The notes beneath the pieces are model-generated. The model saw only the letters and a list, made by a program, of their open reading frames with translations, ran no database searches and was not told where the DNA came from. DNA of 64,000 nt, from positions 4,218,001-4,282,000 of the forward strand of contig CM075996.1 in the NCBI GenBank assembly GCA_038087875.1, written 5' to 3'. The position numbers and the translations under genes are program-made. Each line of letters begins with the position of its first letter. Positions within the stretch are counted from its first letter, which is position 1. Of the stretch, positions 1-64,000 are shown piece by piece. The DNA is from Malacoraja senta. Lineage: Eukaryota.

Positions 1-129
1 TAAAAATAAGGGTCATCCAGTTAAGGCAGAGACGAAGAGAATTTTTTTTCTCTGAGGGTTTTGTCCCTTTCTCAAAGGACAGTGGAAGCAGAGTCTTCCA
101 ATAGTTTCTGGCAGAAGCCGGTAAATAAG

Positions 130-660
130 GTCATAAGTGATAGGAGCAGAATTAGGCCATTCGGCCCACAAGTCTACTCTGCCATTCAGTCACAGCTGAT
201 TTATCTTTCCCTCCTAACCCCCATTCTCCTGCTTTCTCCCATAACCCCTGACACCCATGCTAATCAAGAATCAGTCTGAAGAAGGGTCCCGACCTGAAAC
301 GTCGCCTTTCCTTCTATCCATAGATGCTGCCTCACCCGCTGAGTTTCTCCAGCATTTTTGTCGACCTAAGAATTTATTCATCTCTGCCTTAAAAATATCC
401 ATTGACTTGGCCTCCAAAGCCTTCTGTGGCAAAGAATTCCACAGAATCACCACCCTCTGACTAAAGAGATTCCTCCTCATCTCCTTCCTAAAGGAATGTC
501 CTTTAATTCTGAGGCAATTCCCTCTGGTCCTAGACTCTCCCACCAGTGGAAACATCCTCTCCACATCCACTCTATCCAAGCCTTTCATTATTCGGTAAGT
601 TTCAATGAGGTCCCCCTTCATCCATCTAAACTCCAGTGAGTACAGGCCCAGTGGCGTCAA
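130..660 (-). mobile_element. CR1-clade (HER1-like) LINE 3' fragment, interrupted by a Penelope module
   Basis: LGLYSLEFRWMKGDLIETYRIMKGLDRVD..TRGN..FSQRVVILWNSLP. Confidence 0.85.
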
Positions 661-1863
661 AGTAGCAAGAGGGAGAAAGGTTCTTCATATTGGATGACAT
701 TACAATCTGACCAGCTGTGATTTATGAAGTGGCCGAGCAGGCTTGATGGGCTGAATGACCGAAGCTTGCTCCTAATTTATATGTTTGTACGTGGGAATAG
801 AAACTGCCGACAGTGGGAACTCGAAATGAAAACCCAACTGAGAATTCTGCACCCAGCAGCTCGAGCTGCATTTGGAGGGAGGTCTCTGACCTGAATTGTC
901 AACTCTCTGTCTACAGAAGATGCCTGACTTCACAGGTGTTTGCAGCACTTTGGGTTTTTGCTTATTCATCAGTGGGCATGGCTGCCTCCTTTCAAAAATG
1001 TGATTATTCCCCAATCTCTTCAGTTCCGATTTGTTGCTGCTCCTGAATTCCAATGAGGCAAGCCAATCAATGTGACGCAGCATTTGTGCCATGCAGATAC
1101 TCTCTGGGTGGAGGATTTGTATGAAAGTGCTTACCAATAGTCTCTGATGTTCCTAAACCTTGCCGTCATAAGTTCCAGGAGCAGAATCGGGCCCATCAAG
1201 TCTACTCCGCCATTCAATCATGGCTGATCGATCTCTCCCTCTCAACCCCATTCTCCTGCCTTCTCCCCGTAACCCCTGACACCCGTACTAATCAAGAATC
1301 TGTCAACCTCCGCCCTAAAAATATGCATTGATTTGGCCTCCACAGCCGTCTGTGGCAATGAATTCCACAGATTCACCACCATCTGACTAAAGAAACTCTC
1401 CTCTTCTTCTTTCTAAACGTGCGTCAATTTACTCTGAGGCTATGACCTCAAGTCCTATTAAAACATGAGTAAGTCATGAGGGCTATTTTAACACCTGTTA
1501 ACACTCATGATTTAGTTCTCATGCTACTTTAGACTCCAGAAAGCAGGCACAACAAAATCATTAAAAGTTTAGTTAACTTTAGAAATAACAATTTTTTTTT
1601 TCTACCATAGATGCTGTTGCACCCCGCTGAGTTTCTCCAGCACTTTTGTCTCCATCCCTGGGATAATTCCTGTAAACCTCCTCTAGTGCCTCTCCAACGC
1701 CAGCACATCCTTCTTCAGATATGGGGCCCAAAACTGCACACAATACTCCAAATGCAGTCTGACCAGTGCCTTATCAGGCCTCAGCACTACATACATTACA
1801 AATCTTTCGCTCAAGTTTTGGGGGGGCATAATGATTTAATTTCCTTCCCCTCTCTTGTTCTAG

Positions 1864-1959
1864 GTACCACACAGGCTGCTGACCTTTCAGTTGGTCCCTG
1901 GTGTGGACGTGTGCTTGCTGTGTGGACCAACTCCATCTTTGCAGCAAGTTCAGACAGAG
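1864..1959 (+). CDS. FUZ: FUZ (fuzzy planar cell polarity protein) internal coding exon, 96 nt
   Basis: tag|GTA..GAG|gtgagg. Translates VPHRLLTFQLVPGVDVCLLCGPTPSLQQVQTE, matching recalled human FUZ VPHRLLTLTLLPSLELCLLCGPSPPLSQLYPQ. Confidence 0.9.
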
Positions 1960-2684
1960 GTGAGGCAAAGGTCCTTTACAGCTGTCGTCAGCCAACTGTC
2001 AGCTCTGATTTTGTTTTTTGCACGCTGCTGTTATTTTGCTTCATTGCAGTTTTTCTCCCCCCCCCCCCCCAAACTCTCCTGCAAATCTTTTAACCAGAAG
2101 TTACTGCACAAAGATCAGAAGCTGGATCGGTCGATTGATTGAAAGATCCAGCAGGGAAACAGGCCCTTCGGCCCCCCGAGTCCACTCCGACCATCGATCA
2201 CCCGTTCACCCTAATCTAGTGTCATCCCCCTTCTGCATACCACTCCCACACATTGCGGCCTATTTAACCCACAAACCCGCACGTTATTTGGCCATGGAAG
2301 AAACCGGAGCATCTGGAGGAAACCCATGCAGCCGCACGAGAACGTGCAAACTCCACACAGACAGCACCCGCGGTCAGGATCAAACTCGGGTCTCTGGCGC
2401 TGAGAGGCAGCAGATCTATCCACCGGCTGCGGCACTGAGAGTTGAGAGAGCAAACCTGAATTGATTATCACTCTCTGTGACCAGATTTCACTACATCAGC
2501 AGAGAAGCTGGAGGTCGTTTTACTGACCTATTCGCAAGCGTGGAAAGTAGCCGAGTCAGCTCCTCCGCAGAGTATCATCTACAGTGCAAGCGACTGGAAG
2601 GGGGTTGATATCGTCGAAAGAGTTGGATGTATATTGTTCCTGCAATATGTGACATTATTTGCATTTTCTTTCTCCTGCCTCCAG

Positions 2685-2791
2685 TTAGTGGAACGATTCT
2701 GGAGCCCAGTGCTTGAACCTTTAAAAACATGCCTCAGCTTACATCAGTGCACTTTCCCCATCTGCATTCCTTTACACCACAGCATTATTGG
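2685..2791 (+). CDS. FUZ: FUZ coding exon, 107 nt
   Basis: Pyrimidine tract plus cag|TTA..TGG|gtaagt. LVERFWSPVLEPLKTCLSLHQCTFPICIPLHHSIIG resembles human LLERWWQPLLDPLRACLPLGPRALPSGFPLHTDILG; phase 0 to 2. Confidence 0.88.
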
Positions 2792-3655
2792 GTAAGTTGT
2801 CCTTTGATATTTCAAATAAAATGAGAGATGTCAACCAGACCAGACAAGGGCGGCATGGTGGCGCAGCAGTGGGGCTGTTGCCTAACAGTGCCAGGGACCC
2901 CGGGTTCGATCCTGACTGCGGGTGCTGTCTGTACGGAGTTAGTACGTTCTCCCCGTGACCTGCGTGGGTTTTCTCCGGGATCTCCGGTTTCCTACCACAC
3001 ACTCCAAAGACGTGCGGGTTTCTAGGTGTAAGAAAGAACTGCAGATGCTGGATAAAATCGAAGGTAGACGCAAAAGCTGGAGTGACTCTGCGGGTGAGGC
3101 AGCATCTATGGAGAGAAGGAATGGGTGACGTTTCGGGTCGAGACCCTGCGAGGGTCTCGACCCGAAACGTCACCCATTCCTTCTCTCCATAGATGCTGCC
3201 TCACCCGCTAAGTTACTCCAGCATTTTGCGTCTACCTAGGTTTCTAGGTTAATTGGCTTGGTATGTGTGAATTGTCCCCAGTGTGTGTATGTGGGATGGT
3301 GTTTGTGTGCGGGGATCGTTGGGGGGGGGGTGGACTCGGTGGGCCGAAGGGCTGTTTCTGCGCTGTATCTCTAAAACTAAACTAAACCAGACAATCAGAG
3401 CATGTGCATGTTCAAGACCACAAACACTTAGTTTAGAGATACAGTGTGGAAACGGGCCCACCGAGTCCACGCCTACCATCGTTCACCCGGCACACTCGTT
3501 TTAGGCTATCCCTACATGCTGGGAGTAATTTACAGAAGCCAATTAACCCCCATTCCCCTGCATGTCTTTGGGATGTGGGAGGAAACCGGAGCACCCGGAG
3601 AAAAACCCATGTTGTCACAGGGAGAACGTATTTACTCCACACAGACAAGATCTGT

Positions 3656-3750
3656 AGTCAGGATCCAGCACTATGAGGCATTAACACTCCCGCTGCTCCA
3701 CTTAGTGGAGCAGCGGGAGTGTTAATGCCTCATAGTGCTGGATCCTGACT
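3656..3750. repeat. Perfect palindrome, 47-bp arms with a 1-nt spacer
   Basis: 3656-3702 is the exact reverse complement of 3704-3750. Confidence 0.95.
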
Positions 3751-5746
3751 CTACCCAAGCCGGAGGCCTTCACTTGTCTCTCCTGATTTTATGGAGCTGC
3801 CTCTTGAACATGAGAGAACTTTAGTCCCTATCCTGCCTTGGGAATGATTCCCATTGTGGCGGTCCCTGGGGATTAGGCCACCCCTTGGGTCATCCCCCTC
3901 GGCTCTTGAGGAACAGGGACGATTGTCTGCCCACAGGGTTTCCGGGTTCCTAGTCGGGGGCGTTCTGTGTGTTCGCCAGGATTCATTAAACCTGCCTGGC
4001 GTCTGGCCTTTCCTGACCTCGTCCAGGCCACTACACCATCAACAATATGACATCCCTTGGAAAAACTGGCCTTCCCATCGGGCACAGAATCATCTCAACA
4101 GAAATGACCTCTCCCGCATTGCTCTTTCTCTCTACCGCTCGTTCCTTCCTTATGGCTTTACTCTCTAATTCCCTCTTTCCACTCTCAATTGACTCTCTCC
4201 ACCCCCCGGCTGCTACCTCCCTGAACCTCTCTCCGAACCATTCCATCCTTGCCTCAATAAGCCATTCCATCAAGGCCGTTTCCTTCCCCCCCCTCGCTCC
4301 TCTGCTTTTCGGGGCTAATACCTCCCTGCCCTGCCTCACCCAGCCTGCTCCCTCAACACATCACCCCGTCTCCCCGTCACCGCTTCTCCAATTTACCCAC
4401 TTGTCTGCAACTTTTCTTTCTAGGTAATAAGTGTTCTATCTCTCATCTTTTCAGTCCTCTAAGTGTTGTAAATAATGCTTATCACATTATCTTAAACATA
4501 GCTTTTCTTTCCCTGAGCTCCTTGCAATTCTAACCATCACTCCATCCTACAGACTTTAAAATCTAAGCAGGCTTTTGCTACCTTCCCATTATTTACCCAA
4601 CTGTCTTGCTACTTTTGCCTGCGATTTGTTGGTGTCTGGAAACACACACACACACACACACGGGTTCCCTTCAAGCTTGGGTAAAATTCATCGTCCAATA
4701 TGTGTTCTGCCTTGTTAATATGAAATAATTAAATGCATATATATATTTTCTACAGAAATGATTAATTCCCGAAAATAGGATGTCATGTTATTTGCCACTA
4801 TGGTTTTACTCTAGTGGAGGCTTTCAGCATTTGAAGAACGTTCAACGATGCCACGAAAATAACTGGAATGTTGGCAACTTTGGACGTCGTACAGTGGTTT
4901 AGTTTAGTTTAGAGAAACAGCGCGCAAGCAGGCCCGGCCCACCCAGTCCGCGCCCACCAGCGATCTCCGCACATTAACACCATCCTACACATACTACGGA
5001 CCTTTTACAATTTTACCAAAGTCAATTAACCTACAAACTTGCACGTCTTTGGAATGGGGGGGGGGGGGGTGGGAAACACACACACACCCACACTGGTCAC
5101 GGGGAGAGCGTACAAACTCCGTATAGAGAGCACCTTTGGTCAAGAACGAACCCGGGTGTCTGTTGCTGCAAGGCAGCAATTCGACCACTACACCACCGTG
5201 CTGCCCTAGTGGTGTTGAATGTGGGGCGACAAAATGGTTTGGTGGGATTTTGTTTGGGAGGGATGGTGTTGGATGAAAAAGAGTGAATCCATTGAGATTT
5301 TAAGCGGTAGTTTTGGTTCCTTAAGATTTTATAAGACAGGAGTAATGGGGACGCGCTTGGTTCATTGGGATTGTTTGCCGAAGAGATGGATTGGTACTTC
5401 TAATAACAGTTTAGTATCGTGGGAGCAGTAGAGAGTACAGAACCTTTTGGGAATTCTATCCAAATTCTACCAATTCCAATTTATAGATAGTGGTTCCGCA
5501 TCTGCATCCTGGTCCAGGTGTTAAATATGGCTAATTATCTAATGTTTGCACTTGCTTGGTGCAGTGTTCTTGTATTCACTTTGATTTGCTGAGGTTGTGC
5601 ATTGTTCAGGCTTGGGGACAGTGGTCTGTGAATTGTTGATAGAAATACCAATCCAAGCAGTTCTCAAGGCCGATTACCATATCTCCTCATTCAGCTGTTT
5701 TTTTTTTTTTTTTGGCTTTGGCTGATCTATGGTCTTGTTTCTCCAG

Positions 5747-5826
5747 TCTTCTGCTAATAAACAGGGAACAGAACAAGAATTTATTCACCTTGCAGCCCCA
5801 TGGCGTGGAAAGCAGCCAGCAGCTGG
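5747..5826 (+). CDS. FUZ: FUZ coding exon, 80 nt
   Basis: ctccag|TCT..TGG|gtaagc. (G)LLLINREQNKNLFTLQPHGVESSQQL resembles human GLLLLHLELKRCLFTVEPLG; phase 2 to 1 fits the neighbours. Confidence 0.82.
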
Positions 5827-6239
5827 GTAAGCATCCAGCCGAGCTGCATTACAGCTGATGGCAACAGTGACCGATCTCTAGCGCTGCATTGCCTTAAGGG
5901 CCTGTCCCACTTACGTGTCCTTGGCACGCAAATTACGTGACCTCGTGGTCGCGTTGAGCCTCGATGGTCCCGCGAAGGTCGCTCGCGATTACATGAGTCC
6001 GCACAGCCGTCGGGAGCGCGTGACGTCATTTGAAGATGGACACAAAGCTGGAGTAACTCAGCGGGACCGGCAGCATCTCTGGAGAGAAGCAATGGGTGAT
6101 GTTTCGTGTCGAGACTCTTCTTCAGTCTGAAAAGAAGGGTCTTGACCCGAAACGTCACCCATTCCTTCTCTCCAGAGATGCTGCCGGTCTCGCTGAGTTA
6201 CTCCTGCATTTTGTGTCCATCTTCAATTTTCTTGGCCCC

Positions 6240-6275
<36 letters not shown>

Positions 6276-6372
6276 CCGTAAATGTTTTTTTATTAGATTT
6301 TTAAACAAATGTACAATTTACAAGGAAGGGTAGAAAGCTCACACAATTTTAAAAACCATTTACACATAATTA

Positions 6373-9300
6373 TCAAATTAAAATATTAACATTTTTATCT
6401 ATAATATATTCAACCTCCTGCGGTGACCAGCATTCACAGAAGGCCTCCACAGTCCCCGTGGACACCGCGTGTTCCCTCTCTAGGGACACGCGGGCACGGA
6501 CGTAACCCCGGAAAAGGGGCAGGCAGCCGACCGCTGTGCGGCCATCGACCGCCCGCTGCCTGGACCCGCGAATGGCCATCTTGGCCAGGCCCAGGAGCAG
6601 TCCGACAGGGAGACCCCCTCCTCCCTCCCGACCCTCCCCCCTCTTTACCGGGTGCCCATAAATTAATAGCGTTGGACTAAAATGTAACCAAAACTTGAGG
6701 AGCAGCCCTTTCAGATACTCGAACAGGGGCTGCAACCTCTCGCACTCTATATACACGTGGAACACGGTCTCTTCCTCACCGCAGAAATGACAAGCAGGGG
6801 AAGAGTCCGTGAACCGGCTCAAGTACCTATTACAGGCCACGGCTTTGTGCAAAACTCTCCACCCCAGGTCCCCGATGTAAAGGGGGAGGACTCCCTTGTA
6901 GAGATACCTCCACTGGGGACCGCTCCCCTCGTCAGGTGGTAACACGGACCGCCAGGGTGTGTCTGGACGGAAGACGAGGGCGAGGAAGTGGAGAGTGTGC
7001 AAGAGCAGCCTGTACAGTACACGCCTCTCCGCGCCACGGAATGGCACACTGGGCATCTCAGAAAGGCGGCTCATGTTGCATGGGGCCGGCTCTCGGGGAG
7101 GGTCCCGGGCCATGGGCCCTATGAACAATTCCGACTGAGCGGGGGTAAGCTCGTCCGGAATCGCTCCATGCACACGCCTCTCCTCGATACCCACCGTCAC
7201 AGCCACGACACCCCCCTCCCCCTGAGGAGCAGGGCCCTGGCTGAAGGTGACCAAATTCCTGGCCTTCAGGACTTCACGGTAAAAGCCAGGCAACTCCCGC
7301 CTAGCGCGTCGACTCATGCCCGCTACCGGGAGCCGGGAGCCCTCCTGAAGGCACCGCCCCTGACGGAAAAAGTACGTCGCCAGCACGTGCCATTTAGGAG
7401 GGTAGTCCGAGTAGACGTACCTCCGCAGGGTCCTGAGTCGGAGAGCCGCCACCTGGGTACGAATACAGACCAGCGCCTGACCACCCTCCTCCAACGGGAG
7501 ACTCAGAACCCCAGCAGAGACCCAGTGGTTCCTCTCCCCCCAGAAGAAGTTGACCAATCTCCTCTGTAACATGGTTATAAAATAAGAGGATGGGACCATA
7601 GTGGCCATCCGGTACCACAGTAGAGAGGCCACCAGCTGGTTTATAACTATAGCCCTGCCCCGGTAAGAGAGCACACCAAGTAGGCCTGACCAACGTCCCA
7701 GCCGGGCGACCACTTTCGCCTCCAGCTCCTGCCAGTTCGCCGGCCACCCCTCCTCAGCGGGACTCAGGTAGACCCCCAGATAAAGGAGGTGCGTTGTACT
7801 CCACGCAAAACCTGCCATCTCCTCCGGCAGGGAGTCCACCTGCCACCCACCCATCAAGAGACCAGAACACTTCCCCCAGTTGATCCTGGCGGAGGATGCA
7901 GCCGAGAAAACCTGCTGGCACTCACGCATCCTCCGCAGGTCAACAGGGTCGGTGAACATCAGAAGGACATCATCGGCGTAGGCCGAGAGAACCACCTCCA
8001 TCCCCGGCCCCGGTAAAGCCAGGCCTGTCAACCGCCTCCGGAGAAGGCACAGGAAAGGCTCGACACAGATGGAATACAGCTGGCCGGACATGGGACATCC
8101 CTGACGAACCCCCCTCCCAAAGGGAATGGGGGCCAACAAAGAGCCGTTGACCTTAACAAGGCATTCTGCAGCAGTATATAACAGTCGGACCCAGGCCACA
8201 AAATGCGGTCCAAATCCGAACGCCTGCAGAGTCCCAAGAAGGTAGTCGTGCTCCACCCTGTCAAACGCCTTCTCCTGGTCGAGGGAGAGAAAGGCGACCG
8301 ACTGACCAGCCCCCTGGGACAGATGGATCAGGTCCCGGAGCAGATGGATATTGTCCTGGATGGACCGGCCCGGGACTGTGTACGACTGGTCAGGGTGGAT
8401 CACCTGGGACAGCACGGGACCCAGGCGATTCGCCAATGCCCTTGCAAAGACTTTATAGTCCGTGCTGAGGAGAGAGACCGGGCGCCAGTTCTTCAAAAGG
8501 CGAAGATCGCCCTTCTTGGGCAGCAGGACAACAACTGCCCTGCGCCAAGAGAAAGGCATCTCCCCGGTCGCCATGCTCTCCCCCAGGACCTTCATATAGT
8601 CGCCCCCCAGGACATCCCAGAAGGCTCTAAGGTACTCCACAGTCAGCCCATCCAGCCCTGGAGACTTGCCCCTCCTAAGCTGGTGCAGGGCACCAGTCAA
8701 CTCCTCCAGAGTTAGGGGATCATCCAGGTGTTCAGCCACATCATTGCACACTACGGGTAAGCCCTCCCACAGGACTTCTTGCGCCTCCCCACTCGATGTG
8801 CCAGCTGAGAACAGAGTCCTGTAGAAAGACCGAACCGAGGCACCAATGCTCTCTGGATCTGTGACAGAGGAGCCATCATCCGCAAGCAACTCTACAAGCT
8901 GCCTGCGGGCTCCTCGCCCCTTCTCCAGAGAAAAGAAAAAGGGGGAGGCGCGGTCCAGGTCGTGCAACATCTGGACCCGCGACCTCACATACGCACCCCG
9001 GGACCTCCTAAGCTGCAAGTCCCTCAGTGCTCCCTTCTTCTCCTGGTATTCCTCCCACTCACACGAAGCCCCACCAGTCTGATCCAGATGAGCCTCCGAG
9101 TCGAGCAACTCTCTCTCAAGCCGTCCGATCTCGGATTCCCGCCCCTTGGTCGACCCCCTCGCATAGTCCTGGCAAAACTGACGGACGTAGACTTTCCCCA
9201 CGTCCCACCACTGCCTTAGGGAAAGGAAACGCCCCTGCCTCTCTCTCCACCTCACCCAGAACTGCCTGAATGAATCCCGGAATCGGCAATCCTCCAACAG

Positions 9301-10050
9301 CTGGCTATTTAAATGCCAGTACGCGGACCCTGCCCGTGTGCGCGCTGGGATAAAGTCCACTCGCACCAGGCAATGGTCCGAGCATGGCGCCGGCTGCATG
9401 GAGGCTGCCGAAACACAAGAGACATAGGCCTTGGACACGTATAAATGATCAATACGGGACCCACCACCCTCAAACCTGTACGAGAAGGCGTTAGAGTCAG
9501 GATGGAAATTCCGCCAAGCATCTACCAGCTCAAAAGAGTCCACCATCTCCCTCAAAGTCTTCACTGCTCCCGGGTCACGCTGAACGCCAGAGCGATCTCT
9601 TGTCTCAAGGGCACAATTAAAATCTCCCCCAAGGAAAACACACTCCCCACGGTCGATAGTATTCAACAACGTGGTCACTTCCCCTGTTAAGCGCGTCTGC
9701 ATTGCGCCGATCTTGGGGGCGTACACATTAACGAAGTGTAATGGCACACCATCCAAGCGCACGGCCAGATACAGCAAACGGCCTGGTACAACCTCCTGCA
9801 CTTTGAGGATCTCCGGCTGGAAAGACGGGGCCAACAGGAAGGCTACTCCACTCGATTTGGAGCTGAGATGACTCATATAGACCCCCCCTTCCCACTCCAG
9901 GAGCCATGTGGGTTCATCACTAGCCACAGTGTGTGTTTCCTGCAGGAAGCTCACCGCATATCTCCCGTCTCTGAGCACTGAGAGATGGTGAAACCTACGG
10001 AGAGACCCCCTGCCCCCATTGATATTAAGGCTGGCTATAGTGAGCTTCAT
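6373..10050 (-). CDS. Tx1 ORF2: APE endonuclease + reverse transcriptase + C-terminal CCHC zinc finger, 1225 aa, uninterrupted
   Basis: APE motifs SLNING, FLQETH, NVYAP, GGDFN, SRID, SDH. RT motifs KSPGLDG, NWRPVSLL, LDQEKAFDRV, GVRQGCPMSG, YADD, YLG. C-terminal CHFCGEEETVFHVYIEC. Confidence 0.95.
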   Translation of the reverse strand: MKLTIASLNINGGRGSLRRFHHLSVLRDGRYAVSFLQETHTVASDEPTWLLEWEGGVYMSHLSSKSSGVAFLLAPSFQPEILKVQEVVPGRLLYLAVRLDGVPLHFVNVYAPKIGAMQTRLTGEVTTLLNTIDRGECVFLGGDFNCALETRDRSGVQRDPGAVKTLREMVDSFELVDAWRNFHPDSNAFSYRFEGGGSRIDHLYVSKAYVSCVSAASMQPAPCSDHCLVRVDFIPARTRAGSAYWHLNSQLLEDCRFRDSFRQFWVRWRERQGRFLSLRQWWDVGKVYVRQFCQDYARGSTKGRESEIGRLERELLDSEAHLDQTGGASCEWEEYQEKKGALRDLQLRRSRGAYVRSRVQMLHDLDRASPFFFSLEKGRGARRQLVELLADDGSSVTDPESIGASVRSFYRTLFSAGTSSGEAQEVLWEGLPVVCNDVAEHLDDPLTLEELTGALHQLRRGKSPGLDGLTVEYLRAFWDVLGGDYMKVLGESMATGEMPFSWRRAVVVLLPKKGDLRLLKNWRPVSLLSTDYKVFARALANRLGPVLSQVIHPDQSYTVPGRSIQDNIHLLRDLIHLSQGAGQSVAFLSLDQEKAFDRVEHDYLLGTLQAFGFGPHFVAWVRLLYTAAECLVKVNGSLLAPIPFGRGVRQGCPMSGQLYSICVEPFLCLLRRRLTGLALPGPGMEVVLSAYADDVLLMFTDPVDLRRMRECQQVFSAASSARINWGKCSGLLMGGWQVDSLPEEMAGFAWSTTHLLYLGVYLSPAEEGWPANWQELEAKVVARLGRWSGLLGVLSYRGRAIVINQLVASLLWYRMATMVPSSYFITMLQRRLVNFFWGERNHWVSAGVLSLPLEEGGQALVCIRTQVAALRLRTLRRYVYSDYPPKWHVLATYFFRQGRCLQEGSRLPVAGMSRRARRELPGFYREVLKARNLVTFSQGPAPQGEGGVVAVTVGIEERRVHGAIPDELTPAQSELFIGPMARDPPREPAPCNMSRLSEMPSVPFRGAERRVLYRLLLHTLHFLALVFRPDTPWRSVLPPDEGSGPQWRYLYKGVLPLYIGDLGWRVLHKAVACNRYLSRFTDSSPACHFCGEEETVFHVYIECERLQPLFEYLKGLLLKFWLHFSPTLLIYGHPVKRGEGREGGGGLPVGLLLGLAKMAIRGSRQRAVDGRTAVGCLPLFRGYVRARVSLEREHAVSTGTVEAFCECWSPQEVEYIIDKNVNILI

Positions 10051-12149
10051 TTTGAAAGTACACTTGATCTTTTACCCGACCCCGGTGATGGATTGGAGCC
10101 GCCCCTACCCTTCTTCCCTCTCTTTAGGGCCTTAAAAAGCTCTTGGAACTGGCGCCTCTCATTTCTTACTAGCCCCGCCTCATTCCCCTTCTTCTGAAGG
10201 ATGGCATGAATGGACTGCATGGGCGCCATCAGGTCCGACCAGCGGTCGACAGCCAACTCCACCTTGTTCCTACTCCCTCTAGTGTCCTTTAAGAACTTCC
10301 GAAGTTCCCAGACTTCGACAAGTTGAGACACGGGGCCGCGGGTGGAGCAGTCCGTCAACTCATTGTCGATGGACTCCGGGTACCCCTCCTCCTCACACTC
10401 AATGTCCGAGCCCGAGTCCAGATGGTTACTACTCTCAGCCGCCTCGCTCACCCCTCCCTGTGAGGTGGGCATTCCAGCCACATCACACAGTCCCTCCTCT
10501 GTCACCATCCCACCCCCAGGATCAGTGACAGGGGCAGGTACCGGTGCCTCTGACCGCGGCAAGCTTTCTGACAGTTGGCCAGTCTCCTGCACGCTCCCAT
10601 CGCCCTCTGTAACCAGATTGGGAACAGTGAACTCAGAGCAAGTCTCCGGGCCTTGCTGTAAGCGGGTCTGTCTGGAGTCCGACCTAAGGACACGATCCAA
10701 AACGATCTTGCCCTCCTCCGCACCCAGGGTATCCGCCCCTGCACCGTCACCCAGAGAGTCCCCGTCCCCCACCACCAGGTGAATCACCCCACTGTGTCCC
10801 TCAGGGGCCGATGTTACTGGAGTCTCCCCTGCTCCCTCAACCAGTGGGGCATTACACCCCTCAACTGGGCTTGTAGCCTCAACGGGGAGCTCATGTTGGG
10901 GACCCACCCCCTCACCCAATTCCCCCCCTTCAGGCTGCCCCTGGTCATCCACTAAGCTAGCAGACATGTTTTCTGGGGGAACAGCCCCCAAGAGCAATAT
11001 ATCGCCACTCTCAGGTGGCCCCAGACCTACAGAGGCATCCTCCCCCTCAGAGGAAACTTGCCCTGGGTACCCCACCTCAACAGGAGGGGAAGGCTCCCCT
11101 TCAGGTTGCCCCTGAACTTCAGGGCCCTTCTCTGTATCGGACGACCCATGCCTCCTCCTCTTCGAACCACTGGCGTACGGTGGTACGGTGAGCTCCATTG
11201 CAGAAGCCTCTACCTCCACATTACCTTCTATCTCAGAGGCGAGCATGAAATTATCTGCTTCCTGGGGTCCCGCTTGGAGGTGATCATCTTCTAGGGGATC
11301 AGCCTGGAGATGTTTCTTCTTTTTATTGACTTTCCTCCCCTGCTGATGCTCCCAAACCTTCCCATCCACCCTACGCACTTCTCCGGCATCCACCGCCACA
11401 GGTACGGGACATGGGGGTGGTGGGGGGATAGGGGTTGGGGGTAGGGGAGTAAAGCCTTCACGGGCCACCGTGGTAAAACCAGCAGCCCCAGATGGGCCAG
11501 TAGTGCTTTCCCGTGCCATCGTGGTGGAACTGGCAGCCCGGGTCCTGGGACAATTCTTGCGAAAATGCCCCACCTGTTTGCAACCGTGACAACGCACTTG
11601 GCCCGCATTCCAGAACACGCGATAGGAGAAATCATCCACCTCCACCTCAAAACTCCCCTCCGTGTCCATCCCCTTTGCCAACTGTATATACACGCGACGC
11701 TTGAACGTATATACATGCTGCATCTCAGGATCGTCAAACCTGTACAACAGTTTGGTGAGCCCTGACCGCACCTCCCCCAGCTTCCTTACATGTGGGAGCA
11801 GGAGCGCATCCGGAACAAAAGTGGGAACATTGGACAGAATGACCGGCAAAACGGGACCCCCCCATGGGTCCACCGCCGCGAAAATCCCCCCTGCTGTTAC
11901 CCCCCTTTCCAGAGCCAGAGCCACCGCCTGTTCAGTCTTTAGTATAACCACAACCTTCCCACTGACCACCGCGCCCGAGACTATGGCTTTCTTGCCAACA
12001 GTCTCACCCAACGCATCTAGAAAGGCTTTTAAGGGCAGGTTGCTCTTCATGTACATTTTTACACCATATGTGCGCCCCATCAACTCATGGCCCTCAGTCT
12101 CTGAGACTGCCGACCGCACGACAGCTGCATAACTCTGAGGGGCCGCCAT
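10047..12149 (-). CDS. Tx1 ORF1 (gag-like RNA-binding protein), 700 aa from the ATG at 12149
   Basis: Starts MAAPQSYAAVV. Tx1-type VILSNVPTF..HVYTFKRRVYIQL block, zinc knuckle CHGCKQVGHFRKNC and a long acidic/Pro-rich linker. Stop overlaps the ORF2 start (ATGA). Confidence 0.9.
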   Translation of the reverse strand: MAAPQSYAAVVRSAVSETEGHELMGRTYGVKMYMKSNLPLKAFLDALGETVGKKAIVSGAVVSGKVVVILKTEQAVALALERGVTAGGIFAAVDPWGGPVLPVILSNVPTFVPDALLLPHVRKLGEVRSGLTKLLYRFDDPEMQHVYTFKRRVYIQLAKGMDTEGSFEVEVDDFSYRVFWNAGQVRCHGCKQVGHFRKNCPRTRAASSTTMARESTTGPSGAAGFTTVAREGFTPLPPTPIPPPPPCPVPVAVDAGEVRRVDGKVWEHQQGRKVNKKKKHLQADPLEDDHLQAGPQEADNFMLASEIEGNVEVEASAMELTVPPYASGSKRRRHGSSDTEKGPEVQGQPEGEPSPPVEVGYPGQVSSEGEDASVGLGPPESGDILLLGAVPPENMSASLVDDQGQPEGGELGEGVGPQHELPVEATSPVEGCNAPLVEGAGETPVTSAPEGHSGVIHLVVGDGDSLGDGAGADTLGAEEGKIVLDRVLRSDSRQTRLQQGPETCSEFTVPNLVTEGDGSVQETGQLSESLPRSEAPVPAPVTDPGGGMVTEEGLCDVAGMPTSQGGVSEAAESSNHLDSGSDIECEEEGYPESIDNELTDCSTRGPVSQLVEVWELRKFLKDTRGSRNKVELAVDRWSDLMAPMQSIHAILQKKGNEAGLVRNERRQFQELFKALKRGKKGRGGSNPSPGSGKRSSVLSK

Positions 12150-14440
12150 CTTTAGGGCGTGGCACAACACACAAAGTATCAGTAGTTTATATCCAAAGCA
12201 GTCTTTCTGCTGTTGCTGCACCTCCACTCTTTTGCAGCAGTTAAATAGTCCTGTGAAGGCTTTCTTGGCAAGCAACAGAAGCAGTCTCCTCCTGATAAGA
12301 TAGGAAATGTCCGTGCCAATCCTCCCCGTCGTAAAAAAATGGAGCTTCCTTATGCTTCTTCCTCAGGCCTCCGACTCCTCCCCGGCTTCAACGAAATCCA
12401 AGGCACTGTTGCCGTTCTTACCCAGCCCACCTGGACCGGGCAAGTCGGTGTAGGAGGGAGCTTTCCGATGTTACTGACCACAAACACCACTCTAGACTCA
12501 GCTCCCACTCGTTCAAGTGTAACTTGGCCTTCCGCCAGCCACTGCCGCTCCTACGACTTTACAGATACACGGACAAATCCTCCCTAATTAGAGGAATCCT
12601 TGAACAAAGAAAGTCTCTGCAGATCGACAAAGCTCTGAACTGCAAAGTCTGACTGCTTTTGTTTCTCCCCGCCAAACAAAACCTTCTGAAAAGTTCATCA
12701 AATCCTCCCCGCCAGCAGAACAGCTCCTCACCTGGCCCTGCTCTGGGAGTAGGAGTGGGGTCGGATCCGGATCCGCAACGGCCGTGAGCCCCAGGCCGAG
12801 CTCGGCGATCGTTTGCCTGCTTCTGCTGCTGTTGGAGGTGAGACGTTGCGTTGCGCCAGGGTCTTGGGCCTGTCCCACTTTGGCCGTCAGTTACGCGACA
12901 GGCCGGTGGCGCACGAAGATTTCGTTCGCTACAAAGATTTCGGAACCCCGCGCGATGTCGCGCACAACTTCATACCCCTCCGCGCTTCTCAGTGGGACCG
13001 GCCACACGATGCCCGTGCGCCTCAACACGACCACGAGGTCGCGTAATTTGCGTGCCAAGGACACGTAAGTGGGACAGGCCCTTTACTCTGCCGGTGCATG
13101 GTAAAGGAGTTGGACCTGCTCCATCTGATGGCATCTAGGACTGGCTTCCTCATCCTCTCCTTCCCCCCTCCCTCACTACACCCGCAATTGGGAGAAGGTA
13201 GTAGAAAAACAGCGCGGCATGCTTAGGTTAGTTTAGAGATACAGCACGGAAACAGGCCCTTCGGCCCACCGAAGCGATCCCCGCACATTAATAACACCCT
13301 ACACGCACTAGGGACAATTTTTTACATTTTTTTTACATCAAGCCAATTAACCTACAAACCTGCACGTCTTTGTAGTGTGGGAGGAAACTGACGATCTCGG
13401 AGAAAACCCACGCAGGTCACGGGGAGAAAGTACAAACTCCGTACAGACAAGCACCTGTAGTCAGGATCGAACCCGGGTCTCGGGCGCTGCACGGCAGTAG
13501 TCTACCGCTGCGCCACCACCGTGCCTCCGACGGCATTGCTATTCCTGTCACCTAGACGGGAAACAGAACCACACACTATCCAAAGATGGACACAAAATGC
13601 TGGAGTAACTCAGCGGGTCAGGCAGCATCTCTGGAACAAAGGAATAGGCGACGTTTCAGGTCGACCTTTTTCAGACCCGAAATGTCACCTATTTCCTTTC
13701 TCCAGGGATGCTGCCTGACCCGCTGAGTTACTCCAGCATTTTTTGTCTATCTTGGGTGTAAACTAGCATATGCAGATCAGGTAAGGATGGAAAGTTCCCC
13801 TCCCTGAAGGATAATGGGGAGCCCAGTGAGTTGTTACAGCAATCCCATATTTTTGTAGTCACCTTTTACTTGTAGTGCTAAACTCCAAGTGGCTGAAGTT
13901 GGAGTAGCTGAATTTAAATTCCACATGTTGGGATTTGAACTTGTTTCTCTCTGGATTGATAGTAATTGATAGTAGACAAAAGTGCTGGAGAAACTCAGCG
14001 GGTGCAGCAGCATCTATGGAGCGAAGGAAATAGGCAACGTTTCGGGCCGAAACCCCTGATAGTTTTTGGATTACCAGTTGTTTAACCACCATGCCTCCAT
14101 GGTGATGTTTCGGGCTGAGGGGAGAGGTATAGGGACAGGTGTGGCATCTCCTACGGTTGCTCCCAGAGTGAAGAGGGACTCGACCCGAAACATCGACTAT
14201 TCCTTTTCTCCAGAGATGCTGCCTGACCCCCCCTGAGTTACTCCAGCTTTTGTGTCGATAACTTTTTTATGAGCTTGTTGATTCAAGAAGGGGGTTTACC
14301 TCTTTCCCAAGGGCATTAATCGTCAGCCTCCTTAACAATGCCGCATCTGAAGGATGAACAATTGGGTCCCTCTGGGCCAGCGCCTTTGTGTAGCAAAGCG
14401 TTCCGGCCCCTCACAAACTAAGTGCTCCTTTCCCAAGATC

Positions 14441-14950
14441 TTTAGCTATTGAGGGAGTGCAGCGTAGGTTTACAAGGTTAATTCCCGGGATGGCGGGACT
14501 GTCATATGCTGAGAGAATGGAGCAGCTGGGCTTGTACACTCTGGAGTTTAGAAGGATGAGAGGGTATCTTATTGAAACATATAAGATTGTTAAGGGCTTG
14601 GACACGCTAGAGGCAGGAAACGTGTTCCCGATGTTGGGGGAGTCCAGAACCAGGGGCCACAGTTTAAGAATAAGGAGTAAGCCATTTAGAACGGAGACGA
14701 GGAAACACTTTTTCTCACAGAGAGTGGTGAGTCTGTGGAATTCTCTGCCTCAGAGGGCGGTGGAGGCAGGTTCTCTGGATGCTTTCAAGAGAGAGCTAGA
14801 TAGGGCTCTTAAAGATAGCGGAGTCAAGGGATATGGGGAGAAGGCAGGAACGGGGTACTGATTGGGGATGATCAGCCATGATCACATTGAATGGCGGTGC
14901 TAGCTCGAAGGGCTGAATGGCCTACTCCTGCGCCTATTGTCTATTGTCTA
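14441..14950 (+). mobile_element. CR1/HER1-like LINE 3' end
   Basis: QRRFTRLIPGMAGLSYAER..TRGHSLRI..FSQRVVSLWNSLP..; (CTATTGT)n tail. Confidence 0.9.
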
Positions 14951-15021
14951 ATTTTCCTCCTGGGATGAATAAAGTTCTATCGTATCGTATCGAAAGGCAT
15001 TAACCGTGATTTATTTTACAG

Positions 15022-15123
15022 GGACAGTACTCAGTCCTGAGAGGCGCAGATCAGTTCTGCGGCAATTTTACACCCTGGCCGTCTCTGCGTACTTCCCAGC
15101 AGAAGCAAGTGAGGACAAGCCTG
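15022..15123 (+). CDS. FUZ: FUZ coding exon, 102 nt
   Basis: ttttacag|GGA..CTG|gtacgt. GTVLSPERRRSVLRQFYTLAVSAYFPAEASEDKP resembles human SPEQRRRLLRNFYTLVTSTHFPPE; phase 1 to 1. Confidence 0.88.
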
Positions 15124-15143
15124 GTACGTGAACATAACCTCGA

Positions 15144-15661
15144 TAGACAATAGACAATAGGTGCAGGAGTAGGCCATTCGGCCCTTCAAGCCAGCACCGC
15201 CATTCACTGTGATCAAGGCTGATCATCCCCAATCAGTACCCGTTCCCGCCTTCTCCCTCTATCCCCTGACTCTGCTATCTTTAAGAGCCCTATCTAGCTC
15301 TCTCTTGCAAGTATCCAGAGAACCTGCCTCCACCACCCTCTGAGGCAGAGAATTCCACAGACTCACCACTCTCTGTGAGAAAAAGTGTTTTCTCATCTCT
15401 GTTCTAAATGGCTTACCCCTTATTCTTAAACTGTGTGGCCCCTGGTTCTGGACTCCCCCAACATCGGGAACATGTTTCCTGCCTCTAGCGTGTCCAAGCC
15501 CTTAACAATCTTATATGTTTCAATAAGTTACCCTCTCTTCTTTCTAAACTCCAGAGTGTACAAGCCCAGCCGCTCCATTCTCTCAGCATATGACAGTCCC
15601 GCCATCCCGGGAATTAACCTTGTAAACCTACGTACACTGCACTCCCTCAATAGCAAGAATG
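15144..15661 (-). mobile_element. CR1/HER1-like LINE 3' end, inverted relative to 14441-14950
   Basis: Reverse complement of the same family with a (CTATTGT)n tail. Confidence 0.9.
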
Positions 15662-16275
15662 CATGACCAGCCATGCAAATGGGCTTCTGTTTTCCACCGA
15701 GCTCCCATGCTGAGATCGGCTATTCCAGTCGGTCCTGCTTGCTGTGAGCGTGGTGGACAATTTCACATCGAAGTAGGAAGGGGAGGGGAAACATTTCGCC
15801 ATAGAAATCACTAGACGATGATCATAAAGCATTGTCCTAACAATGCAAGTTGGCAATCAAACGCAGGATTTCTTAGTGTTTAAGAAGGAACTGCAGATGC
15901 TAGAAAAATCTAAGGTAGACAACAATTCCGGAGAAACTGCTTTCTCCCTCTTTCCCCTCAAACTTCCCAGCTCTCCCACAGCCCACTGTCTCCGCCTCTA
16001 CCTTTGTTCTTCCCACCCCCACATCAGTCTGAAGAAGGGTCTTGACCCCAAAACGTCACCTATCCCTTCTCTCCATAGATGCTGCCTCACCCGCTGAATT
16101 ACTCCAGCATTTTGTGTCTACCTCAGGATTTCTTAGATTGCACCCTAGAACTGATCACAATGTGGGTGTGTTTAGTAACGCCCCTGTATTGTGCTTGAAT
16201 ATGGAGCTGTGAATGTTTATACCCCCCCCCCCCACCATTGGGAGTGTTCAGACTTATTTTCCCTCCTTCTTCTAG

Positions 16276-16478
16276 CAGTTCTCAACGAGGAATTCCACGC
16301 CGGCTTCACCCACTCGCCGACAGAGTGCTACGTTGCCGCCGACGACCACAAGAGCTACGGCATCCAGACCCGGCAGCACCAGCTGCTGCTGACCTTCACG
16401 CCGGAGACCCCCACCTTCTCCCTGCGCAACATCGCCACCAAAACGCTCAACCTTTTGACGAAAGAAGTGCCTTTCTGA
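16276..16478 (+). CDS. FUZ: FUZ terminal coding exon (stop TGA 16476-16478)
   Basis: cttctag|CAG. AVLNEEFHAGFTHSPTECYVAADDHKSYGIQTRQHQLLLTFTPETPTFSLRNIATKTLNLLTKEVPF*; the C-terminus resembles human LLLLLSPQSPTHGLRSLATHTLHALT. Confidence 0.88.
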
Positions 16479-17808
16479 GCCAACTGGGGACCCCATGAGG
16501 CGAGGGGTGAAGCAGCTGGCGACCACGTTCCATCTCACTCCACACCGCCCCCCCCCTTGGGAGGCTTCAGCCGCATAGACGGTCAGCCCAAGCATGGCGG
16601 CTGTCGGAGTTACCCCAGCTGGTGCTCCCTCCCGGCTCTCTGGACTGTGCTCCTCAACGATGCTTGTGGTGCATCACCAGGCCCAGGAATGGCCACGGTG
16701 AGTACTTGTTTAACCACGTCCATGTTTCAGGCCGTCCAGTGGTAGTAGGCCTGAAACCAGCCCTGCGAGTGGAACAGTGCCCCACTGAGTTATGATCTGC
16801 CACATGCTCTCGAAAGAGAGAAGATGGGTGCTGGGGTGCGGCGGCACAGCGGTAGAGTCGCTGCCTCACAGCCCCAGGGACCCGGGTTCGATCCCGACTA
16901 CGGGTGCTGTCTGTCCAGAGTTTGTACGTCCTCCCCGTGACCGCGTGGGTTTTCTCCGGGAGCTCTGGTTTCCTCCCACATTCCAACGATGTATTGGTTA
17001 ATTGGCTTCGTTAAGAATTGTAAATTGTCCCCAGTGTGTAGGATAGTGAAAGTGTACGGGGATCGCTGGTCGGCGCGGACTCATTGGGCTGATGGGCCCG
17101 TTTCCGCGCTGTACCTCCAAAGTCTGAAGTTCTCTAGGCACAAAAAAAGCTGTGTTTACTCAGCCCAACTGTAAAGAAGGAATGGTGAGTTGTGATTCAG
17201 CGGGTCGGCTTGTCCCCCTCCAACAGGGTGCTGTGCTGAACCACCTGATGGCTCCCAATTTCCTTGGTCACGGTGAGACAACATTCCTCGCAGTACAGTG
17301 GGGTTGTTTTAAAATAGAGCAGCATCTAAATGGTAGGGTGGAGAATCAAGGAACTGCAGATGCTGGTCTACAAATAGAACACACGATAGGTGCAGGAGTA
17401 GGCCATTCGGCCCATCGAGCCAGCACCACCATTCAATGTGATCATGGCTGATCATCCCCAATCAGTACCCCGTTCCTGCCTTCTCCCCATATCTCCTGAT
17501 TCCGCTATCTTTAAGAGCCCAATCTCGCTCTCTCTTGAAAGTAACCAGAGAACCGGCCTCCACCGCCCTCTGATACACAGCAGGTCAGGCAGCATCTCTG
17601 GAGAAGAGGAGAACACCTTCAAAGTCTGCATGCCTTGAGGAGGTTTCGCCAGTGGGGCAGTAAAATGGAGCAACAAGGAACTGCAGATTCTGGTTTACCA
17701 AAATAGACTTAGTGCTGGGAGTAGGACTTGGTGAAAGTAGGTTTTTGTAGTGCCCCAACTTCATACGTCCAGATTTTCCCAAGAGGAGGAAAAGAAGTGG
17801 CCTGACTT

Positions 17809-18068
17809 GAAACATCACCTGTCCATGTTCTCCACAGATGCTGCCTGATCCGCTGAGTTACTCCAGCACTCTGTGAAACATCACCTGTCCATGTTCTCCA
17901 GAGATGCTGCCCGACTCGCTGAGTTACTCCAGCATTCTGTGAAACATCACCTATCCATGTTCTCCACAGATGCTGCCTGACCCGCTGAGTTACTCCAGCA
18001 TTCTGTGAAACATCTCCTATCCATGTTCTCCACAGATGCTGCCTGACCCACTGAGTTACTCCAGCACT
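17809..18068 (+). repeat. Tandem repeat, ~4 x 66 bp, derived from the Penelope terminal module
   Basis: GAAACATC.. units start at 17809, 17875, 17941 and 18007. Confidence 0.9.
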
Positions 18069-19580
18069 TGGTGTCTTTATTGAAGTGGTTTGCTATTACA
18101 GAAATTTGTATGGGCAATGCCCAAAAGGTGTATGTATCCTCATGTGAATATACTAAAGGACTTAATTCTTAGTTATCATGGCATCATGTGTTTCTCCATA
18201 TAACGTAATCCTTTAAAAGGCCCACGACAAATACCTCTGATGTTCACAGTGTTTCTAGCTTCAGACTCCTCCTTGCATAGTTTGTGATTTCCACTGAAAG
18301 GGCCTGGTATTAACAGCATCGGGCTCAGCCACATCCCTGGACCACGTTAAAGCCAAGGATGTGAGAGAATTGCCATTGCAGTCATTTGACAGTGTTTTTA
18401 CTTTTTTGGGGGACATCCGGCATCTGATTAAGCTCTGTGCTGATTCTCAAGTCCTTTGACAAAATGCCTTGTATCCTTGTACCTTGTACGTGTGGTCATC
18501 ACTTCTGTAGAGTCCACCAGGGACTATACTGGAAGATGGACCATTTTATGCTGGACAATTTTTACATTTATCAAGCCAATTAACCTACACACCTGTACGT
18601 CTTTGGAATGTGGGAGGAAACCGAAGATCTCGGAGAAAACCCACGCAGGTCACGGGGAGAACGTACAAACTCCGAACAGACAGCGCCCGTAATCGGGATC
18701 GAACCGGCGCTGCGTTCTCTGTAAGGCAGCAACTCTACAGCTGCGCCACAGTGACTGCCCATGGACACACACTGAAAAATCACAAGCAACGCATACAGAG
18801 TGTAGCCACCTCAACCATCCAGAGCAAGGGAGAAGCAACTTGCAACGTTTCACCCTGGTGATGTGGGCTTGATAGGTGGACTCTGAACCATGGCCCATTG
18901 AGACTAATTCTGACTGGGACTCGGCTCGAAAGTCAAGGAGTAGAGTCTGCCCTCATTGATAAAGTGACTCATTGCAGTCTGCCACTGAGGTTTGGAGTGA
19001 AATGGTCACACCATTGAGATACAAAGACGTGGAATAGGGCAAGTAGCTACCGGGGTTTCATGAATGGAAGACATGAGGAACTGCGGATGCTGGTTTAGGA
19101 AGGAAAAAAGACCCAAAGTTCTGGAGTAACTCAGCGGGTCAGGCAGCATCTCTGGAGAACATCAACAGGTGATGTTTTGGGTCAAGACCTTTCTTCACAC
19201 GGATTGTGGTGGGGGTGGAGGGAAGGAAGTTGGAGGATATGTGGGGGAAGGGCAAAGCCTGGCAAGTGCTAGGTGGATATGGCGAGGAGGGGGGGGGGGG
19301 GGGGGGGTTTGATCAACAGATGATTGGACAAAGGCCAAAGATGGAGACAAAAGGTGTGAGATAAGGATAGATGTGTGAATTGTGAAGCCAGAGGAAGGAA
19401 GATTGGTGGAAGGGGACGGGGAACAGAGGTAGAAGAGGATAGGGGGAGTGAAGAAATGAGTGGGATTCCTAGTGGGGCACAGGTTAGAGAAGGGGCGAGT
19501 GAAGTGGGGGAGTTGTTAGTAGGTAATTACCTGAACTTGGAGAAATCAATGTTCACAATATTCATACCATCAAGTTGTAA

Positions 19581-19773
19581 AGGGCCTGTACCACTTGGGC
19601 GTCATTTGCGCGTAATTTACGCAACATAATTTTCGCGCATGGTGATGCATTACGCGTGCCTGGTTCGTGGTGACGTAGGTAGTGACGCGCAGTGCCCCAG
19701 GATTTTGGTATTTGCAAAATCTTCACGCACCATCTGCGTGACGCGCAAATGACGCCCAAGTGGGACAGGCCCT
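19581..19773. mobile_element. Harbinger-type MITE
   Basis: ~33-bp TIR AGGGCCTGT(A/C)CCACTTGGGCGTCATTTGCGCGT; TAA TSD on both sides. Confidence 0.85.
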
Positions 19774-20286
19774 TAAGCTATCCAAGTTTCTTGAAGGCTT
19801 TGCTGTTGCGCTGTTCTTTAACACTGAATTAGTCAATACACCCACAGGACCTTCATGTTTTAGCCTGTTTTCACAACTTTAGTTGTTGTTATCTTGCTGT
19901 TTCATGCCACCATTTATTTTCGGACCATAACCCGCAGAACCCAGATTTAATCAACGCATCTTTGAACCACACACCAACGAGCCACTCCCTGACCATCACG
20001 TTTAACATCACAGGCTTTTGAAAGAGCCTTTGTTGTCAGAACTGAGCCAGAACAGTTGGGATGAGCTCGTATTTGTCATGACCGTGTTTGTCGTCCATCA
20101 TGGAATGATATATAAATGATGCAACTTATCCATTTGTCGGTCACACTGTCTACGTTCTCCAGCCAAAGAGGCTTGTCTTGTCTTGTCAATGTCACAAGTG
20201 ATAGGAGCAGAATTAGGCCATTCGGCCCATTAAGTCTTCTCCGCCATTCAATCATGGCTGATCCTATCTCTCCGTCCTAACCCTTT

Positions 20287-20650
20287 GGGACGACAGATGG
20301 CGCAATGGGCTAAGTGTTCGGCTGGCAACCGGAAGGTAGCCGGTTCGAATCCCGCTTGGAGTGCATACTGTCGTTGTGTCCTTGGGCAAGACACTTCACC
20401 CACCTTTGCCTGCGTGTGAATGTGTGTGAATGTGTGTGAATGTGTGTGAATGATTGGTGGTGGTCGGAGGGGCCGTAGGCGCAGATTAGCAGCCACGCTT
20501 CCGTCAGTCTGCCCCAGGGCAGCTGTGGCTACAGAAGTAGCTCACCATCACCGAGTGTGACTGAGGAGTGAATGAATAATGCGATGTAAAGCGCCTTGAG
20601 TATTAGAAAGGCGCTATATAAATCCCATCCATTATTATTATTATTATTAT
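20287..20650 (+). mobile_element. tRNA-head CORE-SINE with L2-type tail (AFC-like)
   Basis: A/B boxes (TGGCGCAATGG, GGTTCGAATCCC), CORE GTGTCCTTGGGCAAGACACTT, tail TGTAAAGCGCCTTGAG..AAAGGCGCTATATAAAT + (ATT)n. TAACCC duplication inside a CR1 tail. Confidence 0.8.
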
Positions 20651-22548
20651 TAACCCCATTCTCCTGCCTTCTCCCCATAACCCCTGACACCCGCACTAAT
20701 CACAAATCTGTCTATCTCTGTCTTAAAAATATCTATTGATGGCCTACTAAGGGTAGTTTCTGTCACCCTAGTAGGCAGAGGATTTCCAATCCAGAAGTTC
20801 TCTCTGCCACCAAAAACTCTTCCTTGTTTCTTACCTCCTTGTATCTTTTTCTGTCACTTTGAGCCTCTGGTCCAACTGTAACGGCTTTTTTTCTATTTAT
20901 CCCTCTCGCCAAGCTCCAGTACCCATCAAATCTCCTTTCAACCTTTGCTGAAGTGATATAACCCCGGGCTAATCCAGAGGAAGTGTCTTTTCTTGTCCCC
21001 TGCTGTGGAACCAAAACCATTGATGAATGAGGTGGTAGATTAAGTAGCATTGCCTCGATTCACCTCGTACACGAACTGACCTGTTCTGTATTCATGCCTA
21101 CTATATTCTGTTGTGCTGAAGCAAAGTAAGAATTACATTGTCCTATCTGGGACACATGACAATAAACTCTCTTGACTTGAGTTGACTTGAAACTCCCAAT
21201 TCTGATTTTTCCATGACACAACCTAACTAAAGATCCACACCATTAATTTTCTGCTTTCCCCTCAACATAAGTAGTGGGCTGCACCAATGTACAGGAAATG
21301 AAATGTGCGTCTTTTCCTGAACGACTGCGTTATCGAGGACTTGCTGCATTATCTGTGCAGCAAGATGCAGTAAATCAGCTGCATCCAATAGAAAGTTACA
21401 GCAGAGAGGGTCATTTCAGGCCACCTTACCTCTGCTGCTCAAAAAACAAGAGCTACAAAAATCACTCCCAGATCTTCAGCCACAGGGTTCTTCAAAGTTC
21501 ATAACGTGATGTTTGAAACGCCGTGAGGATTCCTTTTTTCACCACACTTTGGAGTAAAGACATTTTTTTCTTAATCACCTCCTAATCCTTCTACAATTTG
21601 AAATTGAATGTCGCAAATTGTTGACCTCTTAAGGAAAAACCAGATCCTTCTTCTGGGCCTCTGATTTTATATATCTAAATTAAACCTTGGTTCAAAGCGA
21701 TCCAAAGAAAGCAATGAGACGAGAAAAGAGACAAAGTGCTGGAGTAACTCCGCAAGTCAGGGAGCATCGCTGGAGAACATGGACAGCTAATGTTTCGGGT
21801 CAGAACCCTTCTCCAGTCTGAAAAGGCCCAAAATGTCACCTATCCGTGTTCTCTAGGGATGACCTGTAGTTACTCCCGCACTTTCTCTCTTTTTTTTTGT
21901 AAACTAGCATCTGCAGTTCCTTCTTTCTACAAATCACTGAGATACTTCGTCTCACCATGTATATTCCTGTAATTCTGCTACAGTTCTGAAGGTGGGGTGA
22001 CTGAAGCAGCCTTGGCTTGGTTGTTGATCCACTGGGCAGTCAAATCTTTTTGTATGATTTATTCACATTCTCTCCATCCAGGTGAGAGAATGAGGACTTC
22101 TTTTCCCCCCCAGTACTCTGCCATGGTGCCACATTTATACAGTGGTGGGAAACAAGCAGATGTAACTGCAGATGCCAGGGTCTGAAACAAAACAGAAATG
22201 CCGGGTGAACTCGGCAAGTCCAGCAGCATCTGTGGAAAGAGGAACCAGCTAACCTTTCAAATCAATGAGCTTTGGTCAGGACTGTTGTGTTAAATGCTTG
22301 ACTGGCTGGGTTCTTCTTGTTTCAATAAAGGGGGACCCTGCATGGGAGGGGGGGTTGAGGGGGGGACACAGAGAACAAAGAGGGACCCTGCGTGGGAGGG
22401 GGGTTGGGGGTTGGGGCACAGAGAACAAAGGGGGGACCATTGGGGAATACTTCGTAACTTGGTCGCCGCCCTTGTGGCGTCTGTGTGCATACCTTGTGTA
22501 CGCAAAACAAAGAATCTCACTGTGACATGTCACATACGATAATAAAAA

Positions 22549-23226
22549 TAGACAATAGACAATAGGTGCAGGAGTAGGCCATTTGGCCCTTTGAGCCAGC
22601 ACCGCCATTCAATGTGATCATGGCTGATCATCCCCAATCAGTACCCCGTTCCTGCCTTCTCCCCATATCCCCTGACTCCACTATCTTTTAGAGCCCTATT
22701 TAGCTCTCTCTTGAAAGCATCCAGAGAACCGGCCTCCACCGCCCTCTGAGACAGAGAATTCCACAGACTCATAACACTCTGTGAGAAAAAGTGTTTCCTC
22801 GTCTCCGTTCTAAATGGCTTACTCCTTATTCTTAAACTGTGGCCCCTGGTTCTGGACTCCCCCAACATCGGGAACATGTTTCCTGCCTCTAGTGTGTCCA
22901 AACCCTTAACAATCTTATATGTTTCATTGAGATCCCCTCTCATCCTTCTAAACTCCAGAGTGTACAAGCCCAGCTACTCCATTCTCTCAGCATATGACAG
23001 TCCCGCCATCCCGGGAATTAACCTTGTAAACCTACGCTGCACTCCCTCAATGGCAAGAATGTCCTTCCTCAAATTAGGGGACCAAAACTGCACGCAATAC
23101 TCCAGGTGTGGTCTCACTAGGGCTCCGTACAACTGCAGAAGGACCTCTTTGCTCCTATATTCGATTCCTCTTGTTATAAAGGCCAACATGCCATTCGCTT
23201 TCTTCACTGCCTGCTGTACCTGCACG
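22549..23226 (-). mobile_element. CR1/HER1-like LINE 3' fragment
   Basis: [46 protein letters not shown].. Confidence 0.9.
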
Positions 23227-25706
23227 CTTAGTATTATTCATTCACAGTCTGAAGAAGGGTCTTGACCCGAAACGTCACCCATTCCTTCTCTGCAGAGATG
23301 CTGCCTGGCTGTCCCGCTGAGTTACTCCAGCATTTTGTGTCTACGGTATAAACCAGCCTCTACAGTTCCTTCCTACATCATTCATTCACTGCTTCAGAAA
23401 AGTTAAAAACACTTTCACACTAAAATGGTTCAAAGAATTTTTGCCCCGCAGTTTGATCACTTTAACTGGCTCCACTCCCCGTTAAGCATCCAGCTCCTTC
23501 TATCACTACATTCCCTGACCTGTGTGCAAGGGATATACCATTAATTATTTCACAAGTTCAGGCAAGGTCAGCTTACTGGCACTGAACAATGATCCCTGTG
23601 GCACCAATGGAACGGTATCACCCTAGCTCTCTCTTTCAAATGCTGCAGACTCTTAAAAATGAAGCATACTTGAATCTAACGTCTGAAGAAGGGTCTCGAC
23701 CCAAAACGCAGATGCTGGCTGTCCCGCTGAGTTACTCCAGCATTGTGTGTCTATCTTTGGTTTACACCAGCATCTGCAGTTCTTTCATATACTTGAATAC
23801 TTGAAACTGATACAGATTGATTATATTTAATAGGAATCTGAGGGGTGACTTTTTTCAAACAAAGGGTGGTGGGTGTATGGAACAAGCTGCCAGAGGTGGT
23901 AGTTGAGGCAGGGTCTATTGCAACATTTAGGAAATAATTAGACAGGTACTTGGTTAGAACAGGTTTGGAGGGATTTGGGCCAAACGCAGGCAGGTGGGAC
24001 AGGTGCAGATGGGACGTATTGGTCAGTGTGGGTAAGTTGGGCCGAAGGGCCTGTTTTCACGCTGCAAGACTAATGAATTTTCAGGAGTACTAGGAATGCA
24101 GAAGTGTGTATCTTGCTTAGATCCAGAAGAATATTTTAAATTCTTCCACGATGCACTGACAGTGAGAATAGGTAAAAAATAATAATTTCCTTATTTTACT
24201 TGAATTAATTGTATATTTGCTTCTGGAGACTGTGGCTTAGGCAAGCACCACAAGGCTGTGAAGGGTGGCCATTTGCTTAAGGTGGGATGAGTACTGGTTA
24301 GCTATTAAGTTACCTGGAGGTGGCGGAGAAAGTTATGTGCAAGCCAAATTCTGACCCAGTCCCCCACTTCTCCTTATTCTGAATGGACCTGTGTCATTCC
24401 CTTGTAGAAGTCATCTAATTGTAGCAAAATAAACAGGCAGAGAGACAGGGATTGATCATAATGGTTAAAGTTTATCTAAATACTGTCCTTCATTGTACAA
24501 TTCTTCAATTAAATGTTTGTCATTTAACACTGATGAGGATCACATCAGAGGTGTACATGGCTGCAAACAACACCTATACTCAATGTTAGAAGCCACTTCT
24601 CTAATGAAAGTGATTGCATTGTAACGTAATGTTTCTACATGGATTCAGCCCAACTGGACTCAGGTGGTCTCTGGATCAACTCTTGCCCTCCTCTTAACTG
24701 TATCCAGTTTTCTTTCCAAAACTACTCGACCCCTTGCAGGGGTCCCGGCCCCACTTCACCACAGGTTTCTCCTCAGTGGGGCACGTGCATGCTTGAAACA
24801 TGCCCACAGTTCCAGTCCGGTCAAAATCAATTTGATGTGAAGTAACTCCTGCCTCCACATGAGCCGTCGAGGTATTGGTACGTGGTCATCGCACCACGTG
24901 ATGGCTCCAGACACTTTCTAGAAGGCCATTTGCTTCCTGACAAGACTATTGCCCACTCTCCCTCACCTCCTCAACATCATCTCTGGTCTCCGCCTCATCC
25001 CAAACCTTTGCCCCCACCAACTTTCACACCTTCTCCACCAAGTGCAGAATCCTTCCTCTACAATTCCAAAGCTCTGCTTCATGCCCATTTTTTTTCTCTG
25101 CCATGTGGTGTAAATCAGTAGCCCCCTCCCCTCTCCCACATCTCTATCATCATAGTGTCATTAAGATCAGCATGGGTGGGGAGGAGATGGCGAGCTTCAT
25201 GGGTTGGTCACGGAAGTTTAGATCTGAACCCAAGATATTTTTGTGCAACAATTCATTTCTACGACGACACTGCCGTTACCGCCATGGTGACCACAGTGCC
25301 ATAATCCTCTCAATGAATGTTAAAAAAGGTGAAATTCAGGCCTCATTGAAGTTCAGTGCAGACTTTACTCCAACCGACAGCCACCTCACAATTCAAATGT
25401 GACCAGAAATATCGATGTTCTCTCCAACAGTGGAACTCATTCACTAGGGGGGACTGTGAAAGTCCAGAACTCTGTAATATAACGCAACTGAACGTGAGGC
25501 AAGGTTAAGAACAGCCAGGAACTAACCGGCTATTTCGTAACACAATTTGAAACTCGCCAAAAAACAAATAGGGAGCACAGAAAGAAAAATTAAAAATCTC
25601 CAAGGTAGATTCTGGTGCAACGGGCACAGAGCTGGGACACAAAGAGCCTCGTTTCCCAACTTTCATAACATAAGGGTGAAATAATTAAAATGTAATATCA
25701 ATGAGA

Positions 25707-26161
25707 TTATATCAGAGACACTACATTTGGAAAACATTAGGCTTGTCTTGGCGGAAAAACCAGATCAACTTCTTAAGACATGGATACCCTTTACTGAATT
25801 TTTACAATAATAGTATGGTGAAACACAAATTTAAATTTAAATCCGATGCTATGTTGGGTGAGGTGGGGGGGGGGGGGGGGGGAGGGTCAAGGTATATTTC
25901 CATTTTTTTTATTCCTCTATCTTTCTGCTACAGTTTTGGTAGCTTAGGGGACTTTTTCTCGTTCTTCTCTACTCTATCCTTCCACTTTTTCCTTTCTTCT
26001 CCTCTTGCTTTCCCTTTCTTTCATTTTCACAATTTAGGTTTAACAACAATGTTAAAAATGAAGCTGTTACAATAATTGTATAATTCTAGATGCCGAACGT
26101 TTTATCTTTGTACAATTGCTTCTAATAAAATTTAAATAAAATATATTTTTTTTAAAAAGAC
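25707..26161 (+). mobile_element. 5'-truncated L1-type LINE (ORF2 C-terminus + 3' UTR)
   Basis: ISETLHLENIRLVLAEKPDQLLKTWIPFTEFLQ*, AATAAA and A-rich tail. TSD TATCAATGAGA at 25696-25706 / 26162-26172. Confidence 0.7.
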
Positions 26162-26602
26162 TATCAATGAGAAATCAGGTGGGAGAACGGATATCCTGAA
26201 AGCACAAAGCTAAAGAAGCAGGGTTGAGAATGTTTATAAATGCGGATGATCTGAAATGCACTGCCTGATGGAATGGGGGAAGCAACTTCCAGGAGGAATG
26301 GATCCGATGGATAGCAAACAAGGAGGGGGTCTGATGCAACTTGTTCCCCCAAGGACCAAATAAATGTAATCACTGCAGGAGCACTTATGTAAACCCCCAG
26401 TTCAATGTCAGATGAAGATTAGGGTTCCCCCCCCCCCCCCCAGAGATACAGTGTGCAAACAGGCAATCACCCATTTACATCGTTGTCCCACTTTCTCATC
26501 CACTCCCTACATACTTGGGGCAACTGTACAGACACCTATTAACCTACAAACCTGCACGTCTTTGGGATGTGGGAGGAAACCAGAGCATCAGAGCACCAGA
26601 GC

Positions 26603-27000
26603 AGAGGATGAGAGGGGATCTCATTGAAACATATAAGATTGTTAACGGCTTGGACACGCTGGAGGCAGGAAACATGTTCCCGATGTTGGGGGAGTCCAGA
26701 ACCAGGGGCCACAGCTTAAGAATAAGGAGTAAGCCATTTAGAACGGAGACGAGGAAACACTTTTTCTCACAGAGAGTGGTGAGTCTGTGGAATTCTCTGC
26801 CTCAGAGGGCGGTGGAGGCAGGTTCTCTGGATGCTTTCAAGAGAGAGCTAGATAGGGCTCTTAAAGATAGCGGAGTCAGGGGATATGGGGAGAAGGCAGG
26901 AACCGGGTACTGATTGGGGATGATCAGCCATGATCACATTGAATGGCGGTGCTGGCTCGAAGGGCCAAATGGCCTACTCCTGCACCTATTGTCTCTTGTC
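26603..27000 (+). mobile_element. CR1/HER1-like LINE 3' end inserted in a SINE
   Basis: MRGDLIETYKIV.GLDTLEAGNMFP..GYGEKAGTGY*. Confidence 0.88.
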
Positions 27001-30000
27001 ATCCGGAGAAAACCCACTTGGTGACGGAGAACCATGTGCAAATGTGGTGGTTTATATGAAGTTTGCAAGCAGCAAGAATTGGATATCACACACAACGTTC
27101 TTTCAATGATCCTTTTAACTACCCTCAGCTGTCCAAATAAATACATCCGCTTCTGAACAAAATGTTAAAATGCCAATGAGTTCAATCCTCTGCCATGTTT
27201 AATTGCAAAATTACCAGCACAGCTGCTTCCTCAGGACAAAGCCACACAGATGAAATACTATATTATAGATCACGCAATATCCTACAGCCAAGCTATGATT
27301 CAAGTGCTTCACATCACTGTTAATTGCTTTAATACAGAACGAGCCTCATTCTTTATCGGTAAACATGGTTTTTTTGGGGACAAGGCAGATGAGAGTTTAT
27401 TGTAGCGTCCAGGCAACATTCCTAATCAAGCTTCTTCCCACCTCTCTGCTTGTGGTGGGGAAAGCCATGCAGATAATCAAATCACTCAGGAGGACCAATT
27501 CCCCCGTATCAATAGGAATGCAAGATGTTCATTTACTGCCTTATCCAAGATGGTTGAAGGCTCAAACATGGGAAGACCAAATCTGAAGAAGGGCTTCGGC
27601 CCGAAACGTCACCTATTTCCTTCGCTCCATAGATGCTGCCGCACCCGCTGAGTTTCTCCAGCACTTTTGTCTACCTGGGAAGACCAATACGGGGCAACAG
27701 GAATCCTCACCGTCGGGTAAAATATCTGGAATACCTCAGCCAAGACCCACATTTTTCCCATTTCAAACAGATGTAGAAAACACACAAAATAATTCCCATA
27801 GTTGAAATTAATAGAAATATTTCCTTCTGTAAAGTACTCCTGAAGGTGTTGAAACATCAGTACGTCAGAGAGCAGACAATAGTTTATTTAAGCATCACTG
27901 TAGACTGGGAATCATACGTAACTAAATAGGAGTGAATTACGGAATCAAGGGATATGGGGAGAAAGCAGGAATGGGGTACTGATTTTGGATAATCAGCCAT
28001 GATCATATTGAATAGCGGTGCTGGCTCGAAGGGCCGAATGGCCTACTCCTGTAACTATTTTCTGTTTCTTGGACTGTATTTCAACAGGTGCCAGTTGCAC
28101 TGGGCTTCCTCGTGAGGACTTCACTGTCAACTTTCTCAGTGTTCCCAAACACCTGCATTTCAACTGCATGCACCTCTTGAAATGAGCAGTGAATTATATC
28201 TTCACATTTGTACATAACAAATCCCAATGTTCACACTTAGAATGGAAACAGCCCATGTAAACCTCAGCTTAATTGCACCCGGTTGCCAATAGTTGCGAAT
28301 AGAGTTAAATTTACACAAGTGTAAGAATTTATAACAGAAATATTAAATAAAGAACAAAATGTGCAATATCAAAATGATCTCCCGCCTTAACCCCAGTTCA
28401 CAGGGACTATTCCTGATCTCAATTCCCGTTATGCTACACCCCCCGCTGACGCATTTTTCTAAGAAATTGTGAAATATTGAAACTAGTTTGAATGCAATAT
28501 CTCTCGGATGGGCGTTATGCACAGACAGCATGAACAGCAGAGCAGGATTTGAGGTGTTTAAGAAAGAACTGCAGATGCCAGAAGAATGACGACTTCTGCC
28601 ACAGAGGCGTGAGCCTTAAATTCAGGACTAGTTTTCAACAGTGCAAATCAAACAACCAACAAGAGCACAGTTGAGAAGAAATTCCACATTTAAGGAAGAA
28701 CTGCAGATGCTGGGAAAAAATATCGTAGGTAGACAAAAAATGCTGGAGTAACTCAGCGGGTGAGGCAGCGTCTATGGAGAGAAGGAATTTGGGACGTTTC
28801 AGACCCGAAACGTCACCAATTCCTTCTCTCCATAGACGCTGACTCACCCGCTGAGTTTCTCCAGCATTTTTTTTTGTCTACATTGAGAACTTTGCCCGAG
28901 GTGGTGCAGTGTGTGTTTTGCAGTAATGACAAGGCTGGGATTTTATTCACATCCTTTGTTCTCTTGTATTTTCCTTGCAGGTTACATTTTGACAAGCATT
29001 TGTTTCCGAGGTCACAGCAACTCCATTGGTTATTGGTCCATAATCACTTGACAGTGAAAATTCAACATGGTTTCCCTCCTTCCCCCCCTCCCCCCCCCCA
29101 CCCCCCCACCACCCCCCACTACCCACCACCAATGAACATACTGGTGCTATTGTTGGAGATCAAGTCTTTCAAAGCGGTTTTGCCATTTCACATAGAACTA
29201 CAAAGAAGTTGCCATTGCCAGGTTGTCCAGTTGCACAAGTTAGTTTTTATGTACAGGCATTAGGCAGACGGGATCCTCTTTATTAGCAGAGAAGTTACAG
29301 CTGATCTAGGTAGGGTACGCACAGCACAAGTTTGCCCACCATTTTACGAGACGCCACAGAAAGTAGCAGGTTGAAAACAAGTGGAGTCAGGGATTAGCAA
29401 GCAAGCCGGCCAGTGCTGGAGGTTAGAAGATGTCCCCGGAAAATGGAGGGAACGTTGCTTGGAGTTGGGAGCAGAAGGGGAGGAAAGTGGATAACTTAAC
29501 CTTTTGGATGAGGAGACTGCTTCAAGGTGGGTTTTGCATTCCTGCCCCAACTCCCTCGATTAACGAGGCTGCATTCGATTCCTTTCATCCGCTGAAGTGC
29601 AAATGCAAAAGGCAATCCTCGGAACCAGCTCACAAACACTGATATTCCACGCTCCAAGCTGAAAAGGACTATCACTGATATGAAAGCAAGCTCGGAGGAA
29701 ACCAAACTATTTTGTTCTGTTTGTTCCCGCAATGTTAAGCATTCACGCACAATAGCACGCACTGTGGAACTCATTCTGGCGAGGGGAAGGGGGGAGAGAG
29801 AGAGGGGGAGACGGGGAGGGGGAGAGGGAGGGAGGGGGAGAGGGAGAGGGATAGAGAGGAGGGGGATAGAGAGGGGAGGGGGAGAGGGAGAGGGGGGTAA
29901 GGTACAAGCAGCATGGCGATGGTCGGAAGGGTCGGTAGTTGCATAGAACTGAGGGCTTTTCCAAAAACTACTAACGGATGGTGTGTGGTTTCAAAGGGAA

Positions 30001-31273
30001 GATTGGAAGGGAACAATCTCGGGGAGTTCCAGTCTTTTTGCATGTAAAACAAAACCTTCAGCAAAAGGTTAAAATAAAAAAAAAATGCCCACCCTTTAAC
30101 TTCAATGGTGACATTTAAACAGCTAATTTAACATCAGAGACCACAGAGTAAGTTGGTCGCACAGGTAATTCTATCCAGCTCTAAGAAAGAGTTATATACA
30201 GATACATTTTACAATTACTTCATACATTTTTTAATATAAGAAATGACTATATCGATTAACAGCGAGATGGGACAGCAAGTCTTTTGGTAATCGGGCATCA
30301 GCTCTTCTTGTGGTGAGAGAAGGGGTTAGCTATCCTGTGTCTACTGGACAGTATCCTGCCTTCCCCCACTCACCATATCTGATGGCAGCAACTTCTCACT
30401 GGATCACACACAGTAGACATTCCCCATCGCTCTGCCTAAATCGACGGGCCATTCGACTGTGGGACACGTCTGATTCCACACCTTCGCGGGACATCTGCAA
30501 AGCACTTCAAGAGAGCGCTTCAACGATTGTCTCCTTTCCTCAACTGGTCCCAAGGGGAATAGCTAGCTTGTCACGCACCGCCTGTACCCTTCCCCGGTTA
30601 GTACGTGACCCACCACTGTGCGGTGGGCCATACTGACCCATGCAGTGGGATTGAGAGGAACCACTCTGCTGAGTGACGTGCAGTCGAGTCCCATCGCTCC
30701 CTGCGGTAGGAAGGAACTGCAGATGCTGGTTTAAACCAAAGATAGACACAAAAATGCTGGAGTAACTCAGCGGGACGGGCAGAATCTCTGGAGAGAAAGA
30801 GAGTCTGAAGAAGGGTCTCGACCCGAAACGTCACCCATTCCTCCCATCTCCAGAGATGCTGCCTGCCCCGCTGAGTTACCCCGGCATTTTGTGTCCACAG
30901 ACACTCCTTGTTGCAGGAGGGAATTATAAGCAAAGTCCTCTTAACAAGATGGCCGAGTTATATCACAGGAAGAGGATATACTATGGGGTATCACGGACTG
31001 CACTCCAACCCCGCTCATCGCTGCCACCTTTGATGCCTCGTGTACCAAAGAACTTTCCAAACCCCTCCACAATAGCAAAAGAAGGAAAACCTCCACAGAA
31101 CAATCACGTAAACATATACTGTAGTTAAAGGACGTCACATGATACTTGAAGATTTCACTGGACGTGGCATGGATATAGGACCTTCATGTACTCGTGCACA
31201 CGTACACACACTCACGCTCAGACACACACAAACACGCAGTATAGTGTAAGAGATCGGTTACATGTGGCAGACT

Positions 31274-31351
31274 TTAGAACTGTTGGGACAGTAATCCACA
31301 TAGTCGCTTCGACACAGTTTCCTTGCTTGTGCGTAGTGTGAGGCGATACAT
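31274..31351 (-). CDS. AP2A1: AP2A1 terminal coding exon
   Basis: (CT)n tract, cag|[31 protein letters not shown] resembles human [25 protein letters not shown]. Confidence 0.95.
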
Positions 31352-31477
31352 CTGTGATGCGGGGGAGAGAGAGAGAGAGAGAGAGAACAAGATTACACAA
31401 CAAATCATATCCACACGCAAGTCCCGACCACACGGGAACAAATCAGAAAGATAGTCGGGCTGACTAAACCCTAGAAT

Positions 31478-31677
31478 NNNNNNNNNNNNNNNNNNNNNNN
31501 NNNNNNNNNNNNNNNNNNNNNNNNNNNNNNNNNNNNNNNNNNNNNNNNNNNNNNNNNNNNNNNNNNNNNNNNNNNNNNNNNNNNNNNNNNNNNNNNNNNN
31601 NNNNNNNNNNNNNNNNNNNNNNNNNNNNNNNNNNNNNNNNNNNNNNNNNNNNNNNNNNNNNNNNNNNNNNNNNNNNN
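31478..31677. other. Assembly gap (200 N), probably hiding two AP2A1 exons
   Basis: Run of N. The segments expected between ..RQLS and MYRLTL (PQQEAQKIF.. and LLGFG..LRLEPN) were not found in the window. Confidence 0.9.
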
Positions 31678-31829
31678 CCTGCATCTAGCCTGTCCAACCC
31701 CTTAAGAATTTTGTAAGTTTCTATAAGATCCCCTCTCAATCTCCTAAATTCTAGTGAGTATAAACCAAGTCTATCCAGTCTTTCTTCATAAGACAGTCCT
31801 GACATCCCAGGAATCAGTCTGGGATGTAC

Positions 31830-31948
31830 CTGCTGAGCTGCCTCCAGCGCTGGAAAAATATCTTTCAGATGCCATCTCTGTTGGCTGGAAAAACTTGTTG
31901 ATGGTGATGGGCAGCTTGAGGGTGATATTTTGCAAGGTTCCTCCATAT
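31830..31948 (-). CDS. AP2A1: AP2A1 coding exon with an apparent +2 frameshift near the gap
   Basis: YGGTLQNITLKLPITINKFFQPTEMASE, then FFQRWRQLS in a shifted frame. 119 nt where 117 would keep the frame. Confidence 0.85.
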
Positions 31949-32613
31949 CTAGCAAAGGAAAAGGAGGATTTTAAACAATCACAATTGTGTATATTCTTTA
32001 AACAAAGGCTGTGAGAAGCACTGGCATAGCCCATTTCCACAGCAGGTCCGGGCTGCGCGGCGGAAGTCTTCCCGAGGTGCCGTGGCCACAGAACTGTGCC
32101 CGCCCGGAACCCGGGAGAGAGCCGCTGGAGATGTCAAGCGTTGGGAATGGGCCGGTGGAAGGGTGAACCGGGGCAATCAATGCCTCCAGCACCTGCTAGG
32201 TTGGCTGCAGAGGCGACCCCCGGGACATGGCCGGGCCGGGAGAGGAGAGGGACTGCTCCTGTACATCGACTGGACTTAATGGACTTTGAATAAAGGCGTA
32301 GGTGTAATTCATGCAAAAAGAATTTCACTGTGCGGTTGCATGTGTGACACAAAGCTCCGTTGATCCACCATTGAACAATGTTGGGAAACTGAGATTCATA
32401 GTTGGTAACAGTTCTCCTCTTGGGCCTAGATTTAAGGCCTGTCGCCGAGGTGAATTGATGGCACAAATGGGAGGGGGGGGGGGGGGGGGGAGCAAGGAGT
32501 TTCGGAGAGAAAGGGAGGCAAAGAACCAGAGAGGAAGAGGAGAAAAGAAAATAGAAAGTGAGAGATGTTTCACCAACAACAGGGAGAAGCTGATGATATT
32601 CAGAACACGGTAC

Positions 32614-32737
32614 CTGAACTGAATGTTGAGTAGAGGGGCTTCGGTGAAATCTGATATACATTCAATGTTGATTACTTGCTGAACCTGCGCTCCTCCTTCC
32701 ACGATGGGCTCCACAGGCTTAGCCTGAAGATTCAGCT
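32614..32737 (-). CDS. AP2A1: AP2A1 coding exon, 124 nt
   Basis: [40 protein letters not shown](R); AC acceptor, gt donor. Confidence 0.92.
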
Positions 32738-32771
32738 GTGGCAAGCGTTAAGGAATATATCACAACTGTTT

Positions 32772-33179
32772 GTAGACAAAAGTGCTGGAGAAACTCAGCG
32801 GGTGCGGCAGCATCTATGGAGCGAAGGAAATGGGCAACGTTTCGGGCCGAAACCCTTCTTCAGACTGATGCAGGGTGGGAGAGCTGAGAAGGGGAGGAGA
32901 CAGCAAGGGCTACCGGAAATTGGAAGTCAATGTTTATGCCGCTAGGGTGCAGACTGCCCAAGCAGAATATGAGGTGCGCTCCCTGGCCATGGAGGAGGCC
33001 CAGGACAGAAAGGCCGGATTCGGAATGGGAGGGGGAGTTGAAGTGCTGAGCCACCGGGAGATCTGGTAGGTTAATGTGGACCGAGCAGAGGTGTTGGGCG
33101 AAACGATCGCCAAGCCTACACTTGGTCTCACCGGTGTAGATCAGCTGACATCTAGACCAGCGGATGCATTAGATGAGGC
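32772..33179 (-). mobile_element. Penelope-like element 3' fragment (GIY-YIG endonuclease remnant + terminal module)
   Basis: CIRWSRCQLIYTGETKCRLGDRFAQHLCSV..VAQHFNSPSH..LIFCLGSLHPSGINIDF, followed by CTGAAGAAGGGTTTCGGCCCGAAACGTT. Flanked by duplicated TATCACAACTGTTT. Confidence 0.8.
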
Positions 33180-33791
33180 TATCACAACTGTTTATTGTGA
33201 GGCACTCACTTTCCCTTCCTTCTTCCAAGTTATTTTTTAAGTGCTCTCACTCAGTACAGTGGCATTTCCTATCTTACAATTGCGAGTACATTTTGAAAGT
33301 ACTACAATTAAGTTCCTTAACCAGGATCGGCACAAAATGCTGGAGTAACTCAGTGGGACAGGCAGCATCTGTCTTTCCAGAGATGCTGCCTGTCCCGCTT
33401 AGTTACTCCAGCATTTTGTGTCTTATCTTCGGTGTAAACCGGCATCTGCAGTTCCTTCCTGCACATTTCGTCCTTAACCAGAATGTTGTGTGCCTCTTGT
33501 CTATTCCCACGACCTCTGCTGTATCCAGTACCTTTCACCGTTTCTTGATATCATGTGGAATTAATCAAATTGGCTGAAGATTGAGCAGAAACCAAACTGT
33601 TGGAAGAACTCAAGGGGTCAGGCGGCATCTGTGGATTGAAAGACAGGTGACGTTTTGGGGTCGGGACTTTTCTTCAGACAGAAGAGTCCATTCCCATCAG
33701 ATGCTGACTGACCTAATCCGCAACCCTTCTAGGCAGTACATTCCGGATCAAAAATTCCCTCATAAAATAAATGTTCCTGCTATCTCCTTTA

Positions 33792-33996
33792 AGCCCCTGT
33801 CCCACTTTCACGATCTAATTCAGGACCTCTGCCGAGTTTGCCCTTGACTCACACTCGCACCATGGTCGTCACGAGGTCGTAGGAGGTCGTAGGTACTCGT
33901 GGCATCAAGTAGGTCGGGGCGTTTTTTCTAGCCTGATGAAAAATGCCCGCGAGTAAAAAAGGTGGTGAATTAGGTCGTGAAAGTGGGACGGGGGCT
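33792..33996. mobile_element. Harbinger-type MITE
   Basis: TIR AGCCCCTGTCCCACTTTCACGA / TCGTGAAAGTGGGACGGGGGCT; TTA TSD. Confidence 0.82.
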
Positions 33997-34753
33997 TTAG
34001 TAATTTTACTAATTTGCCCAAATCGAGGTTTTCTGGTTACCTGCCCTCTCAACGACACCAGGGGATAATCGCCTCGCCATTTCCCAGCATAATTCTGAAT
34101 GCCTATTTAATGGTCTCTTAACATAGGTTCAAGCTTCTTTCTACTTTGCGTCCACACTTGAGAAGGCAGGAACGGGGTACTGATTGGGGATGATCAGCCA
34201 TGATCACAGTGAATGGCGGTGCTGGCTCGGCGGGCCAAATGGCCTACTCCTGCACCTATTGTCTATTGTCTGACATTACTTAAACCAAAACAGGAATTCC
34301 TGCTGGTCTTTGTCAATGTATCCATAAATGTCACAGGTTCTAGGACCAGAATTAGGCCATTCGGCCCATCAAGTCTACTCCACCATTCAATCGTGGCTGA
34401 TCTATCTTTCCCTCTCAACCCCATTCTCCTGCCTTCTCCTCATAACCCGACACCCTTTCTAATCAAGGATATGTCAATCCCCGCCATAAAAGCATTAATT
34501 GACTTGGCATCCACAGCCATCTGTGGCAATGAATTCCACCCTCTGACGAAAGAAATTCCTCCTCATCTCTTTACTAAAGGTTTCATCCTTTTATTCTGAG
34601 GCTATGGCCTCTGGTCCGAGGCTTTCCCACGATTGGAAACATCGTCCCCGCATTCACTCTACCCAGGCCATGAAGTGATGAGCACAATTCTTTGTTGATC
34701 CCTTCACCCAATTCAGGTTGAACAGAAAGAAAGAAATAACATCAAAAGGATAT

Positions 34754-34843
34754 CACTCTGCAGCTCGCCCGGACAGTTGACATTTACAATGAAGTTGAGG
34801 AACTGGACTGAAGTCTTGTTCCCAAAGAACAGGTACATTCGAC
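34754..34843 (-). CDS. AP2A1: AP2A1 coding exon, 90 nt, ending at a U12 ATATCCTT donor
   Basis: [30 protein letters not shown](E), followed by ATATCCTTTT. Confidence 0.92.
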
Positions 34844-35880
34844 CTAGATGCAGAGACACAAGAAAGTAATCAGGACTCTTGATGGCGGCATTGCCAAAGA
34901 CTTCAGCAAAGCCAGCCAAAACATTGGTTTAGAAATCAAAATGTCTGTTCATCAGCAAATCTAATCTTCGAAATGGATACAGTAAGCAAGCACAACATGC
35001 AGAGCTGGAAGCCTTTTCTTTCATTTTAAGAGTTAGATCTCAAATAGCTTTATGAAACGGGTCTTGGGGTCTCCCAGAGTGACGTACGCCGTGATGGAGA
35101 TTAGGGGAGTCACTCGCTGAATGATCCAATATAGTGCAAGTTACGTGTGGGTATCAGTGGTATAGTTGCTATCCTACAGCGCCAGAGACCCGGGTTCGAT
35201 CCTGGCCATGGGTGCTGTCTGTACGGATTTTGTACGTTCTCCCCGTGACCATGTGGGTTTTCTCCGGGCGCTCTGGTTTCCTCCCACATTCCAAAGACGT
35301 ACAAGCTTGTAGATTAGATTAATTGGCTTCGGTAAAAATGGTAAAATTGTCCCTAGTGCTAATGTACAAGGATCGCCGTTCGGCATGGACTCGATGGGCC
35401 GAAGGGCCTGTTTCCACGCTGTATCTCTAAACTAAACTAAAAGGTTGGGACAGGATCCATCTTGGACAGCATTGCATTTAGAAGGCAAATTAATAGCCAA
35501 TTGATTCTCATGATACAGCCTCTCATAGTAATGGCTGCCAGAAGTCTAGTTTCAAGAAACTTGGAAAAAAAAGGGGGGTGAGGCAAAAGGAAAAAGCGCC
35601 AAACAACTTGAAGATTTATATTTTCAAATACAACAGGAAAGGGTATGTTGCTGCAAGAGCGAATCTCTGAAATATCAACATATACCAACCAAGGATCATC
35701 AAGGCAAAGCAAAAGACATCTTTTGCACTAGAGCAAAATACAGGTACATGAATAGGACAAGTTTAGGGGGATATGGGCCAAACGCGGGCAGATGGGACTG
35801 GTGGGGCTGGGACATGTTGGCCGGTGTGGGCAAGTTGGGCCGAAGGGCCTGTTTCCACGCTCTATCACTCGATGACTCAC

Positions 35881-35963
35881 CCAAGTTTTGCCGGTATTCC
35901 GATTTTATTCCAATCTGGAGAAGCTGGTTTTCAAACAGGACCCCATTGTTCTTGCAGACAAAC
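35881..35963 (-). CDS. AP2A1: AP2A1 coding exon, 83 nt (appendage start)
   Basis: [27 protein letters not shown](G); ag/gtgagt borders. Confidence 0.95.
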
Positions 35964-38900
35964 CTACGTTAGGAAGAGGGATGGGTGAAGAGCAGGCAAG
36001 AGAGTCAGTCATGTTCGCAGGTACTGTTCACAGCTACAGCCAAAGCATCACACTAGCAGAAACAGCAGCCCAAACCCAGGCCTAACTGCTGCTCACATTT
36101 TGGCATCAACACTTCCGATAAGCCTGGTGTTCATGCTCATTTTCCTACACCGAATCGAACTCCCATCTTTTTACAACTCAAATTTCTCTCTTCAGATCCA
36201 ACCCAAGCTGGGAAATACAAAATCCCCAAAAAATGACACAAACTGCTCGAGTAACTCAGTGGATCAGGCAGCATCCCTGGAGAAGGTGGACAGATGGCGG
36301 TTTGGGTCGAGGACCCTTCTTCAGACTGATGAAGACAGATTCTAATTGTGATGGGTAGTTTACAAATGTTTAAGAGAGCAAAAGAGTGGAAATAAAGATT
36401 TTTAAAATCAAAAAGCAAAATGTCCCATGTGTGAGATATGTGTGCAGGGAGTGAGCATTCACCTGGAGGGTTTCGGGCAAAGGCCACCTCACCCTGCAGC
36501 CCTGCGTTGTCCACAGTGCACACTGTTAATATCAAGACCCCTCACTTCAAAACCTCACTAACACACTGCTCCTCACCTGCTGTGCAGTACAGTGTCTCAC
36601 TCCTCACGAAAGGACACAATGTGCTGGAATAACTCAGCGGGTCAGGCAGCATCTCTGGAGAACATGGATAGGTGACGTTTCGGATCATGACCTTTCTTCA
36701 GACAGAAGTGTCTCGACCCGAGACGTCATCTTTCCGTGCTCTCCAGAGATGCTGCCTGACCTGCTGAGGTACTCCAGCACTGTCTCTATTTATGTATTAA
36801 CCAGCACCTGCAGTCCCTTGCTTCTGCCTCTACACGCTTGTTTACACTCAGTAGCAGGCTGAGCCATGCTAATATTTAACCTATTTCTCCACAGTTGAGC
36901 AAAGCCCATGCTTCAGGCAATCAGAGTTCAGTACTCTTCAGCCATTTAGCTATGGCCAGCATGCAACCTTTCATTCTATAGCAACTGACCTTTACTCTAA
37001 TGTATGTATCTAACAGTCACAAATACTGCAGTTAACCTGACTATCAAGGCCTTGTGTTAATCTATTCCATATTCTCTTGGCTAAAACCCATCTAGTTTTC
37101 CCTTATACAAACCTGGCACAGAGAAAATATTATCTAAAGTAAAGTGCTGGAGTAACTCAGCGGGTCAGGTAGCATTTCTGGAGAACATGGATGGGTGACA
37201 TTTCGGGTCGGGACCCTTCTTCGAAACAGTCCGACCCGAAATGTCACCTATCCATGTTCTCCAGAGATCCTGCCTGATCTGCTGAGCTACCCCAGCATTT
37301 TGTGTTTATCAATAATACATTTATTCCTTCGTGATGCACAGGTTACTCAGGCTGTATCATTAGACTAGTTTTATCTAGCTGTGCAAAAAAAAAGCCATAT
37401 TCTCATAATATATAGATCAGATCACCTCTCGATTCCCAGGAATAAAGCTTTTCCCAAGCCCTGTACCCTGGCACCTTCCGAACAAATCCAATTTGAACCA
37501 TCTAATAATCAGGCAATTAACTCTACAATTAGTTGTCCTGACTATCCATCTGTAGGGTTTGTAATGAGATTGCAAGAATGAAAAATCCGTTTGTAAAAAC
37601 TATAGGAATTAATTTAAAAGTCAAAATGGATCATGTTCACACTCATTTTTGTCCCTGCAACGCTGCCTTTTCGAGACTAGACAGTATCGCTGCTGTCCAG
37701 CAGGTGGTAGTGGTGCACCATGAAACACGTTGGCAAAGGGAAGTACATAAACTGCAGGCCCTGCTTTTATGTTGAGGATAGATCGCCTTCATCATATCAC
37801 CGGTCCCTCAAAATCACTGAGAAACTTCACAATGTACAACAGTCTCCACCTCTGCTTAGCCACCCGTGGAAATGTACACAGTCGCCTACGTGAGTGAGGC
37901 AAATGGTGTGGCTTGTGACAGGAGGCAATTTTGACCAGGTGACACTTGGTGATGTGGCACCAAATGGTGGCCACTGTACAACTCACCCAGGTCATGATTT
38001 GATCATTACACTAATGTGTAACTCAACCTCTCCTACTTGGCATTGGACGAGCTGGTTGAGCTGCTGCCTCACAGCGGCAGACCCTGACCTTGGGTGCTGT
38101 CTGTGTGGAGTTTGCATGTCCTCCCTTTGACCACCTGGGTTTCCTCAGGATGCTCCAGTTTCTTCCCACATCCTAAAGACGGGCGGGTTTGTAGGAGTGT
38201 GTGAACGGGTGATCAATGGTTAGAAGATTTTCTGTTACGACAGACAATAAAGTTTTCTGAATCTGAATCAACTTAGTGGGCTGAAGGGCCCATTTCCATG
38301 CTGTATCTCTAACCGAAACTACTCATCTTGGTTCTGTGTTGCTGATCTTCCTTTCCCAACAAAAATCTCATTAGTTCTATAATACTCTTTCAAAAACAAA
38401 AACGGTGGTGAAGAGTGCATAGCACCAGGAATGCATCACCCTGTGTATGAAGTGGTGCCTCCTGACTTAATTCCAGAATAGCCCGATTCTAATTTTGCGC
38501 GACTTCTTTGTTATGGACTTGGTCACAAGTGGAAAGAATTAATTTCGGTGTCTATCCCATCAAACCCCTTAATTAACCTGAAGAATAGTCGATAATCTGT
38601 AACATTCAAGAGAATACATACAGGTTTTGACTCAATATTTTTAGCCTCTGGTATCATTCTTGAATTTGTACTGCCATCTATCCCAGGGAAAATACACTCA
38701 TTAAAGACGACGGCACAGAGATTGTGTGGGCTAAAGGCCACTTGGTCTTCCTTGTTGGAAACATTAAAGCAAACCACTGGATTAAAATACACACAGAGCA
38801 CCGGTTACAAAAATCAATTCTGAATAAACAGCCAGTGGCCAGCTGCAACTGTTGAACTTTGTTATCTGTAGTGGAGGGAGGAGGGGGCTGTCCCTCAACA

Positions 38901-39005
38901 AAAAAAAAACGCACGCAGCCTCAACTTTGCATTTCAAATGACACCTCGCGCTCACGTACGAGAGGAAAGCATCCTGCAACAGACTTAGCAAAATAATCTC
39001 CTTAC

Positions 39006-39083
39006 TTGTTGAGGAGATCGTCAGCGTCAGGCACAGGCAAAGAAGCATCCTCAGAGCCAGCAGTAGGCACAGTCGTGACACCA
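39006..39083 (-). CDS. AP2A1: AP2A1-type hinge exon, 78 nt
   Basis: (CT)n tract, ccccag|T..AA|gtaagg. GVTTVPTAGSEDASLPVPDADDLLN(K) resembles human AP2A1 PGPEDIGPPIPEADELLNK, a segment absent from AP2A2. Confidence 0.85.
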
Positions 39084-39090
39084 CTGGGGT

Positions 39091-39142
<52 letters not shown>

Positions 39143-39473
39143 CAAAAAGGTACAAGGAGAGAGGGGCAGAGAAAGAAATTATTACAGAGAAACAACGTAG
39201 GGGTATAAAACACAATGGTGTTAATAAGCATCGGATTGCTTTGCAAACACTTAAACTAACATTATTAAAGGTAAAGAGGTTTAATATTTTTAATTGAAGA
39301 GGCAGAATGTTAATAGTACTCGGAGAAGGGAGCATGCACAAGTTTCAAACCATCAAAAAGAAAAGTCCATGCTGGACCACATTTAATCATGTTACTCAGG
39401 ATAATGGCACACAGGTTTGGCTTCTCTCCTAACAGAGTATTTTCCTAACGTTGCTGATTCTTCCTGCTCCTAA

Positions 39474-40182
39474 AGGGCCTGTCCCACTTACGCCACCTTT
39501 TCGGCGACTGCTGGCACGCGTCATAGGTCGCCAAAAATTTTCAACATGTCGAAAATTCAACAGAGACCAGAAAGATGCTACGACTCCTTATTACAAACAT
39601 AGGGTGCAACAAAATGTTGATAATAAATGGTTTCAGGACCTGGCGAGGGGTGAGTAAAGATATGAAGTAGGAGCATCCCTTTCATATTGTCCTATCTTAT
39701 CTTATTTTTTATTTTTCCTCCTTTTGGTTTTTCTCTTTTTTTAAAAATAAACTATTTCTTGTGGTTTAGGTCCATATGGGTGTTCCTGGACCACTCTTTC
39801 AATCACTCACTTACTATCTTTACTAACTCTTTCTATCCTTTTCTCTTATTAAAGTTTAAAATAAGAATTGGTACAAGAAAAGTATAAACTTACGTTATTG
39901 GAGATTATTGTAATGTACAATACTTCTAATAAAATAAAATTTAAAAAAAGAAAGATGCTACGACTCTTTGGGTGACTAGGAGACCTCTCACGACCATACA
40001 GGCGACCCCCTGACGACATGCCCCCAGGGGTCACCTGTTTGGACGTGAGAGGTCTCCTAGTCACCCAAAGAGTCGTAGCATCTTTCTGGTCGCTGCTGAA
40101 TTTTCAACATGTTGAAAATTTTCGGCAACCCATGATGGGTGCCGGCGGTTGGCGAAAAGGTCGCGTAAGTGGGACAGGCCCT
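39474..40182. mobile_element. Foldback (palindromic) Harbinger-type MITE interrupted by a 5'-truncated LINE
   Basis: TIR AGGGCCTGTCCCACTTACGC, TAA TSD, arms inverted almost to the centre. Insert 39587-39948 has an A-rich tail and an 18-bp TSD AGAAAGATGCTACGACTC. Confidence 0.85.
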
Positions 40183-40620
40183 TAAATCACACCTGCCTCT
40201 GCTATCTCACCCAACACTTTGGCGCGGTAAGGTGGTGCAGCGGTAGAGTTGCTGCCTTACAGCACCAGGGACCCGGGTTTGATCTTGACTACAGGTGCTG
40301 TCTGTACGGAGTCTGTACGTTCTCCGCGTTTGTTTTCTCTGGCTGCTCCGGTTTCCTCCCACATTCACATTCCAAAGACGTACAGGCTTGCAGGTTAATT
40401 TGGCTTTGTTAAAAACTGTACATTGTCCCTAGTGTGTAGGATTGTGCTGGTGAATGGGGGTCTCTGGTCGGTGGGGCTCGGTGGGACGAAGGGCCTGTTT
40501 CCACGTTGCATCTCTAAACCAAACCAAACTTTGACCTCAAGAAGCATCATGAACAAGCTCTTGGTACACAGACACACAGGTCAATGGGACGTGGTTAGAA
40601 ACAGTATACCGGGCTGGTTT

Positions 40621-40946
40621 GGGCAGTCATGGTGGTGCAGCGGTAGAGTTGCCTTACAGCGAATGCAGCGCCAGAGATCCGGGTTCGATCCTGATTACGG
40701 ATGCTGTCTGTACAGAGTTTGTATGTTCTCCCCGTGACCTGCGTGGGTTTTCTCCGAGATCTTCGGTTTCCTCCCACGTTTTGAAAGACGTACAGGTTTG
40801 TAGGTTAATTGGCTTGGTAAATGTAAAAATTGTCCCTAGTGGGTGTAGGATAGTGTTAGTGTGCGGGGATCGCTGGTCGGCGCGGACCCGATGGGCCGAA
40901 GGGCCTGTTTCCGTGCTGCATCTTTAAACTAAAATAAAATAACTAA
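40621..40946 (+). mobile_element. HE1-like tRNA-derived V-SINE (representative; others at ~2150-2435-, 2849-3387+, 3430-3700-, 4898-5206-, 13223-13525-, 16838-17130+, 18553-18760-, 35150-35440+, 40222-40530+, 42695-43047+, 47072-47367+, 48465-48742+, 52625-52903-)
   Basis: A box TGGTGCAGCGG, B box GGTTCGATCC, V-domain GCTGTCTGTAC.GAGTTTGTA.GTTCTCCCCGTGAC..GGTTTCCTCCCAC, (AACTA)n tail. Confidence 0.85.
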
Positions 40947-41806
40947 AAGCTCACGGGCCTAGACGTGTACCAGAATCAGGCTGCAACTTTCATAACATCA
41001 TTTATGACATGAAGATATCTGGTGACATGCTGAGACACGGAGTCATTCCACCAAAGACTAGCCTAGACAATACAATGGAGTGCAGCTTCATTTAGTGGTT
41101 TGAACAACAGCCAACATTTCTCACTTTTATTGCTGTTTATTTCCCCCACTTCATTTAGGAATAACAAATTAAATGCTTGGTACAAACCAAGATAAGATTC
41201 AAAATGCTGGAGTAACTGGGTCAGGCAGCATCTCTGGAGAAAAGGGAATAGGTGGGGTTTTGGGTCGAGACCCTTCTTCAGCGTCAAGGGAGAGGGAAAC
41301 TAAAGGTATGAAAAGGTACAGAACAAATCAGAGCCATCACCGATGACTCGGGAAAGGTGGAGCCCACAATGGTCCATTGTTTGCTGTGGAAGAGGTGGTA
41401 ACGAAGGGTAACGAATAGTGAAATTAGCCAAGACGACTAGGGTGGGGGAGGGACAGAGAGAGAGGGAGCGCAAGGGTTACTTGAAATTAGAGAAACCAAT
41501 GTTGATTTCTCCTGCTGAGTTACTCCAGCATTTTGCACCCATCTTTGGTGTAAACCAGCATCTGCAGTTCCTTCCTACACATTTTGGTTACAACCTAAAT
41601 CTCCTTGGGATTGAGTAAGCTGTCAGCGTGGTTATGAACTGGGAAATGCATGTGTCAATGGCCCCATGGAATTACAACCAACCAGATGCATCAGTACATT
41701 CTGCGTGGGACTCGCTCGCTCAGTGCAAGCCAAGCCATTCCTTGGCCAACTTTGGAGAGAAGGACAAGGAAGTAGCAAGGAAGTTGGAAGTACATGCTTC
41801 CATCCA

Positions 41807-42015
41807 GAGTAGACAAAATGCTGGAGTTACTCAGCAGGTGAGGCAGCATCTCTGGAGAGAAGGAATGGGTGACGTTTTGGGTCGAGTCTGAAGAAGGGTC
41901 TCGACCCGAAACGTCGCCCATTCCTTCTCTCCAGAGATGCTGCCTCGCCCGCTGAGTTACTCCAGCATTTTGTGTCTACCTTTGATTTAAACCAGCATCT
42001 GCAGTTCTTTCTTAC
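41807..42015. mobile_element. Head-to-head Penelope-derived short element (representative of many copies, e.g. 3028-3238, 6032-6224, 13580-13775, 15877-16123, 30706-30897, 53064-53244)
   Basis: Inverted arms GTAGACAAAATGCTGGAG../..CTCCAGCATTTTGTGTCTAC. 15-bp TSD ACATGCTTCCATCCA (41792-41806 / 42016-42030). Confidence 0.75.
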
Positions 42016-44133
42016 ACATGCTTCCATCCAAATATATGGCACACCTTATGACTGCCAACCATAGGCAGGGTTGGTGGTAGTCTTCAACAAGAGATGCAAC
42101 GACAGATGAGAAAATAAGCCAATGGCCTGGAAATAGCTCATAATAATTGAGTTACAGAATCCAATTCTAGTGTCAAGATTTACCGGATATCAAGATGTGC
42201 TGTGTTACAAAACAAATACAATCACGACAATCTAATCAAAAGCCAATTAATGGGCATGGAATTCCAAGATCTCTGCAGCAAAAAAAAATGAAAGAAAATG
42301 AAAAGCTCAACGTGGGGGGCAAGTGATTTGGACTGAGCTTCAACAGATTTGACTCCTTGCTCAATTACTGGTTGTGGTATGAGACTCGGGCGAACGGAAT
42401 ATGTCCGTTCTGCGGACGATAAATCACTTGCCCGAAACCGGAGCTCATTTTCATTCAAACAAAAGCAACAGGTAACATTCGCCAAACTGAAAATAAGAAA
42501 CGGAGAAAGATTCAAACTAGCTACTCATCAGCGCATTTCATTCCACTTAAAGATGGTTCAGATTAAATTCTCCCCATGCAGAGCCACGGAGGACGGAGAC
42601 ACGAGAGACTGCAGATGCGGGAATCTGCAGCAACAAGCAATCTGCTGGAGCATTCGAGCAGCGCCCATGGATGGAAAGGAACAGCTGACATTTAGGCCGG
42701 CACAGCTGGTAGACGCTGCCTCACAGTGCAGAGACCCAGGTTCGATCCTGACCTTGGGAGACGTCTGTACGGCATTTGCACGTTCTCCATGTGACGGAGT
42801 GGGTTTCCTCCTACATCTCAAACGATGTCAGAATCAGAATCAGAATCACACTTTATTCGTCAAGTATGTTTTGCAACATACGAGGAATTTGTGGGTGTGG
42901 ATTTATCGGTTAATTGGACTCTGGAAATTGCTCCCAGCGAGTCGGGAGTGGATGCAAAAGTGGGATAACATAGAATCAGGGTGAACGGATGATCGACGGT
43001 TGACTTGGGCTGAAGAGTCGGTTTCCATGCTCCATCTCCAAACTAAGCCTTATATCATTGCCTGAATCAACCAGAAACGTCGACCATTCTTCACCATCCA
43101 CTGATATTGCTCAACCCGCTAAGATCCTCCAGCAGATGGTTTGTTAAGCCATAGAAAAGTTGGCTTCACTCACGCCACTTCAAATCTGCGTTCAGATTGA
43201 AGCGTGGACATAGAACATGTCAAGCAAAGAGCATTCCCAAGTCAATGCACACAAGCCTATACGTGCCGAATGCAACCAGGACCACATCAATCCATGAATT
43301 CAGCACATCTCCTTATTTCACATTACACATCTACTTCCGATTTAGACACTGGCTTCTTGAGTCACATTGCACAATATAAACCACAAGGTTATTTTTCATT
43401 AATTCACCACCATTTATTGGTCATCCCTAATGATCCCTGATTTTCTTTTTTTGTGTCTTTGGAAAGAATTCTGTCCTTAATTTGTGTATTGGTCTTTCTA
43501 ATTTATTTTATTCCGATTATATGTTTCCTATTTGTCAATCTCTGTAAGGTGTCCTTGAGACCTCGGTATAAGGCGCCCGTAAATAAAAGCCATTATTATT
43601 ATTATTATAGTGCAGTAGCTTGTTAGACACTCTGGGGGCAGTTATGAAAGAAGACTTTGCTGTGAGCTTGAGATCATACAGGCAAGGACAGCAATATATT
43701 TCCCTGAAGGGCATTAGTGAACAAGGTTGCAGCCTGGTACAATAAAACTCTGAAGGTCCACCCACCAATGGTTTGGAAGTCCTGTGGGTTCAGTATCTGG
43801 CTCGCTCATTAATCCAGATCGTGAACCAGGGATCCAGAGAGATAGTGGAGTGTGCGGCCGGAGCAGAGGGTCCAAAGAGTGGCCGGGGCCGAGTGCGGAC
43901 TACGGACCAGGAGTTGGGATCCGGAAAAGCATGCACTGGGAACAGGGGTTGGTTTGAGATACGGCGCGCTTGTCCGTTTACTCGCTCTCGTTACATTTGC
44001 TGGTGAACCCCATTAGTTTATCAAGTAACATCCCAAACAAAAAGAGCAAATTAAAAAAGTGTTTGGGAATTAACAGGAGTGACATACAGTAGGCCAGGGA
44101 GTCCGCTAATCTAACCTACCAAAGTCCTGAGGA

Positions 44134-44207
44134 TTATCGGAGTTTTACTTAACCATTATCGGAGTTTTAATTTAACCATTATCGGAGTTATACTTAACCA
44201 TTATCGA
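44134..44207 (+). repeat. Minisatellite, 3 x 22-23 bp
   Basis: TTATCGGAGTTTTACTTAACCA units with small variants. Confidence 0.85.
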
Positions 44208-44804
44208 TAGTAAATAAACCTGGAACCCAAAAAAATAATTTTGTTGAACTTAAATTCTCAAGCTCTTAAATTCGCAAAACCGAATTCATGTCACCCGAAT
44301 AATGTTAGGTTTTATAGACCTGTTTAAACTACCATATCAAACACAAACCCAGAAGTGAGCCCAGCCTGTACAATTGTCGGCAGATTACTTGTCCGCTCAT
44401 TAGTAAACCTCATGTGGTTTTAGTTACTGGACCCTTTAGATCGTCACTACATGCAACTAAATCAAAAGGAATATATTAACATCTTCCCGTGAGATGCCTT
44501 TGCCTGCAATCACGATGAAAGCTTTGAACTGAAAAACAAAAATACTTCAAAACGTCAGTACGACTTTGCAGGCAGCTAACATGTTTTAGTAATTAGAGGC
44601 TCTGGACAAGAGCAGTTTCAAAATCCCTCCCGGCCAAAATAAAGAGCAGAATGCCACGCGTTTTATGTACTTGGGAGTCATTTTGGACCCTGGACTGGTT
44701 CAAAGTAGGGACGGTGGTGGCGGGGGTGAGGTGGGGCGGGGAGAAGGAAGGAAGGAAGATGGGATGGGAACAGTCCAGCTTTATCTCAGCAGTCGATGGC
44801 TTAC

Positions 44805-44867
44805 TCTGGACCCAGGGCTGCATCCACCAACAACGAGGTAGGGCTCTCACTCGGCAGATCCAAGCTT
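44805..44867 (-). CDS. AP2A1: Putative AP2A1 alternative hinge exon (60, 63 or 66 nt depending on the acceptor used)
   Basis: Long CT tract, tandem acceptors gag/cag/aag and donor gtaagc; phase 2-2. SLDLPSESPTSLLVDAALGP(D) resembles the human insert [22 protein letters not shown]. Confidence 0.7.
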
Positions 44868-45819
44868 CTGCTCCATCCCAAAAGCAGAGGCAAGCGTGCA
44901 GAGGAAGAGAGAGAGAAAAAAAGAGAGACCAAAATCACAATACAACCGTTCCACATAACCACTCCAAAACATCCCGCAAGGTTTCTCCGTAAAATCTATG
45001 GATTTAAAAATGAGCATTAGATGACATTTTGTAGACAGACACAGATGTCTGTGCTGGGAAAGGTGATATTTGCTCGCTTAACATTAGGCACTGCTTGGAC
45101 TAAACCTAGAACAAAGCTCATGTGTGACACCATCCCATTCTCAGGGAGCAGAGAGCTTTTTGTACCAGTTCACATCAACCACGATCAAGTTTTAACTTGA
45201 TAATCATGGTTATTAGCACAGAATCATAGCCGTGGACAAAGGAACCAGGCAGAAGCCGACTACACCTATTCACTACTAAACGAGAGATGATATCATTCAT
45301 ATTTGGTCTGGGCTAAAGTTGAGCACTGTTCCTGAAGGTAAAAGGAATTCTGGTATCCTTTCCACAAACCTCAATTTCAAAGATATGCTTTGCAACTGTG
45401 CACTTAAAGAGAAAGAAAAATACATTGGTAAGACCTGCTCACATATTAGACAAATAATTTACCAACCACAACCAGAGAGCAGTGCCCAGTGCTATCTACC
45501 TCCATGATGACCCTCAGACTATCCTTGACCTGACATTGCTAGCTTCACCTTGCACTAAACGTTATTCCCTGTTATTAGCTGTACACTGTAAATGACACGA
45601 TTGTAATCATGTATTGGCTTTCTGCTGACCGGACAGCACGCAACAGAAGCTTTTCACTGTACCTCGGTACACGTGACAAGAAACTAAATAAACCAATTAT
45701 TGATGTCAGAGATTGGTAACTCAAAAACAGGATTTGACATCTTTTGGACCAAAGTTTAGATCCAATGCAGATTGCCAACACAGGGTCCAAGGCAGAGTAG
45801 AACTGGTGCATTTTGCTGC

Positions 45820-46091
45820 ATCATCATCATCATCATCATCATCGTTGAAAACATCAACGGGCATGGTGCCTTACAATGCCATGTGATCGCAACTCCTACT
45901 GAAGTGTGGATGGCCGTTGGCTCGCTAGAAGCTCACCCGCCCTTTGACAGGTCTTGTTTTCGGTCCTGCTGGGGGTCCACAGCCCCCTCCTCACCTGGCA
46001 AACCAGGTGGGTGAGACGGTTTAGTCGCCGACTATCCGACCATGGAGCAGGTAGCACGGGATTACATGGTACCCATGGCGGGGGGGGGGGA
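45820..46091 (-). mobile_element. Short retroposon-like element with a (GAT)n tail, possibly RTE-derived
   Basis: Begins with poly-C, has a GC-rich body and ends in (GAT)7. No coding capacity; no clear TSD found. Confidence 0.4.
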
Positions 46092-48858
46092 GACTCCCCC
46101 TGACCTAAACTATTTCTTATTTGCACTGCCTTTGTCAACTCCAGAAGCAAGAGTGATGTGAAGAGGAAAAACCATGTTGCCTCGCCTTGCAATGTGACCA
46201 CAAGCCTCTGAATAATTATTGGAACCATCTCAAAAGACTTCAAAAAGTAAAATTATGTTGCTGTTATTACAGGACTTAAGACGGGAGCTCATGTGGTGAA
46301 CTCCAGAGCCACATAAAGCATTAACAAACTGACCCTGCCAGAGGAGTTTAACATTTTAAACTGTGCTGCACACCCTCAATACTAGTACTGCACTGACTAT
46401 TGACTCCATTTATACCTCACGCTGCCTCGGCGAGGGCAGCAGCATAATCAAGGACCAGTCGCACCCTGGCCACTCCCTCTTCTCACCTCTCCCATCGGGC
46501 AAAAGGAAAAAAAAATGATAACGACCAGATTCAGGGAGTTTCTTCCCAGTTGTTGTCAGGCAACTGATTTGGCGACTCTCGAACTATCTTTGATCGGACT
46601 TTGCTGGCTTCACCTTGCACTAAACGTTATTCCCTTATTATGTATCTATACACTGTAAATGGATCGATTGTAATCACGTTTTGTCTTTCTGCTGACTGGT
46701 TAGCACGCAACAAAAGCTTTTCCCTGTACCTCGGTACACGTGACAATAAACTAATCTAAACATTTAGATTGCTCGTTCAAATCCTGGAGTGGAACACAAA
46801 TACTAAACCTTCTGTTGCGGAGACGAAATTGCGTTAGTCCTACCTAAGCAAACACTTGACATTAGCTAACACGTATGTAGTAGCAAGTGGTGCCAGGAGC
46901 AACACGAGGTGCCTGGATAAGACTACAGACTTAAGCTGCAGCATCTTAATTTGGGATTGGGTGAAGGGCTCAGCTCCCCTATTCCGTATTGCACACAAAC
47001 TCAAATCCCGGGAGTGCAGTGTTTCTTTGAGTTTATTATTTGAAGCCAGTTACGCCATGTTCAGGAACAGTTGGCAGTCATGGTGGCGCAGCGGTAGAGT
47101 TGCTGCCTTACAGCGAATGCCGCGCCGGAGACACGGGTTCAATCCCGATTACGGGTGCTGTCTGTATGGAGTTTGTACGTTCTCCCCGTGACCTGCGAGG
47201 GTTTTCTCCGAGATCTTTGATTTCCTCCCCCATTCCAAAGACGTACAGGTTTGTAGGTTAATTGGCTTGGTAAATGTAAAAATTGTCCCTAGTGGGTGTA
47301 GGATAGTGTTAATGTGCAGGGATCGCTGGTCGGCGCGGACCCGGTGGGCCGAAGGGCCTGTTTCCATGCACCCTCAGATGTGCTTTATATAGAAACTAAA
47401 CCCAAAATATTTTCTGAAGCACATGGTCAGCTGTCTCCTTACCTCTGCTTCGTCATAACTTAGCTGGGTATTGTGAAAATCTCTAATGTACAAGAACTTC
47501 AGAATGACTGGGAACTGTCAAGATATCACAGCAGTGAAATAAAGAAGGAAATCTGAGCCAAGGATTCTCAGTGGAGTGTACATAAATGAATGCTTTGAAA
47601 AAACATCTCACACAAGCGTTATGAATCATAATATATTTACTCTGATTGAGGAATTCTGGTTGCATCATGGCCTGGTGTGGAAATTCCAACACAAAGCCAT
47701 GCGCTGGGTTTGCAGAAAGTGCTAGTCTCGTGCCAGTCTATCACTGGCACAGCCCTACCCACCTATAGCATCTACACAAGGCACTGCCTCAAAGCAGCGG
47801 TATCTACCATCAAGGAACCAACCCCACCATCCGGGCCCTGCCCTCTTGTTGCCACCATCGGGCAGGAGGTACAGAAGCCTCAAGTTCCACATCACCAGAT
47901 TCAGGAACAGCTACTTTCCGAAAACCATCTGGTTCACAAGTTCTAAGAGTAGAATTAGGCCATTCGGCCCATCGAGTCCATCATGGCTGATCTCGGCCTC
48001 CTAATCCCATTTTCCTTCCTTCTCCCCATAACCCTTGACACCCATTCAAATCAAGAATTTGTCTATCTCTGCCTTATAAATATCCACTGACTTGGCCTCC
48101 GCAGCCCATGTGTGGCAATGAGTTCCACAGATTAACTGCCCTCTGACTCAAGAAGGTTCTTGAACCAATTCATGCAATCCTAATCCTACTTCAACAATGT
48201 AACACTAAAGATTCCCTCTTTCACTACCATCGACTTTTGTTTTCCAATTGTCTGTGGACTAATGTCTTGTCTTTTGCAAAGACTTTTTTTCCCCATTTCT
48301 TTTTCACCTGCAGAATTTATGCATAATTGGTGTTTTTGTGTGACTGTCGGAGTTCTGCACCTGTGAAGCTGCTGCAAGCAAGACTTTTATTGAGCTTGTG
48401 CATACGACAGTAAACCAGACTTGGTTTGGAGGCTTCCATTGGCTTTGGAGTGATGCACATTTGGAGTGGCACAGTAGCGCCGCTGGTAGAGCCGCTGCCT
48501 CACAGCTCCAGAGACCCGGGTTCGATCCCGACCTCGGGTGCAGTCAGTATGAGGTTTGCACGTTCTCCCTATAACCGCACAGTTTCTTCCCAGTGCTCCG
48601 GTGTCCTCCCACAACCCAAAGACGTACTGATTTGTGCCCCTCGTGCTTCGGGAGCGAATGCGAAAAGTGGGACGACATGGAACACGGAATGATCGATGGT
48701 CAGCGTGGACTCGGTGGGCAGAAGGGCCAGTTTCCATGCGGTATCGTTCAATCGTCAAAGCAATGAATTTTGTACTGGCCGGATTGAAATTAAATGGCAC
48801 CGGAGTGGCAAACCCCCTCCTCAACTAACAAGAGACGGACTGCATCCTCTGCACTTAC

Positions 48859-48998
48859 CGGGAGAAATTGTCCTCAGCTCCTGGTGCCAGAGCCCCTGTG
48901 GCGGGCACAGCATCGGAAAACACATCAACCAGCAGGCTGCCCCCACTGGCCGGGGCACTCTTCAGGCCCAGCAGGTCGGCAGAAGGTGAGGGTGTGGA
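48859..48998 (-). CDS. AP2A1: AP2A1 hinge exon, 140 nt
   Basis: [46 protein letters not shown](R); cag/gtaagt borders. Confidence 0.92.
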
Positions 48999-49355
48999 CT
49001 GCATGAAACAAGAGAATCAATGATAGATTAGCCAGAAACCACAGCATCAACTCACAGTTCATTAATACAGCCCAACATTAAATAGTAGGACCAGCTGTTT
49101 CTCTTCACCTACAACAACAGGCCTAGATAGCCTGTGCTTTAAAAGCAGTTAAATTAAATCTGTGCAAACACTGCTTCAATGAGCGACTGGTTACCTCATT
49201 GGAAAGGATTTACTGGAATAAGTTGCTATTTTTTACAAATCAGGTAGTTCACTTACAAAAACAAACTATTTAGTGTGCCTGCAAGTTGGGGCTATGCATG
49301 AGTGGATAGGGCGGGGATGGGGTAAAAGGAGCGAATGAATAATATTAACATAATA

Positions 49356-49357
<2 letters not shown>

Positions 49358-49403
<46 letters not shown>

Positions 49404-49419
49404 TGTCTGTCTGTCTGTC

Positions 49420-49472
<53 letters not shown>
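49358..49472. repeat. Compound (GT)n/(GTCT)n microsatellite
   Basis: Directly visible. Confidence 0.95.
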
Positions 49473-49475
<3 letters not shown>

Positions 49476-50160
49476 GGTGGTTAGCGAGTGTGGGGGGTAG
49501 TTAGAGTGATGCTGCAGGCCGCTCCCCCACAGCAACCGCGCGTTGAGGGGACGAGACCCAACGGGTCCCCCTTGATCTAGTAAGACATAATGAGCTCAGC
49601 GGAAATGGGGAGAAGTTTACTTTGGACATTGGTTCCCATTTGGGTTCCACATGCCAATGGAAATCTAAGGGGAACAAATTTTCCACAAGAGGAATAGGAA
49701 TCTGAGGGGTGACTTTTTCCACACAAAGGGTGTATGGAACAAGCTGCCAGAGGAGGTAGCTGAGGCAGGAACTATCCCAACATTTAAGAAACAGACAGGT
49801 ACATGGATAAGACAGGTTTGGAGGGATATGGACCAAACGCAGGCAGGTGGGACTAGTGCAGATGGGACATGTTGACCGGTGTAAACAAGTTGGGTCCAAG
49901 TGGCCTGTATCCACACTGTATCACTCTATGACTCTAAGAGGTCTGAAGGGTACGTCTTTCCATACAAAGATTAATTGGCATCTGAAATGAGCGGCCAGAG
50001 GATGTAGTGGAAGCTGTAATAATATTAAATGGGTACAAGAATGAAAGGGCGGAGAATGACATGGTACTAAAGTAGGCGGGTGGTATTGGCATAGACGAGA
50101 TGGGCATACATCTCTAACTCTCCACCAACTGAATGTTCTCATGTGAAATCGGCATCTGGA

Positions 50161-50318
50161 CTTCTTCTTCTGTCGTGTGTCTTTTAGACCTGGAGCTCCG
50201 TTGAGGCGAGCCAGGCCAACGTGTCATCGTCCAGGTCAATCAGAGCTGGTTCACCATTCGGCGGCCGGTGTTTGGGGCAACTGGTGACTATGTGCTCCAC
50301 TGTCTGTGTTGGGTCTGA
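50161..50318 (-). mobile_element. 3' fragment of a Vingi/Ingi-like LINE with (GAA)n tail
   Basis: Encodes DPTQTVEHIVTSCPKHRPPNGEPALIDLDDDTLAWLASTELQV* (end of a CCHC finger), then a short 3' UTR and GAAGAAGAAG. Flanking TGGACT repeat. Confidence 0.7.
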
Positions 50319-50936
50319 AGTGGACTAATTGGCATAGGTTGATAACTCCAGTTGGTCAGCAACATTATTGTCGTATAATGCAGCTTCCAAGAAAGTTACA
50401 GGCCAATTCAATGGGCCACAGTCTTCCAAAACCCACCAGCTACACGGATCCTTTAGACAAAGTGAAGGAATCCATGGAATGTCATACAATAAACTGCTTA
50501 ATACCCTCATTAATCCACACATTCATTGTGACTAAATACTGATAACGAGGATACTTCTCCGCTTAGTTTCATTTCTGGTTTTGATTTTTCTCTATAGTTT
50601 CACTTTTTTGTGCTCAAGACCACATGATCCAAGTTCCCTTTTCTGCATTAATTCATTTCTTCCACATGCCTGGTTCTTGTACAAAGGTGGAGAGGACAGC
50701 TTCCAGACCACCGTAATTAAGATGGTACTTCTGACTGTGCAACACTTCCTCTATAAAGCACTGAGGAAATTGTTCCAAATTTGTGAAGTGGCTGGATTGG
50801 AGCTCACAACCTGCTGAACTGGAAGAAAAAGGTGCCACGTACTGTGCCTGGTCTGACATATGGTCCTTGATGGAGCAAAGCAGGTTGTAGCGTAGACATG
50901 TAATATTGGCGCTCCATGAACGGCGCACTCACTCAC

Positions 50937-51104
50937 CACTGTGCTGGCGTTCACAACAGGCTCCACACCGCCGTTCACCTCTGTTTGTTCCTTCTTCCCT
51001 TCTTCCATTACAGTCATTGTGCTTGGTCCCTTCTTCTTCTTGAGCTTGGCGAGAATAGAGGATTCACGTTCGGGGAATGGCGGCATCTCTTCCAGGACGG
51101 TGGC
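50937..51104 (-). CDS. AP2A1: AP2A1 coding exon, 168 nt (trunk end / hinge start)
   Basis: [56 protein letters not shown]; ag/gtgagt borders. Confidence 0.93.
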
Positions 51105-51135
51105 CTAGAGTGCAGTAGGGAACAAAAGGGGCAGT

Positions 51136-51478
51136 GTGAGAGTGAGTGAGAGAGTGAGTGTGAAAGTGAGTGAGTGAGAGAGTGAGAGAGTGAGTGAGAG
51201 AGTGAGAGAGTGAGAGAGTGAGAGAGTGAGAGAGTGAGAGAGTGAGAGAGTGAGAGAGTGAGAGAGTGAGAGAGTGAGAGAGTGAGAGAGTGAGAGAGTG
51301 AGAGAGTGAGAGAGTGAGAGAGTGAGAGAGTGAGAGAGTGAGAGAGTGAGAGAGTGAGTGAGTGAGTGAGAGAGTGCATGAGCGAGTGAGCGAGTGAGAG
51401 TGAGTGAGCGAGAGAGTGAGCGAGTGAGTACGAGTGAACGAGTGAGTGAGTGCGAGGGAGTGAGTGCGAGTGAGAGAG
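51136..51478. repeat. (GAGAGAGT)n/(GAGT)n microsatellite just upstream of an AP2A1 acceptor
   Basis: Directly visible; ends ~30 nt from the AG at 51105-51106. Confidence 0.95.
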
Positions 51479-52215
51479 AAATAACATTGTGGAAAAATAA
51501 ACGCCTTAAATAGGAGGGGGGAGGGGGGAGGGGGGGTGGGGAAAGGGGGCAGAGAGAAGTCTGCTACTGAGGAAGGAGCTGATATGTCCCCATGTCATCC
51601 CCTGTAATTTAACTTCCCCTTTCGTGAAATCACGTCAAACAAAATGGCTGGAATATTACAATTAAAAACATTCTTGTCCACATCTTTCAATCTTTCCCCT
51701 TCCCACCTCCGTTTCTCAAGGTTGCACCAGCTCTGTAACTCGGATTTCTATACTCCAATATTTCTGATCTTCACACCACTGCTGGCTCTTCCTTCAGCTG
51801 CTCTCTAAAATTCTGTACCCGCCTTGTTTTTTTATAAAGGCATCCTTAAACCCAGCACTTTAAACTTAACTTTTGCATTATCTAGCCTGCCATCCAATCT
51901 CGTGAATCAATGTTAGTGGATAATGCTGAGATGTGCTCTAGCAAGCTTTTGTCATGTTATAAATGGGTGGTGCTGGTATTGTCTATTTTGCCAGAGAGAT
52001 CATCACAGGTGTCACTATAGAGCGTTTAGTTTACTGTCACGTGCACTGAGGTACAGCAAAAAGCTTTTGTTTGGAAGGAACAAATTTGGTCTTGGTTTTC
52101 TTACTACAGCCTCAGCAGAGAGCAGGTAACATAGCATAGATCAAGAGTTATACTTAGGGACTTAAAACATTGTAAACCACAACTGCACTTTACCAATTGA
52201 ACAATTTTTTGTTTA

Positions 52216-52626
52216 CATAGAAACATAGAAAATAGGTGCAGGAGTCCATTCGGCCCTTCGAGCCAGCACCGCCATTCATTGTGATCATGGCTGATCGTCC
52301 CCAATCAATAACCCGTGCTTGCCTTCTCCCCATATCCCTTGACTCCACTAGCCCCTAGAGCTCTATCTAACTCTCTCTTAAATCCATTCAGTGACTTGGT
52401 CTCCACTGCCCTCTGTGGCAGAGAATTCCATAAATTCACAACTCTCTGGGTGAAAACGTTTTTTCCCACCTCAGTCTTAAATGACTTCCCCTTTATTCTA
52501 AGTCTGTGGCCCCTGGTTCTGGACTCACCCAACATTGGGAACATTTTTCCTGCATCTAGCTTGTCCAGTCCTTTTATAATTTTATATGTTTCTATAAGAT
52601 TCCCCCTCATCCTTCTAAACTCCAGT
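52216..52626 (-). mobile_element. CR1-like LINE 3' end
   Basis: LEFRRMRGNLIETYKIIKGLDKLDAGKMFP..WNSLPQ; (TTTCTATG)n-type tail. Confidence 0.88.
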
Positions 52627-53796
52627 TTAGACATAGTGTGGAAACAGGCCCTTCGGCCCACTGAGTCAGTGCCGACCAGCGATCCCTGCACATTTACACT
52701 ATCCTACACACAGTCGGGACAATTTACTATTATACCAAGGCAAATAATCATGCATGTCTTTGGAAAGTGGGAGGAAACCAGAGAAAACCCGGCCACGGGG
52801 AGAATGTACAAACTCTGTACAGACAGCACCCGTGGTCGGGATCGAACCCGGGTCTCTGGCGCTGCAAGGCAGCAGCTCTACCGCCGTGCCACCGTGCCGC
52901 CCTTATTGAATAAATAATACCCAGACATGGACACATTCAATAAGAAATTGCAGTCACAGCTCAATTTTAGCCCATAGTATTAATTAAAATATAACACGAT
53001 TAACATCTTTTTTCCCCCGTAGGTGAGGAAATAAGCAGAGACCAAAGACTTAAAATACATAGGGTAGACAAAAGTGCTGGAGAAACTTAGCGGGTGCAGC
53101 AGCATCTATGGAGCGAAGGAAATAGGCAACTTTTCGGCCCGAAACATTGCCTATTTCCTTCGCTCCATAGATGCTGCTGCACCCGCTTTCTCCAGCACTT
53201 TTGTCTACCTTCGATTTTCCAGCATCTGCAGTTCCTTCTTAAACACTTAAAATACCTAGGTTGAAGGCAGCTGTATTTGAGAGCACATGCTCCAGCAGAG
53301 TATAGAATTTGAATCCTTCTGTGCTGTAACTTTTGCAGTGGTTTTATTTTAAAGCCCAATTGGGGAAGATACAGATCAACGTTTCCTCAGCATTGTAGCA
53401 TGAAGCAGTACAACATAATTTCTCTAGTTAATGACTTTCACAGGAATTGGAGAAGGCCACTAGACTTCAATCCAGATGTACCTTTCGATATCATGGCTGA
53501 TCTATGACCACGGCACCTATCCTATACAGCACAGCAAGGCTTTTATTTCTTAAGTCCAAGCTAACTAATCCCGCTAAGAACAGTCAATATTGCATTGGCA
53601 TCTGCAGCATACAAATTATTATGGAAAAATTACCTGCCACACTTAAAAATTATCACTTGTATAGCAATTCCCATCTGTAATTTCCAGTACTAGTGCCACA
53701 GATGCCAGCCTAGATTATTTGTTCATATCTCTGGGAAGGACACAGACAGGTGCAACTCTATTAGATAAACCCTGTATGCAGCAACAAGTCAAAACA

Positions 53797-54160
53797 TTGG
53801 AGGTGGTCTTGGAGGGGAAGAGGATGCTCCTCAAACTGCAGAGCATCTTGGACAATACAGCTCACCCCCTCCATGACGCACTGGTCAACCTGAGGAGCAC
53901 CTTCAGCTACAGACTGGTTCCACCAAGATGCAGCACAGAACGCCACAGGAGATCCTTCTTCCCTGTGGCTATCAAACTGTACAACTCCTCCCCCTTCTGT
54001 TGTGGGGTAGGCGGACTCCTGCACCCCCCCCCCCCCAAATCTTTGCACATGCCCAATCCTGGACTTTCCACTTTAAATTCATGTTTCATGTATCTTGTTG
54101 TTTTATGACTGTTGGCAGAGCAATTACCCTCCTGGGATAAATGAAGTTCTATCGTGTCAT
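53797..54160 (+). mobile_element. Rex1/Babar-like LINE 3' fragment (related remnants near 46405-46760, 47640-47930, 61445-61850, 63575-63860)
   Basis: LLKLQSILDNTAHPLHDAL..RLVPPRCSTERHRRSFFPVAIKLYNSS. Confidence 0.75.
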
Positions 54161-54196
54161 GTCACAGAACAACTCGGGCTCTGGTCTTTTACCTAC

Positions 54197-54428
54197 CAGA
54201 ACATCAGTGCTGGCAATTGAGCTGAGCTTGAGGTACTCCACAGCCCGCTGCTGCAGTTCCACATCAGAGTTGCGGAGCTGGCTGTCACTGCGCAGCACGT
54301 CCTGGATGGTGGCCTTGGTCTCGGGGAAAAGGTTGACGAACTTGATGTACGAGGAGAGCAGCAGAGCGCGGGTCGGGACACTGCACAAGTGGAACTTGGA
54401 ATGGAGCAGGTTGAACTGAACTAAGGGG
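54197..54428 (-). CDS. AP2A1: AP2A1 coding exon, 232 nt
   Basis: [77 protein letters not shown]; ag/gtaggt borders. Confidence 0.95.
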
Positions 54429-56250
54429 CTAAAAGTATAGGGAGAAAGGGGAGAGAAAATATCCACATATTACAAAAATAGCGCATACATAATGACATGA
54501 AAAATGACATTTGAGGACAGGACTAGCTGGTGCGCTGTTTTTGCTTCATACATTTATAACGCCTTGAGCATCTTCTCCTTTCCAAAGGCTTTACTCATTA
54601 GCATCCATCTCCCAAACTATCGAATACCATCTCTCAAAACCCCTCCATCATACAGGATTGAAGATAGGACAATAGGCAATAGGTGCAGGAGTAGGCCATT
54701 CGGCCCTTCGAGCCATCACCGCCATTCAATGTGATCATGGCTGATCATCCCCAATCAGTACCCCGTTCCTGCCTTCTCCCCATATCCCCTAACTCCGCTA
54801 TTTTTAAGAGCCCTATCCAGCTCTCTCTTGAAAGCATCCAGAGAACCTGCCTCCACCGCCCTCTGAAGCAGAGAATTCCACAGACCGACATTGGGTCAGT
54901 AATTTCTTTCAAGATATACTGGATGAGGGCAAAAATAAGATCAATTTCTCTCCAGGTATTGGGTATGGATGTTCCTGAGTGGTTGAGAAGGGTCAATATC
55001 CAGGAGCACCACAACCAAAGAGCATTGAGAGAACCATCAGGCCAGGCACCATCTATGTAGGGAAATGGACAGACTAGATTTTGCGCAGGGACCTTTCTTC
55101 AGACTGCCTCCAGCACTTGTTCCTTTGCTCAAGATTCCGGCAAATCTAGAATCCCGAGTTGCTAGGATCAAGGTTCTCATGTCTCCATGGAGGGGACCAC
55201 TGCTGGTCAAGGAGGAGAGAGCTTACCACCACTTTCAAGGAGCAACTTGTGAATAAGCAGGATAAGCTGCCGCAGATTTCCATAGACACAAATGATGCTT
55301 GGAGTCAGAATCGTACAGCACAGAAACGGGCACTCCGGCCCACCATGTCCATGCCAACCTTAATACCCATCCACCCATCTGCCCACATTGGGTCCTGAAA
55401 TTATTTAAAACTATTCTGGGCAAGGGCAAAGACAATAACAATTTCTCTCTAGGTATTGTGTGTGTCATCAATGCCTTTAGCTGGCCAATATTCCATTAGA
55501 AAGAAGGGAAACGTGCAAAGGAGATACTTAAGCACAATGTTTCTTATGCCTTCATCTTTACTGGCCATTGGAAAAATCCATTGTTGTGTCAATAGGCTTC
55601 TCGCGTAAAAACAATAACAATGATGTGGGGAAACAAACTATAGATGAGTCACCATCTTGCAAGAAATATTCCTGCATGTACTCTTCACAGTAAAAAGAAC
55701 GAGGTGCAAAATGGTTCATTGGCAAAGTGGAATGTTGAGTGTCAAATCTAGGTATGGGATGCTGATCACGACTCAAAACTTGAAGCAAAACGCTGCACAT
55801 TCTGCAAATCTGGAATAAAAAACTGTAAATACAGGAAGAGAGAGTGAGGGAGAGAGGGAGAGAGGGAGAGTATGTGCAGTACGGTAGGACCATGGGAGCA
55901 TTACAGGGGATAAAGTGATGGGGGAATGTACACATCTTTAGTGCATGGGACGGACACATTTTCATAAGTTCACAAGTTCATGAGTGATAGGAGCAGAATT
56001 AGGCCATTCGGCCCATCAAGTCTACTCCTCCATTTAATCATGGCTGATCTATCTCTCCCTCCTAACCCCATTCTCCTGCCTTCTCCCCAAAACCCCTGAC
56101 ACCCGTACTGAGTCACCAACTGAGACATGCCAGATCACCAGTAATGATCAAATATTCTGGCACAAATAGTGATTGGATCACAGACTCTTTGCAGGAAACA
56201 ATAAGCTTTTAACGGCACATTCAGAATGCACTTTACTGATGACTTTGTGT

Positions 56251-56304
56251 GGGGTGGGAGATTGCAACCTTCACGTGGTCCGCCCTGTTTCGACAAATGC
56301 AATC
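56251..56304 (+). ncRNA. Predicted minimal HDV-like self-cleaving ribozyme (54 nt)
   Basis: P1 GGGGUGG/CCGCCCU with G1-U wobble; P2 GAUUGCA/UGCAAUC; P3 ACC/GGU; L3 UUCACGU; P1.1 G; mini-P4 U-UUCG-A; J4/2 CAAA. Confidence 0.8.
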
Positions 56305-56390
56305 AACCTGGCGTGCACAGACAAATAGATCAAATAGATCAAGTTGTCCTACAACTTTAGGCTGTGCACGCCATACGCAAGAAGAAGAAG
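56251..56390 (+). mobile_element. ~140-bp non-autonomous retroposon with a 5' HDV-like ribozyme and (GAA)n tail
   Basis: TSD ATGACTTTGTG (56239-56249 / 56391-56401), tail ..ATACGCAAGAAGAAGAAG. A second copy at 60164-60297 shares the same 5' end. Confidence 0.85.
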
Positions 56391-56538
56391 ATGACTTTGT
56401 GCCACGTCGCGGTGCTACAAAGGAACAGGAAGACAAGTCCCTGGCTAACGGCATTAACAGCCAGGCTCTCACTACAATTCGGCACATTCTCATCGCAATA
56501 CTAGAGGCAGGCCACCTCTTCTACCTCCTTTAGCTCAC

Positions 56539-56636
56539 CTGGATCGTGGATCGCCGGCAATGAGATTCCCAAACTCTCCTAGGATATATCCACCTACTTT
56601 CACCATGTTCTCGTGACAGGCTGGGGCCTGGAGTGC
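56539..56636 (-). CDS. AP2A1: AP2A1 coding exon, 98 nt
   Basis: [32 protein letters not shown](S); ag/gtgagc borders. Confidence 0.95.
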
Positions 56637-56929
56637 CTTAAGGCAAAAGACAGAAATAGATTAATGCCAACAGATTTCCTAACAATCCTTCCTACTGGCA
56701 CGACGTTTGGGGTGGTGCAGTTAGCAGGGCTATTGCCTCAAATCTCCAGTCATCCCGACCTCCGCTGATATGTGGGTGGAGGTTGCGCATTCTCCCAGAG
56801 ATCTTGAGGGCTTCATCGGTGTGTTCACAGATTCCCACCCCAAACACTGTGCCAGGTTGGACAGTAAACTGGCAGTGGTAGAAACTGGGTGGAAGTTGAT
56901 GGGAATGCAGTGAGAATAAAAAAGGGTTA

Positions 56930-57583
56930 TAGACAATAGACAATAGGTGCAGGAGTAGGCCCTTCGGCCCTTCGAGCCAGCACCGCCATTCAATGTGATC
57001 ATGGCTGATCCCCAATCAGTACCCCGTTCCTGCCATCTCCCCATATCCCCTGACTCCGCTATTTTCAAGAGCCCTATCTAGCTCTCTCTTGAAAGCATCC
57101 AGAGAACCAGCCTCCACCGCCCTCTGAGGCAGAGAATTCCACAGACTCACCACTCCCTGTGAGAAAAAGTGTTTCCTTGTCTCCGTTCTAAATGGCTTAC
57201 TCCTTATTCTTAAGCTGTGGCCCCTGGTTCTGGACTCCCCCAACATCGGGAACATGTTTCCTGCCTCTAGCGTGTCCAAACCCTTAACAATCTTATATGT
57301 TTCAATGAGAGCTTTTCTCATCCTTCTAAACTCCAGAGTGTACAAGCCCAGCCGTTCCATTCTCTCAGCATATGACAGTGCCGCCATCCCGGGAATTAAC
57401 CTTGTAAACCTACGCTGCACTGCCTCAATAGCAAGAATGTCCTTCCTCAAATTAGGGGACCAAAACTGCACACAATACTCCAGGCGTGGTCTCACTAGGG
57501 CTCTGTACAACTGCAGAAGGACCTCTTTGCTCCTATACGCGACACCTCTTGTTATAAAGGCTAACATGCCATTCGCTTTCTTC
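56930..57583 (-). mobile_element. CR1/HER1-like LINE 3' fragment
   Basis: 183-aa [41 protein letters not shown].. Confidence 0.9.
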
Positions 57584-59837
57584 AGGGAGGATTAGCTTAA
57601 AAATAAGGCTTGATGTTTGATGCGGGGTGGGAGAGACCAAAGGGTGCGATTCTATGTGTAGCTCCGAACTGCGTGTCACGGGGAGAACATACACATTTCA
57701 TAGGCAGCACACGGGTCTCTGGGGCTGTAAGGCAGCAGCTCTACTGCTGTGCCACCGTCCCGCCCTGGGTTAACATACTATAAACTATTAGGTCAATATA
57801 CTTCAAAACAAGTCATTGTAATCTTTGGTGCACCAGTTTCAATACAACAAATATATTTAAGTCAAAAGAAGCAAAAAAAGATAATCAGAAAAAAACATTC
57901 ACCCAACATTCATTAATACAACACTTTGCAAGTCAATTTACAAAATTAGTGACAAATTCCAGCAGCTGGAGAGGTGGATTTCAAGGTGATTTGTAACAGT
58001 AGAGCATGATACAGTTTGTATTGAACATTCTCAAGTGTGGGATAACATGGCTAAAGATTTATAGCAACCCGAGAACAAATAGAATAGGTAACATGCAGCA
58101 AGGCAGAAATAGTTCAAAGAGTGAAGCGGGAGATGGAACATGGGAGAAGGTAGGAATAATAAGATCAACAGTGAAATATAGCGACACATGCGATTATTAC
58201 TACATTGTATGCACAAAAGGAATTTCATTGACCTAGGTACATGTGATAATACAATACAAAGGGTGACTAGCAAGGAAGAGGCCAACAAGCAACCTGAGAC
58301 TTTGTCAGAGAGAAGAGAGGATTGGTAAAGGATGGGAGGCCTGTGACAAAGGGTAATACAAGATTACAAGGTCACAAATAACGATGTCAGAGCCAAGAGG
58401 TTTCAAAGAGTGAAAGAAACACGGACAGGCAGTATTTTCAGATGCAGAGCAAGACTGTCTGCTAAATTTTAAACGTAAAAAAAAATGTTGCTAATATGAG
58501 ACCAAAAGTTTAGGAACAAAAATTTACCGGGCAATAAAAATGATCGATTGGAAAAAATAATGAAAGAGAATCAACATGGATGTGTTAATGGCCTGTTGAC
58601 TTGCTTTGAGGGAGTATGGTTCAGTGACGATATTGGATCTGACATGGTCTAGGTCAAGTGATCTGCTAAGATCCATGTGGTTCCCCCGTGACAGACGGGT
58701 GATCAGAAAACTCAAAGCCAATAGGATCCCAAAGAAAGGGACAGGTTGGTTGCAAAAACGGTTCATTGGTTGCAGGCCGAGATGACCATTCAACTGAAGT
58801 TTTAGTGACTGCAAGAATATGCATGGCTCAGTGGAGGCACCATATTGCTCAGGATGTATAATCATTGTTTTGGCATTAAACGTAGGGAACATGACTGCAG
58901 AAGATTGGTTTAAAAATAAAAGGCAGTGTGCCTCCTCATAATGAAGAAAGCTGGCAGGTGCAGGAAAATAACAATGGGCTGGTTAAGTAGGCTAAAATTT
59001 GCAAATGAAATTCAGTCCATAGAAGTATGAGGTCATACATTTTGGAAAGGGAAAACGAGGCTTAGTAATGCATTATAAATGATAGCATGGGAAGAAAATG
59101 TGAAATGGGGATCTTGGCATCCAGAAGACATCCTTGAAGGTACCAGGACAGAGAAATAAGATGATTAAGGTGGTATCCAAGCTAGTTTTCAATCAAAGGC
59201 ATAGAACATTTGGTCGGGCTGTTAAAGTACTGCTCGAATTGTTAAGTACATAACCAGGAACATGTATACAATAGGGAACGTGCAAAGATTTGTGGGCCAG
59301 ATAAATGTAGTCATGTGGAGAAATGACTAGGCTGGGTTTGTTTTCTTTAGTAATTTAATTAAGTATTAAATTATGAGGTGCCTTGACAGGAAGAACAGCT
59401 AGTTAAATTTCTCTTTGCAGGGCAGTCAATAGAGGATGGAGATGAATCAATAGATGAAAATTGATGAATCTTTTGCCGCACCAACGAGAAGCGGGGGGGG
59501 GGGGGTATTTGGAGTGTGGAGGCAGAAACCTCTCTCACATATCTGGATGAACATCCAAAGGGCTGAAACCTCCAGGCTACAGCCAATGAATTAGGAATCA
59601 GAATAATTCCAACTGGCTCGTGACCTCCACAAGCATAATGTGACAAGTGGCATCAGGCACTTTGAGGCCAGCTGTAGCTGGGACTGTAAAATGACACCAA
59701 AATGGCTCCTCTTGCATGTGGACAGTGGGCTGTTCTATATTTCACTGTACCTGGTACACGGGAGACAATAAAGCAACCATTGACCTTCGGTGTTGTTAAC
59801 GTCAATGATTCAGAGAGATCTTGAATCCCTCAATGAG

Positions 59838-60445
59838 TGGGTTAACGTATGATGGGCATTTGACGGCACCGGGCCTGTACTCGCTGGAGTTCAGAAGGAT
59901 GAGGGGGGGGGGGGGGGGGGGACCTCATTGAAATTTATCGAAGAATGAAAGGCTTGGATAGAGTGGATGTGGAGAGGATGTCTCCACTAGTGGGAGCGTC
60001 TAGGACTAGAGGTCACAGCCTCAGAATTAAAGGACGTTCCTTTAAGAAGACGATGAAGAGGAATTTCTTTCGTCAGAGGATGGTGAATCTGTGGAATTCT
60101 TTGCAACAGAGGTCTGTGGAGTCCAAGTCAATGGATATTTTTAAGACAGAGATAAATATTCTTCTCTTCTTCTTGCGTATGGTGTACACAGCCTAAAGGA
60201 CAACTTGTTCTATTTGATCTTATTTGATTGTGCACGCCAGGTTGACTGCATTAGTTGAAACAAGGCGGACCACGTGAAGGTAGCAATCTTCCACCCCGAT
60301 AGATTCTTGATTAGTATGGGTGTCAGGGGTTATGGGGAGGGGGGGAAGTCAGGAGAATGAGTTTCAGAGGGAGAGATATATCAGCCATGACTGAATGGCG
60401 GAGTAGACTTGATTGTCCGAATGGCCTCATTCTGCTCCTGTCTCA
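59838..60445 (+). mobile_element. CR1-like LINE 3' end hosting the ribozyme retroposon
   Basis: MKGLDRVDVERMSPLVGASRTRGHSLRIKGRSF..VNLWNSL. Confidence 0.85.
60164..60297 (-). mobile_element. Second, more diverged copy of the HDV-ribozyme short retroposon, inserted in a CR1 fragment
   Basis: Reverse strand reads GGGGUGG AA GAUUGCU ACC UUCACGU GGU CCGCCUU G UUUCAA CUAA UGCAGUC ... CCATACGCAAGAAGAAGAGAAG. Confidence 0.8.
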
Positions 60446-60472
60446 CTTATGAGCGTACGGTCGGATTCTTAC

Positions 60473-60655
60473 CTCAAACACAGTCTTTGCTGCATAACCT
60501 TGGACATCATCACGATTAATAACAATCTGAATAACTCGGTACCAGACCTCCTCGCTGACATAGTCCCCTGCAATGCGGATCAGGTTCAGGATTGTGTCCA
60601 CGTACCATGTGTAATCCACTGCATACTTCTCTGCTAGAATCGCCACCTTTAGCAC
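60473..60655 (-). CDS. AP2A1: AP2A1 coding exon, 183 nt
   Basis: [61 protein letters not shown]; ag/gt borders. Confidence 0.95.
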
Positions 60656-62026
60656 CTAAAACATTAACAACAACAAAAATGGGCAATCTCCCAAACACAC
60701 AGCAGAGGAGTATTGAGAGAATAGAGTCAGAGCACAGAAACAATCCCTTGCCTCAACTCATCCATGTCGACCAAGATGCCCCATCGAAGCAAGTCCCATT
60801 GTTCCATATCCCTCTATACCTTGCCTATCCATGCAGCTGTCCACATGTTCTTTAAATGCTGTTATATTACGTGCCTCCTCCTCTAGCAGCTTGTTCCTTA
60901 TACCCACCGCCCTCCAAGTGAAAAAGGAGGCCTCCACAGGTTTGGATTAAATCTTGTCCATCTCAACTGAAACATCTTAGAAAAGTGAAGCATAACCACG
61001 ACCTTCCTGGTCATTTTGGTTCCGTCCACTCTGGGACCAAGCGACTTAATAGTGGCTTGATCTGCTATTTAACGCAAAGTCTGCATCGTTCTCACACTAT
61101 TGACTTGCCAGTACCATCCTACCCCAATGGCAACACTTCAGCTTTGTCCAGCTGCTTTCTTCATGTCGCCTTCTCTTGTACATGCCAATGACGTCTTGGC
61201 ACAGAAGACGCCAAGACACAAACCAGCTTCCCTTCCATTAAGGTAGATAAAAGTGCTGGAGAAACTCAGCGGGTGCGGCAGCATCTATGGAGCGAAGGAA
61301 ATAGGCAACGTTTCGGGCCAAAACCCTTCTTTAAACCTTGCTCCATAGATGCTGCCGCATCCACTGAGTTTCTCCAGCACTTTTGTCTACCTTCGATTTT
61401 CCAGCATCTGCAGTTCCTTCTTGAACATTTTATCTTCCCTTCCATTAACTCCATCTACACGTCATGCTGCCTCGGCAAGGCCGCCAGTATAACCAAGGAC
61501 CAGTCTCACCCCAGTCACTCACTTGTCTCCCCTCAGGCACGATGTACAGATGTTTAAAACAGCATACCTCCAGATTCAGTAACAGTTTCTTCCCAGCTGT
61601 TATTAGGCAACCGAACAATCCTCTCATCAACTGGAGTGCGGTCCTGACCTCCCATCTACCTCATTGGAGACCTTTGAATTATCTTTAACCAGACTTGATC
61701 AGTCTGAAATGTTATATCTTGCACTAAATGTTGTACCCTTTATCCATTAGCGGTGCACTGTGGGCGGCTTGATTGTATTCATGTCTAGTCTTTTCTTTGA
61801 CTGGGTAGCACGCAGACAAAGGCTTTTCACTGTACCTCGGTACACAGGACAAAGTGGTCAGGTCTGCATAGAAACACCCCACCCCAGTAATATCCCCAAA
61901 TCAGCAACATGTGGAAGGCAGCTAGCCTTGGGACAAAAGGCCAAAAGAGGAAACAGCTTAGAATGTCAATAATTTGGCGAGGCAGGAAAAGGTAAGAGAG
62001 CGAGTAATCCTTCTTTGTAAGAGTTA

Positions 62027-62237
62027 AGGGCCTGTCCCACTTGGGCGTCATTTGCGCGCCACGCAGATGGCGCGCGACGATTTTGTACATCCCAAAATCC
62101 TGGGGAGCCACGCACGATCGCGCGTCACTGCCAACGTCACCACGCACCATGCACACGTAATGCGCACCATCACGTGCACGGCACGACATGACTCGTAAAT
62201 GATGTTGCGTAAATTACGCCCAAGTGGGACAGGCCCT
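62027..62237. mobile_element. Harbinger-type MITE, same family as 19581-19773 in opposite orientation
   Basis: TIR AGGGCCTGTCCCACTTGGGCGT; TTA TSD; interior aligns by eye to the reverse complement of the 19.6-kb copy. Confidence 0.85.
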
Positions 62238-62796
62238 TTAAACATCATCCATTCTAACCCAAAGACACAACCACAACTTGCCATTATGTTAACAACAGTG
62301 AAAAGTGTTTTACCTCAGTGTTTTTTATACCCAAAGTTAATACAAATCAAAGATATGATATGTGATCTAAGGCTTGGTCACAAATATACATTTTATAGAA
62401 TCAGTTTAGCTCCCCCTGCTTCCATTATTCCAATGATGGACCTGGGCAAGGCAGATGGGAACTACTGCTTAGAGTCATACAGCCTGGAAACTGGCCCTTC
62501 GGCCCAACTCGTCCATGCCGATCAAGGTGCCCCGTCTAGGCTTGCCCCATTTGCCTGCAATTGGCCTAGCCTTTCCTATACCATGTACCTGTCCAAATGT
62601 CTTTTAAATATCAGATACGTAGAGACAGGAGGGATATGGATTAAGTGCAGGCAGATAAGAATTGGTCTTGGCATCATATTTGGCATGACATTGCGAGCCA
62701 AGGGGCCTGTTCCTGTGCAGTACTTAATGCCAAGTGCATGCTTTTAATTGATGCAAAAGACCTTCGAAATAGAGGCAGGGAGCAAGCACAACTCAC

Positions 62797-62934
62797 AATT
62801 TCTTCACGAATGGAATAGTCGGCCGTTTCCAGGTAGCTTAACATTTCAGCCACAATCTGCGGTGCGTTTGTTCGGTCACACATGGCGTACAGAAGGTCTG
62901 CGGCTCGCTGGCGCACACTCACATCCCGCTCGGT
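62797..62934 (-). CDS. AP2A1: AP-2 complex subunit alpha-1 coding exon, 138 nt
   Basis: ag|ACC..ATT|gtgagt. [46 protein letters not shown] (alpha-adaptin trunk). Confidence 0.95.
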
Positions 62935-64000
62935 CTATTCAACACAGAAAAAGAACTCGATGAGCAAACAAATGCATCTCGACATATCTGCGTGGGTGGC
63001 TTTGTGCTCTGGAAGGCCTTTACGTAAAATTATAGTACGTGGAACACGCAAAGATAGAAAATTATGATGCCATATAATAAAATGGTGGACGAGGAGAATT
63101 TATTCAAACCTCTGCACATAAGCATTAGTATTAAGTGATCACATCCTTCCTTTTGCTGTGGTTCCAAGGAGGCAGGAAACTCTTCAAAGCCGCGCCTAAA
63201 ACCGCAATGCTTCAGTTTTGTGAGCCTAGACACTCAGTTACTGAGCCACGTGTGCTAACACCTAAGTGCGACCTGACTTCACCAGGCATCTATCACATGC
63301 ATAATCGAGAATGGCAATTACGAGCAGATATCGGTACCAACTGCAGATGCTAGTTTACAAAAAAAGAAAAAAAGTGCTGTAGTAACTCAGCAAGTCAGGC
63401 AGCATCTTTGGAAGACATGGACAGGTGACGTTTCGGGTGGGGACCCTTCTTTAGTTGTGAAGCTTCAAACTCCATTACATTCTCCAAATGTGTCAGGGCA
63501 ATCTCACCCAGTCGCAAACTGATTTGAATCAGTTTCGGGTCGAGACCCTTCTTCAGACTAGATGTAAAAGATGTTTCAAAGCTGCCACAGCCAGACATAA
63601 AAACAGTTTTATCCACGAGTAGTTGCTCTACTCAACAGCCAAAAATCTGTAGCCTCCCTTTGATCTGGTATTTTGTTGGTTCACATGCTTGATCAATGGT
63701 GTTTTATCATTAATATCTTATTATTATTATTATTATTATTAATGTTTAGTGTTTTCTGAGTCATTCGTAACTGTCACTGTATGTCATGTCGTTACTTGTG
63801 GGCGGAGCACCAAGGCAAATTCCTTGTATGTGAATACTTGGCCAATAAACTTACTTACTCACTTTCTTTTATGGGGGTTGCAAAGCTAGGGACTACAAAT
63901 ACAAGATGTAGACTCGGGAAACTGCAGATTCTAGTTTACAAGAACAAAAAGACAAAGTGCTGGAGTAACTCAGTGGGTCAAGCTGCATCTCTGGAGAACA

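Follow-up and report, generated by a model that had tools for sequence, protein, structure and literature searches.

Tx1L of Xenopus is described as site-specific for a DNA transposon, and the hairpin loop of the endonuclease is described as tied to target choice (PMC1950540). The host of Tx1L, Tx1D, is a non-autonomous piggyBac element, and in crocodilians Tx1-9_AMi has a preferred site ~300 bp inside elements of three Harbinger families (PMC4494074). Tx1-Mar and SINEU in Mariner-N4_AMi also show Tx1 machinery preferring a DNA transposon, and their study provides a truncated-copy test against hitchhiking (PMC4494074). A Tx1 family is counted as target-specific when >20% of its flanks carry one sequence type (PMC4494074).

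In our study, the window (the whole stretch of 64,000 nucleotides that was analysed) was found to contain a Tx1 retrotransposon within a Harbinger-type DNA element (MITE). The Tx1 occupied 6244-12732 (6,489 nt) on the minus strand and possessed a poly(A) tail and two open ORFs; the outer DNA element spanned 5897-13082 (TSDs excluded). Public contigs contain related Tx1 copies as well as the site in Tx1-free form. We consider it likely that this is a young full-length element of the Tx1L lineage, whose family prefers one site in an abundant non-autonomous Harbinger-type element. The features of the locus were as follows.

5747-5826, plus strand: putative exon of the FUZ-like host gene (splice-site scan; no Pfam match in the exon itself)
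5894-5896, no strand: TTA target-site duplication on the left side of the DNA element (TWA flanks)
5897-5958, plus strand: left TIR, 62 nt (60/62 against the right TIR)
5959-6029, no strand: left interior of the MITE, CpG-rich (CpG o/e 1.42 across 5897-6029)
6030-6226, no strand: high-copy palindrome of 197 nt, probably Penelope-derived (88.6% self-complementary)
6233-6243, no strand: poly(A)-side copy of the Tx1 TSD (10/11 against 12733-12743)
6244-6372, minus strand: Tx1 3' UTR with AATAAA and a 32-nt poly(A) (poly(T) at 6244-6275 on the plus strand)
6373-10050, minus strand: ORF2, 1,225 aa, with APE endonuclease, reverse transcriptase and C-terminal CCHC (Pfam Exo_endo_phos, RVT_1, zf-RVT)
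10047-12149, minus strand: ORF1, 700 aa, with a CCHC knuckle at residue 187 (weak zf-CCHC, E 0.013)
12150-12732, minus strand: Tx1 5' UTR, 583 nt (5' end fixed by the TSD and by a contig join landing at 12733)
12733-12743, no strand: 5'-side copy of the Tx1 TSD (10/11 against 6233-6243)
12744-12865, no strand: GC-rich MITE interior beside the target site (joined to the palindrome in Tx1-free contigs)
12866-13020, plus strand: inner unit opening with a second TIR-like end (~81% like the 200-bp MITE ends at 19581 and 62027)
13021-13082, minus strand: right TIR (60/62 against the left TIR)
13083-13085, no strand: right TTA target-site duplication (TWA flanks)

PIF/Harbinger elements prefer TTA or TAA as their target. 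The likeness of the outer element to PIF/Harbinger MITEs lies in the 3-bp TSD and TIRs, as described for PIF/Harbinger elements (PMC9179366), and in the TWA flanks, which matched in 5/5 same-terminus elements of the window. It differs in the length of the TIRs (usually 25-50, here 62 nt) and in an interior of mosaic make-up, which includes a palindrome as well as a second, inner TIR-like end, and no transposase was linked to it. The sequence-only reading had proposed that TIRs of ~60 bp and a TTA TSD bracket 7.2 kb, and this was borne out, with 62-nt TIRs matching at 60/62 and TTA on both sides; a separate alignment gave a TIR pair of 63 nt with 97% identity. The TTA match alone is weak, because TTA/TAA flanks are obligatory for such elements (5/5 in the window), and as proof of a single element it was rejected, since TWA flanks often match by default. 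The two ends are instead tied together by the 62-nt TIR identity, as other copies match the left end over 16-41 nt only. The three mismatches, of which two lay in the TIRs and one in the Tx1 TSD, were CpG transitions in every case. The nearly perfect TIRs and the CpG richness (o/e 1.3-1.4) indicate that the MITE family is young; with a TIR divergence of 2/62, the MITE could still date back to the split from the organism of sequencing run X7 (below). Same-terminus MITEs made up ~2.9% of the window. Another of them carried an unrelated insert with poly(A) and a TSD of 18 nt; as two of the five were nested, nesting by itself is not rare. Within the window, no further long copy of the left interior (5959-6029) was found, and no transposase domain was present among 105 open frames of at least 95 aa elsewhere in it. 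The TIR pattern gave two matches in viral contigs, both unlike the window past the matched word or a few more letters. The second forward TIR-like end at 12866 had not been recorded in the sequence-only reading.

The palindrome had been called Penelope-derived and placed at 6032-6224; the palindrome was confirmed with slightly wider bounds (6030-6226), and its Penelope origin is only probable. Its fold had a z of -21. A minimal-hammerhead-like core was found in seven sister palindrome copies and was disrupted in the copy at 6030-6226, and 7/8 hammerhead-like motif matches overlapped palindrome copies; the Rfam search gave nothing at gathering score. Repeats of Penelope-like elements are described as bearing minimal hammerhead motifs, and the core of the sister palindromes resembles those described in its bulged base, short helix II and palindromic CG (PMC4209133). 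In contrast to such repeats, no Penelope ORF was linked here, and the core of this copy is broken. As the empty-site joins contain the palindrome, it appears to be a standing component of the host MITE family and no separate insertion in this copy.

A full-length Tx1 of 6.5 kb with a candidate 11-bp TSD had been claimed, and the 6,489-nt element with open ORFs, poly(A) and a TSD matching at 10/11 agrees with this; a rough chance estimate for the TSD match was 0.002. The TSD may be 12 nt instead of 11 nt long, because the next T is readable as tail or target. Likewise, the claim that removal of the Tx1 restores the DNA element held, as taking out the Tx1 and one TSD copy gave a 686-nt element. 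The ORF1 and ORF2 frames, both open, overlapped in ATGA, and a motif check found the catalytic motifs of ORF2 present. The C-terminal half of ORF1 was a long low-complexity stretch; no sequence homologue of ORF1 was found at E<=0.001, and its Atlas look-alikes, with scores of 0.91-0.94, carried zf-CCHC / ZCCHC3 RNA-binding domains. Traits of the Tx1 clade were found in ORF2 (N-terminal APE, RT, C-terminal CCHC), in the zinc knuckle of ORF1, in the poly(A) and in the TSD. Neither a second Tx1 copy nor a second target site was found in the window.

The top match of ORF2 was the Tx1L ORF2 of Xenopus laevis (YTX2_XENLA; 51%, 1,246 bits). In a quick RT tree of 112 rows, the query fell in an 8-row clade with Tx1L and with sturgeon and turtle proteins (SH-aLRT 100). 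That the family is an elasmobranch one, as the earlier reading had it, is plausible, the highest local identity among five named close relatives being that of the shark Heterodontus (63% over 29% of the query), which is not proof. The ORF2 search found no relative in viral contigs, and 11 loci in genome contigs at 31-36% identity, which are too distant to speak on the target. Cluster look-ups yielded no name for any of seven unnamed close proteins.

In this locus, as is described for Xenopus Tx1L in Tx1D, a two-ORF APE-type LINE lies within a non-autonomous DNA transposon (PMC1950540, PMC6719617). The host here has 3-nt TWA flanks, whereas that of Tx1L is the piggyBac element named above; compared with Tx1L, the hairpin loop of the endonuclease has 4 residues fewer, and the bases beside the inferred nick are unlike the AGTT of Tx1L. 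After the RT, ORF2 is ~80 aa shorter than in Tx1L, and a copy-specific deletion was rejected, as three independent relatives (P0121, P0123, P0124) have the same gap. The Tx1 site sits 347 nt from the left end of the MITE and 339 from the right end, which resembles the preference of Tx1-9_AMi for a position ~300 bp from a Harbinger end; Tx1-9_AMi belongs to another vertebrate group and is compared with this Tx1 by description (PMC4494074). Tx1-Mar and SINEU differ in being Keno-related, with a Mariner target and old copies (85-87% to the consensus), whereas the copy here is intact (PMC4494074).

Public contigs from four runs (X1, X3, X4, X7), each labelled as a different organism, were compared with the window except for 6233-6284, so that the Tx1 3' junction of other copies lay outside the coverage. 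A join of 6217 to 12733, consistent with an empty site, was found in X1 (at least 3 contigs), X3 (at least 1) and X4 (at least 3), and in X7 there was none among the matches listed. The contigs were short, and none spanned the whole stretch. The short side of these joins had 24-27 letters and started at 6217, where 6232 was expected, the letters between being unread. In X7, record 32 covered 12354-12760; its Tx1 was ~95% identical (20 differences), and beyond the 5' end it continued with 28 aligned letters of the same MITE flank, which is below the 31-letter bridging bar, the contig ending 29-30 letters past the junction. We infer that a 31-letter-word assembly would merge it there with a commoner empty target. 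It was the sole contig at 12427 and 12599 among the matches listed, and its depth was 33.2, against 39.6 and 56.9 in neighbouring Tx1 contigs. Records 30 and 31 of X7 differed in 96/2,288 letters (4.2%) with 0 gaps. Among the differences listed (40 of 1,043), 7/9 in ORF2 were synonymous against 30% expected (p = 0.004), and 6/23 in ORF1, which look neutral. Both ORFs stayed open in 26/1,000 neutral simulations at 2.1% divergence. Counted at 85% likeness, where subfamilies are mixed and depth gives no copy number, contig depth was several-fold to 100-fold higher at the Tx1 3' end in 4/4 runs, as expected from 5'-truncated independent insertions, which suggests that the copies arise chiefly by ordinary retrotransposition. 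The target-flank pattern gave two matches in metagenome contigs, unlike the window past the matched word or a few letters.

The proposal that the Tx1 family targets a MITE thus finds independent though thin support in the empty-site joins of three of the four runs and in the matching 5' flank of a diverged Tx1 in X7, the flank evidence outside the window being one contig with 28 letters. The crocodilian case is a nearer precedent than the Xenopus one named in the sequence-only reading. It is improbable that the X7 flank and the window copy go back to a single inherited insertion. A non-specific or weakly biased Tx1 could also have met the MITE once, the shared flank being inherited or a short flank piece at the 5' end of the family. 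This would agree with LINE-type inserts in 2/5 same-terminus window MITEs, with a flank on one outside contig only (ending at 12760), with the neutral look of ORF1 and with a TSD that already has one mismatch. However, two open ORFs, a gap-free 2,288 letters at 4.2% and mostly synonymous ORF2 changes are unlikely under neutral decay, the junction contig has a depth like that of the Tx1 body, and the nearest characterised relative is site-specific; such a single encounter is therefore an unlikely account.

Quite unlikely, in our judgement, is a single or rare entry of the Tx1 into the MITE, followed by copying of the 7.2-kb unit by a Harbinger transposase acting in trans, which would produce identical inner junctions at many loci. 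The youth of the MITE family is in keeping with such copying, which also predicts identical 5' junctions in two organisms, but a passenger is expected to decay neutrally, whereas ORF2 looks selected and lacks gaps. The strong 3' excess implies many truncated copies made independently, the 105 window frames (silent on the rest of the genome) hold no transposase domain, and a test of this route for SINEU-3 in Mariner led to its rejection (PMC4494074). The forward TIR-like end at 12866 would delimit a unit of 217 nt, the size of other window MITEs, and TWA flanks often match by default, so the two ends might come from two MITE copies lying side by side, with 12866-13082 as the right-hand one. The outer TIRs, however, are alike over 62 nt, against only 15 for the inner end, the inner end has no TWA flank, and contigs join the palindrome to 12733, which makes this origin extremely improbable.

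Under the preferred reading, a family with a preferred site in the MITE, the MITE would first have inserted at an intronic TTA. The ORF2 endonuclease would then have nicked the plus strand where the duplicated site of 11 nt ends on the right; this site is rich in G+C, unlike the T-tract of L1 type. The nick would prime reverse transcription from the poly(A) tail, and the TSD would arise from another nick at a distance of 11-12 nt. The Tx1 would spread chiefly through its own target-primed reverse transcription, and the Harbinger family may serve as a continual source of fresh, harmless landing sites.

As both the principle and the Harbinger target are already published (Tx1L in Tx1D; Tx1-9_AMi, PMC4494074), the gain is a new, testable example and no new kind of system. 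If the targeting is true, an APE retrotransposon that is both intact and of recent insertion shows a preference for a defined, G+C-rich target, and it becomes a candidate for work on site-directed insertion. Together with Tx1L, whose loop differs, it would then offer a natural comparison of how APE endonucleases switch targets, and retrotransposons that target DNA transposons would reach a third vertebrate group. A bolder and very doubtful version holds that the Tx1L lineage is an old DNA-transposon specialist, with Harbinger targeting kept or re-evolved from cartilaginous fishes to crocodilians; in this branch a remodelled endonuclease loop would read a G+C-rich site by a cruciform-forming palindrome, and the element, still active, would also ride intact in a transposase-mobile 7.2-kb composite, giving two routes of spread.

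A host gene, absent from the sequence-only reading, surrounds the locus. Pfam matches were found to Fuz_longin_2 at 1864-1959 and to Fuz_longin_3 at 16278-16475, and the composite starts 67 nt into the intron after the exon at 5747-5826. The whole composite is intronic in the FUZ-like gene, and the Tx1 is oriented antisense to it.

The composite was found to be a real nested element, in which a Tx1 non-LTR retrotransposon (LINE) lies within a Harbinger-type DNA element (MITE); the order of its parts, its coding capacity and its lineage are established. The features were located as follows.

5894-5896 and 13083-13085: TTA target-site duplication (TSD) bracketing the composite
6030-6226: palindrome, 88.6% self-complementary (fold z = -21)
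6244-12732, minus strand: Tx1 LINE, with a 5' UTR of 583 nt, ORF1 (700 aa, overlapping ORF2 by ATGA), ORF2 (1,225 aa; domains Exo_endo_phos, RVT_1 and zf-RVT) and a short 3' UTR with AATAAA followed by 32 A
19581-19773, 33792-33996, 39474-40182 and 62027-62237: four other elements with the composite's terminal word
2685-2791, 5747-5826 and about 15030-15125, plus strand: candidate exons

The composite ends were alike at 60 of 62 nt with TTA on both sides, which bears out the sequence-only reading of terminal inverted repeats (TIRs) of about 60 bp with a matching TTA. PIF/Harbinger elements prefer TWA (TTA/TAA) as TSD, and all five same-terminus elements of the window contained matching TTA or TAA flanks, so that the TTA match alone is weak evidence. 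These flanks fit the 3-bp TSD described for PIF/Harbinger in the available text of PMC9179366, where no Harbinger was found in the elephant shark and checks of other cartilaginous fishes were called for. If the window comes from an elasmobranch, MITEs flanked by TWA are common in this sequence. All three mismatches in the TIRs and TSD were CpG transitions, and the MITE arms retained a CpG o/e of 1.3-1.4 versus 0.49 in the window downstream; therefore, the element is young. Scanning 105 other frames of the window revealed no transposase domain. Inside the MITE lay a second TIR-like end in forward orientation (12866-13082). Contigs of the public sequencing run X1 contained a join from 12911 to 5992 (depth 231), which suggests sibling MITE families with swapped ends.

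The Tx1 was also upheld as full-length with its own 11-bp TSD, whose copies matched at 10 of 11 positions; the mismatch may reflect CpG decay or a flank brought in with the donor transcript. ORF2 contained all 11 motifs sought. ORF1 gave no homologue in the sequence search; it contained a CCHC knuckle and by its features resembled zf-CCHC / ZCCHC3-type clusters. The ORF2 search gave 195 matches among 8,000 scored candidates, the top one being Xenopus Tx1L ORF2 (1,246 bits, 51%), with turtle and sturgeon proteins ranking next; the remaining relatives were mostly at or below 41% over the RT. The RT tree, from a quick search, kept 111 of 152 proteins (11 were dropped with fewer than 250 residues aligned, the rest had no RT match), and grouped the query with Tx1L, sturgeon and five turtle rows (SH-aLRT 100). 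The endonuclease hairpin loop, tied to target choice in the accessible part of PMC1950540, was four residues shorter than in Tx1L, as in the Heterodontus protein P0070. Compared with Tx1L and teleost relatives, the window ORF2 lacked about 80 residues after the RT (window about 7150-7300). Three independent relatives (P0121, P0123 and P0124) have the same gap, which rules out damage and makes it a sublineage trait; it was absent from P0122, P0126 and the named relatives spanning the region. L1/Tx1-like ORF2 (31-36% identity) was also found in bacterial MAG contigs (Anaerolineae, Metamycoplasmataceae and Dehalococcoidia; loci L005-L015), probably animal host DNA binned into MAGs.

Part of the window stretch was present in 23 of 24 listed public runs from 9 studies; in prokaryotic and viral collections, neither pattern nor protein scans were informative on Tx1 or MITE copies. 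Contigs of four runs (X1, X3, X4 and X7; four organism labels, 85% likeness) were aligned, leaving out 6233-6284, so that the alignment covers the 5' Tx1 junction only, not the 3' one. Among the matches listed, 6217 was joined to 12733, with the Tx1 left out, in X1 (three contigs), X3 (one) and X4 (three), and no such join was seen in X7, whose assembly is small (151 million letters). The short side of these joins was 24-27 letters, the intervening letters not being given. They start 15 nt before the expected 6232, a shortfall that the omission of 6233-6284 would explain. In X7, record 32 spans 12354-12760 and differs at 20 positions, with a single gap; its depth of 33.2 compares with 39.6 and 56.9 in the Tx1 records beside it. 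It crosses the Tx1 5' end and TSD into the same flank with 28 aligned letters (bridging threshold 31). It stops 29-30 letters beyond the junction, presumably where a 31-mer graph merges with the commoner empty target; X1 record 1 stops similarly at the left TIR, 22 letters inside it.

The summed depth, which mixes subfamilies and is not a copy number, dropped towards the 5' end of the Tx1 in each of the four runs, from 92,000-239,000 (6250-6999) to 12,000-20,000 (11000-12499) in X1 and from 1,800-11,000 to 36-70 in X7. 5'-truncated retrotransposition leaves a profile of this shape. X7 records 30 and 31 contained 96 differences in 2,288 letters and no gaps. Among 40 differences listed of 1,043 rows (34 in ORFs, 32 seen in X7), 7 of 9 in ORF2 were synonymous versus 30% expected (p = 0.004); 6 of 23 were synonymous in ORF1, which looks neutral. 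Neutral simulations with substitutions only left both frames open in 147 of 1,000 cases at 1% divergence and in 26 of 1,000 at 2.1%. An abundant join (6480-6710) in X1 (depth 1,457) and X4 skips 229 nt of ORF2 C-terminal coding, with 7 other letters between; it is possibly a non-autonomous derivative of the window Tx1 family.

The palindrome had been read as Penelope-derived. A minimal hammerhead-like core, of the kind described for Penelope repeats in the available portion of PMC4209133, was kept in seven sister palindromes of the window and agrees with that reading, whereas in the composite's own copy it was broken. Because the Tx1-skipping joins start inside the palindrome, in copies lacking the Tx1 it seems to lie next to the target, and it seems to belong to the MITE family. 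Dozens of palindrome copies occur window-wide (e.g., 276, 23249, 27583, 30805, 32863, 41888 and 63556), and a 66-nt tandem array at 17808-18068 has a related unit.

Taken together, the Tx1-free joins, the X7 flank, the depth profile and the X7 differences lead us to favour, from contig sequence, lineages that were active separately and inserted at a common site, rather than a single inherited insertion; the locus of X7 record 32 may nevertheless be orthologous to the window locus. A Tx1 family preferring the MITE site, as the sequence-only reading had suggested as one possibility, is thus probable, with the Tx1-free joins and the X7 5' flank in its favour. The shared flank comes from one contig, and two of the five same-terminus MITEs of the window are nested, the second with an unrelated poly(A) insert, as chance nesting would allow; however, such MITEs make up only about 2.9% of the window, and chance nesting is unlikely. 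That insert is an AT-rich fragment of 362 nt (39587-39948) with a perfect 18-nt TSD in the TAA-flanked MITE 39474-40182; neither blastn nor tblastn matched it to the Tx1, and it is probably the 3' end of a different LINE family.

Transposase-driven movement of the composite as the main route is slightly less likely still, although occasional movement of the whole is compatible with a site-preferring Tx1. Two separate MITEs instead of one element would be a most improbable arrangement: the left end has 16-41 nt in common with other same-terminus elements versus the long TIR, by which, as judged from the sequence, the two ends are tied together. Under site preference, the MITE would have landed first in an intron, and target-primed reverse transcription would then have brought in the Tx1, the two nicks falling 11-12 nt from each other in a G+C-rich site without an L1-type T-tract.

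Many Tx1 families are reported to be target-preferring (PMC4494074), and Tx1 in Tx1d is counted as a known strategy in the accessible text of PMC6719617. The window Tx1 is very probably a further member of this transposon-targeting group and no new kind of system; its usefulness lies in being an example that is intact and can be tested. No cartilaginous-fish Tx1 targeting Harbinger was found in titles and abstracts; Repbase and subscription journals, outside this coverage, may record one.

Exon-like frames on the plus strand matched Fuz_longin_2 (1864-1959) and Fuz_longin_3 (16278-16475), and the minus strand contained adaptin domains at 32 and 54 kb. We take the gene to be FUZ, not HPS1 or MON1, assuming synteny with the adaptin gene. 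The composite starts 67 nt downstream of a donor site, with the Tx1 antisense to the FUZ-like gene, and from the candidate exon positions it therefore occupies most of one intron of about 9 kb. In the same intron, the frame 14446-14676 resembles the C-terminal portion of ORF2 from a CR1/L2-type LINE. An assembly gap (200 N) is present at 31478-31677, and the FUZ-like gene (1864-16478, plus strand) and the adaptin large-subunit gene (32328-54469, minus strand) are convergent.

What the first reader, a model, noticed from the sequence alone, without database searches (positions are those of the whole stretch)
56239..56401. A ~140-nt retroposon whose head is a complete minimal HDV-like ribozyme
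Seen: an insert with an 11-bp TSD and a (GAA)n tail. Its first 54 nt parse, in the right order, into every element of the HDV double pseudoknot: P1 GGGGUGG/CCGCCCU (G1-U wobble at the cleavage site), J1/2 GA, a perfect 7-bp P2, P3 ACC/GGU, L3 UUCACGU, a 1-bp P1.1, a vestigial UUCG P4 and J4/2 CAAA with the catalytic C (56294). The element starts within 1 nt of the predicted cleavage site, and the second copy starts at the same G. There is no tRNA head. Known: HDV-like ribozymes define the 5' ends of R2, RTE and Ingi/L1Tc elements, and Ingi-group LINEs have short non-autonomous derivatives. Inference: this is a promoter-independent ribozyme SINE that cuts its own 5' end out of host read-through transcripts and is mobilised in trans. 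I cannot tell whether this family has been described.
Basis: partly seen in the sequence, partly recalled or inferred. Interest (0 to 1): 0.88.

Follow-up and report, generated by a model that had tools for sequence, protein, structure and literature searches.

The report
Self-cutting mini-retroposon from Vingi LINE
This 140-base jumping element, present in thousands of copies in a vertebrate genome, is just the two ends of a LINE retrotransposon joined together; it starts with a very compact hepatitis-delta-type RNA that probably cuts itself free, and a sister LINE in the same genome starts with a near copy of the mammalian CPEB3 ribozyme, which hints at where that ribozyme came from.

Summary
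56251-56304 parses as a P4-less HDV-like double pseudoknot inside a TSD-flanked, (AAG)n-tailed insert. A model built without it finds both window copies at their first base (E 1e-6, 2e-5; next hit 2.2). The genome holds 2,739 exact head matches, and 78 of 84 sampled copies start within nt 1-5. The element is not a SINE with an independent head: nt 1-80 and nt 94-141 are the 5' and 3' ends of a ~3.1-kb Vingi-like LINE found here, so it is a short internally deleted element (SIDE). Sister LINE families keep the fold with compensatory changes. In one single-cell RNA run, 1,490 of 4,209 laid reads carry an adapter joined exactly at G1: real RNA 5' ends, but cleavage and transcription start cannot be told apart. 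Ribozyme-headed SIDEs are known (R2 SIDE, NARTc). In the papers searched I found no Vingi ribozyme and no eukaryotic P4-less form. One sister family's head scores 64 bits against Rfam CPEB3 (cut-off 35), suggesting a Vingi origin for that mammalian ribozyme. Catalysis is untested.

The parts
56238..56249 (+). 5' target-site duplication (11-12 bp)
   Evidence: family median 12 bp
56251..56304 (+). Minimal (P4-less) HDV-like ribozyme fold, 54 nt; predicted cut 5' of G56251; predicted catalytic C56294
   Evidence: RNA 5' ends at the equivalent G1 of family copies; activity inferred
56251..56330 (+). 5' 80 nt of the parent Vingi-like LINE (family H): ribozyme plus start of the 5' UTR
   Evidence: 74 of 80 identical to L366
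56309..56320 (+). 5' arm of a 12-bp stem that joins the LINE's 5' UTR piece to its 3' UTR piece
56331..56343 (+). Element-specific junction (short duplication; start of the inner hairpin arm)
   Evidence: no match to either LINE end; inference
56344..56391 (+). 3' end of the parent LINE: last codons and stop, 3' UTR with the 3' stem arm (56362-56373), and (AAG)n tail (56379-56390)
   Evidence: 44 of 48 identical to L354; 9 of 9 fetched LINE 3' ends match
56390..56401 (+). 3' target-site duplication
60165..60297 (-). Second copy, 87% identical, same G1 start, one P2 pair broken
50161..50315 (-). 5'-truncated 3' end of a related Vingi-like LINE (family A; not the parent)
56539..56636 (-). Exon of the host gene (AP-2 alpha adaptin); the element sits in the next intron, antisense
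   Evidence: recalled peptide motifs; a downstream exon matches AP-2 alpha at E 1.8e-18; splice sites read

Best explanation
A ~140-nt short internally deleted element (SIDE) of a Vingi-like LINE, about 10,000 copies. It keeps only the LINE's first 80 nt (a P4-less HDV-like ribozyme plus a UTR segment) and last ~48 nt (3' UTR and AAG tail). Step 1 (inferred): a copy is transcribed from upstream or from within. Step 2 (fold and RNA ends shown, catalysis inferred): the ribozyme cuts 5' of G1 and gives a defined RNA start. Step 3 (inferred): the two LINE-derived UTR pieces pair into a stem, and a Vingi protein binds the RNA in trans. Step 4 (TSDs and tail shown, mechanism from established non-LTR biology): target-primed reverse transcription inserts a full-length copy with a ~12-bp TSD that starts at G1.
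For: Parent LINE with identical ends, APE + RT and no RNase H hit. 78 of 84 unique tail-anchored copies start within nt 1-5, 63 at nt 1; a TSD of 8 bp or more in 69 of 78. Across 8 heads of 7 LINE families plus the element, 97.7% of cells pair, 8 of 11 pairs change on both sides, and 0 of 500 shuffles reach this. U20, C24 and G25 are invariant in the 9 heads, and a C opens J4/2 in the 7 that parse in register. The three subfamily-level changes in the head fall at tolerant sites: J1/2, the N of CNAA, and U-A to U-G in P1. L3/P1.1 numbering matches CPEB3: U20, U21, C22, A23, G25, U26, G37, U38 (PMC4836649 passages; consensus printed). RNA: in run X21, 1,490 of 4,209 laid reads carry a complete adapter directly before G1 and 312 run into poly(A) at the tail start; sense depth is 3-8 times antisense. 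Cognate 5'-3' UTR pairing beats 1,000 shuffles in H and C (0 as good) and E (6), and the element strengthened it from -15.0 to -24.9 kcal/mol.
Against: No cleavage assay. Rfam misses the element. J1/2 is 2 nt, and in Agam-2 constructs 0-1 nt gave little or no activity (PMC4908430, part 1 of 4 read). G37-U38 could instead pair with A43-C44 around UUCG and trap the catalytic C (read from the sequence). Bulk RNA runs also show about 300 reads each at -1 and -2 with long flanks, i.e. uncut read-through. Only 28 of 84 copies keep the whole core, and the head decays about as fast as the body (2.05% vs 2.65%). The UTR stem is weak or absent in families A, B and D (55, 57 and 260 of 1,000 shuffles as good). 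The one long parent copy read (L348) is frameshifted, so which family supplied the protein is inferred.
Confidence: 0.72

Rival explanations
1. Same origin (Vingi SIDE), but the RNA start at G1 comes from an internal Pol II promoter in the LINE's 5' end, as Pr77 does in L1Tc/NARTc; the ribozyme is a slow back-up or works only in the LINE.
For: Promoter and ribozyme share the first 77 nt in L1Tc/NARTc (PMC3383444 abstract). Template switching favours capped ends (recalled). A start at G2 with a cap-templated G would give the same G run as seen. The window copy is antisense to the host intron.
Against: The fold and catalytic positions are conserved by covariation in all families examined. The printed junction shows adapter GGG followed by the element's own four G, with no extra G. 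The two readings are not exclusive.
Confidence: 0.17
2. The P4-less, short-J1/2 fold is structurally kept but catalytically very weak; full-length copies reflect a short template and LINE-protein recognition of the 5' end, not cleavage.
For: Short-J1/2 data; possible UUCG hairpin trapping C44; uncut read-through reads; no Rfam hit.
Against: Families A, B and C share the 2-nt J1/2 and 7-bp P2 geometry. P4-less ribozymes are active in vitro (theta preprint passages). Discrete RNA 5' ends lie at G1.
Confidence: 0.08
3. A Pol III-transcribed SINE whose head happens to resemble a ribozyme.
For: TTCGA in the loop resembles part of a B box (recalled consensus).
Against: The best A+B box placement has 4 mismatches, matched by 1,332 of 3,000 shuffles; tRNA-type repeats in the window score 0 B-box mismatches. 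No tRNA. The head is the LINE's own 5' end.
Confidence: 0.03

Closest known systems
R2 SIDEs and R2/R1 hybrid SIDEs of Drosophila (Eickbush and Eickbush 2012, PMC3414825; passages read)
   Same: Non-autonomous, internally deleted LINE derivative keeping an HDV-like ribozyme at the 5' end and the LINE's 3' end; mobilised in trans.
   Different: R2Dwi_SIDE is 529 bp, confined to 28S rDNA and rare; its cleavage was tested. This element is ~140 nt, dispersed, ~10,000 copies, from an APE-type LINE, with no P4 helix, in a vertebrate.
NARTc/L1Tc, RIME/ingi and SIDERs of trypanosomatids (PMC3383444 abstract and opening; PMC4035085 search listing only)
   Same: Short partner of an Ingi-group APE LINE sharing a 5' HDV-like ribozyme that cuts at +1.
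   Different: Protists; 77-nt ribozyme that doubles as a promoter. Here the head is 54 nt, the tail is AAG repeats, and promoter activity is unknown.
Bipartite non-autonomous Vingi derivatives such as those of Vingi-1_EE (Kojima 2018, PMC5786205 passages; the 2011 paper was not held)
   Same: Internal-deletion derivatives of Vingi LINEs are described.
   Different: [quoted passage not shown] Whether this exact family is in Repbase or Dfam could not be checked.
Minimal HDV-like ribozymes: drz-Mtgn-1 and theta ribozymes (10.1101/2023.06.13.544163 passages)
   Same: No P4 helix, short loop, catalytic C first in J4/2.
   Different: Assigned to gut phages; that search of human, mouse and protist genomes reported hits only in bacteria. 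Here the minimal form heads a vertebrate retroposon.
Mammalian CPEB3 ribozyme (Rfam RF00622; PMC4836649 and PMC8233481 passages)
   Same: Same L3 and 1-bp P1.1 plus U-U. The head of sister LINE family E scores 40.7-64.2 bits (5 of 5 loci above the cut-off of 35).
   Different: CPEB3 is a single conserved intronic locus with P4. The element itself has a different P1, P2 and P3 and no Rfam hit.

Membership tests
HDV-like ribozymes | Nested double pseudoknot P1, P2, P3, P1.1 in the right order | tested here: met
HDV-like ribozymes | Invariant G1, U20, G25 and catalytic C opening J4/2 (CNRA) | tested here: met
   decoy descriptors with A, G or T at the catalytic site give 0 hits in the window
HDV-like ribozymes | Covariation among relatives | tested here: met
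   8 of 11 pairs with changes on both sides; P2 included: 141 of 153 cells paired, maximum of 100,000 shuffles 119, family F being out of register at 10 of 17
HDV-like ribozymes | P4 helix | tested here: not met
   only 5 nt between U38 and the catalytic C; absence defines the minimal subtype
HDV-like ribozymes | Rfam gathering score | tested here: not met
   no hit for the element; sister family E passes RF00622
HDV-like ribozymes | Mg2+-dependent self-cleavage 5' of G1, lost in the C-to-U mutant | not testable with these tools
   RNA 5' ends at G1 fit but do not show it
SIDE / bipartite non-autonomous LINE | 5' and 3' ends both derived from one autonomous LINE, coding region deleted | tested here: met
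   74 of 80 and 44 of 48 identity
SIDE / bipartite non-autonomous LINE | Independent retrotransposition (many dispersed full-length copies with TSD and LINE tail) | tested here: met
Classical SINE (Pol III, small-RNA head) | tRNA, 7SL, 5S or snRNA head with A and B boxes | tested here: not met
Vingi clade (parent LINE) | Compact single ORF, APE + RT, no RNase H (PMC13708176 passage) | tested here: met
   Pfam finds Exo_endo_phos and RVT_1 and no RNase H in families A, E (1,014-aa open frame) and H; elements ~3.1 kb
Vingi clade (parent LINE) | Groups with named Vingi elements in an RT tree | tested here: inconclusive
   the 120 homologues listed carry no Vingi or Ingi name; no named reference was available, so the label rests on architecture and on recalled C-terminal and 3'-end motifs
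Described Repbase or Dfam family | Match to a catalogued consensus | not testable with these tools
   no repeat library offered

The most novel reading that the evidence does not exclude
HDV-like ribozymes are a clade-wide 5' feature of Vingi LINEs; this element is their most reduced mobile form, an active 54-nt ribozyme dispersed to ~10,000 vertebrate loci that yields an abundant small RNA; and the mammalian CPEB3 ribozyme is the domesticated 5' end of such a Vingi insertion. Family E matches the Rfam CPEB3 consensus at 32 of the first 39 nt, with an unbroken run of 18 and compensatory changes in P1 and P2, including positions that vary freely among other families (counted). Related heads D, G and L340 score 19-26 bits, and a Vingi trace exists in the human genome (PMC5753468 passage). 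Convergence is the rival: R2 and HDV share 21 of 27 core nucleotides (PMC8256844 passage).
Probability: 0.55. Interest if true: 0.9.

Novelty: new variant of a known kind. Interest (0 to 1): 0.75.

Why it matters
First, it places a P4-less HDV-like ribozyme, so far tied to phages, in a vertebrate retroposon with thousands of natural variants and expressed RNA: a ready mutational library, and a test of whether self-cutting insertions in sense introns are purged. Second, it adds Vingi to the ribozyme-bearing LINE clades and shows the least RNA a Vingi protein needs (ribozyme, end-to-end stem, tail); Vingi-1 is being developed for gene insertion with its native UTRs (PMC13708176). Third, the sister family's near-CPEB3 head makes the origin of the mammalian CPEB3 ribozyme directly testable.

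Tried and rejected
Rfam on the window and on the element: no ribozyme hit. Family A, found through a fragment in the window, was first taken for the partner and rejected: same fold, no sequence match to the head. Family B was next closest (85% over 26 nt) but its 3' end gives no significant match. A pattern meant to catch a long-P4 parent gave 64 hits; the 30 read were all short elements, as expected once the parent proved minimal too. My early idea that J4/2 CAAA marks a subfamily was withdrawn (CpG decay). Selection on inserted copies: none seen. Pol III boxes: chance level. Non-pseudoknot folding cannot show the fold (z -2.5). The run search listed no RNA holder on record; raw RNA runs of the same species label were laid instead, and they need not be this genome's species. 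In alignment A1 two rows were given in the wrong orientation and are disregarded. Families F and G do not fit the fixed register in P2 and J4/2 and were not re-parsed. Literature: searches listed no report of this element, of a Vingi ribozyme, or of a CPEB3-Vingi link (0 papers hold both words); PMC8233481 has no occurrence of 'origin' or 'transpos'. Kojima 2011 and Ruminski 2011 were not held, patents and subscription journals are not searched, and no supplements were read, so prior description is not excluded. Earlier scan findings held nothing for this sequence or genome.

Full report
Observation. The insert lies at 56251-56390, between 11-12-bp target-site duplications, with one extra T before G1 and four AAG units at the end. 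A second copy at 60297-60165 (-) starts at the same G. Rfam has no hit on the element and ARAGORN finds no tRNA in it. My descriptor, written after seeing the hit, matches 0 of 20,000 shuffles. A covariance model built from 9 heads of other LINE families, without the element or its parent, ranks the two copies first in the window at their exact first base: E 1.1e-6 and 1.7e-5, next hit 2.2 (E-values rough).

Family. The genome (1.94 Gb) has 2,739 exact matches to a head 21-mer and 2,844 to a tail 22-mer, with 0 for the reversed controls. I read 90 tail-anchored loci, the first 90 listed on one contig, and dropped 6 as duplicates. Of the 84 left, 78 start within nt 1-5 and 63 at nt 1. Of the other 6, one starts at G1 with an internal deletion and one is probably a truncated LINE end. 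A TSD of 8 bp or more was found for 69 of 78, median 12; it abuts G1 in 33, overlaps it by one base in 18, and leaves 1-2 extra bases in 14. Since 24 of 84 carry the exact head 21-mer, the copy number is roughly 9,600. Non-CpG divergence is about 2.4%, similar in head (2.05%) and body (2.65%), so inserted copies decay neutrally; 28 of 84, and the window copy, keep the full core. Subfamily-level changes in the head sit only at position 8 (J1/2), 32 (U-A or U-G) and 45 (N of CNAA). That is three sites: suggestive only.

Parent. A LINE fragment with an AAG tail at 50161-50315 led to family A: ~3.1 kb, APE + RT, no RNase H hit. Its 5' end has the same fold but a different sequence: of 18 pairs, 9 are the same and 9 changed on both sides, none broken. 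Two protein searches (150 scored of 1,724 and of 814 candidates) exposed further families. One, H, carries the element's head in its 5' UTR and runs on into an APE-RT frame. Of 11 H 5' regions fetched, 8 carry the head at 85-92% identity, 1 part of it, and 2 begin downstream; all 9 H 3' ends fetched match the element's 3' end. The window copy is 74 of 80 identical to the LINE's 5' end and 44 of 48 to its 3' end, which includes the last codons and the stop. The element is therefore a SIDE, and the minimal ribozyme is the LINE's own. The oldest subfamily still has the LINE's A32 (16 of 18), and two copies with other deletion breakpoints exist (L082, L209). H has at least 478 3'-end candidates and about 30 5' regions. 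The one long copy read is frameshifted and interrupted. The label Vingi rests on architecture (PMC13708176 passage) and recalled motifs; no named reference was available.

Ribozyme evidence. Over the element and seven LINE families, 97.7% of cells in P1, P3 and P1.1 pair, 8 of 11 pairs change on both sides, no shuffle of 500 reaches the pairing or covariation score, and slid partners give 42-52%. With P2 added, 141 of 153 cells pair against a shuffle maximum of 119, although family F was out of register. LINE heads hit Rfam HDV-type models at their first base: A at E 0.15, C at E 0.04 and 0.15, D at E 0.49, all below cut-off; family E is above it. L3 and P1.1 of the element match CPEB3 position for position. 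Against activity: a very short J1/2 was poor in another ribozyme, and a UUCG hairpin could trap C44.

RNA evidence. Four runs were laid on a near-majority copy (L060; G1 at 1485). In single-cell run X21, 1,490 of 4,209 laid reads have a loose part ending just before G1. Its consensus (agreement 0.8, median 31 nt) is a complete template-switch oligo, which I recognise from memory, with its own GGG followed by the element's four G. That argues for true RNA ends rather than internal strand invasion. Depth falls by about 950 around element position 100, where 130-nt reads that begin with the adapter would end, so most of these reads include the SIDE-specific middle (inference). 312 reads pass into poly(A) at the tail start, which may be priming on the A-rich tail. 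Bulk runs X23 and X24 show 467 and 595 loose ends at G1 with mixed, adapter-like consensus, and about 300 each at -1 or -2 with 62-70-nt flanks, i.e. uncut read-through. These data cannot separate a 5'-OH cleavage product from a transcription start, and the runs' organism need not be this genome's species.

An end-to-end stem. The element keeps 26 nt beyond the ribozyme. They pair with the LINE's 3' UTR in a 12-bp stem, strengthened from -15.0 kcal/mol in the LINE to -24.9 by two subfamily changes. Cognate 5'-3' pairing beats 1,000 shuffles in H (0 as good), C (0) and E (6), is borderline in A (55) and B (57), and is absent in D (260). I infer that pairing of the two ends helps protein recognition, which could explain why these clades give bipartite derivatives (PMC5786205 notes the bias as unexplained).

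Mechanism. Most likely (0.72): transcription, self-cleavage at G1, end-to-end stem, binding of a Vingi protein in trans, target-primed insertion. Ancestry, fold, copy anatomy and RNA ends are shown; catalysis, promoter use and the identity of the helper protein are inferred. The main rival (0.17) is an internal promoter as in L1Tc/NARTc, and both may hold. This copy sits antisense in an AP-2 alpha intron, about 140 nt from an exon, so it would not cut the host message; the sense-oriented second copy has a broken P2 pair, a single case.

Comparison and novelty. It works like R2 SIDEs and NARTc and belongs with bipartite non-autonomous LINEs; it fails the classical SINE tests. Not found in nine searches: a ribozyme in Vingi, a P4-less HDV-like ribozyme in a eukaryote, or this family. 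Two key papers, patents, Repbase and Dfam could not be checked. The most striking side result is family E, which has a 1,014-aa open frame: 5 of 5 heads pass the Rfam CPEB3 cut-off (40.7-64.2 bits against 35; best E 5.6e-16). They agree with the consensus at 32 of the first 39 nt, with compensatory changes, at positions where other families differ. The CPEB3 ribozyme dates to at least the marsupial-placental split (PMC8233481 passages) and I saw no source proposed for it in the passages read. Descent from a Vingi 5' end is my reading (0.55); convergence remains possible. Verdict: real, a new variant of a known kind, interest 0.75.

Noticed in passing
L336, L337, L345, L346, L347 (for example G000:C21:8958100-8958200): Vingi-like family E begins with a near copy of the mammalian CPEB3 ribozyme (40.7-64.2 bits, cut-off 35). 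L336 has a 1,014-aa open frame; 4 exact matches to a 25-mer of the head genome-wide.
   Followed up: partly
L336 and L337, 5' ends: Tandem repeats of the first ~26 nt of the family E ribozyme at the element's 5' end; unexplained, perhaps repeated template jumps.
   Followed up: no
L160-L165, L286-L305, L340-L344: At least nine Vingi-like families coexist (A-H plus L340), and each 5' end read shows an HDV-like P1/P3/L3 core with a different sequence and P4 length; F, G and L340 were not fully parsed.
   Followed up: partly
5' and 3' UTRs of families H, C, E, B: The segment after the ribozyme is complementary to the segment before the tail.
   Followed up: partly
L361, L362, L364, L365, L366: Family H 5' regions are often joined to inverted internal LINE pieces, as in twin priming.
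   Followed up: no
tail-anchored copies: The base before G1 is T in 34 of 46 copies with a non-G there; a target preference that might favour cleavage of daughter transcripts.
   Followed up: no
window 6373-12362 (-): Apparently intact two-ORF LINE (771 aa and 1,232 aa), Tx1-like by recall.
   Followed up: no
window 50943-60650 (-): Exons of an AP-2 alpha adaptin gene.
   Followed up: partly
window 20290-20364 (+): tRNA-Ala-like call, probably the head of a tRNA-derived repeat.
   Followed up: no
window 3059-64000, many copies: Abundant palindromic repeat family (D5, D6, D8, D10) and tRNA-headed repeats; the landscape looks like that of a cartilaginous fish (recalled, not tested).
   Followed up: no
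contigs C2824, C1421, C2310 and others: Dozens of near-identical family C copies on unplaced contigs, suggesting they ride in a larger amplified repeat.
   Followed up: no
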